NCBI GenBank assembly: GCA_034189755.1 | Contig: JAXIHJ010000104.1 | Coordinates: forward strand, 1 to 40,533 | Length of the DNA stretch: 40,533 bases | Reading direction: 5' to 3' | DNA from: Planctomycetota bacterium | GTDB lineage: Bacteria; Planctomycetota; Phycisphaerae; SM23-33 | Shown here: piece after piece, positions 1 to 40,533 of the stretch | Layout of the letters: every line of letters begins with the position of its first letter | Position numbering within the stretch: position 1 is the stretch's first letter | Notes under the pieces: generated by a model | Database searches by the model: none | Told to the model about the DNA's origin: nothing | Seen by the model: only the letters and a program-made list of their open reading frames with translations | Translations under genes and position numbers: made by a program

Positions 1-126
1 GTAGCCCTGTGACGAGATACATAAACGGGCCGTTGTAAATCAGTACCCCGCAAAACGGAGGCACAAATAAACAGTAGGGGTGGAGCATCTCTGGAGCTTC
101 ATAGGCCGGGGAAGTATTTTAACCAC

Positions 127-212
127 GTTGCCCACTTTACCCATCTTGCCAATTTCCCTCAAGTTTTCAGCTACGGGTATCCGATGTTACCAATGTTGCC
201 CAAGTTACTCAT
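127..212. repeat. Two blocks of three tandem 9-nt words (127-153 and 186-212), consensus on minus strand ATKGGYAAC
   Basis: Read directly. Plus strand gttgcccac/tttacccat/cttgccaat and gttaccaat/gttgcccaa/gttactcat. The blocks are out of phase with each other and are broken by stops in every frame. Confidence 0.5.
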
Positions 213-383
213 ATTAACAGGCTGGCTAAAACCAGCTGGCAAGCTGGAGAAAGTTGGTAACTTGTTTGAAAACAGACTTTTATGCTTGGGTGGTGAAGAA
301 AGCTGAAGACAAAGCATGCCTGTGAAGCGATAGGCCGGCAGAAAAACGCTTCGCGGACGATCGATGGGAAAGGATGACAGAAA

Positions 384-1154
384 ATGCAGATTTCAGAGCT
401 TTTTAAACAGTATGTGGAGCACTTGTTTTCCGGCAAGCGTTGTGAATCGCGCGAACTGATATTTGCCGCCCAGGACCGTGGCATACCTGCCTCGAAGCTG
501 CTGAAAATGGTGGTATGGAAGGCCATGGAGCAGGTCGAGAAGCTATACCGGGCAGATGAGATATCTCAGGTGGTGGAGCACATGGCTACGCGGATCAATC
601 GCATGGTGGCCGACCAGCTTCACGGCCTGCTGGCCCGCAAGCCAAAGTCGGGCAAGCGGATGATCGTTACCTGCGGTGACGGCCAGATCGAGGAACTGGG
701 CGCTCAGATTATTGCAGACCTGTTCGAAGCGGACGGCTGGAGCGTTTGGTTCCTGGGTTCGGGCGTGCCGAACGATGAAATTCTTGAACTGGTCGGCAAA
801 CTCCGTCCGGATGTGTTGTGCGTTTACGGTGCGCAGCCGTGCGGCGTGCCGAACATCCGACGGCTGATCGAGCTGGTCCGGGATGTCAACGCCTGCGACG
901 AGATGCAAATTTTGGTAACCGGCGGGGTGTTCAATCGTGCGGACGGCCTGGCCGAGGAAATCAAGGCCGACCTGTTCGCCCCGGATGTGAGCGAGGCGAT
1001 AAAGGTGATAGATGAGCACCCGGTGCGGATTCCCAAGCCGGACGTCCCCGAGCCTGGCCGGCGTCGCAAGCAAAAGAAGAAGGCAGCAGCCAAGCCCTCC
1101 AAAGCCAGGACTACCAGGCCAAGAAGGAGAATCAAGGTCGCCGTCAGCGCGTGA
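384..1154 (+). CDS. Cobalamin (B12)-binding-domain protein: N-terminal helical cap plus Rossmann-like B12-binding domain, with a lysine/arginine-rich C-terminal tail
   Basis: ATG preceded by ggaaagga. The cap-like motif 'ISQVVEHMATR' and 'MIVTCGDGQIEELGAQIIADLFEADGWSVWFLGSGVP...LVTGG' match the MetH/CarH-type B12-binding fold. The canonical DxHxxG reads QIEELG (no His). Confidence 0.7.
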   Translation: MQISELFKQYVEHLFSGKRCESRELIFAAQDRGIPASKLLKMVVWKAMEQVEKLYRADEISQVVEHMATRINRMVADQLHGLLARKPKSGKRMIVTCGDGQIEELGAQIIADLFEADGWSVWFLGSGVPNDEILELVGKLRPDVLCVYGAQPCGVPNIRRLIELVRDVNACDEMQILVTGGVFNRADGLAEEIKADLFAPDVSEAIKVIDEHPVRIPKPDVPEPGRRRKQKKKAAAKPSKARTTRPRRRIKVAVSA

Positions 1155-1182
1155 GGACAACAGCGCAGAGAAATATGGAGCA

Positions 1183-1218
1183 CAGGCCGAGAGCTTTCGC
1201 TTTCGGCCTGTTTTTTTT
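1183..1218 (+). terminator. Rho-independent terminator between convergent genes
   Basis: Stem caggccga (1183-1190) / tcggcctg (1203-1210), followed by T8 (1211-1218). It lies between the B12-domain gene stop and the oxidase gene stop. Confidence 0.6.
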
Positions 1219-1221
1219 AAA

Positions 1222-2655
1222 TCACAAATCGAAGATCTTGCCCGGGTTGAGGATATTGTTGGGGTCGAGGGCGAGCTTGACGGCCCGCATCATTTCAAGG
1301 GCCGGCTCGGAGATGAATATCGACATATAGGGTTTGCGCTTGTGGCCGATGCCGTGCTCGCCGGAAAGGCGTCCGCCGAGACCGGCGGTAAGCTCGTAAA
1401 GTTCCTTCAGGACGTTCGGCAGCTTTTGATTCCACTTTTCGATAGGCCAGTCATGCGGCTTGATAATCCGCGTGTGGAGGTTGCCGTCGCCGGCGTGGCC
1501 GTAGGATGGAATGACGAGGCCGTACTTTTTGCCCAGTTTCTGCATGCCTTTCAGCAGCAGGGCGATAGCGGCCGGCGGCACGACGAGGTCTTCGTTAGCC
1601 TGGTGGGGCGAGACAAGCCCGAACGCCTCACCGATGTTGCGGCGGACCTTCCATATCCGCTCGGAGGTGGTGGCGTTGTCGGCGACGTACACTTCGACGG
1701 CGCCGGCGGCCAGGCAGCCTTCGCCGATGGCCTCGTATCCCTGCTCGAGTTGGGCGACGTCAGGCCCGTCGAGCGTGATAATCAGCATTGCCCCGGCCTG
1801 GGCGTAGGGAATAGTCTCATTGAGGTACTCGCACGCCGCCTGCACGGAGGTTTTGTCCATGAACTCGATGGCGGTGGGGGTGATTCCACTTTGCGTCATG
1901 ATATCCGGCACCGCGGCCAGCGCTTGGTCGGCCGAGGCGAACAGCACCAGCAAATCGACGTTGGCCCGCGACAGCGGCAGGAGCCTAAGCGTAATCTTGG
2001 TGAATATGCCCAGCGTACCCTCCGAGCCTACCATGAGCGGAATGAGACTGTAGCCGGTAACGTCCTTGATGAGCTTGCCGCCGAGTGAGACAATCTCGCC
2101 GGTGGGGCTGACCATCTCCAGGCCGAGCACGTATCGGCCGGTAACGCCGTACTTAACGGCCTTGCCGCCTCCGGCGTTTTCCGCGACGTTGCCGCCTACG
2201 GTGCAGGTTTCCAGGCTCATCGGGTAGCCGGCGTAGAACAGTCCTTCCGGCGCGATCCGCTCGTTGATTTCGGCTGTAACCACGCCCGGCTCGACGACGA
2301 TCATCATGTTTTCGCGGTCGATTTCGAGGATTTCGTTCATCCGGTCGCACAGCAGGACGATTCCGCCGCAGAGCGGTACGGCCCCGCCGGATAAACCCGA
2401 GCCGGCGCCGCGCGGCGTTACGGGAATCCGCCGCCGGTTGGCCAGTTTCATAATGGCTGCGATTTGGTCCGCCGTTCGCGGACGAACGAGCGCCTCGGGC
2501 ATGTGAGCGTATTTGCGGTCGGGCACTTCGTCATGCGAGAAAGGATCGAGCTTCTCGGCCTCGCCGAAAACAACGTACCGCTCACCGACGATGCCTTTCA
2601 GCTCTTCGACGATTTCCGGTGTAACGGGATTGTATTTTAGGGCTTCCGCATTCAT
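1222..2655 (-). CDS. FAD-linked oxidase, GlcD / D-lactate dehydrogenase (LctD-like) family
   Basis: 477 aa. The FAD-binding PCMH-type N-terminal region ('PRGAGSGLSGGAVP', 'VGGNVAENAGG', 'SEGTLGIFTKITLRL') and C-terminal 'GEHGIG' are typical of GlcD-type oxidases. It lies downstream of etfBA on the same strand. Confidence 0.85.
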   Translation of the reverse strand: MNAEALKYNPVTPEIVEELKGIVGERYVVFGEAEKLDPFSHDEVPDRKYAHMPEALVRPRTADQIAAIMKLANRRRIPVTPRGAGSGLSGGAVPLCGGIVLLCDRMNEILEIDRENMMIVVEPGVVTAEINERIAPEGLFYAGYPMSLETCTVGGNVAENAGGGKAVKYGVTGRYVLGLEMVSPTGEIVSLGGKLIKDVTGYSLIPLMVGSEGTLGIFTKITLRLLPLSRANVDLLVLFASADQALAAVPDIMTQSGITPTAIEFMDKTSVQAACEYLNETIPYAQAGAMLIITLDGPDVAQLEQGYEAIGEGCLAAGAVEVYVADNATTSERIWKVRRNIGEAFGLVSPHQANEDLVVPPAAIALLLKGMQKLGKKYGLVIPSYGHAGDGNLHTRIIKPHDWPIEKWNQKLPNVLKELYELTAGLGGRLSGEHGIGHKRKPYMSIFISEPALEMMRAVKLALDPNNILNPGKIFDL

Positions 2656-2681
2656 TCGGATTCGTCTAAGCTATCCAAAGG

Positions 2682-2710
2682 AAATTCCAAATTCCAAATT
2701 ACAAGTTCCA
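2682..2710. repeat. Left arm of the inverted repeat flanking the four-helix-bundle cassette
   Basis: aaattccaaattccaaattacaagttcca is the reverse complement (27/29) of 3118-3146. Weaker complementarity extends to about 55 nt. Confidence 0.75.
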
Positions 2711-2731
2711 TGGAAATTCCAATTCCCAAAG

Positions 2732-3130
2732 TTACAAGCCTGATTGCGTTTTATTTACAATTGAGCTGAAGATACTTAGCAATTCGGTAGCTTCTTGTAC
2801 GAGACAATTCCGTTTATTTTCAAGCTTGGCGTCATTTTGCAGGTCCAGCAGGCCAAGCTAATACCGACTCTCCTTGGCTTCTTTGCGACATATCTTCATT
2901 CTATGGCGAAAGTCTTTCTTGCTGAGAGATTCATTCGCTTCAATGTAGTTTGCTCCAACGGAACCGGAAGCCCGGATCACTTGCTTGCCGTCTTCAAAGT
3001 TTGCAATGGTGTTCGGCAGACCCTTTACGAATGCCTGAACGTCCCTGGCGAAGTTGAACGTCCGGTCCTGAAGGTCGTAAGGTTTGGAATTTGTCATTTT
3101 GGTCATTGGAACTTGTTTGGAACTTGTCAT
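2732..3130 (-). pseudogene. Four-helix-bundle protein (23S rRNA intervening-sequence protein family) interrupted by an in-frame TAG at 2858-2860
   Basis: The 90-aa ORF ends '...KICRKEAKESRY*'. The same frame continues 'LGLLDLQNDAKLENKRNCLVQEATELLSIFSSIVNKTQSGL*' to a TAA at 2732-2734. The family consensus is E(S/T)xYW-L-x-LL, so the stop sits at the conserved Trp (TGG->TAG). The true start is probably an internal Met (3106 or 3097). Confidence 0.7.
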
Positions 3131-3146
3131 TTGGAATTTGGAGTTT
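3118..3146. repeat. Right arm of the inverted repeat flanking the four-helix-bundle cassette
   Basis: tggaacttgtcatttggaatttggagttt pairs with 2682-2710. The adjacent sequence contains a tandem 11-mer, ttggaacttgt x2 (3106-3127). Confidence 0.75.
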
Positions 3147-3151
3147 TGTTG

Positions 3152-4159
3152 TTAATCCTTCAATTTCTGAAGTTTCTCCACAAGCACCGGCACTACCTCA
3201 AACAGGTCTCCTACAATACCGAAGTCGGCCACGCGAAATATCTGTGCTTCGGGGTCGATGTTGATTGCGACGATGGTCTCGGCCGTCTGCATGCCAGCCA
3301 GGTGCTGGATGCTGCCGGAGACGCCGATGCCGATGTACAGCTTCGGCGTAACGGTCTTGCCGGAAAGCCCGATCTGATGCGGGTAGCTCAGCCAGCCTCG
3401 GTCGACCACGTCGCGGCTGGCGCCCAGCGCGGCGTCGAGGGCGTCGGCGAGTTTCTGGACCAGCGGAATGTTATCGCCCTTTTTGATGCCCCGTCCGACG
3501 GCGACCACGACGTCGGCGTCCTGCAGACCGTGTTTATCTTCAGCGGACCTGAAGCCCACTCGTTTAACCCGGCTGGCCAGGAGTTCCGTCGGCGCCTGGA
3601 TGCGTTCGACTTGTCCGGACCGCCCGGCAATTTTCGGCGCAGGCGGCGTAGAGCGCGGACGGACCGTAGCCATCTGCGGGCGGCAGGTCGGCGTCTTGAT
3701 GGTCGCCAGGATGTTGCCGCCGATAGCGGGGCGGGTCTGAAGCAGATTGTGCGTCTGCGGTTCGATGTCGAGCACGGTGCAGTCGGCGGTCAGGCCGGCA
3801 CCGAGCCTGACGGCTACGTAAGGCATCAGTGTCCGCCCGGTCGTGCTTGCACCGGCGATGATGATTTCCGGCTTGCGCTCGGCGGCGAGCTTTTCCAGGC
3901 AAGCGGCATACGGTTCAACGAGGAAGTGTTCCAGTTGTGGCGCTTCGGTCGCCAGCACGCAGTCGGCGCCGCGGTCGATCAGCTCCTGCAAGCCTGTGGG
4001 GTCGATCTTATGGCCGAAGATAACGGCCGTCAGGTTCGTGCCGCACTTGTCGGCCAGTTCGCGCCCGCGCGTCAACAGCTCGTAGCTGATGCGCAACACG
4101 CGCCCGTCTAACTGCTCGGCCAGGACCCAAACGCCGCTGTGTTGTAACATTTTTTTCAT
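3152..4159 (-). CDS. etfA: Electron transfer flavoprotein alpha subunit
   Basis: 335 aa. The C-terminal FAD-binding motif 'PKLYIGIGVSGSIQHLAGM...IVAIN.D' is classic EtfA. There is no N-terminal ferredoxin domain. Confidence 0.9.
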   Translation of the reverse strand: MKKMLQHSGVWVLAEQLDGRVLRISYELLTRGRELADKCGTNLTAVIFGHKIDPTGLQELIDRGADCVLATEAPQLEHFLVEPYAACLEKLAAERKPEIIIAGASTTGRTLMPYVAVRLGAGLTADCTVLDIEPQTHNLLQTRPAIGGNILATIKTPTCRPQMATVRPRSTPPAPKIAGRSGQVERIQAPTELLASRVKRVGFRSAEDKHGLQDADVVVAVGRGIKKGDNIPLVQKLADALDAALGASRDVVDRGWLSYPHQIGLSGKTVTPKLYIGIGVSGSIQHLAGMQTAETIVAINIDPEAQIFRVADFGIVGDLFEVVPVLVEKLQKLKD

Positions 4160-4206
4160 GGGTTCAGGCCGGAGAAGCTCCCCGTCGCATCGCCCGGCCC
4201 GTGGGG

Positions 4207-4386
4207 CTACTTGCCTTTACGTGTGGGCCATTTTTGGGTGAATAACCCAATCAATGCCCCGCCTGCCGTGGCATATCGCAGGTCGTAGCGGTCCAGCTCA
4301 AAGACGTTTTTGGCCAGACAGAAGGCGATAAGCGCCGTTCCGATCGCCAGTCCGATCCGCCTGATGATGTCGAGTTGTATATCCAT
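4207..4386 (-). CDS. Possible 59-aa small membrane protein in the etfB-etfA gap (below the ORF-track cutoff)
   Basis: Manual translation: MDIQLDIIRRIGLAIGTALIAFCLAKNVFELDRYDLRYATAGGALIGLFTQKWPTRKGK*. The ATG lies 13 nt after the etfB stop and is preceded by aaagga. It fills an unusually long (239 nt) etfB-etfA spacer. Confidence 0.3.
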   Translation of the reverse strand: MDIQLDIIRRIGLAIGTALIAFCLAKNVFELDRYDLRYATAGGALIGLFTQKWPTRKGK

Positions 4387-4398
4387 GTTTGGGTTCCT

Positions 4399-5205
4399 TT
4401 ACTGATGCTGAAGCAGTTCGCGTTTTTGCAGGAACACCGCGAGCTTGTCAACGGCCTCGGCGGCGGTTTGTTCGTCGCAGGCGGTGAGCTTCTGGCACTC
4501 GCGGGCAACGGTGGGGCGAAAGATTTTGACCACGCGCGTCGGCGAGCCGGCCAGCCCCAGCTTGTCGGTCTCGACGTCCAGATCGTCCGGTCCCAACGTG
4601 GGCAGATCGGCCTTTCTGGCCCGCTGCTTGCCGCGCAGTGTCGGCAGGCGAGGATCGGCGATTTCCTTGACGACCGTCAGCACAGCCGGCAGCAAGACCT
4701 CCAGCAACTCGTAACCGTTTTCGACCAGGCGATGAACGCGGCAGGTCTTGCTGTCGGCGTGTTCGACCTTGCCTACGTACGTGACGACCGGCAGTTGCAG
4801 AAAGGCGGCTATGCCGGGTCCGACCTGCCCCGTGTCGCCGTCGGTGGCCCGCTCGCCGCAGACAATCAGGTCGAACTCGCCCAGCTTCCGCACAGCCGCC
4901 GCCAGCACGTAGCCGGTCGCCCATGTATCTGAGCCTGCAAAGGCCTTACTGCTTATCAGGACGCCGCAGTCGCAGCCCATGGCGATGGCCTCACGCAGTG
5001 CCTTGGCGGCCTTCGGCGGCCCCATGGAAATGGTTACTACCTCGCCGCCATGCGCCTCACGCAGACGGATGGCCGTCTCTATGGCGTAGAGGTCCAGCGG
5101 GTTGACGATTGCTTCAACGCCCTCCCGGATCATCGTGCCGGTTTCCTCGTCCATCCGGACGGCGCTAGTTTCCGGCACCTGCTTGATAGGAACGATGATT
5201 CGCAT
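4399..5205 (-). CDS. etfB: Electron transfer flavoprotein beta subunit (bifurcating-type signature)
   Basis: 268 aa. 'MRIIVPIKQVP...' and 'GERATDGDTGQVGP' resemble the DGDTAQVGP motif of group-2 (second-FAD, bifurcating) EtfB rather than the AMP-binding type. Confidence 0.9.
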   Translation of the reverse strand: MRIIVPIKQVPETSAVRMDEETGTMIREGVEAIVNPLDLYAIETAIRLREAHGGEVVTISMGPPKAAKALREAIAMGCDCGVLISSKAFAGSDTWATGYVLAAAVRKLGEFDLIVCGERATDGDTGQVGPGIAAFLQLPVVTYVGKVEHADSKTCRVHRLVENGYELLEVLLPAVLTVVKEIADPRLPTLRGKQRARKADLPTLGPDDLDVETDKLGLAGSPTRVVKIFRPTVARECQKLTACDEQTAAEAVDKLAVFLQKRELLQHQ

Positions 5206-5317
5206 TAAAATATTTCAGAGTTACAAGTTATAGGTCGCGCTGAAGTTTGCTTTGTACTGGACCGGACGTAGCTAGTCAAGTACGCTTTTACGACGGCGCG
5301 CGAAGGGTGAGACCGGA

Positions 5318-5458
5318 AACGCCGCGAACGCCGCGAACAAAATAAAAAAAACTGCGTAAGCATTCAGCTATCAGCGTTCAGCCGTCAGCTTTAAGGAAAA
5401 GCAAAACAACGGAGTTTGTTTCCCTTTATTATCTTTTTTGTTCGCGTTGTTCGCGGCT
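5318..5458. repeat. Palindromic intergenic element built from stuttered words
   Basis: Left arm 5321-5344 (contains aacgccgcg x2) is complementary to right arm 5434-5457 (gttcgcgtt/gttcgcggc) at 21/24. The interior carries four tandem 7-mers, NNTCAGC (5362-5389). Confidence 0.7.
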
Positions 5459-5507
5459 GAAAAAACTTGTATGTTGGGCTTGCAGCGACCTTGGGAAGGG
5501 ATTGGCG

Positions 5508-6551
5508 ATGAAGACGGCGTTTCTGACAGGAATCAGGCAGTTGGAAATTCGCGATGTGCCCGAACCGAAAATCATCAACCCGGACGACGTGCTGATACGA
5601 ATCGACGTGGTGGGCGTTTGCGGCTCGGACGTTCACTATTACAAGACAGGCCGAATCGGCTCACTGGTCGTGGAGTTTCCCTTTCCTGTGGGCCACGAAT
5701 GCGCCGGCGAGGTGGTGCGTGTCGGGCCGGAGGTTACGGGCATTGAGGTCGGCCAGCGCGTCGTGGTTGACCCGCTGATAAACTGCGGCCGGTGCGACCA
5801 GTGCCTGACAGGCCGGCCTCACACCTGCCGCCGGCAGAAGTTTCTTGGCTGTCCGGGCCAGGCGCCAGGCTCGCTCAGCGAGTATTACGTCATGCCCGCC
5901 CGGTGTTGTTATCCCGTGCCGGATTCCGTCACGCAGGTTCAGGCGGTTTTGTGTGAGCCGTTGTCGATTGGCGTTTACGCAGCCCACCTGGCCGGGCAGG
6001 CAGAAGGCAAAAAGGCCGCCATCTTAGGTTCCGGGCCGATCGGCCTGTGCGCACTGCTCGCGCTGCGGGCGGCTGGCCTGCGGACGGCCTACAGCACCGA
6101 CCTGATCGACGAGCGGCTCGCCGTCGCGCAACGATGCGGTGCCGACTGGACGGGCAATCCGAATCAGCAGGATGTTGTCGCCGAGATTCTCCAGGCCGCC
6201 CCGGGTGGAGTGGATTTCGCCTTTGAATGCGCCGGCGAGCAGGAAACGCTGGACCAGGGCATCGAGCTGCTGGCGCCGGGCGGTGCGTTGCTGATGGTCG
6301 GCATCCCCGCCGAAGACTGCGTCCGTTTCTCGGCGGAAAAGATGCGGCGTAAAGAGCTGAGGTTTCAGAACGTCCGCAGGCAAAACGAGTGCGTTCAACC
6401 GGCCATCGACCTGCTCGCCGACGGCAAGGTCGACGTCGGGCCGCTTATGACGCACCATTTCCCGCTGGCAGAAGCCAAAAAGGCATTCGACCTGGTCTCG
6501 GAATATAAGGACGGCGTGGTCAAGGCGATTATCCACGTCTCGGAGCGATGA
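5508..6551 (+). CDS. Zinc-dependent alcohol/polyol dehydrogenase (MDR family, sorbitol/threonine dehydrogenase-like)
   Basis: 'GVCGSDVHYY', 'GHECAGEV', the structural-zinc motif 'CGRCDQCLTGRPHTC' and the Rossmann motif 'ILGSGPIG'. The ATG at 5508 has a gggaaggg SD 7 nt upstream (the ORF track starts at TTG 5502). Confidence 0.85.
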   Translation: MKTAFLTGIRQLEIRDVPEPKIINPDDVLIRIDVVGVCGSDVHYYKTGRIGSLVVEFPFPVGHECAGEVVRVGPEVTGIEVGQRVVVDPLINCGRCDQCLTGRPHTCRRQKFLGCPGQAPGSLSEYYVMPARCCYPVPDSVTQVQAVLCEPLSIGVYAAHLAGQAEGKKAAILGSGPIGLCALLALRAAGLRTAYSTDLIDERLAVAQRCGADWTGNPNQQDVVAEILQAAPGGVDFAFECAGEQETLDQGIELLAPGGALLMVGIPAEDCVRFSAEKMRRKELRFQNVRRQNECVQPAIDLLADGKVDVGPLMTHHFPLAEAKKAFDLVSEYKDGVVKAIIHVSER

Positions 6552-6570
6552 TAATTATCGATTGAAGTGG

Positions 6571-7251
6571 CTACTTTACGTCTTGCTTGCCGTCGACAAA
6601 GATGCACTGGCCGGTGATCTTATCGTTTTCCAGCAGGCGGATGACCGCAGTTACAACGTCCTGCTCGCTGCCGGTTTGGCCTGTTGCAGCCTCGCCTTCT
6701 GCCGGCAGGACCAGGCCCGGGGCCACGCCGTTTACTTGTATCCGGCCTGCCAGCGCCTTGGCGGCCAGCTCGGTAAAGTTCATCAGCGCCTTCTTGCTCA
6801 GCGTATAGGCGAAGTACGACGTAACGTTGTCGGTAATCTTCGCGTCGAGCAGGTTGATGATTTGGCCTTTTCGGCACCGGCGGGCGAACTCGCGCGACAG
6901 GAAGAAAGGCGCCTTGAAGTTGATGTTGAAGTGCCTTTCGAAGATGTCCTCGTCGGTTTCAGCCAGGCCGGCCCGCTCGAATATCGCCGCGTTATTGACC
7001 AGCACGCTCAGGTCGGCGAAGGCGTCAAAAACACGCCCAGCCAGTGAGGACACCTGCTTCATATCACTTAAATCGGCCTGGAACAGACCAACGCGCCGAC
7101 CGGCGGATTCGATCTCGCCGGCGAGCGTCCTGGCCTCTCGGCCGGAGGTGTTGTAATGCAGTGCGATGTCGTAGCCTTTTTTCGCCAGCCCCAGCGCAAT
7201 CGCACGGCCGATGCGCTTGCCGCCGCCGGTAACCAGGGCCGATGCGTTCAT
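6571..7251 (-). CDS. Short-chain dehydrogenase/reductase (pteridine-reductase-like)
   Basis: 'ALVTGGGKRIGRAIALGLA', NNA and a YxxxK-type core. The start is placed at Met34 of the ORF (7251) because the longer ORF runs into the tRNA gene. Confidence 0.8.
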   Translation of the reverse strand: MNASALVTGGGKRIGRAIALGLAKKGYDIALHYNTSGREARTLAGEIESAGRRVGLFQADLSDMKQVSSLAGRVFDAFADLSVLVNNAAIFERAGLAETDEDIFERHFNINFKAPFFLSREFARRCRKGQIINLLDAKITDNVTSYFAYTLSKKALMNFTELAAKALAGRIQVNGVAPGLVLPAEGEAATGQTGSEQDVVTAVIRLLENDKITGQCIFVDGKQDVK

Positions 7252-7323
7252 ATCGCAAGAGTTCCCGAAAAGGCTTGTCGTGTCGTACCTCGCCAGAAGC
7301 CGACCGCCGCGTGCGGTCATGAT

Positions 7324-7397
<74 letters not shown>

Positions 7398-7525
7398 TTG
7401 GGTGTGTTTACACCCTGAAAATACACGCTTGGCGGCCGTTTGCAAGGGCTTTCGCGCGGCACCTTTGACGTTAGAGGGAAAACGATGAATGCCAAACGAA
7501 ATTTCATACTGCTGCAAACCGGCGG

Positions 7526-8197
7526 CTAATCGTCCGGCGAGCCGACGGCTACATACGAGCCGATCAGGGGTGCGAAACCGATTCGCACCATGTCGATTAG
7601 CTTCAGGCCCGCAGCCCGGAAGGCATCCTCGATTTGGCGGCGGCCATAGAAGTAAACGTTGCAGCGCTTCGTTTTCAGCCACAGACGCCGCGCAGGGTTC
7701 AGCAGCATACATCGCCTCGGAAAGCTAGCAACGATGCGCCGGCGAGAAAGGCTGTTCATCTTCCGGAGCATCGCCTCGGGCTGATCCACGTAGTCCATCA
7801 ACCCGATTGCGACGACCGCATCGAACGACTCATCGGTTTCGAACGCCTCCGCCGAAGCGCATGTGAAGCGGCAGTTTTGTCCCTGCCCGGCCCGCTCGGC
7901 CAGGTCCGCAGCCAGGTGTACCATCTCGTCCGACAGGTCGATGCCCGTTACGTGTTGAACCCCGGCCTGGGCGAGTGCAACGGCGACGCGGCCGGACCCG
8001 CAGCCGATTTCAAGGGCGCTTTCGGCCTGCCCGACACCCCGCAGACATGCCTCGACGCGCTGGGCCAGCTCGCGCCGGCGAAACAGGACGTCCACAATGC
8101 GCTGGACGGGTTTGCGTTGTCGGCCTTTTTCATAGATGGCGTCGAACCGCGCCGCGTCGCGCGTAAAGTAGTCGCGAACCTGATGTTGGTTTTTCAT
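7526..8197 (-). CDS. Class I SAM-dependent methyltransferase
   Basis: Motif I is 'LEIGCGSGRVAVALA' and post-I is 'GIDLS'. The ATG at 8197 overlaps the upstream stop as ATGA (translational coupling). Confidence 0.75.
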   Translation of the reverse strand: MKNQHQVRDYFTRDAARFDAIYEKGRQRKPVQRIVDVLFRRRELAQRVEACLRGVGQAESALEIGCGSGRVAVALAQAGVQHVTGIDLSDEMVHLAADLAERAGQGQNCRFTCASAEAFETDESFDAVVAIGLMDYVDQPEAMLRKMNSLSRRRIVASFPRRCMLLNPARRLWLKTKRCNVYFYGRRQIEDAFRAAGLKLIDMVRIGFAPLIGSYVAVGSPDD

Positions 8198-9225
8198 GTA
8201 AGCGCTTCCTGGAACGTAGTCCACCGGCGCGTCCGGAGCAGGCGGTCGAACCGCTTCAACGCCCGGTGGCGATTATAAGTGCCAATCCACTTCATCAATC
8301 GGCCTTGCTCGGCGAGCATCGGATGTTTCGCTCCGAGGTCCCACAGATTGTACCGGGCATCGTCGAATTCCCAGGGATGAATGTAGATAACAGGCGGGCA
8401 GCCGTAACGCCGCTCGTACCGCCGCAGGAAATAGCGGTTCAGCCAGAGTGGAAACAGCCGCAGGTAGAATCCGCCGCCGATGAGTATGCGGAACTTGCCC
8501 AGCTTGTAGACAGGCAGCGGAAACTCGACCAGGCCGTTCTTCAGGCGGTGCGGCCCGAACGGCGCATCGGCGACGCCGCCGTAGAAAAAGTTCTTCAGCG
8601 GCGCTATGCTCGAATCGTAGACGAAACCCTCATCGGCCAGGACGTCGAACGCCCAGCCGGTCTCGCCGGACATCGAGAACGAAGGCGCTCGGTAGCCCAG
8701 CGGCCGAACGCCCGTAGCCGACATGATGCGGTTGCGGCTGCGGACAACGTCGCGGCGAAACTCCTCCGGCGTCATCTTGTGGACGCGTTTGTGCGACCAG
8801 CCGTGGCAGGCGATTTCGTGGCCTGCCTCCACAATTCGCCCCAGCAGCGGCTCGACGTTATCTATGATGCTCGCCAGGACAAAAAAGGTTGCTCGCACAC
8901 CGTGGGTCTCCAGCAGGTCCAGCAGATGCGGCAGCGTCTCGTGCGCCCGCTTTGGAATGTTCTGTTCGGCGACAAGCTCCTCGGCGTAGGGCACGTAGTT
9001 GTAGTACTCCTCCAGGTCGATGGAAAGGATGGCCGGCGAAGGCGGCAGGTCGAGCTTCTCAGCCACCATGTTACGATAAGCCGAAACTGTCTTAGGTTGC
9101 GTCACGGCCGATTCGTCCTGCTTGCAGTGTTCTGCCCCCGCGCAGCAGACGATACCGAAATCTGCGGACAAATGCGAGGGTCCCTTTGGCGTCGGGGGCA
9201 GAAAGTACTTGCCACCATCCACCAC
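8194..9225 (-). CDS. Polysaccharide deacetylase family protein (NodB domain plus DUF3473-like C-terminus, resembling the PEP-CTERM-locus subfamily)
   Basis: 'LSIDLEEYY', 'ATFFVLASI', 'GHEIACHGWSH', 'GYRAPSFS' and 'GGGFYLRLFP'. The real start may be the internal Met at 9069, because 9225 leaves only 36 nt to the divergent gene. Confidence 0.8.
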   Translation of the reverse strand: MVDGGKYFLPPTPKGPSHLSADFGIVCCAGAEHCKQDESAVTQPKTVSAYRNMVAEKLDLPPSPAILSIDLEEYYNYVPYAEELVAEQNIPKRAHETLPHLLDLLETHGVRATFFVLASIIDNVEPLLGRIVEAGHEIACHGWSHKRVHKMTPEEFRRDVVRSRNRIMSATGVRPLGYRAPSFSMSGETGWAFDVLADEGFVYDSSIAPLKNFFYGGVADAPFGPHRLKNGLVEFPLPVYKLGKFRILIGGGFYLRLFPLWLNRYFLRRYERRYGCPPVIYIHPWEFDDARYNLWDLGAKHPMLAEQGRLMKWIGTYNRHRALKRFDRLLRTRRWTTFQEALT

Positions 9226-9261
9226 TTGAGTCGATACTAATACCGTTTCACCGACTTAATT

Positions 9262-10179
9262 ATGGATCGGGCGGAGAATTTTGGCGTGGCAAGAATACCC
9301 CGGAAGTCATGGTTGATATGCCTGGTGGTTGTGGTGTCATTAGCGACGTGTCTCGCCGATGACGAGACTTCCATGCACGGTTCGCCCCCTCGCATCGAGG
9401 CCATTACCAGGCCCAGTGAGGACGTAACGCTTTCATTTGTCAGGCCGGGTCAAATTGCCAAGGTGTTTGTCAAGGAGGGCGATCCCGTCAAAGTCGGCCA
9501 GGTGCTTCTCCAGCAGGATGACGCCGTGGAGCGGGCCGAACTGGAGCAGCTTAAGCTTCAGGCGGAGAATCTCACCCGCGTTCAGGCGTCCGAGGCCCAA
9601 CTCAAACAGAAGAAGGTGGACCTCAAGAAACTGGAGTGGGCCGAGAAGCGGGGCGCCGCAACGGAGCTGGAAGTCGAGCACGCCCGCTTGGACGTGTTGA
9701 TTTCCGAGCTGACGCTGGAATTGACGCGATTTCAGCAGGATCAGGACCGGCGCAAATACATTCAGGCGAAACTCACGATTGACCGCATGTCCCTGAACAG
9801 CCCGATTGCAGGTGTGGTGGAGCAGATTGCCATCGAGCCGGGCGAAGCGGTGGATGCATGGGTGCAGGTAATTCGTGTTGTGAAGATTGATCCGTTATGG
9901 ATAGATGTTCCCGTTCCGCGGACCTTGGCCATGAAGCTGCGGCGTGGCGGTGCAGCGCGGGTCGAGTTAGGCCCGGCCGGCGCCGTGGTTGTGGGCAAGA
10001 TCATTCACATTGCCGCAGTGGCCGATGCGGCCAGTAATACACTGACCGTTCGTGTGGAGATGCCGAATCCCACACGCAGGCCGGGAGGAGAGCACGTTAA
10101 GATATACTTTCCGCGGCACGTAGCCGGCGGGAAAAGTCACGCGATTGCATCACCATCGGCCTCTGAAAAGAGCAAATAG
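9262..10179 (+). CDS. HlyD-family membrane fusion protein (periplasmic adaptor), N-terminally anchored
   Basis: N-terminal hydrophobic segment 'WLICLVVVVSLATC', a lipoyl-like 'GQIAKVFVKEGDPVKVGQVLLQQD', a coiled-coil hairpin and 'SPIAGVVEQIAIEPGE'. Confidence 0.75.
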   Translation: MDRAENFGVARIPRKSWLICLVVVVSLATCLADDETSMHGSPPRIEAITRPSEDVTLSFVRPGQIAKVFVKEGDPVKVGQVLLQQDDAVERAELEQLKLQAENLTRVQASEAQLKQKKVDLKKLEWAEKRGAATELEVEHARLDVLISELTLELTRFQQDQDRRKYIQAKLTIDRMSLNSPIAGVVEQIAIEPGEAVDAWVQVIRVVKIDPLWIDVPVPRTLAMKLRRGGAARVELGPAGAVVVGKIIHIAAVADAASNTLTVRVEMPNPTRRPGGEHVKIYFPRHVAGGKSHAIASPSASEKSK

Positions 10180-10203
10180 GCCCCAAAAGGACAAGGAGTC
10201 ATT

Positions 10204-10575
10204 ATGGCTGAGAAGAAGAAGCCTTCGACCGACGAAGGAACCAATGTGGAAGATCAGGCACGCGAGCAGACCGGGCAGCAGCAGGTCCGTCTCCGTATCG
10301 ATGAGCGGAACATGAGCAGCTGTTATGCCAATGCCTTTCGCACCAACGGCACGGCCGAGGAGGTCATGCTGGACTTTGGCGTTAATCTGGTCAATCCGGC
10401 ATCGCAGCAGCAGGATAAGCCGGAAATTATTTTCCAGGTCAATCAGCGCGTCATCTTGAACTATTACTCGGCCAAGCGGATGGCGATTACACTCAGCCAG
10501 TTGATTCGCCGTCATGAAGAAGCGTTCGGCGAGCTGGAGATGGACGTTAACAAACGCCGCAAGAGCGGCAAGTAA
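10204..10575 (+). CDS. DUF3467-like small protein
   Basis: aaggag SD. 'YANAFRTNGTAEEVMLDFG...QRVILNYYSAKRMAITLSQLIRRHEEAFGEL' matches the remembered DUF3467 pattern (YsN..i.hs..EF.lDF...R.il.p.hAKrl...L...i..yE..fGei). Confidence 0.6.
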   Translation: MAEKKKPSTDEGTNVEDQAREQTGQQQVRLRIDERNMSSCYANAFRTNGTAEEVMLDFGVNLVNPASQQQDKPEIIFQVNQRVILNYYSAKRMAITLSQLIRRHEEAFGELEMDVNKRRKSGK

Positions 10576-10608
10576 GTTCTACGCTACTCGAAACGGAAGC
10601 AGGCATCC

Positions 10609-12537
10609 ATGTCGACGAAGCCAACGCAGGTTTCTCGGCAGAGGCAGGGCGGCGAATCGCCCACAACAGGTGAGATTGTTGACCGCCTCAGCCGGTTTGA
10701 CGGCCCGCCGGAGCAGTTTCTGGCCACGCTGCTGGCGGTGCAGTGTTATATCTCCGCCGCAGAGGGCGGAACTATTTTGCGGGTCAGCCCCGAGGGGCAG
10801 GTGGAAGTGCTGGCTGTTTACCCCGCCTTGCCCGAGGCGGCGACTGCGCCGGTGTGGCTGGCGCAATCGGTCGAATCGGCCGGGCAGGTTATCCAGGCGG
10901 GCCAGACGAACATCAAGCCGCTCCACAGCGAAGAATCACTCTACGGCGAGCCGGCTCATCATCATCTCGTGATGGTGCCGTTGCGTGGCGGCAGCGGCAT
11001 CCGCGGCCTGGCTGTCTTTATGATTGAAACGCGAGATCAGACCGTTCTTGCCGCCAGCCGGGAACGACTGGAACTTTCGACCAGCCTGCTAAGCCTCTAT
11101 GAGATGCGCCTGACGCTGCAACGCAGGAAGATAGACCTCGAACGGCTGCGAGTGGCGTTGGAAACCCTGTCGGCGGTCAACGAGCAGGATCGCTTCACCG
11201 GTGCGGGCATGGCCCTGTGCAACGAGCTGGCCAGCCGGTTCCAGTGCGACCGGCTAAGCCTCGGCATGTTGAAGGGGCGATACGTCCAGCTAAAGGCGCT
11301 CAGTCATACCGAGAAGTTCAGCCGCAAAATGAAGCTCGTCCAGGACATCGAGGCCGCAATGGAAGAATGTCTCGACCAGGACCTTGAAATCCTTCATCCC
11401 TCGGCTGACGAGGCCCCGTACGTCGCTCGGGCCACCAAAACTCTTGCCACACGCCACGGCCCGGCGACGGTTGTTTCGTTGCCGCTTCGCAAGGGTGGTG
11501 AGCCGATAGGCGTGCTGACGGCGGAGCGCCCGGTGGACCGCCCGTTCAGCCTCGATGAGATCGAGACGCTGCGACTGACCGCGGACCTGAGCACGGCCTG
11601 GCTGGCGAACCTTTTTGAACACGACCGGTGGTTCGGCGCCAGGTTGGCCGGTGCAGCCGGCAAGGGCCTTTCCGTCCTGCTGGGTTCCAAGCACACGTGG
11701 GCCAAGGTCGCAGCCGTTGCCGTCATCGTAGTAGTGTCGTTCCTGGTGTTTGCCAGGGGCGATTACAAGGCCGAGGCGACGTTTGTTGTCCAGGCGGTCC
11801 AGCGGCGGGTCGTTACGGCGCCTTTCGACGGCTATCTCGCCGATGTTTCGGTTGAACCCGGCGAGGTGGTCAAGGCAGGCCAGGAACTGGCCAGGCTGAG
11901 CACGAAGGACCTGCAATTGGAGCTGGACAGCCTAAAGGCCGAACGCGAAGTGTATCTCAAACAGGCTGATACCGCCATGGCCGCCGCCATACTTGATGAG
12001 CAAAAGAGGGCCGAGGGGCAGATCGCCAGGGCACAGGCGGCAAAAGTAGCCGCGCAGATCGAACTGCTGGAGTACCGCAAGCAGCAGGCAACGCTAATGG
12101 CGGCTATCGACGGACGAATTATCGGCGGAGACCTGTCCCGCCAGATCGACACCAAGATTGCCACCGGCGACATGCTGTTCGAAGTGGCGCCGATCGAAAA
12201 CCTTCGTGCGGAGCTGTCCATGCCGGAGGACCAGATCGCCGACGTGGTGGCCGCCATGGACGAGGCCCGAAAGCACGGGCGGGATATCCGCGGCGAACTG
12301 GCCACAGCCGGTGAGCCAGGCCAGCGAATCGAGTTCATCGTCGAGCGGATCAATCCCGTAGCCGAGGTGGTGGACCAGCAGAATGTCTTCAAGGTGCGTG
12401 TCCGCCTGGCGGGGCGGACCGGGCGTATGCTGCCGGGCATGGAAGGCAAGGCGAAGATTCACATCGGCAGGGCCAGTTACGCCTGGCTGTGGACTCGCCG
12501 ACTGGTCAACTGGTTGCGGATGAAGCTCTGGCTCTGA
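10609..12537 (+). CDS. Two GAF-like domains, one TM helix and a HlyD-type membrane fusion domain
   Basis: Two cytoplasmic GAF-like regions ('LVMVPLRGGSGIRGLAVFM', 'VSLPLRKGGEPIGVLTAER'), TM 'VAAVAVIVVVSFLVFA', then 'VVTAPFDGYLADVSVEPGEVVKAGQELARL' plus a long coiled coil. Confidence 0.7.
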   Translation: MSTKPTQVSRQRQGGESPTTGEIVDRLSRFDGPPEQFLATLLAVQCYISAAEGGTILRVSPEGQVEVLAVYPALPEAATAPVWLAQSVESAGQVIQAGQTNIKPLHSEESLYGEPAHHHLVMVPLRGGSGIRGLAVFMIETRDQTVLAASRERLELSTSLLSLYEMRLTLQRRKIDLERLRVALETLSAVNEQDRFTGAGMALCNELASRFQCDRLSLGMLKGRYVQLKALSHTEKFSRKMKLVQDIEAAMEECLDQDLEILHPSADEAPYVARATKTLATRHGPATVVSLPLRKGGEPIGVLTAERPVDRPFSLDEIETLRLTADLSTAWLANLFEHDRWFGARLAGAAGKGLSVLLGSKHTWAKVAAVAVIVVVSFLVFARGDYKAEATFVVQAVQRRVVTAPFDGYLADVSVEPGEVVKAGQELARLSTKDLQLELDSLKAEREVYLKQADTAMAAAILDEQKRAEGQIARAQAAKVAAQIELLEYRKQQATLMAAIDGRIIGGDLSRQIDTKIATGDMLFEVAPIENLRAELSMPEDQIADVVAAMDEARKHGRDIRGELATAGEPGQRIEFIVERINPVAEVVDQQNVFKVRVRLAGRTGRMLPGMEGKAKIHIGRASYAWLWTRRLVNWLRMKLWL

Positions 12538-12552
12538 TATAGAAGGTGTTTC

Positions 12553-14724
12553 ATGCCAGTGGACCGGCCCACATTCAGCGAATCATGGTACCGCGTTGTG
12601 GACTTGCGGCCGCGGCTGCGGTCGACGGTTCAGGTGCACCGCCAGCACTTTCGCGGGCACATGTGGCACGTTCTGCAAGACCCTTCGTCAAATCAATTCT
12701 TCCGCCTGAACGATGCGGCTTACTACTTCGTAGCCATGCTGGACGGCCGGAGGACCGTCGGCGAGGTTTGGCGAATCTGCAATGAGCAGCTCGGCGACAG
12801 CGCGCCGACGCAGGGCGAGGCTATCCAGTTGCTGGGCCAGCTCTATAGCTCAAACCTGCTCCAGGCGGAGCTGCCCCCCGACGCCGAAGGCCTGTTTCAC
12901 CGGTATCGCAAGCGTGTAACCCGGGAGGTGCAGGGTTATCTGATGAATCTGTTGTTCATACGGGTTCCGCTGATTGATCCGGACAACTTTCTGAACCGCT
13001 GGGTGGGGGTATTCGGCAAGTTGTTTACGAAAGTTAGCCTGCTGTTGTGGGTGGTGCTGATGGGGGTGGGTTTGTATTTTGTAATCGGCCGGGCCGGCGA
13101 GCTGTTTGATGGGGCAGCGGGCATTCTCGACCGGGAGAATCTGCCGCTTTTGTACCTGAGCTTCGTGATTATCAAGATTTTCCATGAGTTCGGGCACGCA
13201 TTTGCCTGTAAGGCGTTTGGCCGGGCCAGCGGCACCGGGGGCGAGGTCCACGTAATGGGCGTAATGTTCCTGGTCTTCACGCCCCTGCCGTATGTGGACG
13301 CCTCCAGCGCGTGGGCGTTTCGCCGGAAGTGGCACCGCGCCGTGGTGGGCGCAGCCGGCATGTTCGTGGAGTTGGCCGTCGCAGCCGTCGCGGCAATTAT
13401 CTGGGCAAACACCGCCCCCGGAACGCTGCGGGCCGTCTGCTACAACGTGATGTTCATCGCCTCGGTCTCATCGCTGATCTTCAACGGCAACCCTCTGCTT
13501 CGCTTTGACGGCTACTACATACTTTCGGACGTGCTGGAGATTCCGAATCTCTCTCAGCGGTCCAAGCAGTACATCTATTACCTCGTCAAGCGCTACGTCT
13601 ACGGAGTGCGCAGGTCTCATAATCCGGCCAACACCGGCGGCGAGAAGAGATGGTTCGTTTTTTACGGCATCGCCTCGACACTGTATCGCGTGTTCGTCTG
13701 TATTCGGATATTGCTGTTTATTGCGGACAAGTTGTTCATTGTGGGGGCTGTACTGGCTGTAGCAGCCGTCGTGGCCTGGGTGTTCGTGCCGCTGGGCAAG
13801 TTCCTGCATTATCTGTTCACCAGCGGGGAGTTGATGCGGGTTCGGGTACGAGCGGTGGGCTCGACACTCGGGGTGCTGTTGGCAATTGTAATTGGTGTCG
13901 GGCTGATTCCCGCGCCCGACCGCGGGCGGATCGAAGGCGTCGTCGAGCCGGTCCGTCTGGCAATCATGCATGCCCAGAGCGACGGCTTTATTCAGGACAA
14001 CTTCCTGCCATCCGGCAGCAGTGTCAGGCCCGACCGCGACATTCTCGTCCGCGCCGAGAACCCCCAGCTCCAGGCCATGCTGAAACAGGTGCGAGCTGAA
14101 CGGGACATCTACCTGACCCAGCGCCGGCTGGCGATGGTGCACCAGCAGGCCGCCGTAGGAGCCTTGACCGAAAAGATCAAGGCCCTGGACAATCGCATCT
14201 CGCGGACACGGCGCATGGTGGACGACCTGTCGCTTAGGCCTCGTATCGAGGGGCAGTGGATTGCCCCGGAAATCGACCGGACCGTGGGATTATACATCCG
14301 TCGCGGTGAAAGGATCGGCATCGTGGCCAGTCCGGACGACGTTTTTGTTCGTGCGATTGCCGACCAGGAAGTCTCTATAAACGAGATTGATTTCAGCCGC
14401 GTGGAGATACGGGTCAAGGGTCGGCCTGACCTCCAATGCACCGGAAGAATCCTGAACATTCTGCCGGTAGGCCAGCAGCGCCTGCCGTCGGCTGCACTGG
14501 GCTACGCCGCGGGCGGATCGATCCAGACCGACCCTCAGGACAGGCAGGGCACCAGGGCCGCTGAGCGAGTCTTCGAGGTCCGCATCGCTCCGGACGAAGA
14601 CCGCGATATCCGACTGCTGAGCGGCCAGCGGGTCATCGTGCGGTTTGAGACGCCTCGCAAACCGCTGGCGCTTCAGTGGTTGCGATCGCTCCGGCAACTG
14701 ATCCTCAGGAGGTTCCACATCTGA
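12553..14724 (+). CDS. Fusion protein: PqqD-like domain, M50 (site-2 protease) membrane metalloprotease and a HlyD-like periplasmic domain
   Basis: PqqD-like 'FFRLNDAAYYFVAMLDGRRTVGEVW...AIQLLGQLYSSNLL'. HEFGH lies at 13183-13197 in a TM segment. The second S2P motif is 'NGNPLLRFDGYY'. The C-terminal half has a coiled-coil/beta-barrel adaptor-like sequence. Confidence 0.75.
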   Translation: MPVDRPTFSESWYRVVDLRPRLRSTVQVHRQHFRGHMWHVLQDPSSNQFFRLNDAAYYFVAMLDGRRTVGEVWRICNEQLGDSAPTQGEAIQLLGQLYSSNLLQAELPPDAEGLFHRYRKRVTREVQGYLMNLLFIRVPLIDPDNFLNRWVGVFGKLFTKVSLLLWVVLMGVGLYFVIGRAGELFDGAAGILDRENLPLLYLSFVIIKIFHEFGHAFACKAFGRASGTGGEVHVMGVMFLVFTPLPYVDASSAWAFRRKWHRAVVGAAGMFVELAVAAVAAIIWANTAPGTLRAVCYNVMFIASVSSLIFNGNPLLRFDGYYILSDVLEIPNLSQRSKQYIYYLVKRYVYGVRRSHNPANTGGEKRWFVFYGIASTLYRVFVCIRILLFIADKLFIVGAVLAVAAVVAWVFVPLGKFLHYLFTSGELMRVRVRAVGSTLGVLLAIVIGVGLIPAPDRGRIEGVVEPVRLAIMHAQSDGFIQDNFLPSGSSVRPDRDILVRAENPQLQAMLKQVRAERDIYLTQRRLAMVHQQAAVGALTEKIKALDNRISRTRRMVDDLSLRPRIEGQWIAPEIDRTVGLYIRRGERIGIVASPDDVFVRAIADQEVSINEIDFSRVEIRVKGRPDLQCTGRILNILPVGQQRLPSAALGYAAGGSIQTDPQDRQGTRAAERVFEVRIAPDEDRDIRLLSGQRVIVRFETPRKPLALQWLRSLRQLILRRFHI

Positions 14725-14725
14725 C

Positions 14726-16714
14726 GTGACGGACCTGCCGAGCACAACCTGGCGGATGCTGGCCCAGCGGACGGCGGGTACGGAACTACCTAAGGGCCTC
14801 GATGCCGTATGGGACGGCACCGTGGGGTTTGCCGGGCGGCTTCTGCCGAGGCGGAATCGCTTCCTGCGCCGGGCGGAGCAAATCGTCGCCATGGAGGGGC
14901 AGTTCACCAAGTTGTCGGACGCCCGGCTGCGCGAAGTTGCCGCTGATCTGCGGGCCATATTTCGTTGCGGGCGTGAGACCCAGGTGGAGTTGGACCGTGC
15001 CTTTGCGGTCGTTCGGGAAGTAGCCTGGCGTGAACTTGGCGAAAGGCCGTTTCCGGTGCAGATGGCCGGCGCGCTGGCGATCGAGGCCGGCTGCATCACG
15101 GAGATGGCCACCGGCGAGGGCAAAACCCTGACGGCTACCATGCCTGCCGCGGTGGCGGGCTGGCGAGGCCGGGGCTGCCACGTCATTACCGTCAACGATT
15201 ACCTCGCCAAGCGAGATGCGGAATGGATGAGCAAGGTATATGGCTTTTGCGGGCTGACCGTAGCGCACGTTGCTCAGGGCATGCCGCCGCCGCAGCGCCG
15301 GGAGGCCTACCGGGCGGATATTACTTATGGCACCAATAAGGAGGTAACGGCCGACTTCCTCCGCGACAGGCTGGCGCTGGGCCGGTTGCAGGGATTACCG
15401 GCCGCACTGCTGGCGAAGATCACCGGCGGTTCCGGCAGCGGCACCGACCGCATCGTACAGCGCGGGTTGCAATACGCGATTGTTGACGAGGCCGACTCGG
15501 TCCTGGTGGACGAGGCGGTTACGCCGCTGATTATTTCCGGCCAGGCCCCGAACGCCGAGCAGGTCGAGGCCTTTCAGCAGGCCGCCAGGCTGGCCGGCGA
15601 ACTCAAGCCGCAGCGCCATTACCGCGTGAACCATCGCTACCACGAGGTTGACCTGACCTCGGCCGGAAAGGAATACCTGGCTGAGTTGGCCGCGGAGATG
15701 GGCGGAATATGGGCTGGTGCAAGGCGCCGGGAGGAACTTGTCGTTCAGGCCCTGACAGCCAGGCATTTCTACATGTTGGGAAAGCAGTATGTTGTGGACG
15801 ACGGCAAGGTGGTGATTGTCGATGAATTCACCGGCCGGCTGATGCCCGACAGGGAATGGCGCGACGGGCTGCACCAGGCCGTCGCCGCCAAGGAAGAACT
15901 GGAAATCGAGCTGCCGAAGGATACCTACGCCCGCGTGAGCTTTCAGCGGTTCTTCAGAATGTACCGCAAGCTTGCGGGCATGACCGGCACGGCCACCGAA
16001 GGCCAGGGAGAGTTCTGGCAGATTTACCACCGTCCTACGGTGGTGATTCCCACAAATCGCTCCTGCATTCGTAAGCACTATCCGGACAAGGTCTTCGCCA
16101 CCGCCGAGGCCAAGTGGCGAGCGATCGTGGCCGAGATTAGCCGCTTTCACCAGCAGGGCCGGCCGATCCTGATTGGTACGCGCAGCGTCCGTGCCAGCGA
16201 GCATTTAAGCCGGCTGCTTACCGACGAGAAACTCGAACACCAGGTGCTAAACGCAGTTCGCCACGCCGCCGAGGCACAGATAGTCGCCGGTGCCGGCCAG
16301 CGAGGCAGAATAACGGTGGCGACGAACATGGCCGGACGCGGCACGGACATCAAGCTGGGCCGGGGCGTGGCCAAGTTAGGCGGGTTGCACGTAATCGCCA
16401 CGGAGCGGCACGAAGCCGGGCGCATCGACCGCCAGCTTTTCGGCCGGTCCGCACGCCAGGGCGACCCCGGCAGCGCACAGGCCATAGTGAGCCTGGAAGA
16501 TGAACTGGTTCTCCGCCACGCGCCCCATCTGGCGGGGCTGCTCCGCAAGCGGCTTGGGGGGCGAGATGGCGAAATCTCCTCACCGGTCAGCCGGAAGGTG
16601 TTTGATATTGCCCAACGCCGGGCCGAGCGGCTTGCGCTGCGGCAACGAAAGGCCGTCTTGAGGACCGATGACTGGTTGGACGAATACCTCGGATTCGCCG
16701 GCAGTGAGCGGTAA
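14726..16714 (+). CDS. SecA-like DEAD-motor ATPase paralog, C-terminally truncated (662 aa)
   Basis: GTG start 1 nt after the upstream stop. Walker A 'MATGEGKTLTATMPA', Walker B 'IVDEADSVLVDEAVTPLIISG', PPXD 'YVVDDGKVVIVDEFTGR', and NBD2 'LAGMTGTA', 'ATNMAGRGTDIKLG', 'GGLHVIATERHEAGRIDRQLFGRSARQGDPGS'. It ends about 90 aa after this motif. Confidence 0.85.
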   Translation: MTDLPSTTWRMLAQRTAGTELPKGLDAVWDGTVGFAGRLLPRRNRFLRRAEQIVAMEGQFTKLSDARLREVAADLRAIFRCGRETQVELDRAFAVVREVAWRELGERPFPVQMAGALAIEAGCITEMATGEGKTLTATMPAAVAGWRGRGCHVITVNDYLAKRDAEWMSKVYGFCGLTVAHVAQGMPPPQRREAYRADITYGTNKEVTADFLRDRLALGRLQGLPAALLAKITGGSGSGTDRIVQRGLQYAIVDEADSVLVDEAVTPLIISGQAPNAEQVEAFQQAARLAGELKPQRHYRVNHRYHEVDLTSAGKEYLAELAAEMGGIWAGARRREELVVQALTARHFYMLGKQYVVDDGKVVIVDEFTGRLMPDREWRDGLHQAVAAKEELEIELPKDTYARVSFQRFFRMYRKLAGMTGTATEGQGEFWQIYHRPTVVIPTNRSCIRKHYPDKVFATAEAKWRAIVAEISRFHQQGRPILIGTRSVRASEHLSRLLTDEKLEHQVLNAVRHAAEAQIVAGAGQRGRITVATNMAGRGTDIKLGRGVAKLGGLHVIATERHEAGRIDRQLFGRSARQGDPGSAQAIVSLEDELVLRHAPHLAGLLRKRLGGRDGEISSPVSRKVFDIAQRRAERLALRQRKAVLRTDDWLDEYLGFAGSER

Positions 16715-16936
16715 CACCGTAGCCGGCTTGCCCGGAAGTTGGCGAACCGGAAATACGAAAAACGCTTGACTATGGTTTGGTGGCCGGATACGTTGCAAAG
16801 TGGCGATAATACCCTGGTAAGGCCGACGTGCCGACGTGCCGATGAGCCTAAACCAGGCTGGAGTATATGTGATATTGCTTAAGTGAACCTTTGCGGAGTG
16901 GCTCAGAGCTTTGCCGTGAAGGGAAGGAGTGCCTAG

Positions 16937-19900
16937 ATGTCTATTCCTGCCGAGAGTCCCCCCGAGAACCTCTTGCCCCAGTTCGAAAGCCTCGAACAAA
17001 GACTGCTGCTGACAACGCTGATGGGCGGAGAGTTTTTCATCTACCTAAACAGCCAGGGTGAAGCGGTCCGCGTCGATTTGGACGTCGGGGCGACGGAAGA
17101 CTCCGAGGACGCCATCGTGGAGTTGTTCACCTACGACGACAATTGGGGCGGCGTGCACGACCTGGTCGGCATTCCCGGTGACGATACCGCCGGCCTGCGG
17201 ATTAACGACCAGCAGCAATGGGGCGACGGTGTCGAAGACATCGTCGAATACGACGTCGAGAATGGCACGTGGTCGTGGATCAACTACGAAAAGGACGAGT
17301 TCGGCAATGACAGCATTCGCGGCGCCGAGACGGAGATCTTCTCGATCTACATAGCGATGTGCACACCCGATACGGTGCTGACCATATCGACGCTGACCTC
17401 TTCGGACATTCCCGAAAGTGCAGCCGGCTGGCCCGCCTGGTATAACGATATCAATACCTGGGATTCGACGACCCTGCCGCTGCTGGCCGTTATCGCACAT
17501 GATCCGGTGAATGTCTTTGCGCCGGCCGGCTCCGGTGGCGTGATCGTTGGGACGCAGCGTTCGCCCGAGGCCGGTGTCGACGGCGACAAGCTGCGGCACA
17601 TTGCCGTGGCCAACGCCGACCCGGAAACCGGCCTGTCCAACATGGGCTGGTTCCCCGGCGGAAACCTGGCGCCCGGCGTTTCGGTATTCGGCGAACCGTT
17701 CCAGATGATCAACCTGCCGGTCGGCTCCGACGTTCATTCCATCGCATCCGACTCCGCCGGCAATATGTTCGTGGTGGACCTCAGCGCCTTTCAGGGTGTC
17801 ATCGTCAACGACGATCCCGGCGGGGAGGGATTTCTGGGCGAGGACGTCAGCTCGCTTGCGTCCGATTCGGCCGGGACGTTCTATGCGGTGGACAATGCAC
17901 TGACGCCCCTTATCAACAGCCCGACCAATAGTAACATCGGGGCCAACATAACGGGCATCACGGCCGGCGATGCAGGGCTGTTCTACGCCGTTGATGAGGA
18001 GACCCACCATTTGCTTTCATGGTCGGTGGCCGACGGGCTTACCGACATCGGCGAACTGATCGACGCCAACCAGAGCCAGTACCGCTACGAAGGTGTTTGC
18101 GGGCTTGATTACAATTCGAGCAGCAGCCTGATGTATGCGATCGGGTTTGTAGTGGACACCGACCCGGCTGTTGCGCCGGATGCGCCCGATCCGAGCGGCC
18201 CGTTCCTGATTACCATTGATGTAACCAATGCACAGGTTACCAGCAGGATGCTGATAAACGACGGCAACGGCACGTTTACCGCGATGGCTTTCGATCCCGC
18301 CGGAACCTGCTTCGCCGTCAACGGGGCGACCAACGAGCTGGTTACCATAGACCCGGCCGACGGCGCTATTACGGTCGTGGGCACGTTGCTGGACGGTGCG
18401 ACTTCCGTTACGGGTGTCGTTGGCATCGACTTCCTCGGCCAGGACATGTACGCCGTTACCGGCGACCACTTGTATCGAGTGAGCCCCGCAACCGCCGCGT
18501 GCACGGACCGCGGCGCAGTGGCGCTACCTGCCGACATGGGCTCGCTGGCTTATGACCCGACCCGGCCCGGCTCGCTTTACACGGCTGTCGATATCGGCAC
18601 GAACGAGTATCGCTTCTGTCGCATCCCGCTGGGCGCTTCGCTGGTCTGGGCCGACGTTGACGGTGTGTCGACGCTTATTGACGTGCTGGTTGATTCTACG
18701 GAAGACACGTGGGTCTGGCAGAACGTCTACGCGCTGGATTACAACAACGGTGACGGCCTGCTGTACGGGGTCGGCACGGCCGTCGATCTGGACACCCAGG
18801 ACGCCGGCGTTCCACCGGCGGGCCGGCGGCTGATTACAATCGACCCGGTGACCGGCCTGGTTACCGACGTCGGCGCGCTGACAGGTGCGGCCGACGTGCA
18901 AAGCCTCGTCTTCGATGGCGGCGGCACGCTCTACGGCCTGGACGCCACCACCGACGAGCTGTACGACATCAACCCGGCTACGGGCGCCGGTGTGTTGGCG
19001 GCTACAGTGGATGTTTCCAATCTGGAGGGTATCGAGTTTGTCAACATCGGCGCAAACGAGGTCCTGTACGGCGTTACGGCCGACGAGCTGTACGTCTTTG
19101 ACCTCAACCTTGGTGCGGGCACTGCCACCGGAACGCTTCTGGGCGACACCGGCCAGACTACGCTGAGTTCGCTGGCATTCGACGGCAGTGGCAGCCAGGA
19201 CAACATACTGTGGTCCACCGCCAGTGACGGCACGAACTTTTACCTGACGCGCGTAGACCTGTCCAGCGTGCTGGTTGCACTGAACGGCTGGAATCCCGTT
19301 ACGCGGCAGGCGCTGCTGTTCGACGCGGCTGAGCCTGCATACGCCTATGTCGGCATTCACGCACTGGAATTCGGGCCGGGGGACGTGCTCTACGGTGTCG
19401 GCACTATCGTCAACCTCGACCCCGGCAATGTAGCTGACCCGGCCTCGTTTGGCCCGTACCTGATTACCATTGATACGACCACAGGCCTGGTTACCCAGGT
19501 GGTTCCGGGTACGCCGCTTGTAACGGACCTGTCCTCGCTGGCATACGACGCCACCGCCACGTGGTACGGCGTTGTGCCCGACGTTGCGGGCGACCAACTG
19601 GTGACGGTGAACATGGCCACCTCGGCGACGACTCTGGTCGGCGTGCTCACCGCCGCCGCTGCGCTGACTGGCGTAACGGGCCTGGACTTTGAAGACGGTT
19701 CGCTCTATGCGGTAACGGACGATTCACTTTACGAAGTGGATGCGGCCACGGCTGTGTGCACGCTGTCCGGCCTGACGCCGTTTACCGGCCTGAGCAGCCT
19801 GACCGGCGACGAGACGGATACGCAGCAACTGTGGTCCACGGCGCTGTTCGGCGACGAGTATTACCTCGTCAGCCTGGCGACCGACGCCGAAGCGGGGATC

Positions 19901-22900
19901 CAGGACATCGGGCGCGTAATCATGGCCGGCACACTTGCCGGCGCGTTCACCACCGACGGCAACGTTGAAGTAATCGAGATGGGGTTCCTGTTCGGCAACG
20001 TGCTGGTCGGGCACAATCTGGATACACTCATTGCCCGCGTCGGCGGTGGGGCGGTGCCGGTTCCGGCGCCGACAAATTTCGTAACCCCCGACGAAAGCAG
20101 GATATGGGCCGGCGGCGTCATCACCGGCGTTTACAGCCGCTCTGAAACGCTGTATTCGGCAATCGAGGCCGACAACGACCTGACAATTGCGGATCCCGAC
20201 ACGCTGATCATGGAACACGAGGTCCGCGTCGCCGCTGACGCCCACGACGCCGCCTGGCTGGCCGGCGACCTGGTGGACCACTACAACGACTCGATGGAAA
20301 CAGCCCAGTTCCTGAATCACCCGTCGGGCGACTTCACACTGTTCGGTTCTTTTCCGTCGGATCCGTACGATTCCCTTGAGGACTGGTACGCACTGCCACT
20401 GATGGCCGGCCAGACCATCGTCATGGACGGCATGGTTATTAGTTGCGCCGCCTACCTGTACGACTGGGACGGCAACTGGATGGACAGCTTCGGCTTTGAG
20501 ACCATCGAGGACGAGGGCCTCGCCTCGATTGGTCAACAGATCAAGCCAATGACTTTCACCGCCCCGTCAGCGGGTGTCTACTACCTGATGTTGTATGATT
20601 TAGAACCGCGAGGCGGCGCCTATTTACTGAACTTTACCAACGGCCCAGCGGCGGCGCTGGGTGGCGTCAGTGTCGTCGGCGACTATTACGGTATGTTTAC
20701 GGGCACCGGCTCGGCCGCGGACAAGGGAGCCAACATCGCCGCCAAGTGGGGCGGCGACCTAGGCGGCGTCGTGATTACAGGCAGCAGCTACTACACGGTC
20801 GCCTACGCCGCCTACGGCGGAAACCTGGTAGCCTTCCAGGCCGGCGAAATTGGGACGCTCATTGACGGGACCTACACCACCAACACGATTATCTCCGACA
20901 GCAACATCGGGCGGGTAGCCTCAACGTCGGGCTTCCTCGACGCCAACATCCTCGCAGGCAGCAATTTCTACAACCCCAATGCGTACATCCAGAACATCTA
21001 CGCCGCCACCGACTACATTTTCGCAAACGCCATCATGGCCACGGGCAGCATCGGCGTAATCGAGATCGAAAACGATTTGCAGTATGGCGTACTTATCTCA
21101 GTCAACAGCAACGATACGAATTATACCCCGGGGATGGGGTCGCGGCTGGACCTGCTTGACATCGGCGGCGATTATCACTGCTACGGTGGGGCGATGCTTT
21201 CCCATGGTCCCGGCGGCGACATTGGGTTTGTCTACGTCGGCGGGACTATACTCGTCGATTACGGCGATTGGATCGGTGCGGTTACGGAGGAGCTTTATGA
21301 GAATGGCGAGACCTCCATTCTCAACGACGACGGCGGCGGTCGGACGACCGTTTTGCCCGTCGAAACCACTTTGCTGGATGAAAACGGCGCCCCGGTGCTG
21401 GATGAAAACGGCGACGAAGTTACCTACACGCCGACCTATTCCTTTTGCTACATACCCGTCGACGACGTGATGGGCGGCGTGGGCGGCGTGGTCGCCAATT
21501 TCCGGGTCAACGGCTCGGCCGTGTTTAATACCACCGGTGTGGTCCAGGTTTCCTCGCTGGACATTTCCGATTGGAGGCCGGGCGGCGGCGGCGACCCCTA
21601 TACCAGCCTGACCTTCGCAGGCGGCGAGACAAACATCTACTATCTCCACGACCACCACACCCATCCGGACTATGCGGCCCGGACGCTCGACATCCATATA
21701 GATGGGAATCTGGTTTCAGCGAACCTCGGCCAGGGCGGATGGGGCGCATCATCAAGCGCGGTGTCCAGAGATACGACCGTGGCAAACCCGTATCCGGTGG
21801 ATCAGCTCGATATTGAAAAATTGACGGTTACGGGCGATCTCGGCGCCCAGACGGGCACCACGGGCGCCTGGCTGCACGGCTGGGACGATGCAGAGGTCAT
21901 CCCGGATGTGGACGACGGCTCGGATGCGGATACCGTCGCCCAATACTATCAGGAGGCCCAATACGGCTGGTTCCACGGCAAGCACAACGGCGTGCAGATA
22001 TGGGGCAATCTGGAGAATCTGAGGGTCAATGGTTCTCTGGGTGACATGCGCGTCAAGAACAACCCACGTATCGATGCCGCATTGGCGTTTACCGGCCGAA
22101 TCGGCACCGTTCGCGTCAATGCGGACAACTACACAGCCGCCGGAGATTGGGACGGTATCTGTGGGATTCTCTGGGCCAGGAGGCGGATCGACGAGGCTTA
22201 CGTCGGCGACGGCCTGGCCGACGACGGCGGGGCGGATGTGGCGCGGGCGGCCATTATGTCCGGCTACAGTATCGGCAGGGTCGAGGTCAACGGGCCTTAC
22301 TTCGTGGTGGACGGCCAGGCCTACCATGAGCTGAACGGCTCGATCATCGGCTTCAGCAATGACATCGGCACAACCTTTGATGAGGCGGGCAACCCGGTTG
22401 TAACGACCTATCACGGCGTCGGCCAGGTTATAGGCCTCAACGGCGCGCGGATGACGGCCAACGTCGTCGGCATGAACCTGCTAACGTTCCGCTGCTACGG
22501 TGCGCCCTACGCCGCCGCCGCCGGCATCGGCACGGTAAGCTTCTCCGGCGTGGGCGCTGAGATCGAAGGCTCGGAAATTACCGGCGATTACGTTCAGAAG
22601 GTCTACACCAGCATTAACTCCAATGGCATCAGCAACTCGCACATTTCCGGCCATGACCCGGTATCGGGCGAATATGCTGTCGGCGAGGTAATCGGCGGCG
22701 GGCCTGGCATGAACCGCGTTTTCGTCAGCGTTACCGGCAGCGACATCGGTACTGTCAAGGGCCTCGGCGCCAATGCCGACATCCTTAGCAGCGTATTCGT
22801 TTCCACCGCCGGCATGCATTACATCGGGGCCAAGGACCTGTACGAAAACGGCATCCACATGCCCGGCACCGTCGGAACGATGAACGCCACGCACGACATG

Positions 22901-25900
22901 ATCTCGAATACGGTCATGGTCGGTGCGGTCGACCAGATTAAGGTCAGCAATGATTTCGAGCTTAACAGCTTTACCGTCGCCGGCAAGATCGGCCCGATGG
23001 ACATTGGCGGGGCCTTTATCGACTCCTATCTGTCTCTACAGGGTCCGTCGATTGCCAACCTGAAGTCGCTGGTGGTCAACGGCGATATTTCGGGCGAGAT
23101 TGTCTGTGCCGGCAAGATCGGGCAGATTATTTCCCGCAACGGCGGCATCAGCGCCGATATAAGCACAATCGTCGCCGAATGGGACGGCGACATTAACTTG
23201 ATCCAGACGGCAGAGGGTTTTACCGGCAAGCTGTACGTGTCCGGTTCGATGGGCCGGTTCATCTCAGGCCTTTCGCTGGGCGAGAGTCCCGCCCAAACGG
23301 GCGAGACCCAAACGTTCGACATCCTTGGCGACCTGAACTACCTGAAGGTCGGCAGCAGGTCGGTGTCGGCCCATCTGTACGCCGGCATCAACGTCGGCGG
23401 CGACGTCGGCACGATGGATATCAGCGGCACGCTCTACGCCAATGTCATGATCAACGGCAGCATGAAATCGCTGATCGTCGGGGGGCAGATGGGCGGCCTG
23501 TTGAACTTCACAGAGAACTGGACTGGCGCCGATGGGAACGCGTGGCCCGGCGTATGGACTTTCAATGGCGATATCGACCAGTTAGCCAGTCAGGACATTC
23601 AGAGCAATCGCGGCCGAGTGGCGGGCGATGTCGCGGCGGCGGGGACGGTGATGGCATACACCAGGCATCATGCCAGGAGCGTCGACCAGTCGGTCCTGTT
23701 TAACATCAGCGCCGACGGTATGGGCTTTGGCTTGATCGCCCGCCGGTCGGACACCGCTGAGGATACGTACTATCTCGCACGGGTGGTCAGCGGCGGCGCA
23801 GTGGGCGATTCCCTGCGAATCTACAAGGTCGTCGGCGGCGTGGAGACCGAACTGGCCGACACCGGGCTTTTGTACGACGCAGCCGGCACCGATTTCATGC
23901 TGCGGTTCGCCTGCACGAAGCAAGGTTCCAATACGCTGTTGCAGGTGAAGATGTGGGATGCGTCCGTGGCGGAACCGGCGGCATGGTCGGCGGAGGTTAC
24001 CGACAATGAAGCCGCTCTTCAGGGCGTCCGTGGCCGGTTCGGCCTGTACTACGGCCTGTCGGACGTGATCGAGGCGCTGATCGACAACTATACCGCCGAT
24101 TTCTCCCGTGGCCGTCTGACCGTCATGGGCAAGCTCAATTCGATGAAGTTTCCGACGACCGGCGACCTGTTCGCCGACTTGGCTATCGGCGGGTCAATCA
24201 AGAGGCTCAACCTCACCGGCGGCAGCATACTCGGCGACCTCACCAGCCGATATGGTGCGATCGAGGGAATCAACCTCAACGGCGGTTCCGTCATTGGAAA
24301 TGTTACGGCCGTTTCGATAGGCAACATCTCTATCCGCAACGGCAACGTAATGGGCGACGTTACCGCTACCGACGGCAATATCAAGTCGTTGAGCGTTACC
24401 GGCGGCAATCTGGATGCTGAGGTTACGGCCCGGAACGGCCGAATCCAGCGTCTCTCCGTCAACACCGGTGATATCCTGCCTGGCCATACCATCGAAGCCG
24501 AGGCCGGCTTTGGGACCGTTTCCATTCGCAACGGCGACCTGCTCAGCGACCTTATCTCCGGCCGGAACATCAAGTCGCTGACCATCCGAGGCAGCGATAT
24601 AGGCTCTGCGCTTAATCCCGTCATGATCAGCGCCGAAACCGGCATCGACAGGGTTCAGACGGACGGGGCCGTGGTAAACTCCGTCATACGGTCGGGCAGC
24701 AAAATCGGCCAACTCAACGTGAACAGCGTGCAAGATTCGATTATTTCAGCCGGCTGGCATATTGGCAGCGCCAGGATAGGGACCAACGTAACCGGCTCGC
24801 ACATTCTGGCAGGCTACGACGTCGGGCCTGACGGGGCGGTCGGTGGCGGCGACGACGTGGCGCACTCCGGCGACTTTAAGAGCCTGGACGTCGGCGGCAA
24901 CTTCAACACTTCGGTCGCCGCAGCCGGCATCGACCCAGGCGCCAGCGACGACTTTACAAACCTTGCCGACAACACCGACAACAACGGCGTCAGCAGCATT
25001 TTACGGGCAAACGTCCGGGGCGCCGCAGTCGGTAGCTTCATCCAGGCCGACACGTATATCGACCCGAACGCACCGGCCGGCGCCGTGGTGCCCGTCAAGA
25101 ACGACCCTGTCGTGGCTCCAGGCGGCAGTGTGGACTTCGGCCCGGAGACAGCCAACAACACGCTGACCATAGGCAACCTGACATTGACGCTGACGGGGGC
25201 CGGACTGGGCAGCTATCACGCCGCGACCAACACGCTGTACCTGAACCGCACGACCACCAGAAGCAATTTGAGGCTCGACAACACCGGTGCGAATATCGAC
25301 ATCACCGTTGTCGGCGCCGAAGATGCCGAGCTAAGCGGCTTGCAGACCAGTGGGGCCGTAACCCTGGCCGACACGACCGTCCACGGCGCCATCAAGAGAC
25401 TTACCGCCGCCAACATTGCTAACGGAGCCGTGTGGAACCTGTATGGCGGCATCGGGTCGGCTTCGCTGGGCGGCATGACCAACGTAAACGCCACCACCGG
25501 CGAGCTTGGCACGTGGAGGATGGACGCGTTGACCGGCGGGTTCCTGACTGCCGACGCGATCAAGGGTTTCTTTGCAGCCGGCTCGGTTACCGGCAACCTA
25601 ACGGCGCTGCTGGGCAACGCCAGGATTGACATACGCGGCGGCGACCTGAACGGCGACGTGACGATTCTCGGCACGGCAACCGGCTTGGCGGTCAGCGGCG
25701 CCGTTACCGGCGTTGTGAACGTTACCAACGGCGACTTGCAGACGTTCCGGGCCGGTTCACTGTCCGGCAGGGTCGAGGCCGCCCTTGGCCTGAGCAGAAC
25801 GGTAACCATCACGGGTGCCTTTAGCGGCAGCTATCGAACTGGAATGGGCATCGGCCGATTTGCCTCTGACACATTCTCAGGCCTGCTGAGCACCAGCGGG

Positions 25901-27637
25901 GACCTGACAAGTTTTTCGGTCCGAAACGCCATGACCGGTCAGGCCCGCTCCGGCGGCAGCATTCGAACCGCATCGTTCGGCTCGATGAACGGCGCGCTGG
26001 TAACCGCAGCCGCTGACTTCCAGAACGCGCGAATTACCGGCGACATGCTCAACAGTTGGCTCTTTGCCGGGTTCGACCCGGGCGACGCAGGGTACGACCC
26101 CGTTACGTTTGAAGACGGCAACGTTGCAATCGACGCCTGGGACGCTCCGCTCGTGGCGGCACAGCAGGACAGCCCGCTTGGCGGAAGCTTCCGGTCGGTG
26201 CGAATCGGCGGGGACATGACCGACAGCACGATTTCGGCCGCCGTTGATCCGGGTGTCGACGGCTACTGCGGCACGCCGGACGACGTCGTTTCCGGCATCG
26301 GCTACGTCAACCTGGTCAGGGTTAGCGGAGCCATTTCTGGCACCTCAGGCGGCAACCGCTCCTACGGTGTCATTGCAGCCAGCGAGATGCCGACCGTCTA
26401 CTATCAGCGAAGTTACCCGTTTGTTTCCAGCGGCAGCGCGCAAGTCGGCACGATGTGGTCGGCAGCCGGCAATCTGACCGTTATCGACGTAAATGTGCTG
26501 TATAACTCGCTCACCATCTACTTCGATCATCCGGTGAATACAAGCACGCTCGGAACCGTCTATACCGGCATGGTTCCGGAGTCGTTCACGCTGTTGGTCT
26601 CCGTCGATGACATTTTCGATCCGGCCACGGACACGGTTATCTCGGCAGTAACCCCGCACACGCTGGTCTATGACACCGTAAATTGCAGCGTAACGATGAC
26701 CTTGAGCTTTGGGGCGAGCTGGCAGACGCTGGGTCTCGGGAACCACTACCAGTTGACGCTGGACGGCGCGGTCGTCGCCGACAACCGTGGTTTCCTGCTG
26801 GACGGCGAGTACGAAGGGACCTTCCCGAGCGGCGACGGCGAGCCGGGCGGCGATTTCGTCTACGAATTTACCATCGGGCAGACCGTGCTGAGCAGCGTAC
26901 CGTCATACGAATGGTGGTTCGGCTGTGCCCCAACCGCCGCCGGCATGCTTGCCGGGTACTACGATGGCCTGGGCTACGGCAACCTGATCGTGGGCGACGC
27001 ATCCACGCAAACAGACGAGGTCAATGAAGCCATCGCCAGTTCGGGCGACGGCACCTACTTCTGCGATTCATCCGGCTATCATGAAATGCCCGGAACCGTC
27101 CACGCCACAGTCGGTACCGGACACATCGGTGATTACGCCATCTACGACGGGATCGACGATTCTGGCGGCCTGGCTTATCCGGATATGTCCAGCGTCGATC
27201 CAGGCGGCGCCCATGTGGACGATTGCCTGGCCGACTTTATGTATACTTCCTTCAGCTCCGAAGGTCTGACCATGGGTGGGAGTCTGTCGCCTGACATCGG
27301 CCCGGGCGTGGAAGCCTTTTTCGCTTACAAGGGCTACACAGCCAATTCGTCGGACCTGGTCTTCGGCGTATTTGGCTGGGACGATCTTATTGTGGAGATT
27401 GACAACGACCGGCCGGTCTTGCTGGGCGTCGATGCGGGAGGCACCGGGGGTATGAACCATGCTGTCGTCGCAGTCGGCTACGACACGATCACGAACCAGT
27501 ATGCATGCTACAACACATGGACCGTGGACGATCCGCTAACACCGGCGAATGAAGCACTGCAATGGTACGACTTCAACGGCGTCGCACCCGGTCAGGACTT
27601 TGGTATCGGTATGGCCATCACTGTCGTGGTACCCTGA
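16937..27637 (+). CDS. Giant (3566 aa) acidic, Gly/Asp/Thr/Val-rich multidomain surface/secreted-type protein
   Basis: A single uninterrupted ORF with an AAGGAG SD 7 nt upstream. The internal domains are listed as separate features. Confidence 0.9.
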   Translation: MSIPAESPPENLLPQFESLEQRLLLTTLMGGEFFIYLNSQGEAVRVDLDVGATEDSEDAIVELFTYDDNWGGVHDLVGIPGDDTAGLRINDQQQWGDGVEDIVEYDVENGTWSWINYEKDEFGNDSIRGAETEIFSIYIAMCTPDTVLTISTLTSSDIPESAAGWPAWYNDINTWDSTTLPLLAVIAHDPVNVFAPAGSGGVIVGTQRSPEAGVDGDKLRHIAVANADPETGLSNMGWFPGGNLAPGVSVFGEPFQMINLPVGSDVHSIASDSAGNMFVVDLSAFQGVIVNDDPGGEGFLGEDVSSLASDSAGTFYAVDNALTPLINSPTNSNIGANITGITAGDAGLFYAVDEETHHLLSWSVADGLTDIGELIDANQSQYRYEGVCGLDYNSSSSLMYAIGFVVDTDPAVAPDAPDPSGPFLITIDVTNAQVTSRMLINDGNGTFTAMAFDPAGTCFAVNGATNELVTIDPADGAITVVGTLLDGATSVTGVVGIDFLGQDMYAVTGDHLYRVSPATAACTDRGAVALPADMGSLAYDPTRPGSLYTAVDIGTNEYRFCRIPLGASLVWADVDGVSTLIDVLVDSTEDTWVWQNVYALDYNNGDGLLYGVGTAVDLDTQDAGVPPAGRRLITIDPVTGLVTDVGALTGAADVQSLVFDGGGTLYGLDATTDELYDINPATGAGVLAATVDVSNLEGIEFVNIGANEVLYGVTADELYVFDLNLGAGTATGTLLGDTGQTTLSSLAFDGSGSQDNILWSTASDGTNFYLTRVDLSSVLVALNGWNPVTRQALLFDAAEPAYAYVGIHALEFGPGDVLYGVGTIVNLDPGNVADPASFGPYLITIDTTTGLVTQVVPGTPLVTDLSSLAYDATATWYGVVPDVAGDQLVTVNMATSATTLVGVLTAAAALTGVTGLDFEDGSLYAVTDDSLYEVDAATAVCTLSGLTPFTGLSSLTGDETDTQQLWSTALFGDEYYLVSLATDAEAGIQDIGRVIMAGTLAGAFTTDGNVEVIEMGFLFGNVLVGHNLDTLIARVGGGAVPVPAPTNFVTPDESRIWAGGVITGVYSRSETLYSAIEADNDLTIADPDTLIMEHEVRVAADAHDAAWLAGDLVDHYNDSMETAQFLNHPSGDFTLFGSFPSDPYDSLEDWYALPLMAGQTIVMDGMVISCAAYLYDWDGNWMDSFGFETIEDEGLASIGQQIKPMTFTAPSAGVYYLMLYDLEPRGGAYLLNFTNGPAAALGGVSVVGDYYGMFTGTGSAADKGANIAAKWGGDLGGVVITGSSYYTVAYAAYGGNLVAFQAGEIGTLIDGTYTTNTIISDSNIGRVASTSGFLDANILAGSNFYNPNAYIQNIYAATDYIFANAIMATGSIGVIEIENDLQYGVLISVNSNDTNYTPGMGSRLDLLDIGGDYHCYGGAMLSHGPGGDIGFVYVGGTILVDYGDWIGAVTEELYENGETSILNDDGGGRTTVLPVETTLLDENGAPVLDENGDEVTYTPTYSFCYIPVDDVMGGVGGVVANFRVNGSAVFNTTGVVQVSSLDISDWRPGGGGDPYTSLTFAGGETNIYYLHDHHTHPDYAARTLDIHIDGNLVSANLGQGGWGASSSAVSRDTTVANPYPVDQLDIEKLTVTGDLGAQTGTTGAWLHGWDDAEVIPDVDDGSDADTVAQYYQEAQYGWFHGKHNGVQIWGNLENLRVNGSLGDMRVKNNPRIDAALAFTGRIGTVRVNADNYTAAGDWDGICGILWARRRIDEAYVGDGLADDGGADVARAAIMSGYSIGRVEVNGPYFVVDGQAYHELNGSIIGFSNDIGTTFDEAGNPVVTTYHGVGQVIGLNGARMTANVVGMNLLTFRCYGAPYAAAAGIGTVSFSGVGAEIEGSEITGDYVQKVYTSINSNGISNSHISGHDPVSGEYAVGEVIGGGPGMNRVFVSVTGSDIGTVKGLGANADILSSVFVSTAGMHYIGAKDLYENGIHMPGTVGTMNATHDMISNTVMVGAVDQIKVSNDFELNSFTVAGKIGPMDIGGAFIDSYLSLQGPSIANLKSLVVNGDISGEIVCAGKIGQIISRNGGISADISTIVAEWDGDINLIQTAEGFTGKLYVSGSMGRFISGLSLGESPAQTGETQTFDILGDLNYLKVGSRSVSAHLYAGINVGGDVGTMDISGTLYANVMINGSMKSLIVGGQMGGLLNFTENWTGADGNAWPGVWTFNGDIDQLASQDIQSNRGRVAGDVAAAGTVMAYTRHHARSVDQSVLFNISADGMGFGLIARRSDTAEDTYYLARVVSGGAVGDSLRIYKVVGGVETELADTGLLYDAAGTDFMLRFACTKQGSNTLLQVKMWDASVAEPAAWSAEVTDNEAALQGVRGRFGLYYGLSDVIEALIDNYTADFSRGRLTVMGKLNSMKFPTTGDLFADLAIGGSIKRLNLTGGSILGDLTSRYGAIEGINLNGGSVIGNVTAVSIGNISIRNGNVMGDVTATDGNIKSLSVTGGNLDAEVTARNGRIQRLSVNTGDILPGHTIEAEAGFGTVSIRNGDLLSDLISGRNIKSLTIRGSDIGSALNPVMISAETGIDRVQTDGAVVNSVIRSGSKIGQLNVNSVQDSIISAGWHIGSARIGTNVTGSHILAGYDVGPDGAVGGGDDVAHSGDFKSLDVGGNFNTSVAAAGIDPGASDDFTNLADNTDNNGVSSILRANVRGAAVGSFIQADTYIDPNAPAGAVVPVKNDPVVAPGGSVDFGPETANNTLTIGNLTLTLTGAGLGSYHAATNTLYLNRTTTRSNLRLDNTGANIDITVVGAEDAELSGLQTSGAVTLADTTVHGAIKRLTAANIANGAVWNLYGGIGSASLGGMTNVNATTGELGTWRMDALTGGFLTADAIKGFFAAGSVTGNLTALLGNARIDIRGGDLNGDVTILGTATGLAVSGAVTGVVNVTNGDLQTFRAGSLSGRVEAALGLSRTVTITGAFSGSYRTGMGIGRFASDTFSGLLSTSGDLTSFSVRNAMTGQARSGGSIRTASFGSMNGALVTAAADFQNARITGDMLNSWLFAGFDPGDAGYDPVTFEDGNVAIDAWDAPLVAAQQDSPLGGSFRSVRIGGDMTDSTISAAVDPGVDGYCGTPDDVVSGIGYVNLVRVSGAISGTSGGNRSYGVIAASEMPTVYYQRSYPFVSSGSAQVGTMWSAAGNLTVIDVNVLYNSLTIYFDHPVNTSTLGTVYTGMVPESFTLLVSVDDIFDPATDTVISAVTPHTLVYDTVNCSVTMTLSFGASWQTLGLGNHYQLTLDGAVVADNRGFLLDGEYEGTFPSGDGEPGGDFVYEFTIGQTVLSSVPSYEWWFGCAPTAAGMLAGYYDGLGYGNLIVGDASTQTDEVNEAIASSGDGTYFCDSSGYHEMPGTVHATVGTGHIGDYAIYDGIDDSGGLAYPDMSSVDPGGAHVDDCLADFMYTSFSSEGLTMGGSLSPDIGPGVEAFFAYKGYTANSSDLVFGVFGWDDLIVEIDNDRPVLLGVDAGGTGGMNHAVVAVGYDTITNQYACYNTWTVDDPLTPANEALQWYDFNGVAPGQDFGIGMAITVVVP
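16982..17017 (+). other. N-terminal 'FESLEQRLLLTT' motif of the giant protein
   Basis: Residues 16-27. It resembles the LExRxLL motif I recall near N-termini of large planctomycetal extracellular proteins. There is no basic n-region or clear hydrophobic signal peptide. Confidence 0.5.
18050..19990 (+). other. Three tandem 210-aa modules of beta-propeller-type blades in the giant protein
   Basis: Anchor motifs GLDY (18101), ALDY (18731) and ALEF (19361) are exactly 630 nt apart. Each module has four blades, with signatures such as LYGVG..., LITID(P/T)xTGLVT and LY(A/G)V(T)xDxLYxVD. Confidence 0.6.
20297..20643 (+). other. Pre-peptidase C-terminal (PPC)-like domain in the giant protein
   Basis: 'SLEDWYALPLMAGQTIVMDG...AYLYDWDGNWMDS...FTAPSAGVYYLMLYD...YLLNF' fits the DWY...aGqt...lyd.dG...aGtYyi.V pattern. 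Confidence 0.55.
23504..24066 (+). other. Concanavalin-A/LamG-like lectin-fold domain in the giant protein
   Basis: 'GFGLIARRSDTAEDTYYLARV...LRIYKVVGGVETELA...FMLRFACTKQGSNTLLQVKMWD...GRFGLYY' is typical of LamG/DUF1080-type jelly rolls. Confidence 0.5.
24188..24812 (+). repeat. About 10 tandem 19-22-aa coils of a parallel beta-helix-like repeat in the giant protein
   Basis: IKRLNLTGGSILGDLTSRYGA / IEGINLNGGSVIGNVTAVS / IGNISIRNGNVMGDVTATDGN / IKSLSVTGGNLDAEVTARNGR / IQRLSVNTGDIL... Similar coils recur at 22.7-23.5 kb and 25.3-26.0 kb. Confidence 0.6.
26890..27634 (+). other. C-terminal papain-fold (C39/C10-like) cysteine peptidase domain of the giant protein
   Basis: 'YEWWFGCAPTAAGMLAGYY' (Cys codon 26924-26926, residue 3330) and 'GGMNHAVVAVGYD' (His codon 27458-27460, residue 3508), followed by 'CYNTW'. 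Confidence 0.6.
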
Positions 27638-27669
27638 CCGGCGGGCAGGAATTAGAAATTCTACAAGGC

Positions 27670-27714
27670 GGGCGAAGCTTTCCGACGGACAAAGGCTTCG
27701 CCCGTTGTCCTTTT
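27670..27714 (+). terminator. Rho-independent terminator after the giant gene
   Basis: Stem gggcgaagcttt (27670-27681) / aaaggcttcgccc (27691-27703, one bulge), then gttgtcctttt. Confidence 0.65.
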
Positions 27715-27750
27715 ACCGCACCTGTCCGAAGCGTGGCGAGGTTATGAAGC

Positions 27751-27779
27751 TTGACAACCCTTGCGATTGTCCCATTATA
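27751..27779 (+). promoter_or_regulatory. Sigma70-like promoter candidate for the GT2 operon
   Basis: TTGACA (27751-27756), a 17-nt spacer and ATTATA (27774-27779). The ATG at 27790 has no SD, which implies a very short or absent leader. Confidence 0.35.
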
Positions 27780-27789
27780 GCGCCAAGAC

Positions 27790-28530
27790 ATGGCCGACCT
27801 TACGAACAATAAGATTGTCGGGCGTATCCTTATTATTGTGCCGGCCTGCGACGAGGCCCAATCCATTGCCGCGGTGATGGCCGACCTCCGCGCGCACCTG
27901 CCGGCTGCCGACGTGGTGGTCGTGGATGACGGTTCCACGGACGGAACGGCTGACGTCGCCCGGCGGCACGGGGCGGCGGTGCTTCGGCTGCCTTGCAATC
28001 TCGGCGTCGGCGGCGCGATGCAAACCGGCTACATGTACGCCCGGACCAAGGATTACGACGTAGCCGTACAGTTCGACGGCGACGCCCAGCACAGGGCCAA
28101 CCAGATTTCAGCGATTCTGGACGCCGTCGCCGGCGGGGCGGACCTTGCCGTCGGCAGCCGCCTGTTGGGGGGGATGCGATTTCGCTTCCATCCATTCCGG
28201 TTTCTGGGCAGCCGGCTGCTTGCCGCCTTGGTCTCGCTGATTGTTCGCCAAAAAATTACCGATCCCACCAGCGGGTTCCGGGCCGCCTCACGACGGGCCG
28301 TGGCCTTCTTCGCCGAGCATTATCCGCAGACCTATCTCGCCGATACCACCGAGGCCCTGGTCTGGGCCGGCAGGGGGGGGCTGAAGCTGACGGAGGTTCC
28401 CGTCCGCATGCGCCAGCGACAGGCCGGATCGGCCGCCAGCGGCAATATCAAGGGCGTGGCCCACATGGTGAGAATCATACTCGCGCTGCTTATAGACTGC
28501 TTTGAATCGCGTATCAAACCACAGGAGTAA
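27790..28530 (+). CDS. Family 2 glycosyltransferase (polyprenol-phosphate sugar synthase, GtrB/DPM1-like)
   Basis: 'ILIIVPACDEAQSI', 'VVVVDDGSTDGT', 'VQFDGDAQH' and 'DPTSGFRA'. Confidence 0.85.
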   Translation: MADLTNNKIVGRILIIVPACDEAQSIAAVMADLRAHLPAADVVVVDDGSTDGTADVARRHGAAVLRLPCNLGVGGAMQTGYMYARTKDYDVAVQFDGDAQHRANQISAILDAVAGGADLAVGSRLLGGMRFRFHPFRFLGSRLLAALVSLIVRQKITDPTSGFRAASRRAVAFFAEHYPQTYLADTTEALVWAGRGGLKLTEVPVRMRQRQAGSAASGNIKGVAHMVRIILALLIDCFESRIKPQE

Positions 28531-28535
28531 CATCC

Positions 28536-28949
28536 ATGATTGCCGCCAAGATGCTCAAGGACATCACGATTCACCACCAGGTCCTGCCGCTGACTGCAGC
28601 TGTGCTGATCGCCCTGGTTACCATTGAGCTGGTGCGAAGACGCAAGCTCCGCGAGGAATACGCGATGTTGTGGATCGCCGCCTCGGCGGTGCTGCTGGTG
28701 TTTGCGATATTCCCCCGACTGCTGTGGTACGTCAGCGGCGCCATCGGGCTGGTTTATCATACGACCATGATTATCCTGTGTTTCAGCTTCCTGTCTCTGG
28801 TCGTTATTCACCTGTCCGTCATCATCAGCCGCAACTCCGAGGATACCCGGCAGATGGCCCAGCGAATTGCAATGCTGGAACGGGAGCTTGAAGAACTTCG
28901 CGGCGGACCGGTCCGGGAGCCGGCCTCCGAACATGAGGACCGGCGCTGA
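28536..28949 (+). CDS. DUF2304-like small membrane protein
   Basis: aggag SD. It has three to four TM helices and 'LVRRRKLREEYAMLWI', and sits in the usual position immediately after a GtrB-like GT2. Confidence 0.65.
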   Translation: MIAAKMLKDITIHHQVLPLTAAVLIALVTIELVRRRKLREEYAMLWIAASAVLLVFAIFPRLLWYVSGAIGLVYHTTMIILCFSFLSLVVIHLSVIISRNSEDTRQMAQRIAMLERELEELRGGPVREPASEHEDRR

Positions 28950-28950
28950 G

Positions 28951-30591
28951 ATGCCGCTGCGTGAAACAGCGAAAAACTTCTCCACGCGACCATGTCCCGC
29001 CGATGCGCCGCTGGAGATTTCGCGGCGGTTTGCCGCCATCTGGCTGGCGATTTTTCTTCTCGCCTGCGCGGCGCTTCTTTATAAGCAGATCGCCTTTTCA
29101 CAGATTGCCACCAGTGATGCGTGCGGCTACTACCTTCCGCTGGCCAGGGCCTACGCTGCCGGCGGCGCCTGGCAGCATCCGATGGTCCCGCCGGCCTATC
29201 CACTGGCGACCGGAATGCTGGCTGAGAGGCTTGCGGTTACGGATGACCCGCACGAGTTTGCCGGGCGCATCATTAGCGCCGCCAGCGTGATAGGCATCGT
29301 GGTATGCGTCTACTGTATCGGCTGGTTGCTGTGGAGCCGGCGTCTGGGGCTGGCGGCGGCGGCCCTGACGGCGGTCAACCCATGGATTATCCGCATCGGC
29401 GGCAACGTCGGGCCTAGCCAGATGTACGGCTTGTTCCTCTGCCTGGCGATTCTGTTTCTGGTGGTCTACTGCCAAAAACCGTCGCTGCTCGCCGCCGTCG
29501 GCGCGGCGGTGTTTTCGGCGCTGGCTGCGCTTAGTCGCAGCGAAGGCATCTTCATGCCGCTTCTGGCGTTGGCCGTGCCGATTTTGTGTGTTTGCCGGTC
29601 CTGGCGGCGGTGGTTGCGGGCGGCTGGGCACGTCGCCGTGATAATCGTGGTCGTGCTGGCGGCGTGGTGGCCGAGGCTGTCGTTTATGCGCGCCGAGACT
29701 GGCATGTATGTTCTCGACGTGCGGGTTCTTCAGGCCCTGCCCTGGACGCGCAACTGCGTGGACCGCGCGTGGTTCAAACTGCCCGACCAGGTCGAATCCG
29801 ACCGGCGGGAAAGGCCGTACCGCCGTTCCCACACAGCCGGCGAGGTTTTTCAGGAGGCCGCCGAGAGCCTGGTTATGGTTATCGGTCCCGTTACGTGGGT
29901 GTTGGCCGGGCTTTGGATTGTAGGCCGGCGGAAAGTTCCCCTCCGCTGCGCCGGACAGTGGATTATCGCGGCAGTAATTGTCGCCCAACTGGCCATGGTC
30001 TTGCCTGTGAAGATGGACCGCCGTTACGTTGCGGCGGTAGCTGGGCCGGCGCAAATTTGGGGCGGGCTTGGCCTGATCGTGTTGGCCGAGCGGCTGCGCA
30101 ATGTGCGGAGCGCGTTGCGGAAGTTGGGTGAGTCCATTTCGCTTCAGATGGTCGGCGTGTCGGTCTTGGCCGCAGCATTGGCGGCCTGGTCGCTGTCGAT
30201 GACAAACGTCGGAACCAGGCACGTGGAGCTTCGTGATCTGGGCAGGCTGATCCGCGACAGCGAGCAGTACGGACCGGGCCGGGTTATTATGTCGATTACG
30301 CCCGAGCCGGTCTACTACGCTGGAGGAAAACTTGCCCTGCCGCCGTTGACCGGCAGGCCCAATGAAAATTTTTCGCCGGCTGAGATTCGCCGCTCGTGTC
30401 GGGCCAACTCGGTCTCGCTCATCGTGATCCGGTCCAGGGATCGTTGGGCCGGGTGGTTGTTGAGACGGATCGCCTCCGGTGAGTTGCCCGCCGGCGCGCT
30501 TGTAGCGGCCCGCACCGGTGGCGGCCGCAAGCCTGTTACCTCCTACCTCATCGACGCCGAAAAACTCTTCGCCCCGCCGGATATCCCCTGA
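28951..30591 (+). CDS. Polytopic GT-C-fold glycosyltransferase (ArnT/PMT, GT39-like)
   Basis: Many TM segments and the early loop 'DACGYYLPLARAY'. The start is placed at ATG 28951 (or 28933) rather than ORF-track 28867, which would overlap the DUF2304 gene. Confidence 0.55.
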   Translation: MPLRETAKNFSTRPCPADAPLEISRRFAAIWLAIFLLACAALLYKQIAFSQIATSDACGYYLPLARAYAAGGAWQHPMVPPAYPLATGMLAERLAVTDDPHEFAGRIISAASVIGIVVCVYCIGWLLWSRRLGLAAAALTAVNPWIIRIGGNVGPSQMYGLFLCLAILFLVVYCQKPSLLAAVGAAVFSALAALSRSEGIFMPLLALAVPILCVCRSWRRWLRAAGHVAVIIVVVLAAWWPRLSFMRAETGMYVLDVRVLQALPWTRNCVDRAWFKLPDQVESDRRERPYRRSHTAGEVFQEAAESLVMVIGPVTWVLAGLWIVGRRKVPLRCAGQWIIAAVIVAQLAMVLPVKMDRRYVAAVAGPAQIWGGLGLIVLAERLRNVRSALRKLGESISLQMVGVSVLAAALAAWSLSMTNVGTRHVELRDLGRLIRDSEQYGPGRVIMSITPEPVYYAGGKLALPPLTGRPNENFSPAEIRRSCRANSVSLIVIRSRDRWAGWLLRRIASGELPAGALVAARTGGGRKPVTSYLIDAEKLFAPPDIP

Positions 30592-30613
30592 CGCTCAAAG
30601 CAAAAAACATGCA

Positions 30614-30805
30614 GGGATAAACGCAGATAAACGCGGATAGAAGAATAATGAAAACGACCAACAAAATAGGCCACAAAGAACACAAAGGACACCAAGAATG
30701 TAGAATCTCAAACCGTTTTTCTTTGTGCTCTTTGTGTCCTTTGTGGCAAAGTTTTTTTGTTAAGGATTTTGGGAAATAAAATCTGCGTTAATCTGCGTTT
30801 ATCCC
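30614..30805. repeat. Nested palindromic intergenic element between convergent genes
   Basis: Outer arms 30614-30638 / 30781-30805 match at 23/25 (gataaacgc stutter). Inner arms 30671-30692 / 30725-30746 match at 19/22 (cacaaag stutter). Confidence 0.75.
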
Positions 30806-30810
30806 AGCTT

Positions 30811-30836
30811 ATCTTTTGTTCGCGTCGTTCGCGGCT
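30811..30836. repeat. Second copy of the 'atcttttgttcgcgYYgttcgcggct' arm also seen at 5431-5458
   Basis: Direct comparison: atcttttgttcgcgtcgttcgcggct versus atcttttttgttcgcgttgttcgcggct. Confidence 0.7.
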
Positions 30837-30869
30837 CACTAACCCATGTTGTCGAGCCGGTGCCTGTTC

Positions 30870-31652
30870 CTACCTTCCGAATCGCCGCATCAGCCAGTAG
30901 ACGGTGATAATCTTAGGCGTGTTGACGCAGTGGCGGAACATGGCCCATGGGTATTGTCCTGCGGCGGCCTCGTCAGCAACGGCCAACTCTTCACGAAATT
31001 GCTTCACGAAGCCCCCGCCTGACTTGCTGGCCGGATACCATCGAAACGACCCCATGTACCTATCTACGAACCGTCCCGGCCAATGCGTCCCCAGCCGAAG
31101 CCAGTAGTTGTAGTCCATGCACCAGTGCAGGTCGGTGCGGAACTTGCCCACCTGCTCGCCGGCCGACCGGCGCCAGAACACGCTCATCTGGCATACCCAG
31201 TTCTCCGCCAGCAGCTTGGTGTACTTGTACCGCCTCATGCGGAGGTTTTTGTAGGCCGTAATCCACTTTCGGATTTCCCGCCCGCGCGGGTCGATAATGT
31301 GCACCTTGCCGTAGAGCCATTGTGTCTGCGGCTCGGCGTTGAAGATATCGGCCGCCGCCGCCAGTGCGCCCGGTTCGTAGAGGTCGTCGCTGTTGAGCCA
31401 GCCGATAACGTCGCCCGTCGCCATGGCCAGGCCCTTGTTGAGTGCGTCGGCCTGCCCGTCGTCCGGCTCGGAGACCCACCGCACCGCATCGCCGCAGCCT
31501 TTGAGAAGCTCGACCGTTCCGTCGTCCGAGCCTCCGTCAACAACGATGTGCTCCAGCTCAAAATCGCCTCGCTGAGACTGGACGGAGTCGATTGTTCGGC
31601 CGATGAACTCGGCCTGGTTATACGACGGCGTGATGACGGATATCTTAAGCAT
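30870..31652 (-). CDS. Family 2 glycosyltransferase
   Basis: 'ISVITPSYNQAEFI', 'HIVVDGGSDDGT' and 'GWLNSDD'. Confidence 0.85.
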   Translation of the reverse strand: MLKISVITPSYNQAEFIGRTIDSVQSQRGDFELEHIVVDGGSDDGTVELLKGCGDAVRWVSEPDDGQADALNKGLAMATGDVIGWLNSDDLYEPGALAAAADIFNAEPQTQWLYGKVHIIDPRGREIRKWITAYKNLRMRRYKYTKLLAENWVCQMSVFWRRSAGEQVGKFRTDLHWCMDYNYWLRLGTHWPGRFVDRYMGSFRWYPASKSGGGFVKQFREELAVADEAAAGQYPWAMFRHCVNTPKIITVYWLMRRFGR

Positions 31653-31736
31653 GATTTTGGTTCAGCTGCGACCTTGTGGTTCATTATGGCGATAAGCGGA
31701 CTTCCGGCAGCCGGTAGTGCGGTATCCTGAGCAGGA

Positions 31737-32699
31737 TCAAAGCATACCACAGTCCTTATACCACCGTACACTTTCCTCGATAGACTGTTTCAGGTTGTAT
31801 TGCGGACGGTAACCGAACGTCTTTTGGGCTTTCTCGATGCTGTAAATGAAGTTTTTCGTCATTGTGCGGACACGAGAAGGATACAAAGGCAACTTGACAC
31901 CGGTGCATTTTGAAATGCCCGCCATGGGATAGGCCACCATCATCGCCAACCATCGAGGCAATCGTATCGGCCAGAGTTTTGTCCCCAGACTGCGGGCGAC
32001 ATGCCGAGCTATCTCCGCGATGGTGTAAGGTCGCTCGTCATTGACGAAAAAGATTTGTCCGGCGGCTTGTGGGCATAGCGAGGCGTCGTACGTCGCCCGT
32101 GTGAGATTTTTTACATACACGAAGCTTTGACGTACATCCGGTCCAATCAGAAAGAACTGCCGTTTTCGAATGGCCCGCATGAAATGGTACATGGTGGAGC
32201 AGTCCCTCGGGCCGAAGACCATCGTTGGGCGGATAATCGTGTATTCCAGGCCGGCCTGCTGCACGATCCTTTCTCCTTCGCGCTTCGACCTGCCGTAGAA
32301 GGTGTCATTTTCCGCCTCGGCGTCTTCGAGAATCGGCTCCGGCAGCCCGGTGGTGGCTGCGGCGAGCATGGAGCTGAAGAATACGAACCTGCCGACGCCG
32401 CGAACCTTGGCTGCGGCAACGACGTTCCGTGTCCCGAGGATGTTGGTTTCGTAGTCCTGAAGGGACTCACCGTCCAGGTCGGTGCGCGCAGCCAGGTGAT
32501 ATACTACATCCGCCTGCTGCATTACGGCTTCTACCTCTTCGTGCCGGCGGATATCGGCGGTGCAAATGTCGGCGCTGTCGTCCCGGGGGCCTGAGCGGCC
32601 CGGCTGAAGCAAAACGGTTACGTCATGGCCTTCGGCGATCAGAAGGTCCACCAAATGGCTGCCTATGAATCCGCCGCCTCCGGTGACGAACATCCGCAT
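31737..32699 (-). CDS. NAD-dependent epimerase/dehydratase (extended SDR)
   Basis: '[15 protein letters not shown]' and a YxxxK-type core ('YGRSK'). Confidence 0.85.
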
Positions 32700-32767
32700 A
32701 TTTAATGCTCTCCTTTTACCGCGGCATATTTGCCTTAGAATGTGTATGAGAACCCACTGTCAGTGTG

Positions 32768-32871
32768 GCATGGGCGTCTCGCCCATGCGTCGCAGGGCCG
32801 GCCCGGCCCTGCTTTCCGGGTTGTTTCTGCGGACAAGATGGCCGCAGGACGCACGGGCAAGATGCCCGTGC
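32768..32871. repeat. Cluster of three GC-rich hairpins (REP-like)
   Basis: gcatgggcg-tct-cgcccatgc (32768-32788), ctgcgg-acaagatgg-ccgcag (32827-32847) and gcacgggca-aga-tgcccgtgc (32851-32871). The last two share a caagatg centre. Confidence 0.6.
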
Positions 32872-32889
32872 CACTTTTCATACACGTTC

Positions 32890-34545
32890 TTACAAATAGC
32901 CCAGCCCTTTTAGTCGTTCTTCCACGATGGCTTTTTCTTCCTCACTGAAAACTTCTTGGTCATCGCCGTCGTCGGCGCCACCGGAACGTCTGCCGGGTAT
33001 TTCGACGTCGTCGGTCAGCATTTCCGTCAAGACCCTTCCGTCGAAGCATTCAGGGATTTCGCAGCCGGTCAGGGCCAATATGGTCGCCGGCACGTCGGCG
33101 ATGTCAGCCTGCGGCAGCTCGGGGCAGCGGCGGATGTGAGGGCCCATGGCCATCAGTAAACCGTTTCGTGTATGTTGGCCTGAGTGGTATAAGCTAGTCG
33201 GCTCCAGGCCATCCAGCGAATAGAAGATATCCTCGTTTTCCACCTCGGGGTTCAAGCGGGTGTCGTAATGTTTGACTTCCTGTTCCATCACTACGTCCGG
33301 CAGCCGCTTCACGTACGGCCCGGACCATATTTCCTCGCGGCGATGGACTTTGGAAGCTATAGGCCGGTTGGTGTCGGGGTCGGTCAGATTTGAGAGGATA
33401 TCGATAAGCCGGTCTCGAACGGCTTCGTATTCCGCTCCGGGTTCGACGATGCCCTGCGGCTGGCGGCCCTTGAGGTTTACGAACAGCCCGGCCGCTTCGC
33501 CGACCGGATAAGCCTGCGTCCGGCTGAAGTCGATTCCGCCGCAGGCGACCGAGCTGGCGGCCCGGCTCGTCGTAGCGGCCAGCCTGGTCTTTGCCCAACT
33601 CTTCAACGACGTCGGGGCCGACCGTGCAACAGTATTAATGGTCCGGCGGATGGTTCGCCGCAGCAGGCCGGACCGAATTTTCGTGAGTAAACCATGCTGC
33701 AACAGCAAATTACGCATGTTGATGCCGCCGGATCGCGGCCCGGAGCCGTGATCCGAGAGGATAAATACGTCGGTGTCGTCGCCGGCAACGTCCACCAAGG
33801 CGCCGATAGCTTCGTCGATTTTCGAGTAAGCGGCAAAAATTGACTCGCCGAGGAGTTTTTCCGTTTCGGACGTGTGCCTGCCGGCACGATTGAGTTCGAG
33901 GTATCGCCAGAAGTAATGGCAGAGGCGGTCCGTGATGGTGAACACCACGCAAAACAGAGGTGGGCGGTGTTTTCGGTACAGGGCGACGGCGGCTTGTTGC
34001 CGTGTCTTTATGCAGGCCAGGCTCCGTTGCAGGAAAAGCAATCTGACATCCCGGCCGCTTGTGTTCGCAACGTTCGCGTCGATAGCGTAATCGGGGCAGG
34101 CCTCCATCAGCTCGTCGAACAGCTCCGGCGGACTGGTCATTTTACGGTTGGGACTCGGAGACAGTACGCCTGAAACGATAAAGCCGTTGTACGGCCGAGG
34201 TGGATAGGTAACCGGCACGTTGATTATGCCGCCACGAATGCCCGCCTGCCCGGCAATTTCCCAGAATGTTGCGCCGTGTCGATGCCGTGCATTGACGAAA
34301 CGGGCCTCGTATCGGTCCGGCTCCAGTTGACAAAAGTCTATGATGCCGTGTTTGCCGGGGTTCAGCCCCGTTGCAAACGTGCTCCAGGCGGCAGCCGAAA
34401 CCATCGGCACGGTGGAACGAAGTGGACAGGCTGCGTTTTCCAGAAAACGCTGAAAGTTGGGCAGGCGTCCCTCGCCCGCCCAAGGCCGGACCAGGTCCAG
34501 CGTCGCCGCATCCACGCCGATGACCATTACCTTTCGTTGCAGCAT
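32890..34545 (-). CDS. Alkaline phosphatase superfamily protein (nucleotide pyrophosphatase/phosphodiesterase-like)
   Basis: '[14 protein letters not shown]...[26 protein letters not shown]' and 'FILSDHG'. Confidence 0.8.
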
Positions 34546-34558
34546 AATCTAAATCCTT

Positions 34559-35557
34559 ATGGCAAAAATTAGGCGTAAAACGCAGCACACTATAACAGAA
34601 TGTCTCGCGACACAAAAGGACTCGAACTGCTTGTTTTCCGGGTTGAAGGACAGTATATTTGTTGGTGTGTGTGCGTACGTACCAACCGGCCTGAAGGACC
34701 GCCCGATCGCCGTATTTGATTCCGGCCTGGGAGGACTTACCGTGGTACACGAGCTGAGCCGGCTGCTGCCCGGCGAGGATATCGTGTACCTCGGCGACAG
34801 CGCGCGGGTTCCCTACGGCATTAAATCGCTGGCTACGGTCAGGCGGTTCGCGCTGGAAGATGCCGCATTTGTGCTTGAGTTTTCGCCCAAGATGCTGGTC
34901 GTAGCGTGCAACACGGCGTCTGCGGCGGCCATTGAAGACCTGGAAGCAAGCTGCCCGGTGCCCGTTGTGGATGTCATCCGGCCTGGTGTAGCAGCGGCGC
35001 TGGAACAAACCGATGGCCCCATAGGTGTCATTGGCACCGAGTCCACCATCGCTTCGGGAGCGTATCAGCGGGCTATCAGCGCCATTGACCCGTCGCGCCG
35101 GGTGCATACGGCTGCCTGCCCGCTGCTTGTGCCGATTGTGGAAGAAGGGCGCGACCGGAACGACCCGGTCGTCCTGGCCGTGCTCGTTGATTATCTCCGC
35201 CAGTTGCAGCGAAGCCGGCTTGGAGCGTTGATACTGGGCTGTACGCACTATCCGCTTTTGGCCGAGCCGATTGGCAAGTTGATGGGGCCGGACGTAACGC
35301 TGGTCAGTTCGGCTCAGGCCGCCGCACGCGAGGTCCAGCGGCAGTTCGGCCTGGCCGACTTGCAGGCCGAGGCGCCATGCGGCGGACGACTCAGGTGCTT
35401 TACAACCGACGACCCGCAGCGGTTCGCACAGCTGGGCGAGCGGTTCGGAGGCAGGAAAATCAACGAGGTGCGGACCGTTGGCACCGATGAGCTGGAAGCG
35501 GCGCCGGCCGACCGGGCGGAACCCATACGTGTGCCTGCGGAGGAACGGACGGAATGA
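34559..35557 (+). CDS. murI: Glutamate racemase
   Basis: 'IAVFDSGLGGLTV', 'YLGDSARVPYG', 'VVACNTAS' and 'LGCTHYPLL'. The start is uncertain: the ATG at 34559 lies only 13 nt from the divergent gene, and an in-frame GTG at 34667 gives a more typical N-terminus. Confidence 0.85.
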   Translation: MAKIRRKTQHTITECLATQKDSNCLFSGLKDSIFVGVCAYVPTGLKDRPIAVFDSGLGGLTVVHELSRLLPGEDIVYLGDSARVPYGIKSLATVRRFALEDAAFVLEFSPKMLVVACNTASAAAIEDLEASCPVPVVDVIRPGVAAALEQTDGPIGVIGTESTIASGAYQRAISAIDPSRRVHTAACPLLVPIVEEGRDRNDPVVLAVLVDYLRQLQRSRLGALILGCTHYPLLAEPIGKLMGPDVTLVSSAQAAAREVQRQFGLADLQAEAPCGGRLRCFTTDDPQRFAQLGERFGGRKINEVRTVGTDELEAAPADRAEPIRVPAEERTE

Positions 35558-35563
35558 GAACCT

Positions 35564-36394
35564 ATGTGTCGATTCAGTAACATAATACTACTTGTCTTGA
35601 GCATTTTTATGGTCTGTCCGGCCGGCTGTTCGAAGCTGGCTAGGCCGTCGCCCAAGCAGCAGGTGGAAATGACGCTCGACGCCGACGACGCCGACCAGCG
35701 GCGAGAAGGCATCGTGAGGCTCTCAAGCAGGAAGTGGGGCCTCAAGGAACCCTATCTGAAGTACTATGCAATGGTGTTGAATACGGATGCGGATTCTCTG
35801 GTCCGCTGTGCCGCTGTTAGCGCCCTCGGCCGGGCCGGCGACCGAAAGTATCTCAGGGACATAATCGCTGCGATGTCGGATAAATCGTTCGCAGTGCGAT
35901 GGGACGCAGCCGTGGCGCTGGACAATGTAACCGGCGAAGCCGCAGTCGAACCGCTTCGCCGAGCCGCCATACACGATGATTCGACGGATGTCCGGATGTG
36001 TTCGGCCAGGGCGCTTCGGCATTACAACAGGCCTGAAGTAATCCGGACGCTGGTAGGCTGCCTTTCTGACCCGGCGTTCGGCGTGAGGCATCAGGCCCGG
36101 GCCTCGCTCGTGCAGATAACAGGCCGCGACATGGGCGCCGAGCCGCGCAGTTGGGCCGGGGCAGCCGATGGCAAGCTTCCGCCGCCTCCGCCTATCGAGC
36201 CGAAACGCCGCTGGTGGCGTCGGTCCCGCAGGGCCAGGCCAAGCGAGCCGGCTACCCAGCCGACGCAGCCTGCGACCATGCCCGCCACCAAGGCCAGGCG
36301 ACCTTGGTGGGACTGGATGGGCGTAACGAAAAAGCACGAAGCGACGAGTCAGAAGGGCCAGGATATCAAGGTGCCGGTTGATGCCCGAAAGTAA
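35564..36394 (+). CDS. HEAT-repeat lipoprotein with a Pro/Arg-rich tail
   Basis: Lipobox-like 'FMVCPAGC'. Repeated 'D..VR..A..ALG' HEAT units. Confidence 0.6.
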   Translation: MCRFSNIILLVLSIFMVCPAGCSKLARPSPKQQVEMTLDADDADQRREGIVRLSSRKWGLKEPYLKYYAMVLNTDADSLVRCAAVSALGRAGDRKYLRDIIAAMSDKSFAVRWDAAVALDNVTGEAAVEPLRRAAIHDDSTDVRMCSARALRHYNRPEVIRTLVGCLSDPAFGVRHQARASLVQITGRDMGAEPRSWAGAADGKLPPPPPIEPKRRWWRRSRRARPSEPATQPTQPATMPATKARRPWWDWMGVTKKHEATSQKGQDIKVPVDARK

Positions 36395-37151
36395 TGAGCA
36401 GAATAACAAACCCTTTTATTTCACGACGCTGCCCAACGGCTGGGTCGTCGGCCGGTTTCGGGCATTGGAGGCCATGGCGGGTCTTATCCATGCCGTCACG
36501 ACGCGCAACGGGCCGGACCCGGCTGCAACGGCGCGGAATGTCTCCGCGCCGGTAGGCCAACTGGCCGACGCGCTGGATTTGACCCAGATCGCGTTTTGCA
36601 GGCAGGTGCACGGCAATGTAATACTCCCGGCCGAGCGACCAGGCCCGACCGGTGAGGCCGACGGGCTTGTAACCAATGTCCCATCGCTGGGACTGATGGG
36701 GTGCAGCGCCGACTGCCCCTTGATTCTGGCCGCTGATCCGGTAACCGGGGCCGTCGGCATGGCTCATGCCTCGTGGCGAGGGACCGTCAGGCAAATCGCT
36801 GCGGAGTTGATCCTCCAGCTCGTCACGCGGTTTTCGGTAAATACCAACGACATCGTCATATGCATATGCCCGTCAGCGGGTGTGTGCTGCTACGAGGTGG
36901 GCCAGGAGATTCGCCAGGCCGCTGTGGACGGTATCGGCCCGTACGCTGAGAAATTTTTCCAGCAGCGAGACGAGAAACTGTACTTTGACCTATGGGCGGC
37001 CAATACCGAGCAACTTATCCGCAGCGGCGTTCGGACTGAGAACATTCACGTCGCCGGCGTATGCACCATCTGCCGGAACGATCTATTCCCCAGCCGGCGC
37101 GCCGATGGAGAAGCCGCCGGCCGGTTCGTAGCCGTTGTCGTACAACGATAG
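36381..37151 (+). CDS. pgeF: Peptidoglycan editing factor PgeF / YfiH (DUF152 laccase-domain) family
   Basis: 'CRQVHG', 'ADGLVT', 'CADCPLIL', 'GMAHASWRG' and 'DLWAAN'. Confidence 0.8.
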   Translation: MPESNEQNNKPFYFTTLPNGWVVGRFRALEAMAGLIHAVTTRNGPDPAATARNVSAPVGQLADALDLTQIAFCRQVHGNVILPAERPGPTGEADGLVTNVPSLGLMGCSADCPLILAADPVTGAVGMAHASWRGTVRQIAAELILQLVTRFSVNTNDIVICICPSAGVCCYEVGQEIRQAAVDGIGPYAEKFFQQRDEKLYFDLWAANTEQLIRSGVRTENIHVAGVCTICRNDLFPSRRADGEAAGRFVAVVVQR

Positions 37152-37156
37152 CGTGC

Positions 37157-37567
37157 CTAAGGCACCCGCATGAAATCAGGAATGGGGATAATCTGCCCTT
37201 CGCCGCTGACGCAGGCGAGCGTGGTTTCGGCGGTGGCCAGCAGCTCCGGCTCGCCGGAATTGTTGACGCGCCTCAGTTCGTAGGCGTGGTTTATCTTCGC
37301 CTGGCCTATCTTTACCACGCGGCTTGTCAGGCGCAACACGTCGTCGTAACGGGCCGGGGCGGAAAACCTCGCAGAACAACGGGCCACCACGAAAAACACC
37401 CCCCTGGCCTCCAACTCGCGGTAGACCGCACCGTTTTGGCGAAGCAGCTCGGTCCGGCCCATCTCGAAGTATTCCCAATACCGGCTGTGATGAAGTACGC
37501 CCATCCGGTCCACTTCGGCGTAGCGGACGCGAATCTCCAGATCGCATGATTGGACGGGGGTTTGCAT
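37157..37567 (-). CDS. YbgC/4HBT-family acyl-CoA thioesterase (hotdog fold)
   Basis: 'IRVRYAEVDRMGVLHHSRYWEYFEMGRTELLR'. The start is set at Met70 of the long ORF (37567). Confidence 0.8.
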   Translation of the reverse strand: MQTPVQSCDLEIRVRYAEVDRMGVLHHSRYWEYFEMGRTELLRQNGAVYRELEARGVFFVVARCSARFSAPARYDDVLRLTSRVVKIGQAKINHAYELRRVNNSGEPELLATAETTLACVSGEGQIIPIPDFMRVP

Positions 37568-37735
37568 CGGGTCTGAGTATATGATATCGCCCGCTGATTG
37601 TAAACGCCGCACCCAGCATCGGAAAAGGGCTTGAAATACTGACGGATGTCTATAGGATGGGCCTCTGTTTTGATGGTGCAGTGGTGGTTTCAGGTGGCCG
37701 TAAGTGCCGAAACGAAAGGAATAAGTGATCGCAGC

Positions 37736-37918
37736 ATGATTAAAGTTAAATCCCGTGGCAACGAGTCCATACATCAGATGATTCGCCGCTTCAATAAGTT
37801 ATGTGAAAAAGAAGGCTTGACCAGGGACGTCAAGCGGAACAGCTATTACGAGAAGCCCTCTGAGCGCCGTCGTCGTCGTATGCGGAAGAGCATCAAGCGG
37901 TCTATTTTGGGCGGATAA
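37736..37918 (+). CDS. rpsU: 30S ribosomal protein S21
   Basis: 'MIKVKSRGNESIHQMIRRFNKLCEKEGLTRDVKRNSYYEKPSERRRRRMRKSIKR' with an aaagga SD. Confidence 0.9.
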   Translation: MIKVKSRGNESIHQMIRRFNKLCEKEGLTRDVKRNSYYEKPSERRRRRMRKSIKRSILGG

Positions 37919-37936
37919 TAATTCGTAACTCGTAAT

Positions 37937-37964
37937 CCCTGCCTGCCTCCGGCAGGTAGGCAGG
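37937..37964 (+). terminator. Imperfect GC-rich hairpin after rpsU (possible terminator, no U-tract)
   Basis: ccctgcctgcc-tcc-ggcaggtaggcagg, nested inside the aattcgtaa (37920-37928) / ttacgaatt (37990-37998) inverted repeat. Confidence 0.35.
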
Positions 37965-38069
37965 CGTAACCCGAAGAATGTCCAGCCATTTACGAATTGC
38001 TGGTTCTCCGGCGCCAGACGGCCTCCCCGCAGGAACTGAAGTTTCGTTACGGTATAAAGGAGTAGATAC

Positions 38070-40533
38070 ATGGGTAATCTGTTGCGAAGGCCAAAGCTCA
38101 ATAGCTTGCTCATCTGCCTGATTCTGTTCGGCGTGCTGGCCGTAGCTGCCGGCATGGCGCTTGCGCAGGACGTTGGCCAGGCCCCGTCGGCTGCGAAAAC
38201 GGTAACGCATATCCCGGCGATCTGGTGGATAGCCCCGGCCGGTGCGCTGATAGCATTGTTGTTCGCCTGGATATTCTACCGGCAGGTCTCCAGCGCCGAC
38301 GCCGGCGACGATAACATGAAACGAATCGCCGCTCACGTCCGCGACGGCGCCTATGCCTACCTCAAGCGCCAGTACAAGGTCGTGGCGGTGTTCTTTGTAG
38401 TGGTCTGCGCGATCCTGTACGTCATGGGGCGGATGGGCGTGCAGCACGAGATTGTCTTTGTAGCTTTTCTGACGGGTGGAATATTCTCCGGGTTGTGCGG
38501 TTTTTTGGGCATGAAAACTGCCACGATGGCCTCATCCCGCACCACCCAGGGCGCCAAGGAAGGCCTGAACCGCGGCCTGACGGTGGCCTTTAGGGCCGGC
38601 GCGGTCATGGGGCTGCTGGTCGTCGGCTTCGGGCTGCTGAACATCACGGCGTGGTTCCTGATCCTCACGAAGCTGGCGCCGGCTATGGGCTATTCCATGA
38701 GCCTTCTGGAGGTAACGGTCGTGCTGCTGACCTGCGGCATCGGCGCTTCAAGCCAGGCGCTGTTCGCCCGCGTCGGCGGCGGCATTTACACCAAGGCCGC
38801 CGACGTCGGCGCCGATTTGGTCGGCAAGGTAGAGGCCGGCATACCCGAAGACGACCCGCGCAACCCGGCAACGATAGCCGACAACGTCGGCGACAACGTC
38901 GGCGACGTCGCCGGCATGGGCGCCGACCTGTTCGAGAGCTACAGCAACTCGATACTCGCGGCGGCTTCGCTGGGCGTGGCGGCTGCGGCGGCGCTGGGAC
39001 TGGGCACGGCGGGGCAGGTTAAGCTGCTGGCTGCGCCGATGGCGCTGGCCGGCGTGGGCATCCTGCTGAGCATCATAGGCATCTTCCTGGTGCGCACCAG
39101 AGAAGAGGCCTCGATGAGGCAGCTGCTTGGCGCGCTTGGCAGGGGGGTCAACGGCTCAAGCGTGCTGATCGTGCTAGCTGCCCTGGGGTTGTGCTATTAT
39201 CTGCTGAAGGACGTTCCCGGCGTCAGTTATCTGGGCGTGTGGGGTTCGATTGTTTCCGGCCTAGTCGCCGGTGTACTAATCGGCAAGAGTACCGAGTACT
39301 ACACCAGCAGCGACTACAAGCCGACGCGTCAGATCGCCGTCCAGTCCGAGACTGGTCCGGCTACGGTAATCATTGGCGGCATCGCCGAGGGCATGAAGAG
39401 CACCTGGGCGTCGCTGCTGATCGTAATCGTGGCGATTATAGCTGCGTATGGCCTTTCCGGCGGGTTCTCGAACATGCCGATGGGTCTCTACGGCGTGGGC
39501 ATAGCCGCGGTGGGCATGTTGGCAACCCTCGGCATCACACTGGCCACCGACGCCTATGGGCCTATCGCCGACAACGCCGGCGGAAACGCCGAGATGACGC
39601 ATCAGCCGCCGGAGGTCCGCAAGCGGACCGACGCGCTGGATGCGCTGGGCAACACTACCGCCGCGACGGGCAAGGGCTTCGCCATCGGCTCGGCGGCGCT
39701 GACGGCCTTGGCATTGCTGGCTGCATACGTCGGGCAGGTACGCGTCGGTCTGGTGCGCCAGGCCGAGACCGCCATCGTCGCCAGCGACAAACCCGCTTAC
39801 CTGGGCGCCGGCAAGGTGGCGGCTGCGATCGACGGCAAGGTGGACATGCTGCTGATTATGTCAGGCCCGAAGGGCCATGAGCTGGCCATGGGCGAACTCA
39901 ATGCCCGAATCTCAAACCCGGGCGACGAAAACGCTCGCGTCTTGACCGTTGCAGACGCTGCCGGCGGGCATGCCTACCAGGTGGTTCCGGCCTCCAGTGC
40001 CGCGCTGCGGCAGTACATGGCCTTCTATGACGTAACGCTGATGAACCCGAAGGTGCTGTGCGGCCTGTTCGCCGGCGTGCTGCTGGTGTTTCTGTTCAGC
40101 GCGATGACGATGAAGGCCGTCGGCAGGGCCGCCAACGCCATGGTCAAGGAGGTCCGCAGGCAGTTCAGGGAAATCGCCGGCATCATGGAAGGTAAGACCG
40201 AGCCGGACTACGCCCGCTGCGTCGAAATTTCCACCGTCGGCGCGCAGAAGGAGATGGTCGTCCCGTCCCTGCTGGCGCTGATTGTACCCGTGGTGGCGGG
40301 CTTGCTGCTGGGCGTCGGCGGCGTGATGGGCCTGCTGACCGGCGGGCTGACGTGCGGCTTTGCGATGGCTATTTTCATGGCCAACGCCGGCGGGGCGTGG
40401 GACAACGCCAAGAAATGGATCGAGACCGGCGAGCTGGGCGGCAAAGGCTCCGACAATCACAAGGCCACCGTCGTAGGCGACACCGTGGGCGACCCGTTCA
40501 AAGATACCTCCGGGCCTAGTCTCAATATCCTCA
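38070..40533 (+). CDS. hppA: Membrane-integral pyrophosphate-energised cation pump (H+/Na+-PPase), 3' end beyond the window
   Basis: aaaggag SD. 'GGGIYTKAADVGADLVGKVE', 'DNVGDNVGDVAGMGADLFESY', 'GNTTAATGKGFAIGSAAL' and 'GDTVGDPFKDTSGPSLNIL'. The frame stays open from 38070 to the window end, which explains its absence from the ORF track. Confidence 0.9.
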   Translation, partial: MGNLLRRPKLNSLLICLILFGVLAVAAGMALAQDVGQAPSAAKTVTHIPAIWWIAPAGALIALLFAWIFYRQVSSADAGDDNMKRIAAHVRDGAYAYLKRQYKVVAVFFVVVCAILYVMGRMGVQHEIVFVAFLTGGIFSGLCGFLGMKTATMASSRTTQGAKEGLNRGLTVAFRAGAVMGLLVVGFGLLNITAWFLILTKLAPAMGYSMSLLEVTVVLLTCGIGASSQALFARVGGGIYTKAADVGADLVGKVEAGIPEDDPRNPATIADNVGDNVGDVAGMGADLFESYSNSILAAASLGVAAAAALGLGTAGQVKLLAAPMALAGVGILLSIIGIFLVRTREEASMRQLLGALGRGVNGSSVLIVLAALGLCYYLLKDVPGVSYLGVWGSIVSGLVAGVLIGKSTEYYTSSDYKPTRQIAVQSETGPATVIIGGIAEGMKSTWASLLIVIVAIIAAYGLSGGFSNMPMGLYGVGIAAVGMLATLGITLATDAYGPIADNAGGNAEMTHQPPEVRKRTDALDALGNTTAATGKGFAIGSAALTALALLAAYVGQVRVGLVRQAETAIVASDKPAYLGAGKVAAAIDGKVDMLLIMSGPKGHELAMGELNARISNPGDENARVLTVADAAGGHAYQVVPASSAALRQYMAFYDVTLMNPKVLCGLFAGVLLVFLFSAMTMKAVGRAANAMVKEVRRQFREIAGIMEGKTEPDYARCVEISTVGAQKEMVVPSLLALIVPVVAGLLLGVGGVMGLLTGGLTCGFAMAIFMANAGGAWDNAKKWIETGELGGKGSDNHKATVVGDTVGDPFKDTSGPSLNIL

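Follow-up and report, generated by a model that had tools for sequence, protein, structure and literature searches.

The problem that concerns us here is how bacteria carry proteins from 3,000 up to over 30,000 residues long across two membranes without a Sec, Tat or C-terminal T1SS signal. Members of the LEPR-XLL class, Cag_663 of Chlorobium among them, rank with the largest proteins known from bacteria. The closest described relatives of the locus analyzed here are the "secondary SecA_DEAD" loci of Kamneva, Poudel & Ward (PLoS One 2015; PMC4452313), which encode the ATPase together with GAF-HlyD, M50-HlyD and HlyD proteins. Using comparative genomics, these authors described the locus as conserved and horizontally spread, and proposed that the SecA-like ATPase replaces an ABC pump and that a membrane pore may be formed by the M50 protein. 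Most of the operon was barely expressed in Methylobacterium extorquens AM1 in exponential phase (PMC4452313), and we found no experimental follow-up in the literature. Wing-less SecA_DEAD domains have also been reported embedded in giant proteins of Omnitrophota (bioRxiv 10.1101/2023.11.21.568195). In Chlorobium, a recently acquired "secA" (Cag_1676) is co-expressed with giants (e.g., the 36,806-aa Cag_663) that are without known transport signals and for which the authors prefer a C-terminus-first, T1SS-like export (bioRxiv 10.64898/2026.03.19.712371).

The operon described here lies in a 40.5-kb stretch of DNA, all of which was analyzed (the window). Judged by its sequence, it is a planctomycete member of the secondary SecA_DEAD/GAF-HlyD/M50-HlyD/HlyD locus: it encodes a short SecA_DEAD protein with a PPXD, this protein groups apart from canonical SecA, and the HlyD/M50 set is co-encoded. 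A preliminary description of this DNA had presented the gene combination as new, a claim that fails because the locus type was already described by Kamneva et al. (2015). Its statement that the operon maps to no characterized secretion system is literally true, as the locus of Kamneva et al. was described by comparative genomics.

Gene content of the operon

Remapping of the ORFs confirmed the tight packing first noted for the five genes (g1 to g5), all of which are on the plus strand and separated by 24, 33, 15, and 1 nt (Table 1). The large ORF g6 begins 222 nt after g5. A scan of all remaining ORFs of appreciable size in the window revealed no ABC, RND, MFS, or OEP/TolC protein, in agreement with the original claim that no ABC/RND/MFS pump is present; SecY-like (SecY2) and Asp genes were likewise absent from the window. 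Glycosyltransferase genes occur downstream in the window.

Table 1. Genes of the operon, the adjacent giant gene and two segments within it (positions in the window).
Feature	Position	Strand	Description	Remarks
g1	9262..10179	+	305-aa membrane-fusion (periplasmic adaptor) protein (MFP)	N-terminal anchor or possible lipobox (LATC)
g2	10204..10575	+	123-aa DUF3467 protein, recurrent accessory component	PF11950
g3	10609..12537	+	642 aa: cytoplasmic GAF, single TM, periplasmic MFP	
g4	12553..14724	+	723 aa: PqqD/RRE-like domain, polytopic M50 metalloprotease, MFP domain	
g5	14726..16714	+	662-aa truncated SecA paralog: NBD1-PPXD-NBD2 and start of scaffold helix	
g6	16937..27637	+	3566-aa giant protein, candidate cargo	
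LEPR-XLL-like N-terminal motif of g6, FESLEQRLLLTT, aa 16-27	16982..17017	+	proposed leader/recognition element	NF012209, 14.8 bits
Peptidase_C39_2-like segment, C-terminal domain of g6	27377..27514	+		PF13529, 27.5 bits (cutoff 24)

Profile searches identified HlyD_D23, HlyD_3, and Biotin_lipoyl_2 domains in g1, which has a hydrophobic N-terminus and scored 112.9 bits against TIGR01730 (RND_mfp; cutoff 94.9); homologs of g1 are found close to the system in many loci. The g2 protein matched DUF3467 with 63.9 bits. A DUF3467 gene adjoins the system in eleven of the related loci and is annotated at the same position on plasmids of Methylosinus, Pontibrevibacter, Thalassospira, and Pseudohalocynthiibacter, a recurrence reported in no paper that we found. 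For g3, originally read as GAF-GAF-TM-MFP, we recovered one GAF domain (aa 203-327), the TM (~aa 368-386), and the MFP region (HlyD_3/HlyD_D23, aa 399-611); the double GAF is only half verified because the first 200 aa gave no Pfam match. In almost every related locus, g3 immediately precedes g4.

The reading of g4 as a PqqD-like/M50/HlyD fusion was borne out. PqqD (PF05402) matched aa 39-103 with 26.1-30.1 bits (cutoff 23.4), and in an AlphaFold2 model (pLDDT 88.7) aa 27-99 adopt the β3-α3 topology of an RRE, with strands at aa 27-33, 36-43, and 48-52 and helices at aa 54-61, 69-83, and 87-99. By sequence and model, then, the M50 fusion opens with a PqqD/RRE leader-peptide-binding fold, for which leader binding is predicted here; we found no paper describing this fold at the start of this M50 fusion. 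The Pfam Peptidase_M50 model scored only 18 bits on g4, under its cutoff of 27.2, and 34.7 bits on a homolog from an E. coli plasmid. Among 62 homologs, conservation is 95% or higher for both HEFGH (aa 211) and NPLLRFDGYY (aa 313-322), and with its polytopic core g4 shows the HExxH and NPxxxxDG zinc-ligand motifs of M50 (site-2) proteases. The C-terminal half (aa 455-723) was modeled as an α-hairpin MFP with its helical hairpin at aa 504-557, and a Foldseek search with the model matched MacA, MexA, and AcrA (E ~1e-10). The g4 family comprises 4192 clusters at 50% identity (E<=1e-30).

The g5 protein scored 342.8 bits for SecA_DEAD, 91.8 for the PPXD (SecA_PP_bind), and 197.4 for the SecA P-loop, and fell below the cutoff of every NCBIfam SecA/SecA2 model. 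It aligned with residues 19-607 of B. subtilis SecA and then stops, as expected of the truncated paralog first proposed; its Walker A (MATGEGKT) and DEAD box (VDEADS) are intact. The median C-terminal tail was 3 aa in 57 g4-linked homologs vs. 248 aa in 60 others. In a quick NJ tree, a rough method, the short SecAs formed two pure clades (50 and 12 sequences) that did not mix with 67 canonical SecAs. In a metagenome scan seeded with g5, g4 was present with 10 of the 13 close relatives, the other three being on short or truncated contigs, and none of the 67 canonical-SecA control loci carried any of g1-g4. The truncated SecA co-occurs specifically with the M50-HlyD fusion. This pairing, which the preliminary description had proposed to survey, extends across phyla, with giant genes repeatedly adjacent.

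Conservation of the locus and its giant neighbors

Dozens of loci, drawn from at least six phyla, show synteny of g3-g4-g5, and the three genes were found contiguous in Planctomycetota, Terriglobia, Verrucomicrobiota, Alpha-, Beta-, Gamma-, and Deltaproteobacteria, Bacteroidota, and Campylobacterota. Given this synteny and the lack of g1-g4 at the control loci, the gene arrangement is not due to chance. As to a conventional ABC or RND partner just outside the window, no ABC family recurred near about 100 related loci, annotated plasmids included, and no pump was found to co-vary with the MFPs among them. The "distinct envelope-spanning export and/or processing machine" of the preliminary description is supported by a gene set that is conserved and, in about 100 related loci, has no conventional pump close by; as a locus type, it is not new. 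The outer-membrane partner calls for a correction: TolC/OEP has no copy in the window, but at least 15 relatives encode it next to the system. A TolC/OEP gene was adjacent in 12 loci (14 with two weak matches) and on annotated plasmids.

A plasmid subtype in E. coli (IncF) and Azospirillum consists of a LEPR-type giant, TolC, two MFPs, and M50-HlyD; a SecA-like gene, a PqqD match, and any other ATPase are all absent from it. A Thalassospira cluster has DUF3467 and a g4 homolog (32% identity over residues 6-723), again with no SecA-like gene. Because of these loci, the SecA-like motor is not universal, and the ATPase-less plasmid subtype is the main caveat to an export reading.

The g6 protein carries DUF6923/DUF4394 repeats, a C-terminal Peptidase_C39_2 domain, and a weak match to a cysteine-peptidase model (NF045837). 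Neither a Sec-type hydrophobic signal (h-region) nor RTX (GGxGxD) repeats were found in it, and its homologs adjoin the system in two related loci. Giant genes of 2-13 thousand codons directly adjoin the system elsewhere, those on plasmids being 24-39 kb long. The NCBIfam model NF012209 (LEPR-XLL) describes a 24-aa N-terminal motif with a cutoff of 17 bits. It scored 30-34 bits in the system-adjacent giants of seven loci from four phyla (Pseudosulfitobacter, Methylosinus, Pontibrevibacter, and four others), just under the cutoff in g6, and 16.1 bits in Azospirillum, and did not match the E. coli and Mariniblastus-group variants. NCBI labels the neighboring giants of Pseudosulfitobacter, Pontibrevibacter, and Thalassospira as "LEPR-XLL domain-containing protein". 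A strict motif regex matched at 20 of 94 system loci vs. 2 dubious matches at 67 controls that were not taxonomically matched (Fisher p = 8e-4), and 12 of the 17 matches in the genome-locus set were <700 bp from a system gene. Apart from the motif, the giants are mutually unrelated (LamG, DUF4347, Ig-like, calcium-binding, and DUF6923 types) and form no joint cluster. Many related loci have no giant inside 10 kb, and contigs were often short or broken within giant genes. We found no paper on a LEPR-XLL motif common to these neighbors or linking LEPR-XLL proteins to this system. Taken as a whole, the recurrence of giants beside the system and their LEPR-XLL tags in several phyla support the earlier suggestion that the adjacent giant is the candidate cargo, and, by comparison among genomes, the probable substrates are giant surface proteins tagged with LEPR-XLL at their N-terminus.

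A possible export route and its alternatives

We consider it slightly better than an even chance (roughly 55%) that the locus encodes a T1SS-like exporter of giant proteins, guided by an N-terminal leader, driven by the SecA-like motor, and with leader processing by the M50 protease. For such an exporter we infer the following order of steps. The cytoplasmic PqqD/RRE domain of g4 would bind the short β-strand-prone leader (F-E-x-L-E-x-R-x-L-L-S/T) while the giant is nascent or unfolded, possibly with help from DUF3467. The truncated SecA, which keeps the ATPase core and PPXD but would lack the SecYEG/SecB couplers (i.e., wing domain, two-helix finger, and C-terminal tail), would dock on the g4 platform and push the chain through N-terminus first. 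The inner membrane would be crossed by way of the polytopic M50 domains, oligomerized via their MFP portions. These, the GAF-MFP, and the small MFP may jointly form a periplasmic tube to a TolC-type channel, presumably encoded elsewhere in this genome. The M50 active site would cut off or trim the leader, and the GAF domain may gate the system on a ligand signal.

The E. coli/Azospirillum subtype (subtype B) and Thalassospira loci, which have no dedicated ATPase gene, are consistent with a two-step or tether-and-release scheme. Here the giant would cross the inner membrane via housekeeping Sec or an unlinked ABC-type T1SS. The M50-HlyD/MFP/TolC components would then carry out the periplasm-to-surface step, or would hold a LEPR-XLL anchor until release by M50, as in LapA/LapG; the SecA-like protein would be an optional chaperone or unfoldase. 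A Vibrio LEPR-XLL giant reported to have a C-terminal RTX domain and serralysin domains (PMC10868602), which suggests classical T1SS for some such proteins, points in the same direction, as does the export mode preferred by the Chlorobium authors. We nevertheless regard this scheme as unlikely, since both a Sec-type hydrophobic signal and RTX repeats are missing from g6, no recurrent ABC gene was seen around the roughly 100 loci, and the SecA-like protein keeps its PPXD and an intact ATPase and occurs only with g4.

A ligand-gated efflux of small molecules or polymers, or site-2-protease signaling, appears improbable. In that case GAF would sense, M50 would perform regulated intramembrane proteolysis, and the MFPs would couple to an unlinked pump, and it is true that a GAF domain suggests sensing, that MFPs usually serve drug, metal, or lipid pumps, and that glycosyltransferase genes lie downstream of the operon. 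However, the SecA motor has kept its preprotein-binding PPXD intact, co-variation of a pump with the MFPs was not observed, the glycosyltransferases were absent from the neighbor families recovered in other loci, and the linkage to LEPR-XLL giants spans several phyla. Least probable of all is RiPP maturation and export, in which the RRE binds a small precursor, M50 cuts its leader, MFP/TolC exports it, and the giant neighbor is a coincidence: although a PqqD/RRE with a membrane HExxH protease is a RiPP hallmark and the top NCBIfam matches of g4 were the daptide intramembrane metalloprotease (daptide_HExxH; 167 bits) and then YydH/LiaK (LiaK 32 bits, cutoff 225), the daptide score is far under its 300-bit cutoff, no conserved small precursor, radical-SAM, cyclodehydratase, or other tailoring family was found among the neighbor clusters, and the recurrent neighbor is a giant LEPR-XLL protein.

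The chances are about equal for and against the M50-HlyD-centered system, with a truncated SecA as motor in its main subtype, being the missing dedicated pathway for LEPR-XLL proteins. It would then be a distinct secretion type, one that is guided by an N-terminal leader, RRE-recognized, M50-processed, ABC-less, TolC-coupled, and N-terminus-first. If the system is the exporter of the giants, the purpose of the LEPR-XLL tag would be explained, and functions would be assigned to DUF3467, to the g4 family with its >4,000 clusters, and to a SecA paralog that occurs widely among Gram-negative bacteria; protein secretion would also have recruited an RRE leader-binding domain and a site-2 protease. 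Several carriers can be cultured (E. coli with the IncF plasmid variant, Methylosinus, M. extorquens AM1, Thalassospira, and roseobacters), which makes the export idea directly testable.

Comparison with known secretion systems

As proposed here, the system resembles peptidase-containing ABC transporters (PCATs) and RiPP leader handling, in which an N-terminal leader is recognized by an exporter-fused domain and removed by a fused protease, and PqqD/RRE RiPP systems with daptide or YydH-type proteases, which share the RRE fold and an M50-like HExxH protease. It differs in that the presumed substrate has 3,500 to >10,000 aa and is not a peptide, that the fusion partner of the protease is an MFP and not an ABC transporter, and that there are no tailoring enzymes.

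Accessory Sec systems (Gram-positive SecA2/SecY2/Asp and mycobacterial SecA2) likewise use a second SecA for particular, often very large, surface proteins. Identity with accessory Sec was rejected, given that all SecA2 models scored below cutoff, g5 ends after NBD2, and SecY2/Asp are missing from the window; in addition, the present system occurs in diderm bacteria and would be coupled to MFP/TolC. The giants of Omnitrophota and Actinobacteria (bioRxiv 10.1101/2023.11.21.568195) contain a SecA ATPase without wing and scaffold but with PPXD, for which a role in their own export has been proposed. Their SecA module lies within the giant polypeptide, beside T2SS-like genes, whereas here an MFP/M50 operon encodes g5 as a protein of its own (662 aa).

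With T1SS (HlyB-HlyD-TolC, and LapBCE with giant RTX adhesins) the system shares α-hairpin MFPs. It would also share a TolC-family channel, whose gene is adjacent in a number of relatives, and export in a single step of surface proteins that are very large, acidic, and rich in repeats. Unlike T1SS, it has no HlyB-type ABC transporter but an M50 protease, an ATPase derived from SecA, and three different proteins of the MFP type, and its proposed signal is N-terminal (LEPR-XLL) and not of the C-terminal RTX type.

The closest match is the locus of Kamneva et al. (M. extorquens AM1 META1p2399-2402), with its GAF-HlyD, its M50-HlyD, a SecA_DEAD lacking wing and scaffold, and an HlyD/Biotin_lipoyl MFP, as well as the same phyla, an occasional OEP gene, and the same inference of ABC substitution. 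PqqD/RRE, DUF3467, LEPR-XLL, and any cargo are not mentioned in that paper, and to the locus it described the present window adds a Planctomycetota example with a giant gene immediately downstream.

Composition of the operon and its truncated SecA

The five genes g1 to g5 lie on one strand with spacings of 24, 33, 15 and 1 nt, at the positions reported in the preliminary description, and Pfam and NCBIfam searches on each protein bore out the gene content that it had assigned. Its reading of g3 as a GAF-GAF protein held in part: one GAF domain was recovered at aa 203-327, and the second was rejected since Pfam returned no match in the first 200 residues. A scan of all other sizeable ORFs of the window revealed no ABC, RND, MFS or TolC/OEP gene, in agreement with the earlier claim that the operon has no conventional pump. 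A promoter and terminator scan of positions 8900-17300 gave matches at chance level and was therefore uninformative; it placed no terminator-like site between g5 and the giant gene g6.

Coordinates of features in the window and in related loci
Feature	Position	Strand	Content
g1	9262-10179	+	Membrane-fusion protein (MFP); RND_mfp 112.9 bits, above cut-off
g2	10204-10575	+	DUF3467 protein
g3	10609-12537	+	GAF domain, one TM, HlyD domain
g4	12553-14724	+	PqqD domain, weak Peptidase_M50 match, HlyD-like C-terminal region
g5	14726-16714	+	SecA_DEAD, PPXD, SecA P-loop
g6 (giant)	16937-27637	+	3566-codon ORF starting 222 nt past g5
g6, C-terminal domain	26837-27634		Peptidase_C39_2-like, 27.5 bits
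Genes just downstream of g6	27790-30591	+	GT2, DUF2304, PMT_2/ArnT-like glycosyltransferase
Next genes	30870-34545	-	GT2, NAD-dependent epimerase, type I phosphodiesterase
Pyrophosphatase	38070-40533	+	Membrane H+-translocating, 849 bits; extends past the 3' end of the window
Flavoprotein/oxidase genes	1222-5205	-	FAD-linked oxidase adjoining electron-transfer flavoprotein alpha and beta subunits
Overlapping ORF	2795-4111	+	No family match
L082, SecA-like gene	18077-20101		Truncated SecA, misnamed
L083, SecA-like gene	17204-19120		Truncated SecA, misnamed
L084, SecA-like gene	17142-19127		Truncated SecA, misnamed
L082 (Pseudosulfitobacter), SapC-family gene	17263-18084		Between M50 fusion and SecA-like gene
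L081 (Alisedimentitalea), NZ_CP123586.1	158778-183224		24.4-kb 'calcium-binding protein'
L086 (E. coli IncFIA/FIB plasmid), NZ_CP081687.1	44829-64580		13.4-kb Ig-like giant (N-terminus ...ALESRQLFDGAAL), TolC, MFP, HlyD, M50-HlyD
L093 (Azospirillum), NZ_CP059452.1			Layout of L086 type with DUF4347 giant

The alignment of g5 to Bacillus subtilis SecA covers residues 19-607 and ends there, and approximately the last 230 SecA residues are therefore missing. From established SecA structure, we take the missing stretch to be the wing domain, the two-helix finger and the C-terminal SecB/lipid-binding tail. The Walker A (MATGEGKT) and DEAD-box (VDEADS) motifs are intact. g5 reached the curated cut-off of no SecA or SecA2 model in NCBIfam; since this covers all SecA2 models, membership of the operon in the accessory Sec system was rejected. 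Beyond the g5-aligned core, the tail had a median length of 3 aa in SecA homologues linked to g4 (n = 57, all loci examined) and of 248 aa in those without g4 (n = 60). In a quick neighbor-joining tree, the short SecAs formed two pure clades of 50 and 12 sequences, unmixed with canonical SecA. RefSeq names the truncated gene 'prepilin peptidase' in Pseudosulfitobacter and Methylosinus and 'DEAD/DEAH box helicase' in Pontibrevibacter; since tblastn aligned these genes to g5 at 47% identity, the names are misannotations, and they conceal the system in databases.

The M50 zinc-site motifs of g4, HEFGH at aa 211 and NPLLRFDGYY at aa 313-322, are both at least 95% conserved among 62 homologues, and the family comprises 4192 clusters of 50% identity at E ≤ 1e-30. 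A confident AlphaFold2 model built from 44 sequences (pLDDT 88.7) predicted three strands and three helices at the N-terminus, the topology of a RiPP recognition element (RRE/PqqD), followed by a helical membrane core and a C-terminal module with lipoyl, alpha-hairpin and beta-barrel parts; Foldseek matched this module to MacA, MexA and AcrA (E ~1e-10). The possibility that g2 is a SecB-like chaperone was unsupported by model, structure or profile comparisons: its AlphaFold2 model was of low confidence (pLDDT 59.7) and matched nothing in the PDB below E = 1 by Foldseek, the PDB also gave no match to sequence or profile queries, and hhalign gave a probability of 0.2 against an approximate E. 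coli SecB query. A literature search on DUF3467 found nothing of relevance.

Elsewhere in the window, the genes at 27790-34545 may form a glycosylation or envelope cluster acting on the giant or the cell surface, and the plus-strand ORF that overlaps the flavoprotein/oxidase genes is probably spurious.

Conservation of the gene set and the adjacent giants

A genome scan seeded with g4 yielded 80 loci, onto which the window proteins were mapped by tblastn. Genes g3-g4-g5 were contiguous in Planctomycetota, Terriglobia, Verrucomicrobiota, Burkholderiales, Gamma- and Deltaproteobacteria, Bacteroidota (Edaphocola) and Sulfurimonas, often with g1 and g2 beside them. When all neighboring ORFs were clustered, TolC/OEP (Pfam OEP; 12-14 loci) was the sole further family recurring across lineages, and no pump family was found. 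In the reverse direction, a metagenome scan seeded with g5 returned 13 loci with close relatives (65-75% identity), 10 of which carry g4, the other three being short or truncated contigs; none of the 67 canonical SecA loci also returned (39-48% identity) had a homolog of g1-g4. The neighborhood survey proposed in the preliminary description thus found the triad syntenic across phyla and the short SecA tied to g4. On the evidence of the window scan, the neighbor clustering and the annotated plasmids, we rejected a conventional pump within the window as well as one that lies just beyond its ends and co-varies with the system.

The N-terminus of g6 starts MSIPAESPPENLLPQFESLEQRLLLTT, has no Sec-type hydrophobic core, and scored 14.8 bits against the LEPR-XLL motif family (NF012209), slightly below the cut-off of 17. 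The protein contains DUF6923/DUF4394 repeats and no RTX repeats; its papain-fold C-terminal domain forms the enzymatic head of a chain that is elsewhere rich in repeats and beta structure. When the starts of long ORFs in the related loci were scanned for L-E-x-R-x-L-L, ORFs with the motif were found adjoining the system in many loci. They lie immediately past the SecA-like gene in L003 (FENLEERLLLTT) and L024 (Verrucomicrobiales), immediately upstream of it in the Mariniblastus group (YQVLEDRRLLA), and beside the system in L022 (MEPRLMMSA), L023 (Terriglobia; LEALEPRLLLSS), L032 (Betaproteobacteria), L033 (Opitutales), L045 (Neptunomonas), L041, L048, L049, L059 and the metagenome loci L102, L103 and L107.

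Annotated plasmids independently confirm the arrangement. That of Pseudosulfitobacter carries a 38.7-kb 'LEPR-XLL domain-containing protein' followed in order by HlyD, site-2 protease, SapC, SecA-like and MFP genes, and that of Pontibrevibacter a 31.8-kb LEPR-XLL protein followed by DUF3467, MFP, PqqD-family, SecA-like and second MFP genes. The Methylosinus plasmid has the same set plus TolC beside a 26.5-kb LamG giant (FDTLEPRVLLNADV), and the Thalassospira plasmid a 12.1-kb LEPR-XLL protein followed by DUF3467, HlyD, g4, MFP and TolC. The N-termini of seven such giants scored 30-34 bits against NF012209. A strict motif regex matched in 20 of 94 system loci vs. 2 of 67 canonical-SecA control loci (Fisher p = 8e-4; controls not taxon-matched), the two control matches being dubious, and 12 of the 17 matches in the genome set were no more than 700 bp away from a system gene. 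Apart from the motif, the giants share no homology (LamG, DUF4347, Ig-like, calcium-binding and DUF6923 types), and a shared N-terminal motif on such proteins is the behavior expected of a targeting tag. Because several contigs end within a giant ORF beside the system (L010, L013, L026, L034, L043), the observed linkage rate is an underestimate. The earlier proposal that the adjacent giant is the candidate cargo was thus strengthened.

In MAGs, assembly seems to stop within the repetitive cargo gene, so that linkage is under-counted in metagenome data. The annotated first 100 residues of the Alisedimentitalea 'calcium-binding protein', which adjoins the system, contain no LEPR motif; either its start codon is mis-set or a different tag is used.

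A proposed leader-guided exporter and loci without the SecA-like gene

We read the operon as a T1SS-like exporter that has no ABC transporter and is guided by an N-terminal leader, with a probability of roughly 55%, on account of the RRE-protease-MFP fusion, a clamp-keeping SecA as the only ATPase, the MFP/TolC duct parts and the N-terminal tag. Beyond domain content, conservation and linkage, we infer each step of this mechanism. The RRE is a leader-peptide-binding fold, and its fusion to an MFP and a conserved membrane protease that looks catalytically intact in sequence points to leader-guided export. The only ATPase is a SecA that keeps the polypeptide clamp and lacks the parts coupling canonical SecA to SecYEG and SecB, and three MFP-type proteins together with TolC, whose gene is adjacent in relatives, would form the periplasmic and outer-membrane duct. 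With the tag at the N-terminus of the cargo, export could begin before a 10-100 kb gene is fully translated, which C-terminal T1SS signals would not allow.

Plasmids of Azospirillum and IncF plasmids of E. coli carry a second subtype; among 5426 complete E. coli genomes, 24 have the E. coli form. The subtype consists of a LEPR-type giant (MALEPRFMFDAAG; ALESRQLFDGAAL), TolC, two MFPs and M50-HlyD, with no SecA-like gene, PqqD match or other ATPase; the Thalassospira cluster also has no SecA-like gene. Consequently, M50-HlyD/MFP/TolC appears to be the invariant partner of the giants, with the SecA-like motor added in one large subtype. That such sets accompany giants without the motor, and that a Vibrio LEPR-XLL giant has a C-terminal RTX domain (PMC10868602), would also fit a two-step or tether-and-release model for the giants, which we consider unlikely although worth weighing. 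Weaker than this are an efflux or signaling device, which we judge improbable, and, slightly more so, a RiPP pathway, rejected as the main reading with scores below cut-off and no precursor or tailoring genes. The E. coli plasmid variant offers a tractable model.

Earlier descriptions and comparison with known systems

[quoted passage not shown] In their proposal, the SecA_DEAD protein takes over the ATPase role of an ABC transporter, the M50 protein may provide the way through the membrane, and the locus is spread by horizontal transfer; PqqD, DUF3467 and cargo go unmentioned in that paper. The window operon therefore adds a new planctomycete case to a type of locus that computational work had described by 2015. 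In Chlorobium chlorochromatii, SapC and TolC genes are adjacent to the LEPRxLL giants Cag_663 and Cag_665, which are co-expressed with Cag_1676, a 'secA' considered to be a recent acquisition (bioRxiv 10.64898/2026.03.19.712371). One Chlorobi genome has a secondary SecA_DEAD gene (Kamneva et al., 2015), and Cag_1676 may be that short SecA. SapC, also encoded in the Pseudosulfitobacter locus, may be another accessory component. Omnitrophota giant proteins embed wing-less SecA_DEAD and PPXD modules, for which self-export was suggested (West-Roberts et al., 10.1101/2023.11.21.568195).

Our literature search, which included work citing PMC4452313, found no functional study of this locus type, of LEPR-XLL secretion or of the M50/HlyD/SecA/giant combination, and no paper linking LEPR-XLL to the M50-HlyD/SecA-like system; the examined part of a 2021 survey in Chemical Reviews, on tripartite systems and T1SSs, does not discuss the locus. 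We found no earlier report of the LEPR-XLL cargo link, the RRE domain or DUF3467 in these loci, and together they yield a directly testable hypothesis for the export of the largest bacterial proteins.

The gene set of the proposed leader-guided exporter departs from every characterized secretion type. T1SS signals are C-terminal, whereas the tag on the candidate giant cargo is N-terminal.

Follow-up and report, generated by a model that had tools for sequence, protein, structure and literature searches.

The window, i.e. the whole 40,533-bp stretch of DNA analysed here (contig JAXIHJ010000104.1 of the Phycisphaerae assembly GCA_034189755.1), carries five consecutive genes encoding a short periplasmic adaptor, a DUF3467 protein, an adaptor with a GAF domain, a three-part fusion protein and a truncated SecA paralogue, and, downstream of them, a gene for a giant protein (Table 1). 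The fusion belongs to a conserved system of five genes, a point absent from the initial annotation, and the order of genes is fixed as [short adaptor]-[DUF3467]-GAF/HlyD-fusion-SecA-like ATPase. Scanning of positions 8900-17100 for promoters and terminators returned nothing above the shuffled expectation, and the operon structure therefore rests on the gaps of 1-33 bp and on synteny. For the two upstream ORFs (7634-8278 and 8266-9240), no relatives were found in any locus compared; the strand opposite to them encodes a polysaccharide deacetylase.

Table 1. Genes, domains and motifs at the locus (aa, amino acids; TM, membrane helix).
Feature	Position	Strand	Size or residues	Basis and remarks
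Short periplasmic adaptor (MFP/HlyD-RND type)	9262..10179	+	305 aa	Pfam HlyD_D23, HlyD_3, Biotin_lipoyl_2; NCBIfam RND_mfp
DUF3467 protein, predicted cytoplasmic	10204..10575	+	123 aa	Pfam PF11950, E 1.4e-17
GAF-TM-HlyD adaptor	10609..12537	+	642 aa	Cytoplasmic GAF, one membrane helix, periplasmic adaptor; Pfam, hydropathy
PqqD/RRE - M50-like protease - HlyD-like adaptor fusion	12553..14724	+	723 aa	ORF, ATG start
PqqD/RRE-like domain, predicted cytoplasmic	12631..12861	+	residues 27-103	Pfam PqqD, beta3-alpha3 topology in model, PDB profile matches
M50-like multi-pass membrane protease core	12961..13902	+	residues ~137-450	NCBIfam daptide_HExxH and YydH/LiaK matches, hydropathy, model
HEFGH zinc-binding and catalytic motif	13183..13197	+	residues 211-215	Seen in translation
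NGNPLLRFDG, second S2P-type motif with third zinc ligand (Asp319)	13483..13512	+	residues 311-320	Seen in translation
Predicted periplasmic HlyD/MacA-like adaptor region	13909..14664	+	residues ~453-704	Foldseek, profile, DSSP of model
Alpha-hairpin within adaptor region	14062..14223	+	residues 504-557	DSSP of model, beta domains either side
Truncated SecA paralogue	14726..16714	+	662 aa	Pfam SecA_DEAD, SecA_PP_bind, P-loop_SecA
Giant protein, candidate cargo	16937..27637	+	3,566 aa	ORF; ribosome-binding site AGGAG upstream
N-terminal leader of giant	16937..17017	+		MSIPAESPPENLLPQFESLEQRLLLTT; LEQRLLL core at 16991-17011

Architecture of the fusion protein

More than 7,600 homologues of the fusion were found, corresponding to 4,192 clusters at 50% identity (E <= 1e-30), with full-length orthologues in at least 597 species genomes from many phyla. 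Orthologues are about 715-730 aa long and nearly all of those listed are full-length, which, together with the number of homologues, excludes a chance origin of the three-part protein. The initial annotation had read it as a PqqD-like domain joined to a site-2 protease and an HlyD-like adaptor, and all three assignments were borne out by profile, model and Foldseek matches.

The N-terminal part of about 100 residues, previously suggested to be PqqD/RRE-like, passed the Pfam PqqD profile (PF05402) over residues 39-103 with 26.1 bits against a gathering score of 23.4. A profile built from the first ~120 residues of 20 diverse orthologues matched only PqqD in the PDB (3g2b, E 0.0076; 5sxy, E 0.32). 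Furthermore, the AlphaFold2 model of the fusion (pLDDT 75.9) recovered the PqqD fold, in that residues 27-99 adopt the winged-helix RRE topology of three strands (27-33, 36-42 and 49-52) followed by three helices (54-62, 69-83 and 87-99), with block pLDDT of 76-89.

The membrane core that follows had been described as an intramembrane zinc protease on account of its HEFGH and NPLLRFDG motifs, and this description holds: both motifs were verified in the translation, and 93 of 93 orthologous loci keep the HExxH and the Asp of the N.[NS]P...[FY]D motif, Asp319 being invariant across the orthologue alignment. Hydropathy and the model agree on a multi-pass topology with 7-8 membrane helices in the core and a beta hairpin at residues 232-250, and place both zinc motifs inside predicted helices or membrane segments. 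Pfam Peptidase_M50 (PF02163) was not reached by the fusion (18.0 bits, gathering score 27.2), whereas more distant full-length relatives pass it with 30.1 and 34.7 bits; we therefore consider the protease a divergent M50-like branch rather than a typical member of the family. With site-2 proteases such as RseP, SpoIVFB and MjS2P it shares the HExxH in a membrane helix, the N..P....DG Asp ligand and the multi-pass core with a beta hairpin; it differs from them in failing the Pfam gathering score, in lacking PDZ and CBS domains, and in carrying additional RRE and adaptor domains; nor is a connection with sigma-factor signalling seen.

In sequence the fusion comes closest to the daptide_HExxH intramembrane metalloproteases (NCBIfam NF041824; residues 20-410, E 5.6e-49) and YydH/LiaK (NF058609; E 7.7e-8), with matches spanning the PqqD-like region and the HExxH membrane core. 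As these are RiPP leader proteases, the fusion might act on a short ribosomal peptide, binding and cutting its leader and exporting the peptide, and both the presence of a PqqD/RRE domain and the labels in databases ('PqqD family peptide modification chaperone', 'putative peptide zinc metalloprotease (YydH-like)') would agree with such a role. The match to NF041824, however, is far under the equivalog cut-off (167 bits against 300), and the fusion carries a periplasmic adaptor. No daptide biosynthesis genes were found nearby by Pfam and NCBIfam annotation of the neighbouring genes, and the conserved neighbourhood is devoid of RiPP-modifying enzymes, precursor peptides and ABC exporters; instead of RiPP tailoring enzymes, the conserved partners are the SecA-like protein, adaptors, TolC and giant proteins. 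The presumed substrate is a giant and not a short peptide. A role in RiPP maturation was rejected because no precursor or tailoring genes are conserved, and we regard it as improbable in the extreme.

The C-terminal region, which the initial annotation had taken for a long periplasmic coiled-coil/barrel segment of HlyD type, was confirmed as such by fold matches of the model to MacA (3fpp, E 6.6e-11), MexA and AcrA (up to E 1e-9) and EmrA (Foldseek probability 1.0), by a match of its sequence profile to EmrA (E 0.0014) and by the modelled hairpin with its beta domains. The fusion protein of the window had no match among Pfam HlyD families; sister M50-HlyD proteins do pass Pfam HlyD_3.

Operon partners and the truncated SecA paralogue

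Operon counts were derived from 80 genome loci, the best-scoring of at least 597 matches, and this sample is therefore biased toward close relatives. Among these best-scoring loci the GAF-HlyD gene immediately precedes the fusion in 62 of 64 cases and the SecA-like gene immediately follows it in 66 of 70, and a homologue of the short adaptor was present in 47 of the 80. The short adaptor exceeded the cut-off of NCBIfam RND_mfp (112.9 bits), and its hydrophobic N-terminus ends in ...SLATC, resembling a signal or lipoprotein-like anchor. In the second adaptor, Pfam located a GAF domain at residues 203-327 and HlyD_3/HlyD_D23 at 399-611, on either side of the single membrane helix predicted from hydropathy at residues 364-382. 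DUF3467 occurs in the same operon in Phycisphaerae, Nitrospira and Proteobacteria, including plasmids of the latter. Its assignment as a SecB-like chaperone was considered and is unsupported: sequence and profile searches gave no meaningful PDB match, the AlphaFold2 model had a pLDDT of 59.9 and Foldseek returned no match below E 2. It should be added that no TolC gene was found in the window and no ABC transporter in the window operon (Pfam/NCBIfam), and that no inner-membrane channel is evident beyond the M50 membrane core.

The SecA-like protein has retained the two nucleotide-binding domains as well as the preprotein cross-linking domain, whereas scaffold/wing, two-helix finger and C-terminal tail are absent from it. 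Accordingly, neither SecA_SW nor SEC-C was matched in Pfam, the alignment to Bacillus subtilis SecA is confined to residues 19-607 of the latter, and all NCBIfam cut-offs for SecA/SecA2 were missed (652.7 bits against 814). A canonical SecA of 1,236 aa with SecA_SW and SEC-C shares a contig with the system in one locus (L104), and, as judged from sequence, the SecA-like protein is an extra paralogue beside canonical SecA. Since the two-helix finger is absent, it cannot work in the way SecA does on SecYEG. This candidate motor is not universal to the system, since neither the Thalassospira operon nor the sister cassettes of Azospirillum and Escherichia coli described below contain its gene.

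SecA-like domains of similar composition have been reported in cis, within giant proteins of Omnitrophota, where they lack scaffold and wing and were proposed to drive self-export (bioRxiv 10.1101/2023.11.21.568195). The protein described here resembles SecA, SecA2 and the domains embedded in giants of Omnitrophota and Actinobacteria (same source) in having both nucleotide-binding domains and the cross-linking domain, and the Omnitrophota domains also in the absence of scaffold/wing and in the tie to giant proteins. In contrast to the embedded domains, it is encoded in trans by a separate gene, in an operon with adaptors and an M50-like protease.

Neighbouring giant proteins and their N-terminal leaders

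The giant protein of the window has a weak C-terminal C39-like peptidase as its sole Pfam match. Its leader scored 13.7 bits at residues 15-25 against NCBIfam NF012209 (LEPR-XLL; cut-off 17) and is, by its letters, a near-threshold LEPR-XLL variant in which Gln replaces Pro (LEQR versus LEPR) and from which the basic N-terminal stretch found in most other leaders is missing. No hydrophobic Sec-type core was seen in this leader. In tblastn across the loci, the giant had a homologue in L008 only, where it carries the same leader and is encoded directly after the SecA-like gene.

The initial annotation had pointed to the N-terminal LExRLLL segment of the giant as an attractive but unproven target of recognition and cleavage, and this proposal gained strong comparative support, as the same motif heads large proteins beside orthologous operons in distant phyla. 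Proteins that start with [F/L]E.LE[P/Q]R.LL[S/T] (NCBIfam LEPR-XLL) are encoded beside the system not only in the window but also in at least 14 further loci (L004, L008, L014, L038, L039, L040, L047, L049, L059, L063, L072, L077, L078 and L106) from Planctomycetota, Kiritimatiellae, Nitrospira and Proteobacteria. The gap between tagged gene and system gene was less than about 500 bp in 10 of 15 cases, and NF012209 was passed in L039 (30.7 bits), L047 (24.8 bits) and L078 (31.4 bits). The link between system and tag surfaced only in the leader-motif search and not in homology searches; in the first three long contigs of relatives inspected, no giant gene was found beside the operon.

Occurrence of the fusion in genomes without comparable neighbouring cargo had been named beforehand as an argument against the link. 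Such a situation was indeed encountered, since a tagged gene within 10 kb of the operon is lacking in many Phycisphaerae loci; however, we consider this absence invalid as a refutation, because planctomycetes scatter dozens of tagged proteins around the genome. Tuwongella immobilis, for instance, has 52 tagged proteins, 20 of which were detected in a proteome, and a proposal of 2004 took the motif RRLxxExLExRxLLA for a new export signal of planctomycetes, with no machinery known for it (PMC8567305). Chance could explain some of the adjacency in planctomycetes, where tagged genes abound.

Alphaproteobacterial plasmids add to this picture. In seven of the eight informative ones a giant of 4,000-12,900 aa is encoded directly upstream on the same strand, sometimes along with TolC and SapC. 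These giants belong to Pseudosulfitobacter (~12,900 aa, annotated as 'LEPR-XLL domain-containing protein'; SapC present), Methylosinus (8,848 aa; DUF3467 and TolC present), Alisedimentitalea (>8,100 aa), Pontibrevibacter (10,603 aa; LEPR-XLL), Thalassospira (4,033 aa; LEPR-XLL, TolC present), Mesorhizobium (10,518 aa) and Rhizobium (10,051 aa); the leader motif was read at the N-termini of the first five. Giants starting with LE[P/S]R.[ML]FD[GA]AA lie beside M50-HlyD relatives that are more distant, in Azospirillum and on IncF plasmids of E. coli. The Azospirillum sister cassette consists of a giant starting MALEPRFMFDAAG, followed by TolC, two adaptors and the fusion; the E. coli one, flanked by IS elements, has a 4,457-aa giant starting ...FALESRQLFDGAAL and then likewise TolC, two adaptors and the fusion. 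TolC adjoins the system also in Magnetospirillum, besides the Methylosinus, Thalassospira, Azospirillum and E. coli cassettes. Moreover, the leader variant tracks the M50-HlyD subfamily, with LLSAD in one and [ML]FD[GA]AA in the other.

These observations bear on the alternative that the fusion is a device for regulated intramembrane proteolysis or for small-molecule efflux unrelated to the giants, the adjacency to LEPR-tagged genes being coincidental or only regulatory. M50 proteases do act classically in signalling (RseP, SpoIVFB) and adaptors in efflux pumps, and the Phycisphaerae loci without an adjacent tagged gene would fit. Adjacency nevertheless recurs where such proteins are rare, the tagged gene is usually the immediate neighbour on the same strand, and the leader changes in step with the subfamily of the fusion, while neither anti-sigma/sigma genes nor RND, MFS or ABC pump genes are conserved nearby. 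We consider this reading very unlikely.

Another alternative retains the giants as substrates and assigns to the system a different task. They would exit C-terminus first through a type I ABC system encoded elsewhere, and the RRE-M50-HlyD complex would hold the leader at the inner membrane and cut it to release or mature the adhesin, with GAF as a small-molecule switch, in analogy to the LapG/LapD control of LapA. RTX repeats, which are classically associated with C-terminal type I signals, occur in several neighbouring giants of other loci, SapC and TolC are typical accessories of type I secretion, one of the adaptors carries a fused GAF sensor domain and the sister cassettes have no ATPase at all, all of which are in line with such retention and release. 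On the other hand, RTX repeats were absent from the giant of the window (Pfam), a pure protease would not need three different adaptors plus TolC, and the SecA-type preprotein motor is tightly coupled to the fusion in the great majority of loci. Furthermore, no ABC transporter was found in the annotated plasmid cassettes, including the sister cassettes of Azospirillum and E. coli, so that cargo, TolC, adaptors and fusion travel without one even on mobile, IS-flanked IncF plasmids. We hold this alternative to be unlikely, although less so than a role in signalling or efflux.

Proposed function and relation to known systems

The conserved operon and its recurrent adjacency to LEPR-tagged giants make the fusion system a probable export machine for these giants, and we propose that it is probably an unrecognised apparatus which recognises, trims and exports them. 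That the fusion forms the inner-membrane core of a conserved type-I-like, ABC-less secretion/processing system for LE[P/Q]R.LL-tagged large surface proteins appears to us reasonably likely. RRE domains bind RiPP leader peptides, and in parallel to this the cytoplasmic PqqD/RRE-like domain would bind the cargo at its short conserved leader. The M50-like zinc protease next to this domain may then remove the leader at or in the membrane. The HlyD-like region of the fusion, the GAF-HlyD adaptor and the short lipoprotein-type adaptor would together form a periplasmic tube docking on a TolC-type outer-membrane channel. The truncated SecA paralogue, an ATPase motor with a preprotein clamp and no SecY-inserting finger, might feed the unfolded giant into this route N-terminus first; the GAF domain and DUF3467 could serve as regulatory or chaperone accessories. 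In Planctomycetota, Phycisphaerae among them, many dispersed LEPR-tagged proteins probably share the operon as a housekeeping-like pathway, and the 3,566-aa neighbour in the window would be one of its clients.

A bolder version of this proposal, which we put forward tentatively and rate somewhat below even chances, sees the fusion, two adaptors, DUF3467, the truncated SecA and TolC as a new class of secretion system independent of both ABC transporters and SecYEG. Its RRE would read the LE[P/S/Q]R leader, intramembrane proteolysis would remove it, and proteins of up to more than 10,000 residues would be threaded N-terminus first across both membranes. Such a system, distributed over many phyla and with a sister form on IncF plasmids of E. 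coli, would supply the machinery so far missing for the 'LExRxLL' signal of 2004 and for the LEPR-XLL giants.

The proposed envelope-spanning design with HlyD-type adaptors and, in several cassettes, an adjacent TolC gene, together with the SapC accessory and a dedicated, often adjacent, large repetitive or RTX cargo, is reminiscent of type I secretion (HlyB-HlyD-TolC). It differs from the latter in lacking an ABC transporter, in having a truncated SecA as candidate motor and three distinct adaptors, and in the putative signal, which sits at the N-terminus of proteins of thousands of residues, whereas that of classical RTX cargo is C-terminal. With the PCAT-type bacteriocin ABC exporters it would share the reading and cutting of an N-terminal leader by a protease built into the inner-membrane component; here, however, the enzyme is an intramembrane M50-like zinc protease instead of a cytoplasmic C39 cysteine protease, with an RRE as recognition module. 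The proposed pairing, in which one membrane protease is dedicated to a short conserved tag shared by many surface proteins that are otherwise unrelated, is also known from exosortase/PEP-CTERM, rhombosortase/GlyGly-CTERM and sortase/LPXTG, where tagged genes are likewise sometimes adjacent to the protease gene and sometimes dispersed. Unlike in those pairs, the tag is N-terminal and not a membrane helix, and an M50-like protease is joined to a secretion adaptor in one chain.

Full-text searches of the literature retrieved passing mentions only; none described the operon or assigned a machinery to the LEPR tag. A related record concerns Chlorobium chlorochromatii, where sapC and tolC flank the LEPRxLL giants and a secA gained by horizontal transfer, Cag_1676, is co-expressed with them (bioRxiv 10.64898/2026.03.19.712371).

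Adhesion, predation and symbiosis are mediated by surface proteins that reach thousands to tens of thousands of residues, and how such giants leave the cell is, to our knowledge, little explained so far. The short N-terminal motif LExRxLL/LEPR-XLL has been catalogued on them for two decades as a putative export signal, and we know of no machinery assigned to it. The present finding ties the LEPR tag to a specific, widespread and highly conserved gene set that unites elements from three fields normally kept apart: a leader-recognition domain and membrane protease of RiPP type, the adaptor/TolC conduit known from type I secretion, and a candidate motor of SecA type. If the proposal is correct, it would define a new secretion route, provide correct names for the thousands of genes that currently go by 'PqqD family chaperone', 'HlyD family adaptor', 'prepilin peptidase' or 'DEAD/DEAH helicase', and make cargo predictable from the leader alone; it would also offer a tractable model, as a sister cassette sits on E. 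coli plasmids.

Domains and spread of the fusion protein

Translation confirmed that the open reading frame of the fusion and its HEFGH motif, both called in the initial annotation, are real (see table). The PqqD/RRE-type N-terminal domain proposed there (RRE, RiPP leader-recognition domain) was borne out by Pfam PqqD, which matched residues 39-103 with 26.1 bits vs the gathering score of 23.4, and by an AlphaFold2 model (mean pLDDT 75.9), where residues 27-99 form three strands followed by three helices, i.e. the RRE topology. Furthermore, a profile of the first ~120 residues of 20 fusion orthologues from several phyla matched only PqqD proteins in the PDB (3g2b, E 0.0076; 5sxy, E 0.32).

The middle region, annotated as a site-2-type zinc protease, has as its closest sequence relative the daptide intramembrane HExxH metalloprotease NF041824 (residues 20-410, E 5.6e-49), in agreement with that assignment; YydH/LiaK was matched at E 7.7e-8. 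The NF041824 score (167 bits) falls short of the equivalog cut-off of 300, which places the fusion outside the daptide protease equivalog. Pfam Peptidase_M50 remained sub-threshold on the window fusion (18 bits vs 27.2) and was passed by more distant full-length relatives; judged by these scores, the fusion is an atypical, sub-threshold member of M50. Every one of 93 loci retains HExxH and the second-motif aspartate, and the protease is therefore very probably an active enzyme.

The HlyD-like adaptor likewise held up: Foldseek assigned the last ~270 residues to the periplasmic-adaptor fold, with MacA, MexA and AcrA matched at E ~1e-10 and probability 1.0, and the sequence profile matched EmrA (E 0.0014). 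The model contains a helical hairpin (residues 504-557) between beta domains. Hydropathy and the model both predict 7-8 membrane helices, preceded by a basic N-terminal domain without a signal sequence and followed by the adaptor; this is consistent with a cytoplasmic RRE domain and a periplasmic adaptor. It should also be mentioned that a subgroup of close orthologues (proteins P0061, P0084, P0031 and similar, 820-890 aa) bears a ~140-residue, partly low-complexity insertion in the adaptor region (columns ~670-840 of the homologue alignment A1); their loci encode a lengthened GAF-HlyD partner, too (780 aa in contig L004).

More than 7,600 homologues of the fusion were found, and an exhaustive search of representatives of 50%-identity clusters gave 4,192 clusters at E <= 1e-30. 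The 120 homologues listed were 60-74% identical to the fusion and mostly full-length, those with a named source coming from Planctomycetota and Phycisphaerae metagenome bins; the proteins listed from the cluster search nearly always measured 715-730 aa. The fusion is encoded in at least 597 species genomes, with whole-length identities of 38-42% in Verrucomicrobiota, Kiritimatiellae, Desulfobacterota, Nitrospira, Methylomirabilia, Flavobacteriales and Alpha-, Beta- and Gammaproteobacteria, one Pseudomonas isolate included. By these sequence comparisons, the gene is not a local accident. Taxon labels of metagenome bins are unreliable (e.g. 'Anaerolineales' on copies 58-62% identical), and database names are inconsistent: 'PqqD family peptide modification chaperone', 'putative peptide zinc metalloprotease protein', 'site-2 protease family protein' and 'HlyD family efflux transporter periplasmic adaptor subunit'.

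Operon structure and the truncated SecA-like protein

The fusion belongs to an operon of five head-to-tail genes with gaps of 1-33 bp. Among the 80 best-scoring of at least 597 genome loci, a sample biased towards close relatives, the SecA-like gene lies immediately 3' of the fusion in 66 of the 70 loci with sufficient flank, and the GAF-HlyD gene immediately 5' in 62 of 64; the short adaptor was detectable in 47 and DUF3467 in 23 of the 80. Maturation of a small RiPP peptide is an extremely improbable function, precursor and tailoring genes being absent. Upstream, only ~36 bp, possibly a divergent promoter region, separate the operon from a polysaccharide deacetylase/DUF3473 gene. On contig L106, from the same sample as L105, an apparent second copy comprises the fusion and SecA-like gene only, devoid of the upstream GAF-HlyD; it is immediately followed by a 2,333-aa RHS/YD-repeat dockerin protein with the leader LEPLEPRLMLTAGP.

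Coordinates of features in the window and in contigs and plasmids (L-numbers) bearing fusion orthologues or relatives
Contig	Feature	Position	Strand	Remarks
Window	Polysaccharide deacetylase/DUF3473	8194-9225	-	abuts operon start
Window	ORF overlapping the preceding gene	8266-9240	+	probably spurious
Window	Short adaptor	9262-10179	+	operon gene 1
Window	DUF3467	10204-10575	+	operon gene 2
Window	GAF-TM-HlyD adaptor	10609-12537	+	operon gene 3
Window	Fusion	12553-14724	+	723 residues; ORF call and translation
Window	HEFGH motif	13183-13197	+	translation
Window	NGNPLLRFDG motif	13483-13512	+	translation
Window	SecA-like protein	14726-16714	+	662 aa; operon gene 5, after fusion
Window	Giant protein	16937-27637	+	3,566 aa; 222-bp gap after SecA-like gene
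Window	Leader of giant	16937-17017	+	no Arg/Lys before LEQR core
Window	Weak C39-like/papain-like match	27377-27514	+	giant residues 3481-3526; Pfam Peptidase_C39_2, E 0.002
Window	Family-2 glycosyltransferase	27790-28530	+	downstream of giant
Window	PMT_2-type (protein mannosyltransferase-like) membrane protein	28867-30591	+	downstream of giant
L008	Leader of giant homologue	9000-9200
L085	Misnamed SecA-like orthologue	18077-20101
L086	Misnamed SecA-like orthologue	17204-19120
L088	Misnamed SecA-like orthologue	17142-19127
L098	Misnamed SecA-like orthologue	14186-16147
L051	SapC-family gene	6962-7780
L078	SapC-family gene	9736-10437
L085	SapC-family gene	17263-18084
L092	SapC-family gene	1258-2055
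L062, L079, L053	SapC-family genes
L092 (NZ_CP123586.1)	Alisedimentitalea giant	~183224		annotated 'calcium-binding protein'
L095	Thalassospira marina plasmid cassette	193606-212571		LEPR-XLL giant, DUF3467, HlyD, fusion, adaptor, TolC
L101 (NZ_CP104683.1)	E. coli plasmid sister cassette	96967-116712		DUF4347/Ig-like giant, LESRQLFDGAA leader
L106	Apparent second copy of system	10001-21559

The SecA-like protein retains both nucleotide-binding domains, the preprotein cross-linking domain and, in alignment, the Walker motifs; SecA_SW and SEC-C domains were not found in it. Only residues 19-607 of B. subtilis SecA could be aligned with it, and it failed every SecA and SecA2 equivalog cut-off. 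A canonical 1,236-aa SecA with scaffold/wing and SEC-C is encoded 8 kb from the operon on contig L104, and the SecA-like protein is an additional paralogue. Some orthologues, 47% identical to the SecA-like protein of the window, are listed in RefSeq as 'prepilin peptidase' or 'DEAD/DEAH box helicase', labels that this similarity shows to be incorrect or unhelpful.

SapC-family genes, otherwise known as components of operons for type I S-layer secretion, are a repeated feature of the system in Proteobacteria and in the Desulfovibrionales-labelled L053, where they lie within it or next to it. Neither a SapC relative nor a TolC gene was found in the window.

Tagged giant proteins beside the system

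The N-terminus of the window giant, MSIPAESPPENLLPQFESLEQRLLLTT, lacks a hydrophobic Sec-type core. Its leader scored 13.7 bits against NF012209 (LEPR-XLL; cut-off 17) and is an atypical variant: Gln replaces Pro, and the basic stretch is missing. The homologue in L008 has the leader MSYSNRKRSPRRPPLFETLEERLLLTT with a strongly basic stretch before the core, as in nearly all other leaders; this stretch sometimes includes RR and is reminiscent of twin-arginine signals. The C-terminus of the window giant contains plausible catalytic motifs (GCAPTAAG...NHAVVAVGYD), and calpain-like or RHS toxin domains occur in other LEPR-tagged neighbours. The glycosyltransferase and PMT_2-type protein encoded downstream may glycosylate the cargo.

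The initial annotation had tentatively tied the fusion to a giant neighbour, a link that is supported by tagged large ORFs adjoining the system elsewhere; several long Phycisphaerae contigs carry no giant gene near the operon. L008 was the sole locus where homology search detected a relative of the window giant; motif search, unlike homology search, exposed recurrent tagged neighbours. ORFs starting with [F/L/M]E.[LM]E[P/E/Q/D]R.[LM][LMF][S/T] were located near the system in 14 loci (L004, L008, L014, L038, L039, L040, L047, L049, L059, L063, L072, L077, L078 and L106), labelled as Phycisphaerae/Planctomycetota, Kiritimatiellae (L063), Nitrospira (L047), Gammaproteobacteria (L072) and Burkholderiales (L078). 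Most exceed 1,000 codons, in 10 of 15 cases (window included) less than ~500 bp separates them from the closest gene of the system, and the N-termini of L039, L047 and L078 passed NF012209. Cargo types vary, comprising RTX and cadherin-like proteins, calpain-like proteases and an RHS/YD-repeat protein.

The cleanest evidence for the cargo link came from annotated plasmids, where a same-strand giant lies immediately upstream of the system in 7 of 8 informative records. The ~12,900-aa giant of Pseudosulfitobacter is annotated as 'LEPR-XLL domain-containing protein', with SapC present, and that of Methylosinus (8,848 aa) is followed by DUF3467, adaptor, fusion, SecA-like gene, adaptor and TolC. 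Further giants belong to Pontibrevibacter (10,603 aa), Mesorhizobium (10,518 aa), Rhizobium (10,051 aa), Thalassospira (4,033 aa, with TolC and without the SecA-like gene) and Alisedimentitalea (>8,100 aa). Leaders read on these plasmids were ...EALEPRFLLSADP, ...DTLEPRVLLNADV, ...DPMEPRVLLSADP and ...EPIEPRILLSADP. The annotated start of the Alisedimentitalea giant is apparently too far downstream, its leader VEQLEPRLLLAADF lying in frame slightly upstream of the ATG. The Thalassospira operon is complete but for the SecA-like gene, which implies that its motor gene lies at another site or is not needed.

More distant M50-HlyD fusions (23-27% identity) have similarly arranged neighbours. The Azospirillum giant, a DUF4347 protein with the N-terminus MALEPRFMFDAAG, precedes TolC, two adaptors and the fusion; on IncF-type plasmids of E. 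coli and Citrobacter, a 4,457-aa protein starting with MTTIKNRRLRPRAHRFALESRQLFDGAAL precedes the same set. IS elements flank the latter cassette, which is carried by E. coli and Citrobacter of clinical and wastewater origin and occurs in 24 of the 5,426 complete genomes of E. coli. Among the leaders read, the subtype varied with the fusion subfamily (LLSAD in the main family vs [ML]FD[GA]AA in the sister families). This, together with the cross-phylum, immediate, same-strand adjacency, makes it highly improbable that the system is a signalling or efflux device unrelated to the giants.

Proposed export model and relation to known secretion systems

The analysis, computational throughout, shows which domains are present, that the catalytic residues are conserved, that the genes form an operon, and that tagged genes, TolC and SapC occur next to it. 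From this we infer binding, cleavage, route, direction and energy supply in a five-step export model, which is the best-supported reading and reasonably probable. The RRE domain would capture the LE.R leader in the cytoplasm, and the M50-like active site would remove it. Three adaptors would build a periplasmic tube to TolC, through which the truncated SecA would push the unfolded chain N-terminus first at the expense of ATP; the GAF domain and DUF3467 may regulate or chaperone. Export in this sense would fit proteins so long that their translation cannot end before export starts.

The SecA-like gene and DUF3467 are both absent from the sister cassettes, and the energy source of these SecA-less systems is unexplained by the export model. 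ATPase-less cassettes and RTX repeats speak for a module that, by analogy with LapG/LapD, retains and releases giants exported C-terminus first through an ABC system encoded elsewhere. We consider this unlikely: ABC genes are systematically absent, with no ABC transporter in any of the annotated plasmid cassettes above, and TolC plus three adaptors are present.

In its overall working mode, the proposed exporter resembles peptidase-containing type I systems, but it fails their defining ABC-transporter test and differs in the N-terminal signal, intramembrane metalloprotease, RRE and SecA-type motor. We place it with the tripartite adaptor/TolC exporters, as a variant; that it merits the name of a new class of secretion system is a serious possibility, if less likely than not.

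For planctomycetes, Studholme et al. 2004 (as cited in PMC8567305) put forward RRLxxExLExRxLLA as an N-terminal consensus that acts as a new kind of export signal, and Tuwongella immobilis has 52 proteins with it, 20 of them detected in the proteome (PMC8567305). In Chlorobium chlorochromatii, the proteins of 20,647 and 36,806 aa have N-terminal LEPRxLL domains; sapC and tolC flank their genes, whose expression goes along with that of a secA gained by horizontal transfer, and the authors assign them to type I secretion (2026 preprint, bioRxiv 10.64898/2026.03.19.712371). In Omnitrophota, giant proteins themselves contain SecA motor and preprotein-binding domains without scaffold/wing, for which a self-export role was proposed (2023 preprint, bioRxiv 10.1101/2023.11.21.568195). 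Full-text searches yielded no description of the operon and no work connecting the LEPR tag with an M50-HlyD protein; subscription journals were outside this coverage, and an earlier description of the operon may therefore exist.

The IncF sister cassette offers a possible tractable model. In Phycisphaerae, the conservation of the fusion at 60-74% identity and its frequent separation from tagged genes suggest that it may serve as a shared pathway for many clients, the window giant being one of them.

Follow-up and report, generated by a model that had tools for sequence, protein, structure and literature searches.

A SecA paralog that ends before the wing domain, encoded in a conserved adaptor-protease module of a Planctomycetota bacterium and predicted to drive a SecYEG-independent exporter

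Introduction

SecA is the textbook motor tied to one channel, SecYEG. The stretch of DNA analysed here (the window: 40,533 nucleotides, the entire contig JAXIHJ010000104.1 from a Planctomycetota bacterium) encodes a SecA-like protein of 662 aa, which raises the question of whether so short a SecA is a genuine protein and, if so, what it could drive. A first-pass annotation of the DNA sequence had described it as a paralog that kept the motor and the preprotein-binding domain (PPXD) and had suggested a membrane partner other than SecYEG.

Secondary SecA_DEAD proteins, in which SecA_DEAD is present and SecA_SW is absent or vestigial, were described together with a conserved locus by Kamneva, Poudel and Ward (2015, PLoS One, PMC4452313). 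In that paper, the module was found in phyla that were all diderm, Planctomycetes included, and it was proposed that the ATPase plays the part of the ABC protein in a type-I-like system; DUF3467, the PqqD-like domain and any substrate were not mentioned. Searches of the later literature on the locus, SecA-like motors and the LEPR-XLL motif returned the 2015 paper and two passing mentions, and no experimental work on the function of the short SecA family was found in the literature searched.

Results

Domain content and endpoint of the short SecA

The gene and its family-specific segments were located as follows.

14726..16714, + strand: short SecA paralog, 662 aa, GTG start
15383..15451, + strand: short-family-specific NBD1 insertion of ~20 aa (aa ~220-242, ...LQGLPAALLAKITGGSGSGTD), just before the DEAD motif
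16667..16708, + strand: conserved C-terminal tail DDWLDEYLGFAGSE, in place of the end of the canonical scaffold helix

The reading frame is closed by a TAA codon at 16712-16714, and an in-frame Met11 gives the 652-aa version reported by many gene callers. Matches to SecA_DEAD (E 2e-102, aa 44-431), SecA_PP_bind/PPXD (PF01043; E 5e-26, aa 279-386) and P-loop_SecA/NBD2 (E 3e-58) were found with Pfam, and the catalytic residues were invariant in 21 homologs (K133 of GKT, D254-D257 of DEAD, TGTA 420-423, RGTD 538-541 and R574/R577). The motor motifs and the PPXD were therefore intact, as the first-pass annotation had stated.

The Pfam scan of the short SecA gave no match to SecA_SW (PF07516) or SEC-C; the canonical SecAs retrieved alongside all had PF07516 and mostly had PF02810. 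In the alignment to B. subtilis SecA structures, residues 43-652 of the query corresponded to residues 16/19-604/607 of 780-840. Because the aligned span reached 604/607 at query residue 652, the last residue of the short SecA lies near B. subtilis residue 614, and the protein terminates where the long scaffold helix does. In agreement with the earlier claim, it thus has no wing domain, no C-terminal tail and no second scaffold half, which in canonical SecA includes the two-helix finger. The endpoint given there, about residue 650 of E. coli SecA, was about right; counted along the E. coli sequence, it is presumably nearer 660.

Compared with canonical SecA (E. coli and B. subtilis; PDB 1M6N, 3JV2, 2FSF), to which it was 42-46% identical, the short SecA shares NBD1, PPXD, NBD2, the long scaffold helix and every ATPase motif. 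Canonical SecA has, in addition, a wing domain, the remainder of the scaffold with the two-helix finger/IRA1 and a zinc-binding SecB/ribosome-binding tail, none of which is present in the short protein; the latter differs further in its N-terminus, the NBD1 insertion and a novel conserved C-terminal tail. The N-terminal extension, which had been expected to be ~30 aa long, was ~24-27 aa when measured against B. subtilis and ~37 aa against E. coli, with conserved positions L21, P22, G24 and D26. The NBD1 insertion lay opposite a gap in B. subtilis SecA and, in a 224-sequence alignment, was found in the short family and not in canonical SecAs; residues L224, G239, T240 and D241 within it were invariant among close relatives. 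In the tail, D648-W650-L651-D652...L655-G656-F657-A658-G659-E661 were invariant across the 21 homologs. Within 14 aa of the C-terminus, 68 of 148 short-clade members had the pattern [LM][AGS]F[AST]G (89 of 148 for a looser form), as did none of 76 canonical SecAs. This tail is a candidate docking motif for the membrane partner. An AlphaFold2 model based on the 21-sequence alignment (mean pLDDT 62, pTM 0.45) was too poor for docking.

The short SecA resembles the engineered N68 fragment of E. coli SecA, which reportedly has de-repressed ATPase activity and is incapable of translocation. It is predicted to be a soluble SecA-derived ATPase motor.

The short end is genuine

Among the best 120 of 8000 scored 90%-identity clusters, almost all proteins were 650-680 aa long, with 71-79% identity to the short SecA. 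When the best 150 clusters at 50% identity were considered, nearly all full-length entries had 620-700 aa and aligned to its last residues, and about 16 of these clusters were fragments, extended forms or canonical-length SecAs. The stop is followed by 222 non-coding bases and then by a different gene, and no SecA homology was found downstream of 16714, including in the next gene. Because hundreds of homologs of similar length end at this point with a conserved tail, it may be concluded that the stop is genuine. A sequencing or assembly error at the stop, which the first-pass annotation had allowed for, did not stand up to this evidence. Likewise, the view that a normal secA has decayed here to a truncated pseudogene, or only looks short through a frameshift or assembly artefact, which has the short length and nothing further in its favour, was refuted by the endpoint and tail shared among these independent homologs, by their strong conservation and by the downstream DNA, and its probability is practically nil.

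Family placement

In a neighbour-joining tree of 526 motor columns, from which the sequences of the 2015 paper and SecA2 proteins were left out, 145 short and 3 longer sequences were split from the 76 canonical SecAs in 30 of 30 bootstraps. The short SecA scored below the canonical SecA cutoffs (NF009538, 652.7 against 814; TIGR00963, 638.1 against 800) and below those for SecA2 (TIGR03714, 515 against 930; TIGR04221, 461 against 725; TIGR04397, 581 against 1085; NF012136, 451 against 1100), and its matches to the SecA2 profiles stopped at model positions ~586-602 of 762-776.

The presence of SecA_DEAD without SecA_SW, the clade apart from canonical SecAs, and the genes for GAF-HlyD, Peptidase_M50-like and HlyD/Biotin_lipoyl proteins located directly upstream on the same strand (9262-14724) all correspond to the description of the secondary SecA_DEAD proteins (PMC4452313). 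The 2015 proteins show the same domain loss and the same neighbours, sometimes with OEP genes, and no difference was found in the protein itself; the short SecA is a further member of that group. It was thus confirmed, at the level of sequence, to be a genuine and conserved SecA paralog that ends just before the wing domain.

Searches of genome and metagenome contigs with the whole protein retrieved mostly canonical SecAs and just 5 and 13 short-family loci, respectively; the canonical loci served as controls in the comparison of neighbouring genes. Canonical SecAs of 875-885 aa occur in Planctomycetota (L014, P0458), and the short secA copies on plasmids presumably accompany a secA on the chromosome. 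In RefSeq, such short proteins are named 'DEAD/DEAH box helicase', 'translocase', 'prepilin peptidase' or 'SecA'; their annotation would improve if the link to LEPR-XLL giants described below is true.

Genes of the module

The whole module lies within the window at 9262-16714. Four genes precede the short secA.

9262..10179, + strand: small periplasmic adaptor (membrane-fusion protein), 305 aa, with an N-terminal signal/lipobox-like segment ...SLATC
10204..10575, + strand: DUF3467 protein, 123 aa, soluble (PF11950, E 1.4e-17)
10609..12537, + strand: GAF-TM-HlyD adaptor, 642 aa (Pfam GAF, GAF_2, HlyD_3, HlyD_D23)
12553..14724, + strand: polytopic inner-membrane PqqD/M50/HlyD protein, 723 aa

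Two of these proteins have clear adaptor domains. The small adaptor, with a hydrophobic segment at aa 12-30, matched HlyD_D23, HlyD_3 and Biotin_lipoyl_2 in Pfam and RND_mfp in NCBIfam (112.9 bits, cutoff 94.9), and 13 of the 16 other loci in the comparison had a homolog. The GAF-TM-HlyD protein consists of a cytoplasmic GAF sensor-like domain, one TM helix (aa 364-382) and a periplasmic membrane-fusion domain; it was present in 15 of the 16 other loci with 27-62% identity, the sixteenth (L009) being cut upstream, and it corresponds to the 'GAF' cluster of the 2015 paper (PMC4452313).

The third membrane protein, whose stop (14724) is separated by one base from the short SecA start, begins with a PqqD-like domain (aa 39-103; Pfam PqqD E 1.1e-5), followed by an M50/site-2-protease-like core that spans the membrane at least six times (aa 151-452) and contains HEFGH at aa 211-215 and NGNPLLRFDG at aa 311-320. 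The Pfam Peptidase_M50 match was weak. The protein also matched daptide_HExxH (NF041824; E 5.6e-49, aa 20-410, 167 against a cutoff of 300) and YydH/LiaK (NF058609; E 7.7e-8, 32 against a cutoff of 225). HExxH was conserved in all 17 module loci and NxNPLL[RK][FY]DG in 15 of 17. The C-terminal region gave no Pfam HlyD match and was assigned as a third adaptor-like domain, HlyD-like and periplasmic, from the 2015 description and the TM layout. Homologs are named 'PqqD family peptide modification chaperone' or 'M50 family metallopeptidase' by PGAP. The protein is a candidate cargo receptor, leader peptidase and membrane platform.

The DUF3467 protein had no TM segment and was 68-81% identical among the aligned relatives. 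Its gene was found at the same position in L001, L004 and L005 (tblastn) and at the P0403 locus, and directly after a giant gene or open frame in five alphaproteobacterial plasmids. No PDB match was obtained by sequence or by profile, and the structural model (pLDDT 54) was too poor for a fold search. No support was obtained for a SecB-like chaperone (hhalign probability of 0.2% against E. coli SecB). The protein is a candidate cargo chaperone or adaptor.

PADLOC gave no defence-system match for the five module proteins. Over 8900-17200, promoter and terminator sites showed no excess over shuffled sequence, and the scan found no terminator-like site between the short secA and the giant gene that follows it.

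The order adaptor-(DUF3467)-GAF/HlyD-PqqD/M50/HlyD-short SecA was kept in Planctomycetota, other metagenomic lineages, one gammaproteobacterium and six alphaproteobacterial plasmids. TolC/OEP genes adjoined the module in L001, L085, L086, L087 and Methylosinus; none was found in the subset of window ORFs that was scanned. No ABC gene belonged to the module in the window or in the related loci examined for gene content, and neither precursor-peptide nor modification-enzyme genes were recurrent in the neighbourhoods examined in detail. The earlier suggestion that the motor probably cannot dock on SecYEG in the canonical way and may use another membrane partner fits this gene context, namely the polytopic neighbour, the adaptor module and the frequent TolC-type genes.

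Giant proteins adjoining the module

The gene that follows the short secA in the window encodes a giant protein.

16937..27637, + strand: giant protein, 3566 aa
16982..17017, + strand: LEPR-XLL-like motif FESLEQRLLLTT, aa 16-27 of the giant

The giant is very acidic (D+E 421, K+R 128), Gly/Asp/Thr-rich and contains 0.5% Cys; only weak domain matches were obtained. No N-terminal hydrophobic signal peptide was found in it, the only giant checked. Its N-terminus was compared with NF012209 ('LEPR-8K'), the NCBIfam profile of the 24-aa N-terminal LEPR-XLL motif, and scored 13.7 bits (E 0.037, profile positions 2-12), below the cutoff of 17 bits. The same variant was found, as LESLEQRLMLTT, in the ORF directly after the short secA of L113, and six other module-adjacent giants scored 23.4-34.1 bits.

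A giant gene or open frame adjoined the module in the window, in L085, in the P0403 organism and in all six plasmids (>2547 to 12.7 thousand aa), with two giants of 4926 and ~9200-9400 aa in the P0403 organism. The motif was present in every module-adjacent giant with a readable N-terminus, in the window as the sub-cutoff variant. Acidic LEPR-XLL giants of 3.5-12.7 thousand aa thus adjoin the module in Planctomycetota, Alpha- and Gammaproteobacteria, and LEPR-XLL ORFs were also found at the Planctomycetota-type loci L112, L113 and L117. The giant shares the orientation of the module, often abuts DUF3467 and was the only recurrent extra neighbour.

A LEPR-XLL ORF was present at at least 10 of 30 module loci and at none of 142 canonical-secA loci (2.19 Mb). 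The enrichment (Fisher p ~5e-8, computed for 9 of 30 module loci) is to be read with the control loci coming from other taxa and with loci of one lineage not being fully independent. About two thirds of the module loci, including most of the closest relatives of the window, had no LEPR-XLL gene in their 10-kb flanks. No homolog of the window giant was found by tblastn in ten related loci; therefore, the closest relatives do not share the adjacency of this particular gene. The link between the module and LEPR-XLL emerged only from more distant loci and from the N-terminal motif. The giant proteins of an Omnitrophota preprint were also considered and have architectures different from those of LEPR-XLL giants.

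The recurrent DUF3467 gene, the PqqD-like domain with the HExxH...NPLLRFDG site and the LEPR-XLL giants adjoining the module are new relative to the 2015 paper. The 3566-aa giant is the probable cargo, which the first-pass annotation of the short SecA had missed along with the 2015 publication of the family, and it is proposed that the LEPR-XLL-like motif serves as an export or recognition tag.

Discussion

It is rather probable, judging from domain content and gene linkage, that the short SecA supplies the ATPase for a type-I-like machine that exports LEPR-XLL giants independently of SecYEG. The motor retains both RecA-like domains, the PPXD polypeptide clamp and the long scaffold helix, and all the parts by which canonical SecA engages SecY and SecB have been lost. 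The genes at 9262-16714 would encode an envelope-spanning apparatus powered by this motor, in which the PqqD/M50/HlyD protein would serve as the platform in the inner membrane, the GAF-HlyD protein together with the small adaptor would form a periplasmic duct to a TolC-type outer-membrane channel encoded elsewhere in the organism, and DUF3467 would act as a cytoplasmic accessory factor. Giant, acidic surface proteins bearing LEPR-XLL at the N-terminus would be carried as unfolded chains; in the window, this cargo would be the product of 16937-27637. The LEPR-XLL strand would be bound by the PqqD-like domain; the short SecA would then clamp the chain and push it by ATP-driven steps, N-terminus first, and the leader would be removed at the HExxH site during or after passage.

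The proposed exporter resembles the type I secretion of giant adhesins (LapA/LapBCE, SiiE, MpIBP type) in its tripartite logic, its membrane-fusion adaptors and its predicted TolC-type duct. The proposed cargo is also alike, being in both cases a giant, acidic, Cys-poor and repetitive protein that lacks a Sec signal and is encoded beside its exporter; the window giant has the acidity, the low Cys content and the absence of a hydrophobic signal peptide of known type I substrates. However, type I secretion uses an ABC transporter, whereas the module has a SecA-derived motor and an M50-like membrane protein instead; the type I signal is C-terminal, whereas the conserved tag here is N-terminal; and up to three different adaptor-type proteins are encoded in the module. 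Some LEPR-XLL giants elsewhere were reported to have C-terminal RTX domains (PMC10868602), and a classical T1SS may therefore act on some of them.

A wider reading is put forward more tentatively, as a serious possibility: the SecA motor, the PqqD/M50/HlyD protein, the GAF-HlyD and small adaptors, DUF3467 and a TolC-type channel may constitute a distinct secretion system in which the SecA motor replaces the ABC transporter and a PqqD-bound, metalloprotease-cleaved LEPR-XLL leader sends chains as long as ~12,700 aa through both membranes.

Several observations weigh against export. No channel-forming component was found, and M50 proteases are not known to serve as polypeptide conduits. The two-helix finger is the pushing element of SecA in many models; because it is missing, the mechanism of the short motor would have to differ. 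The absence of LEPR-XLL genes from the flanks of most module loci, the score of the window motif below the NF012209 cutoff and the lack of a TolC-type gene among the scanned window ORFs also count against the exporter.

The M50-like protein shares the N-terminal PqqD-like domain and the intramembrane HExxH core of RiPP leader peptidases (daptide and YydH/LiaK), and the GAF domain suggests sensing. The module might accordingly be a RiPP-like peptide processing and efflux pump, or might serve GAF-controlled intramembrane-proteolysis signalling, with the giants adjacent through shared regulation or mobile islands; their absence at most module loci would suit this. Such a function is nevertheless unlikely. 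The peptidase scores were below the cutoffs, the M50-like protein has an added periplasmic HlyD-like domain, and no RiPP precursor or tailoring genes recurred nearby in the neighbourhoods examined in detail. The co-oriented LEPR-XLL giants, often abutting DUF3467, are the only recurrent extra neighbour and are enriched relative to the controls, and a SecA motor with a PPXD is by its design suited to long, unfolded chains.

Gram-positive and mycobacterial SecA2 is likewise a second SecA paralog, used for a small set of substrates, and in mycobacterial SecA2 the wing domain is also reduced. The short SecA could by analogy be an accessory motor that brings a protein subset to the housekeeping SecYEG, as in mycobacteria and Listeria, with the neighbours acting later in the periplasm. 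The identity of its motor and PPXD to canonical SecA and the placement of its clade beside actinobacterial SecA2 (PMC4452313) are consistent with this. However, SecA2 proteins (760-810 aa) keep the scaffold and two-helix finger and work with SecYEG or SecY2, whereas the short SecA ends before both elements, is linked to HlyD/M50 genes and starts a single base past the stop codon of another polytopic membrane protein. It also scored below all four SecA2 cutoffs, and the window giant, its candidate cargo, carries no signal peptide of the Sec type. An accessory role of this kind is therefore quite improbable.

A conserved protease site beside a polypeptide-clamping ATPase recalls the logic of AAA+ proteases, and the short SecA might thus feed the M50 protease for degradation or extract membrane proteins, acting in quality control without export. 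Three periplasmic adaptor domains and recurrent TolC genes would have no role in a degradative machine, which makes this very improbable.

The SecYEG-independent exporter thus remains the preferred reading. A widespread SecA paralog that has shed the parts binding SecY and SecB, has kept the polypeptide clamp and is linked to adaptor, protease and TolC genes points to a second use of the SecA motor in diderm bacteria. If the link to LEPR-XLL is true, it would explain the exit route of a large class of surface proteins of 3,000-13,000 aa that have no signal peptides, provide the 'secondary SecA_DEAD' locus, ten years after its description, with a substrate that can be tested, and provide a natural experiment on the need for the two-helix finger in SecA-driven translocation. 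If the wider reading is also true, there would be a secretion route for LEPR-XLL giants across Planctomycetota and Proteobacteria, and SecA would push polypeptides without SecY and without the two-helix finger.

The G+C content was ~61-64% around the short SecA region and ~60% over the window. Long minus-strand ORFs (for example, 14290-15195 and 15395-16204) were regarded as a side effect of this high G+C.

The short SecA ends before the wing domain

The gene predicted in the first-pass annotation as a SecA paralog was located exactly at 14726-16714 on the forward strand. It starts with GTG one base past the stop of the M50-like gene, ends with TAA and encodes 662 aa. In Pfam searches, the protein matched SecA_DEAD (E 2e-102), the preprotein cross-linking domain (aa 279-386, E 5e-26) and the SecA NBD2 P-loop domain (E 3e-58). 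The ATPase motifs were intact and invariant among relatives, and thus the intact motor and cross-linking domain claimed earlier were borne out. No Pfam match to the SecA_SW scaffold/wing domain or the SEC-C zinc tail was found in the short SecA; PF07516 was present in all canonical SecAs retrieved and PF02810 in most. The best solved-structure match was B. subtilis SecA (E 4e-147). Residues 43-652 aligned to residues 16/19-604/607 of structure proteins 780-840 aa long, and the last residue, by extrapolation, corresponded to approximately B. subtilis residue 614. With the boundaries of Hunt et al. 2002, we take this position to lie in the last turns of the long scaffold helix, immediately ahead of the wing domain. 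Because its last residue falls near residue 614 and neither SecA_SW nor SEC-C was matched, the short SecA, as judged by alignment, lacks the wing domain, the rest of the scaffold (two-helix finger/IRA1 included), the C-terminal linker and the zinc finger. Pfam and the structure alignment therefore agreed with the predicted loss of the wing domain, second scaffold half, two-helix finger and C-terminal tail. The N-terminal extension, estimated earlier at ~30 aa, was ~24-27 aa relative to B. subtilis SecA and was itself conserved.

Among the 120 90%-identity clusters listed (best of 8000 scored), almost all were 650-680 aa long, with 71-79% identity. Full-length entries among the best 150 50%-identity clusters were almost all 620-700 aa and aligned through the last residues of the query; the exceptions were fragments, four SecAs of canonical length and a small number of extended forms. 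The C-terminal tail DDWLDEYLGFAGxE was invariant in close relatives, and a looser ending, hydrophobic-[AGS]-F-[AS]-G, recurred across the family and was absent from canonical SecAs. Just 222 non-coding bases separated the stop from the next gene, which showed no SecA homology. A sequencing or assembly error at the stop was excluded by the homolog lengths, the conserved tail and this downstream gene, and the short SecA is not an artefact. In a neighbour-joining tree of 526 motor columns, 145 short sequences and three longer ones formed a clade separate from 76 canonical SecAs in 30/30 bootstraps. Divergence within the short family exceeded that of canonical SecA across bacteria.

Four longer proteins fell within or beside the clade: P0379 (1240 aa, with a basic tail), P0254 (761 aa), P0256 (721 aa, with the LGFAG motif kept and extra residues after it) and P0418 (797 aa). 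Fusion or gene mis-calling may account for them; alternatively, some clade members may not be truncated.

The module and its recurrence

The short SecA is the last of five tightly packed forward-strand genes, preceded by the following:

9262-10179, forward: small adaptor with a signal or lipobox-like N-terminus
10204-10575, forward: DUF3467 protein (E 1.4e-17), soluble
10609-12537, forward: GAF-HlyD adaptor with a cytoplasmic GAF domain, one TM helix and a periplasmic HlyD domain
12553-14724, forward: M50-like membrane protein with a PqqD-like domain, at least 6 TM segments with HEFGH and NGNPLLRFDG, and, by homology, a HlyD-like C-terminus

Gene order was the same in Planctomycetota relatives and slightly permuted in remote lineages known from metagenomes, in one genome of the Oceanospirillaceae and on six plasmids of Alphaproteobacteria. 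TolC/OEP genes stood beside the module in five loci. HExxH was present in the M50-like protein of 17/17 loci and NPLL[RK][FY]DG in 15/17, which argues for proteolysis as a probable part of the mechanism. No similarity of DUF3467 to SecB was detectable.

Kamneva, Poudel & Ward 2015 (PMC4452313) coined the term 'secondary SecA_DEAD domain proteins', noted the SecA_SW loss and described a conserved locus of GAF-HlyD, Peptidase_M50-like and HlyD/Biotin_lipoyl genes, joined in some cases by OEP genes. In their proposal, the secondary SecA_DEAD protein powers a type-I-like system in place of the ABC ATPase; they reported neither experiments nor a substrate and mentioned neither DUF3467 nor the PqqD-like domain. 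Because the same domain loss and locus were described there, the short SecA belongs to this published family; a literature search turned up no subsequent studies of the locus. New relative to that description are the link to LEPR-XLL giants as probable cargo and the extra components, DUF3467 and the PqqD-like domain, which bring a locus that has long been an orphan within reach of direct tests.

DUF3467 is not universally adjacent, because two Planctomycetaceae MAG modules (L006, L008) went from the small adaptor to GAF-HlyD with no DUF3467 gene in between; the GAF-HlyD gene of both contained a ~140-aa stretch not alignable to the window's protein. In a peat-metagenome Phycisphaerae relative (L001, 12099-21306), two OEP (TolC-like) genes came after the short secA, and after them a complete CusB/ACR_tran RND pump, which suggests that outer-membrane channels are shared or co-regulated. 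On RefSeq plasmids NZ_AP022333.1, NZ_CP049813.1, NZ_CP088148.1, NZ_CP085155.1 and NZ_CP049043.1 (L096-L100), PGAP named the short SecA inconsistently ('prepilin peptidase', 'DEAD/DEAH box helicase', 'translocase', 'hypothetical protein') and the M50-like protein 'PqqD family peptide modification chaperone'.

Giant proteins beside the module

Directly downstream of the short SecA lies a giant gene:

16937-27637, forward: window giant, 3566 aa

It was not conserved beside the module in the closest relatives. A 3628-aa giant gene adjoined the module in locus L085, and in one uncultured organism from ENA metagenomes (L088-L095 and the P0403 locus) giants flanked it, with 4926 aa upstream and ~9200-9400 aa downstream; one exporter may thus serve several giant cargos. 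On four plasmids, an annotated giant gene (8.8-12.7 thousand aa) immediately preceded DUF3467, and two further plasmids had open frames of >2547 and >4238 aa running past the fetched stretch.

Every readable N-terminus of the module-adjacent giants contained h-[ED]-x-h-E-[PEQ]-R-h-L-L-[ST/N]-[A/S]-D at residues ~15-65, which is the NCBIfam motif 'LEPR-XLL' (NF012209). Six giants scored 23-34 bits (cutoff 17); the motif of the window giant, FESLEQRLLLTT, matched the same profile positions with 13.7 bits, below the cutoff. The ORF directly after the short secA in L113 was headed by the same Q-variant, and L112 and L117 had LEPR-type ORFs too. PGAP gave the name LEPR-XLL to only one of the four plasmid giants passing the cutoff. 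A LEPR-XLL-type gene lay within 10 kb of at least 10 of 30 module loci vs 0 of 142 canonical-secA loci (2.19 Mb). The Fisher p of ~5e-8 was computed for 9/30, with controls from other taxa and loci within a lineage not independent.

The window giant had no hydrophobic signal peptide and was strongly acidic and Cys-poor; in this it resembles giant type-I substrates, which share these properties. It is likely a cargo of the module. Its C-terminus (aa 3481-3526, 27377-27514) weakly matched Pfam Peptidase_C39_2 (E 0.002) and NCBIfam Mplas_Cys_pep (E 0.0037), that is, papain-like or C39-like cysteine peptidases, with a GCAPTAAG-type motif upstream; it may be an enzymatic head.

Proposed mechanism and alternatives

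The SecA-derived motor keeps the clamp and, by alignment, lacks the SecY- and SecB-binding parts. Its gene is obligately linked to those of the polytopic PqqD/M50/HlyD protein and two further adaptors, and module loci show a conserved protease site, recurrent TolC genes and recurrent LEPR-XLL giants. This linkage supports the earlier interpretation that the short SecA probably does not dock canonically on SecYEG and may use another membrane partner. Much as leader peptides are bound by RiPP recognition elements, the LEPR-XLL strand would be bound by the PqqD-like domain. The short SecA would dock on the membrane complex from the cytoplasm, perhaps via its conserved N-/C-terminal motifs, and push the giant through in unfolded form, beginning with the N-terminus; the HExxH site would remove the leader, and the adaptors and TolC would carry the chain outside. 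Activity may be gated by the GAF domain; ungated, an N68-like SecA without IRA1 would be a de-repressed ATPase. DUF3467 perhaps holds or presents cargo. Structure predictions for the short SecA and DUF3467 were both of low confidence.

A RiPP or signalling device is possible: the M50-like protein resembles RiPP leader peptidases, scoring below their cutoffs, and most module loci have no adjacent giant, but the neighbourhoods examined contained no recurrent precursor or tailoring genes. A SecA2-like helper of SecYEG is disfavoured, since the short SecA fell below SecA2 model cutoffs and lacks the two-helix finger, its genetic linkage differs and the candidate cargo has no signal peptide. A degradative unfoldase-protease formed with the M50-like protein is very improbable, as it would leave the adaptors and TolC genes unexplained.

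Flanking genes

A polysaccharide deacetylase gene with DUF3473 (8194-9225, reverse) lies divergently just upstream of the module, and the 36 bp between them could hardly accommodate a promoter region of its own. On the other side, the giant gene is followed directly by a glycosylation-type cluster at 27790-32699:

27790-28530: GT2
28867-30591: PMT_2/ArnT-like membrane glycosyltransferase
30870-31652, reverse: GT2
31737-32699, reverse: NAD-dependent epimerase

Its products could act on the envelope or on the giant protein as modifying enzymes.
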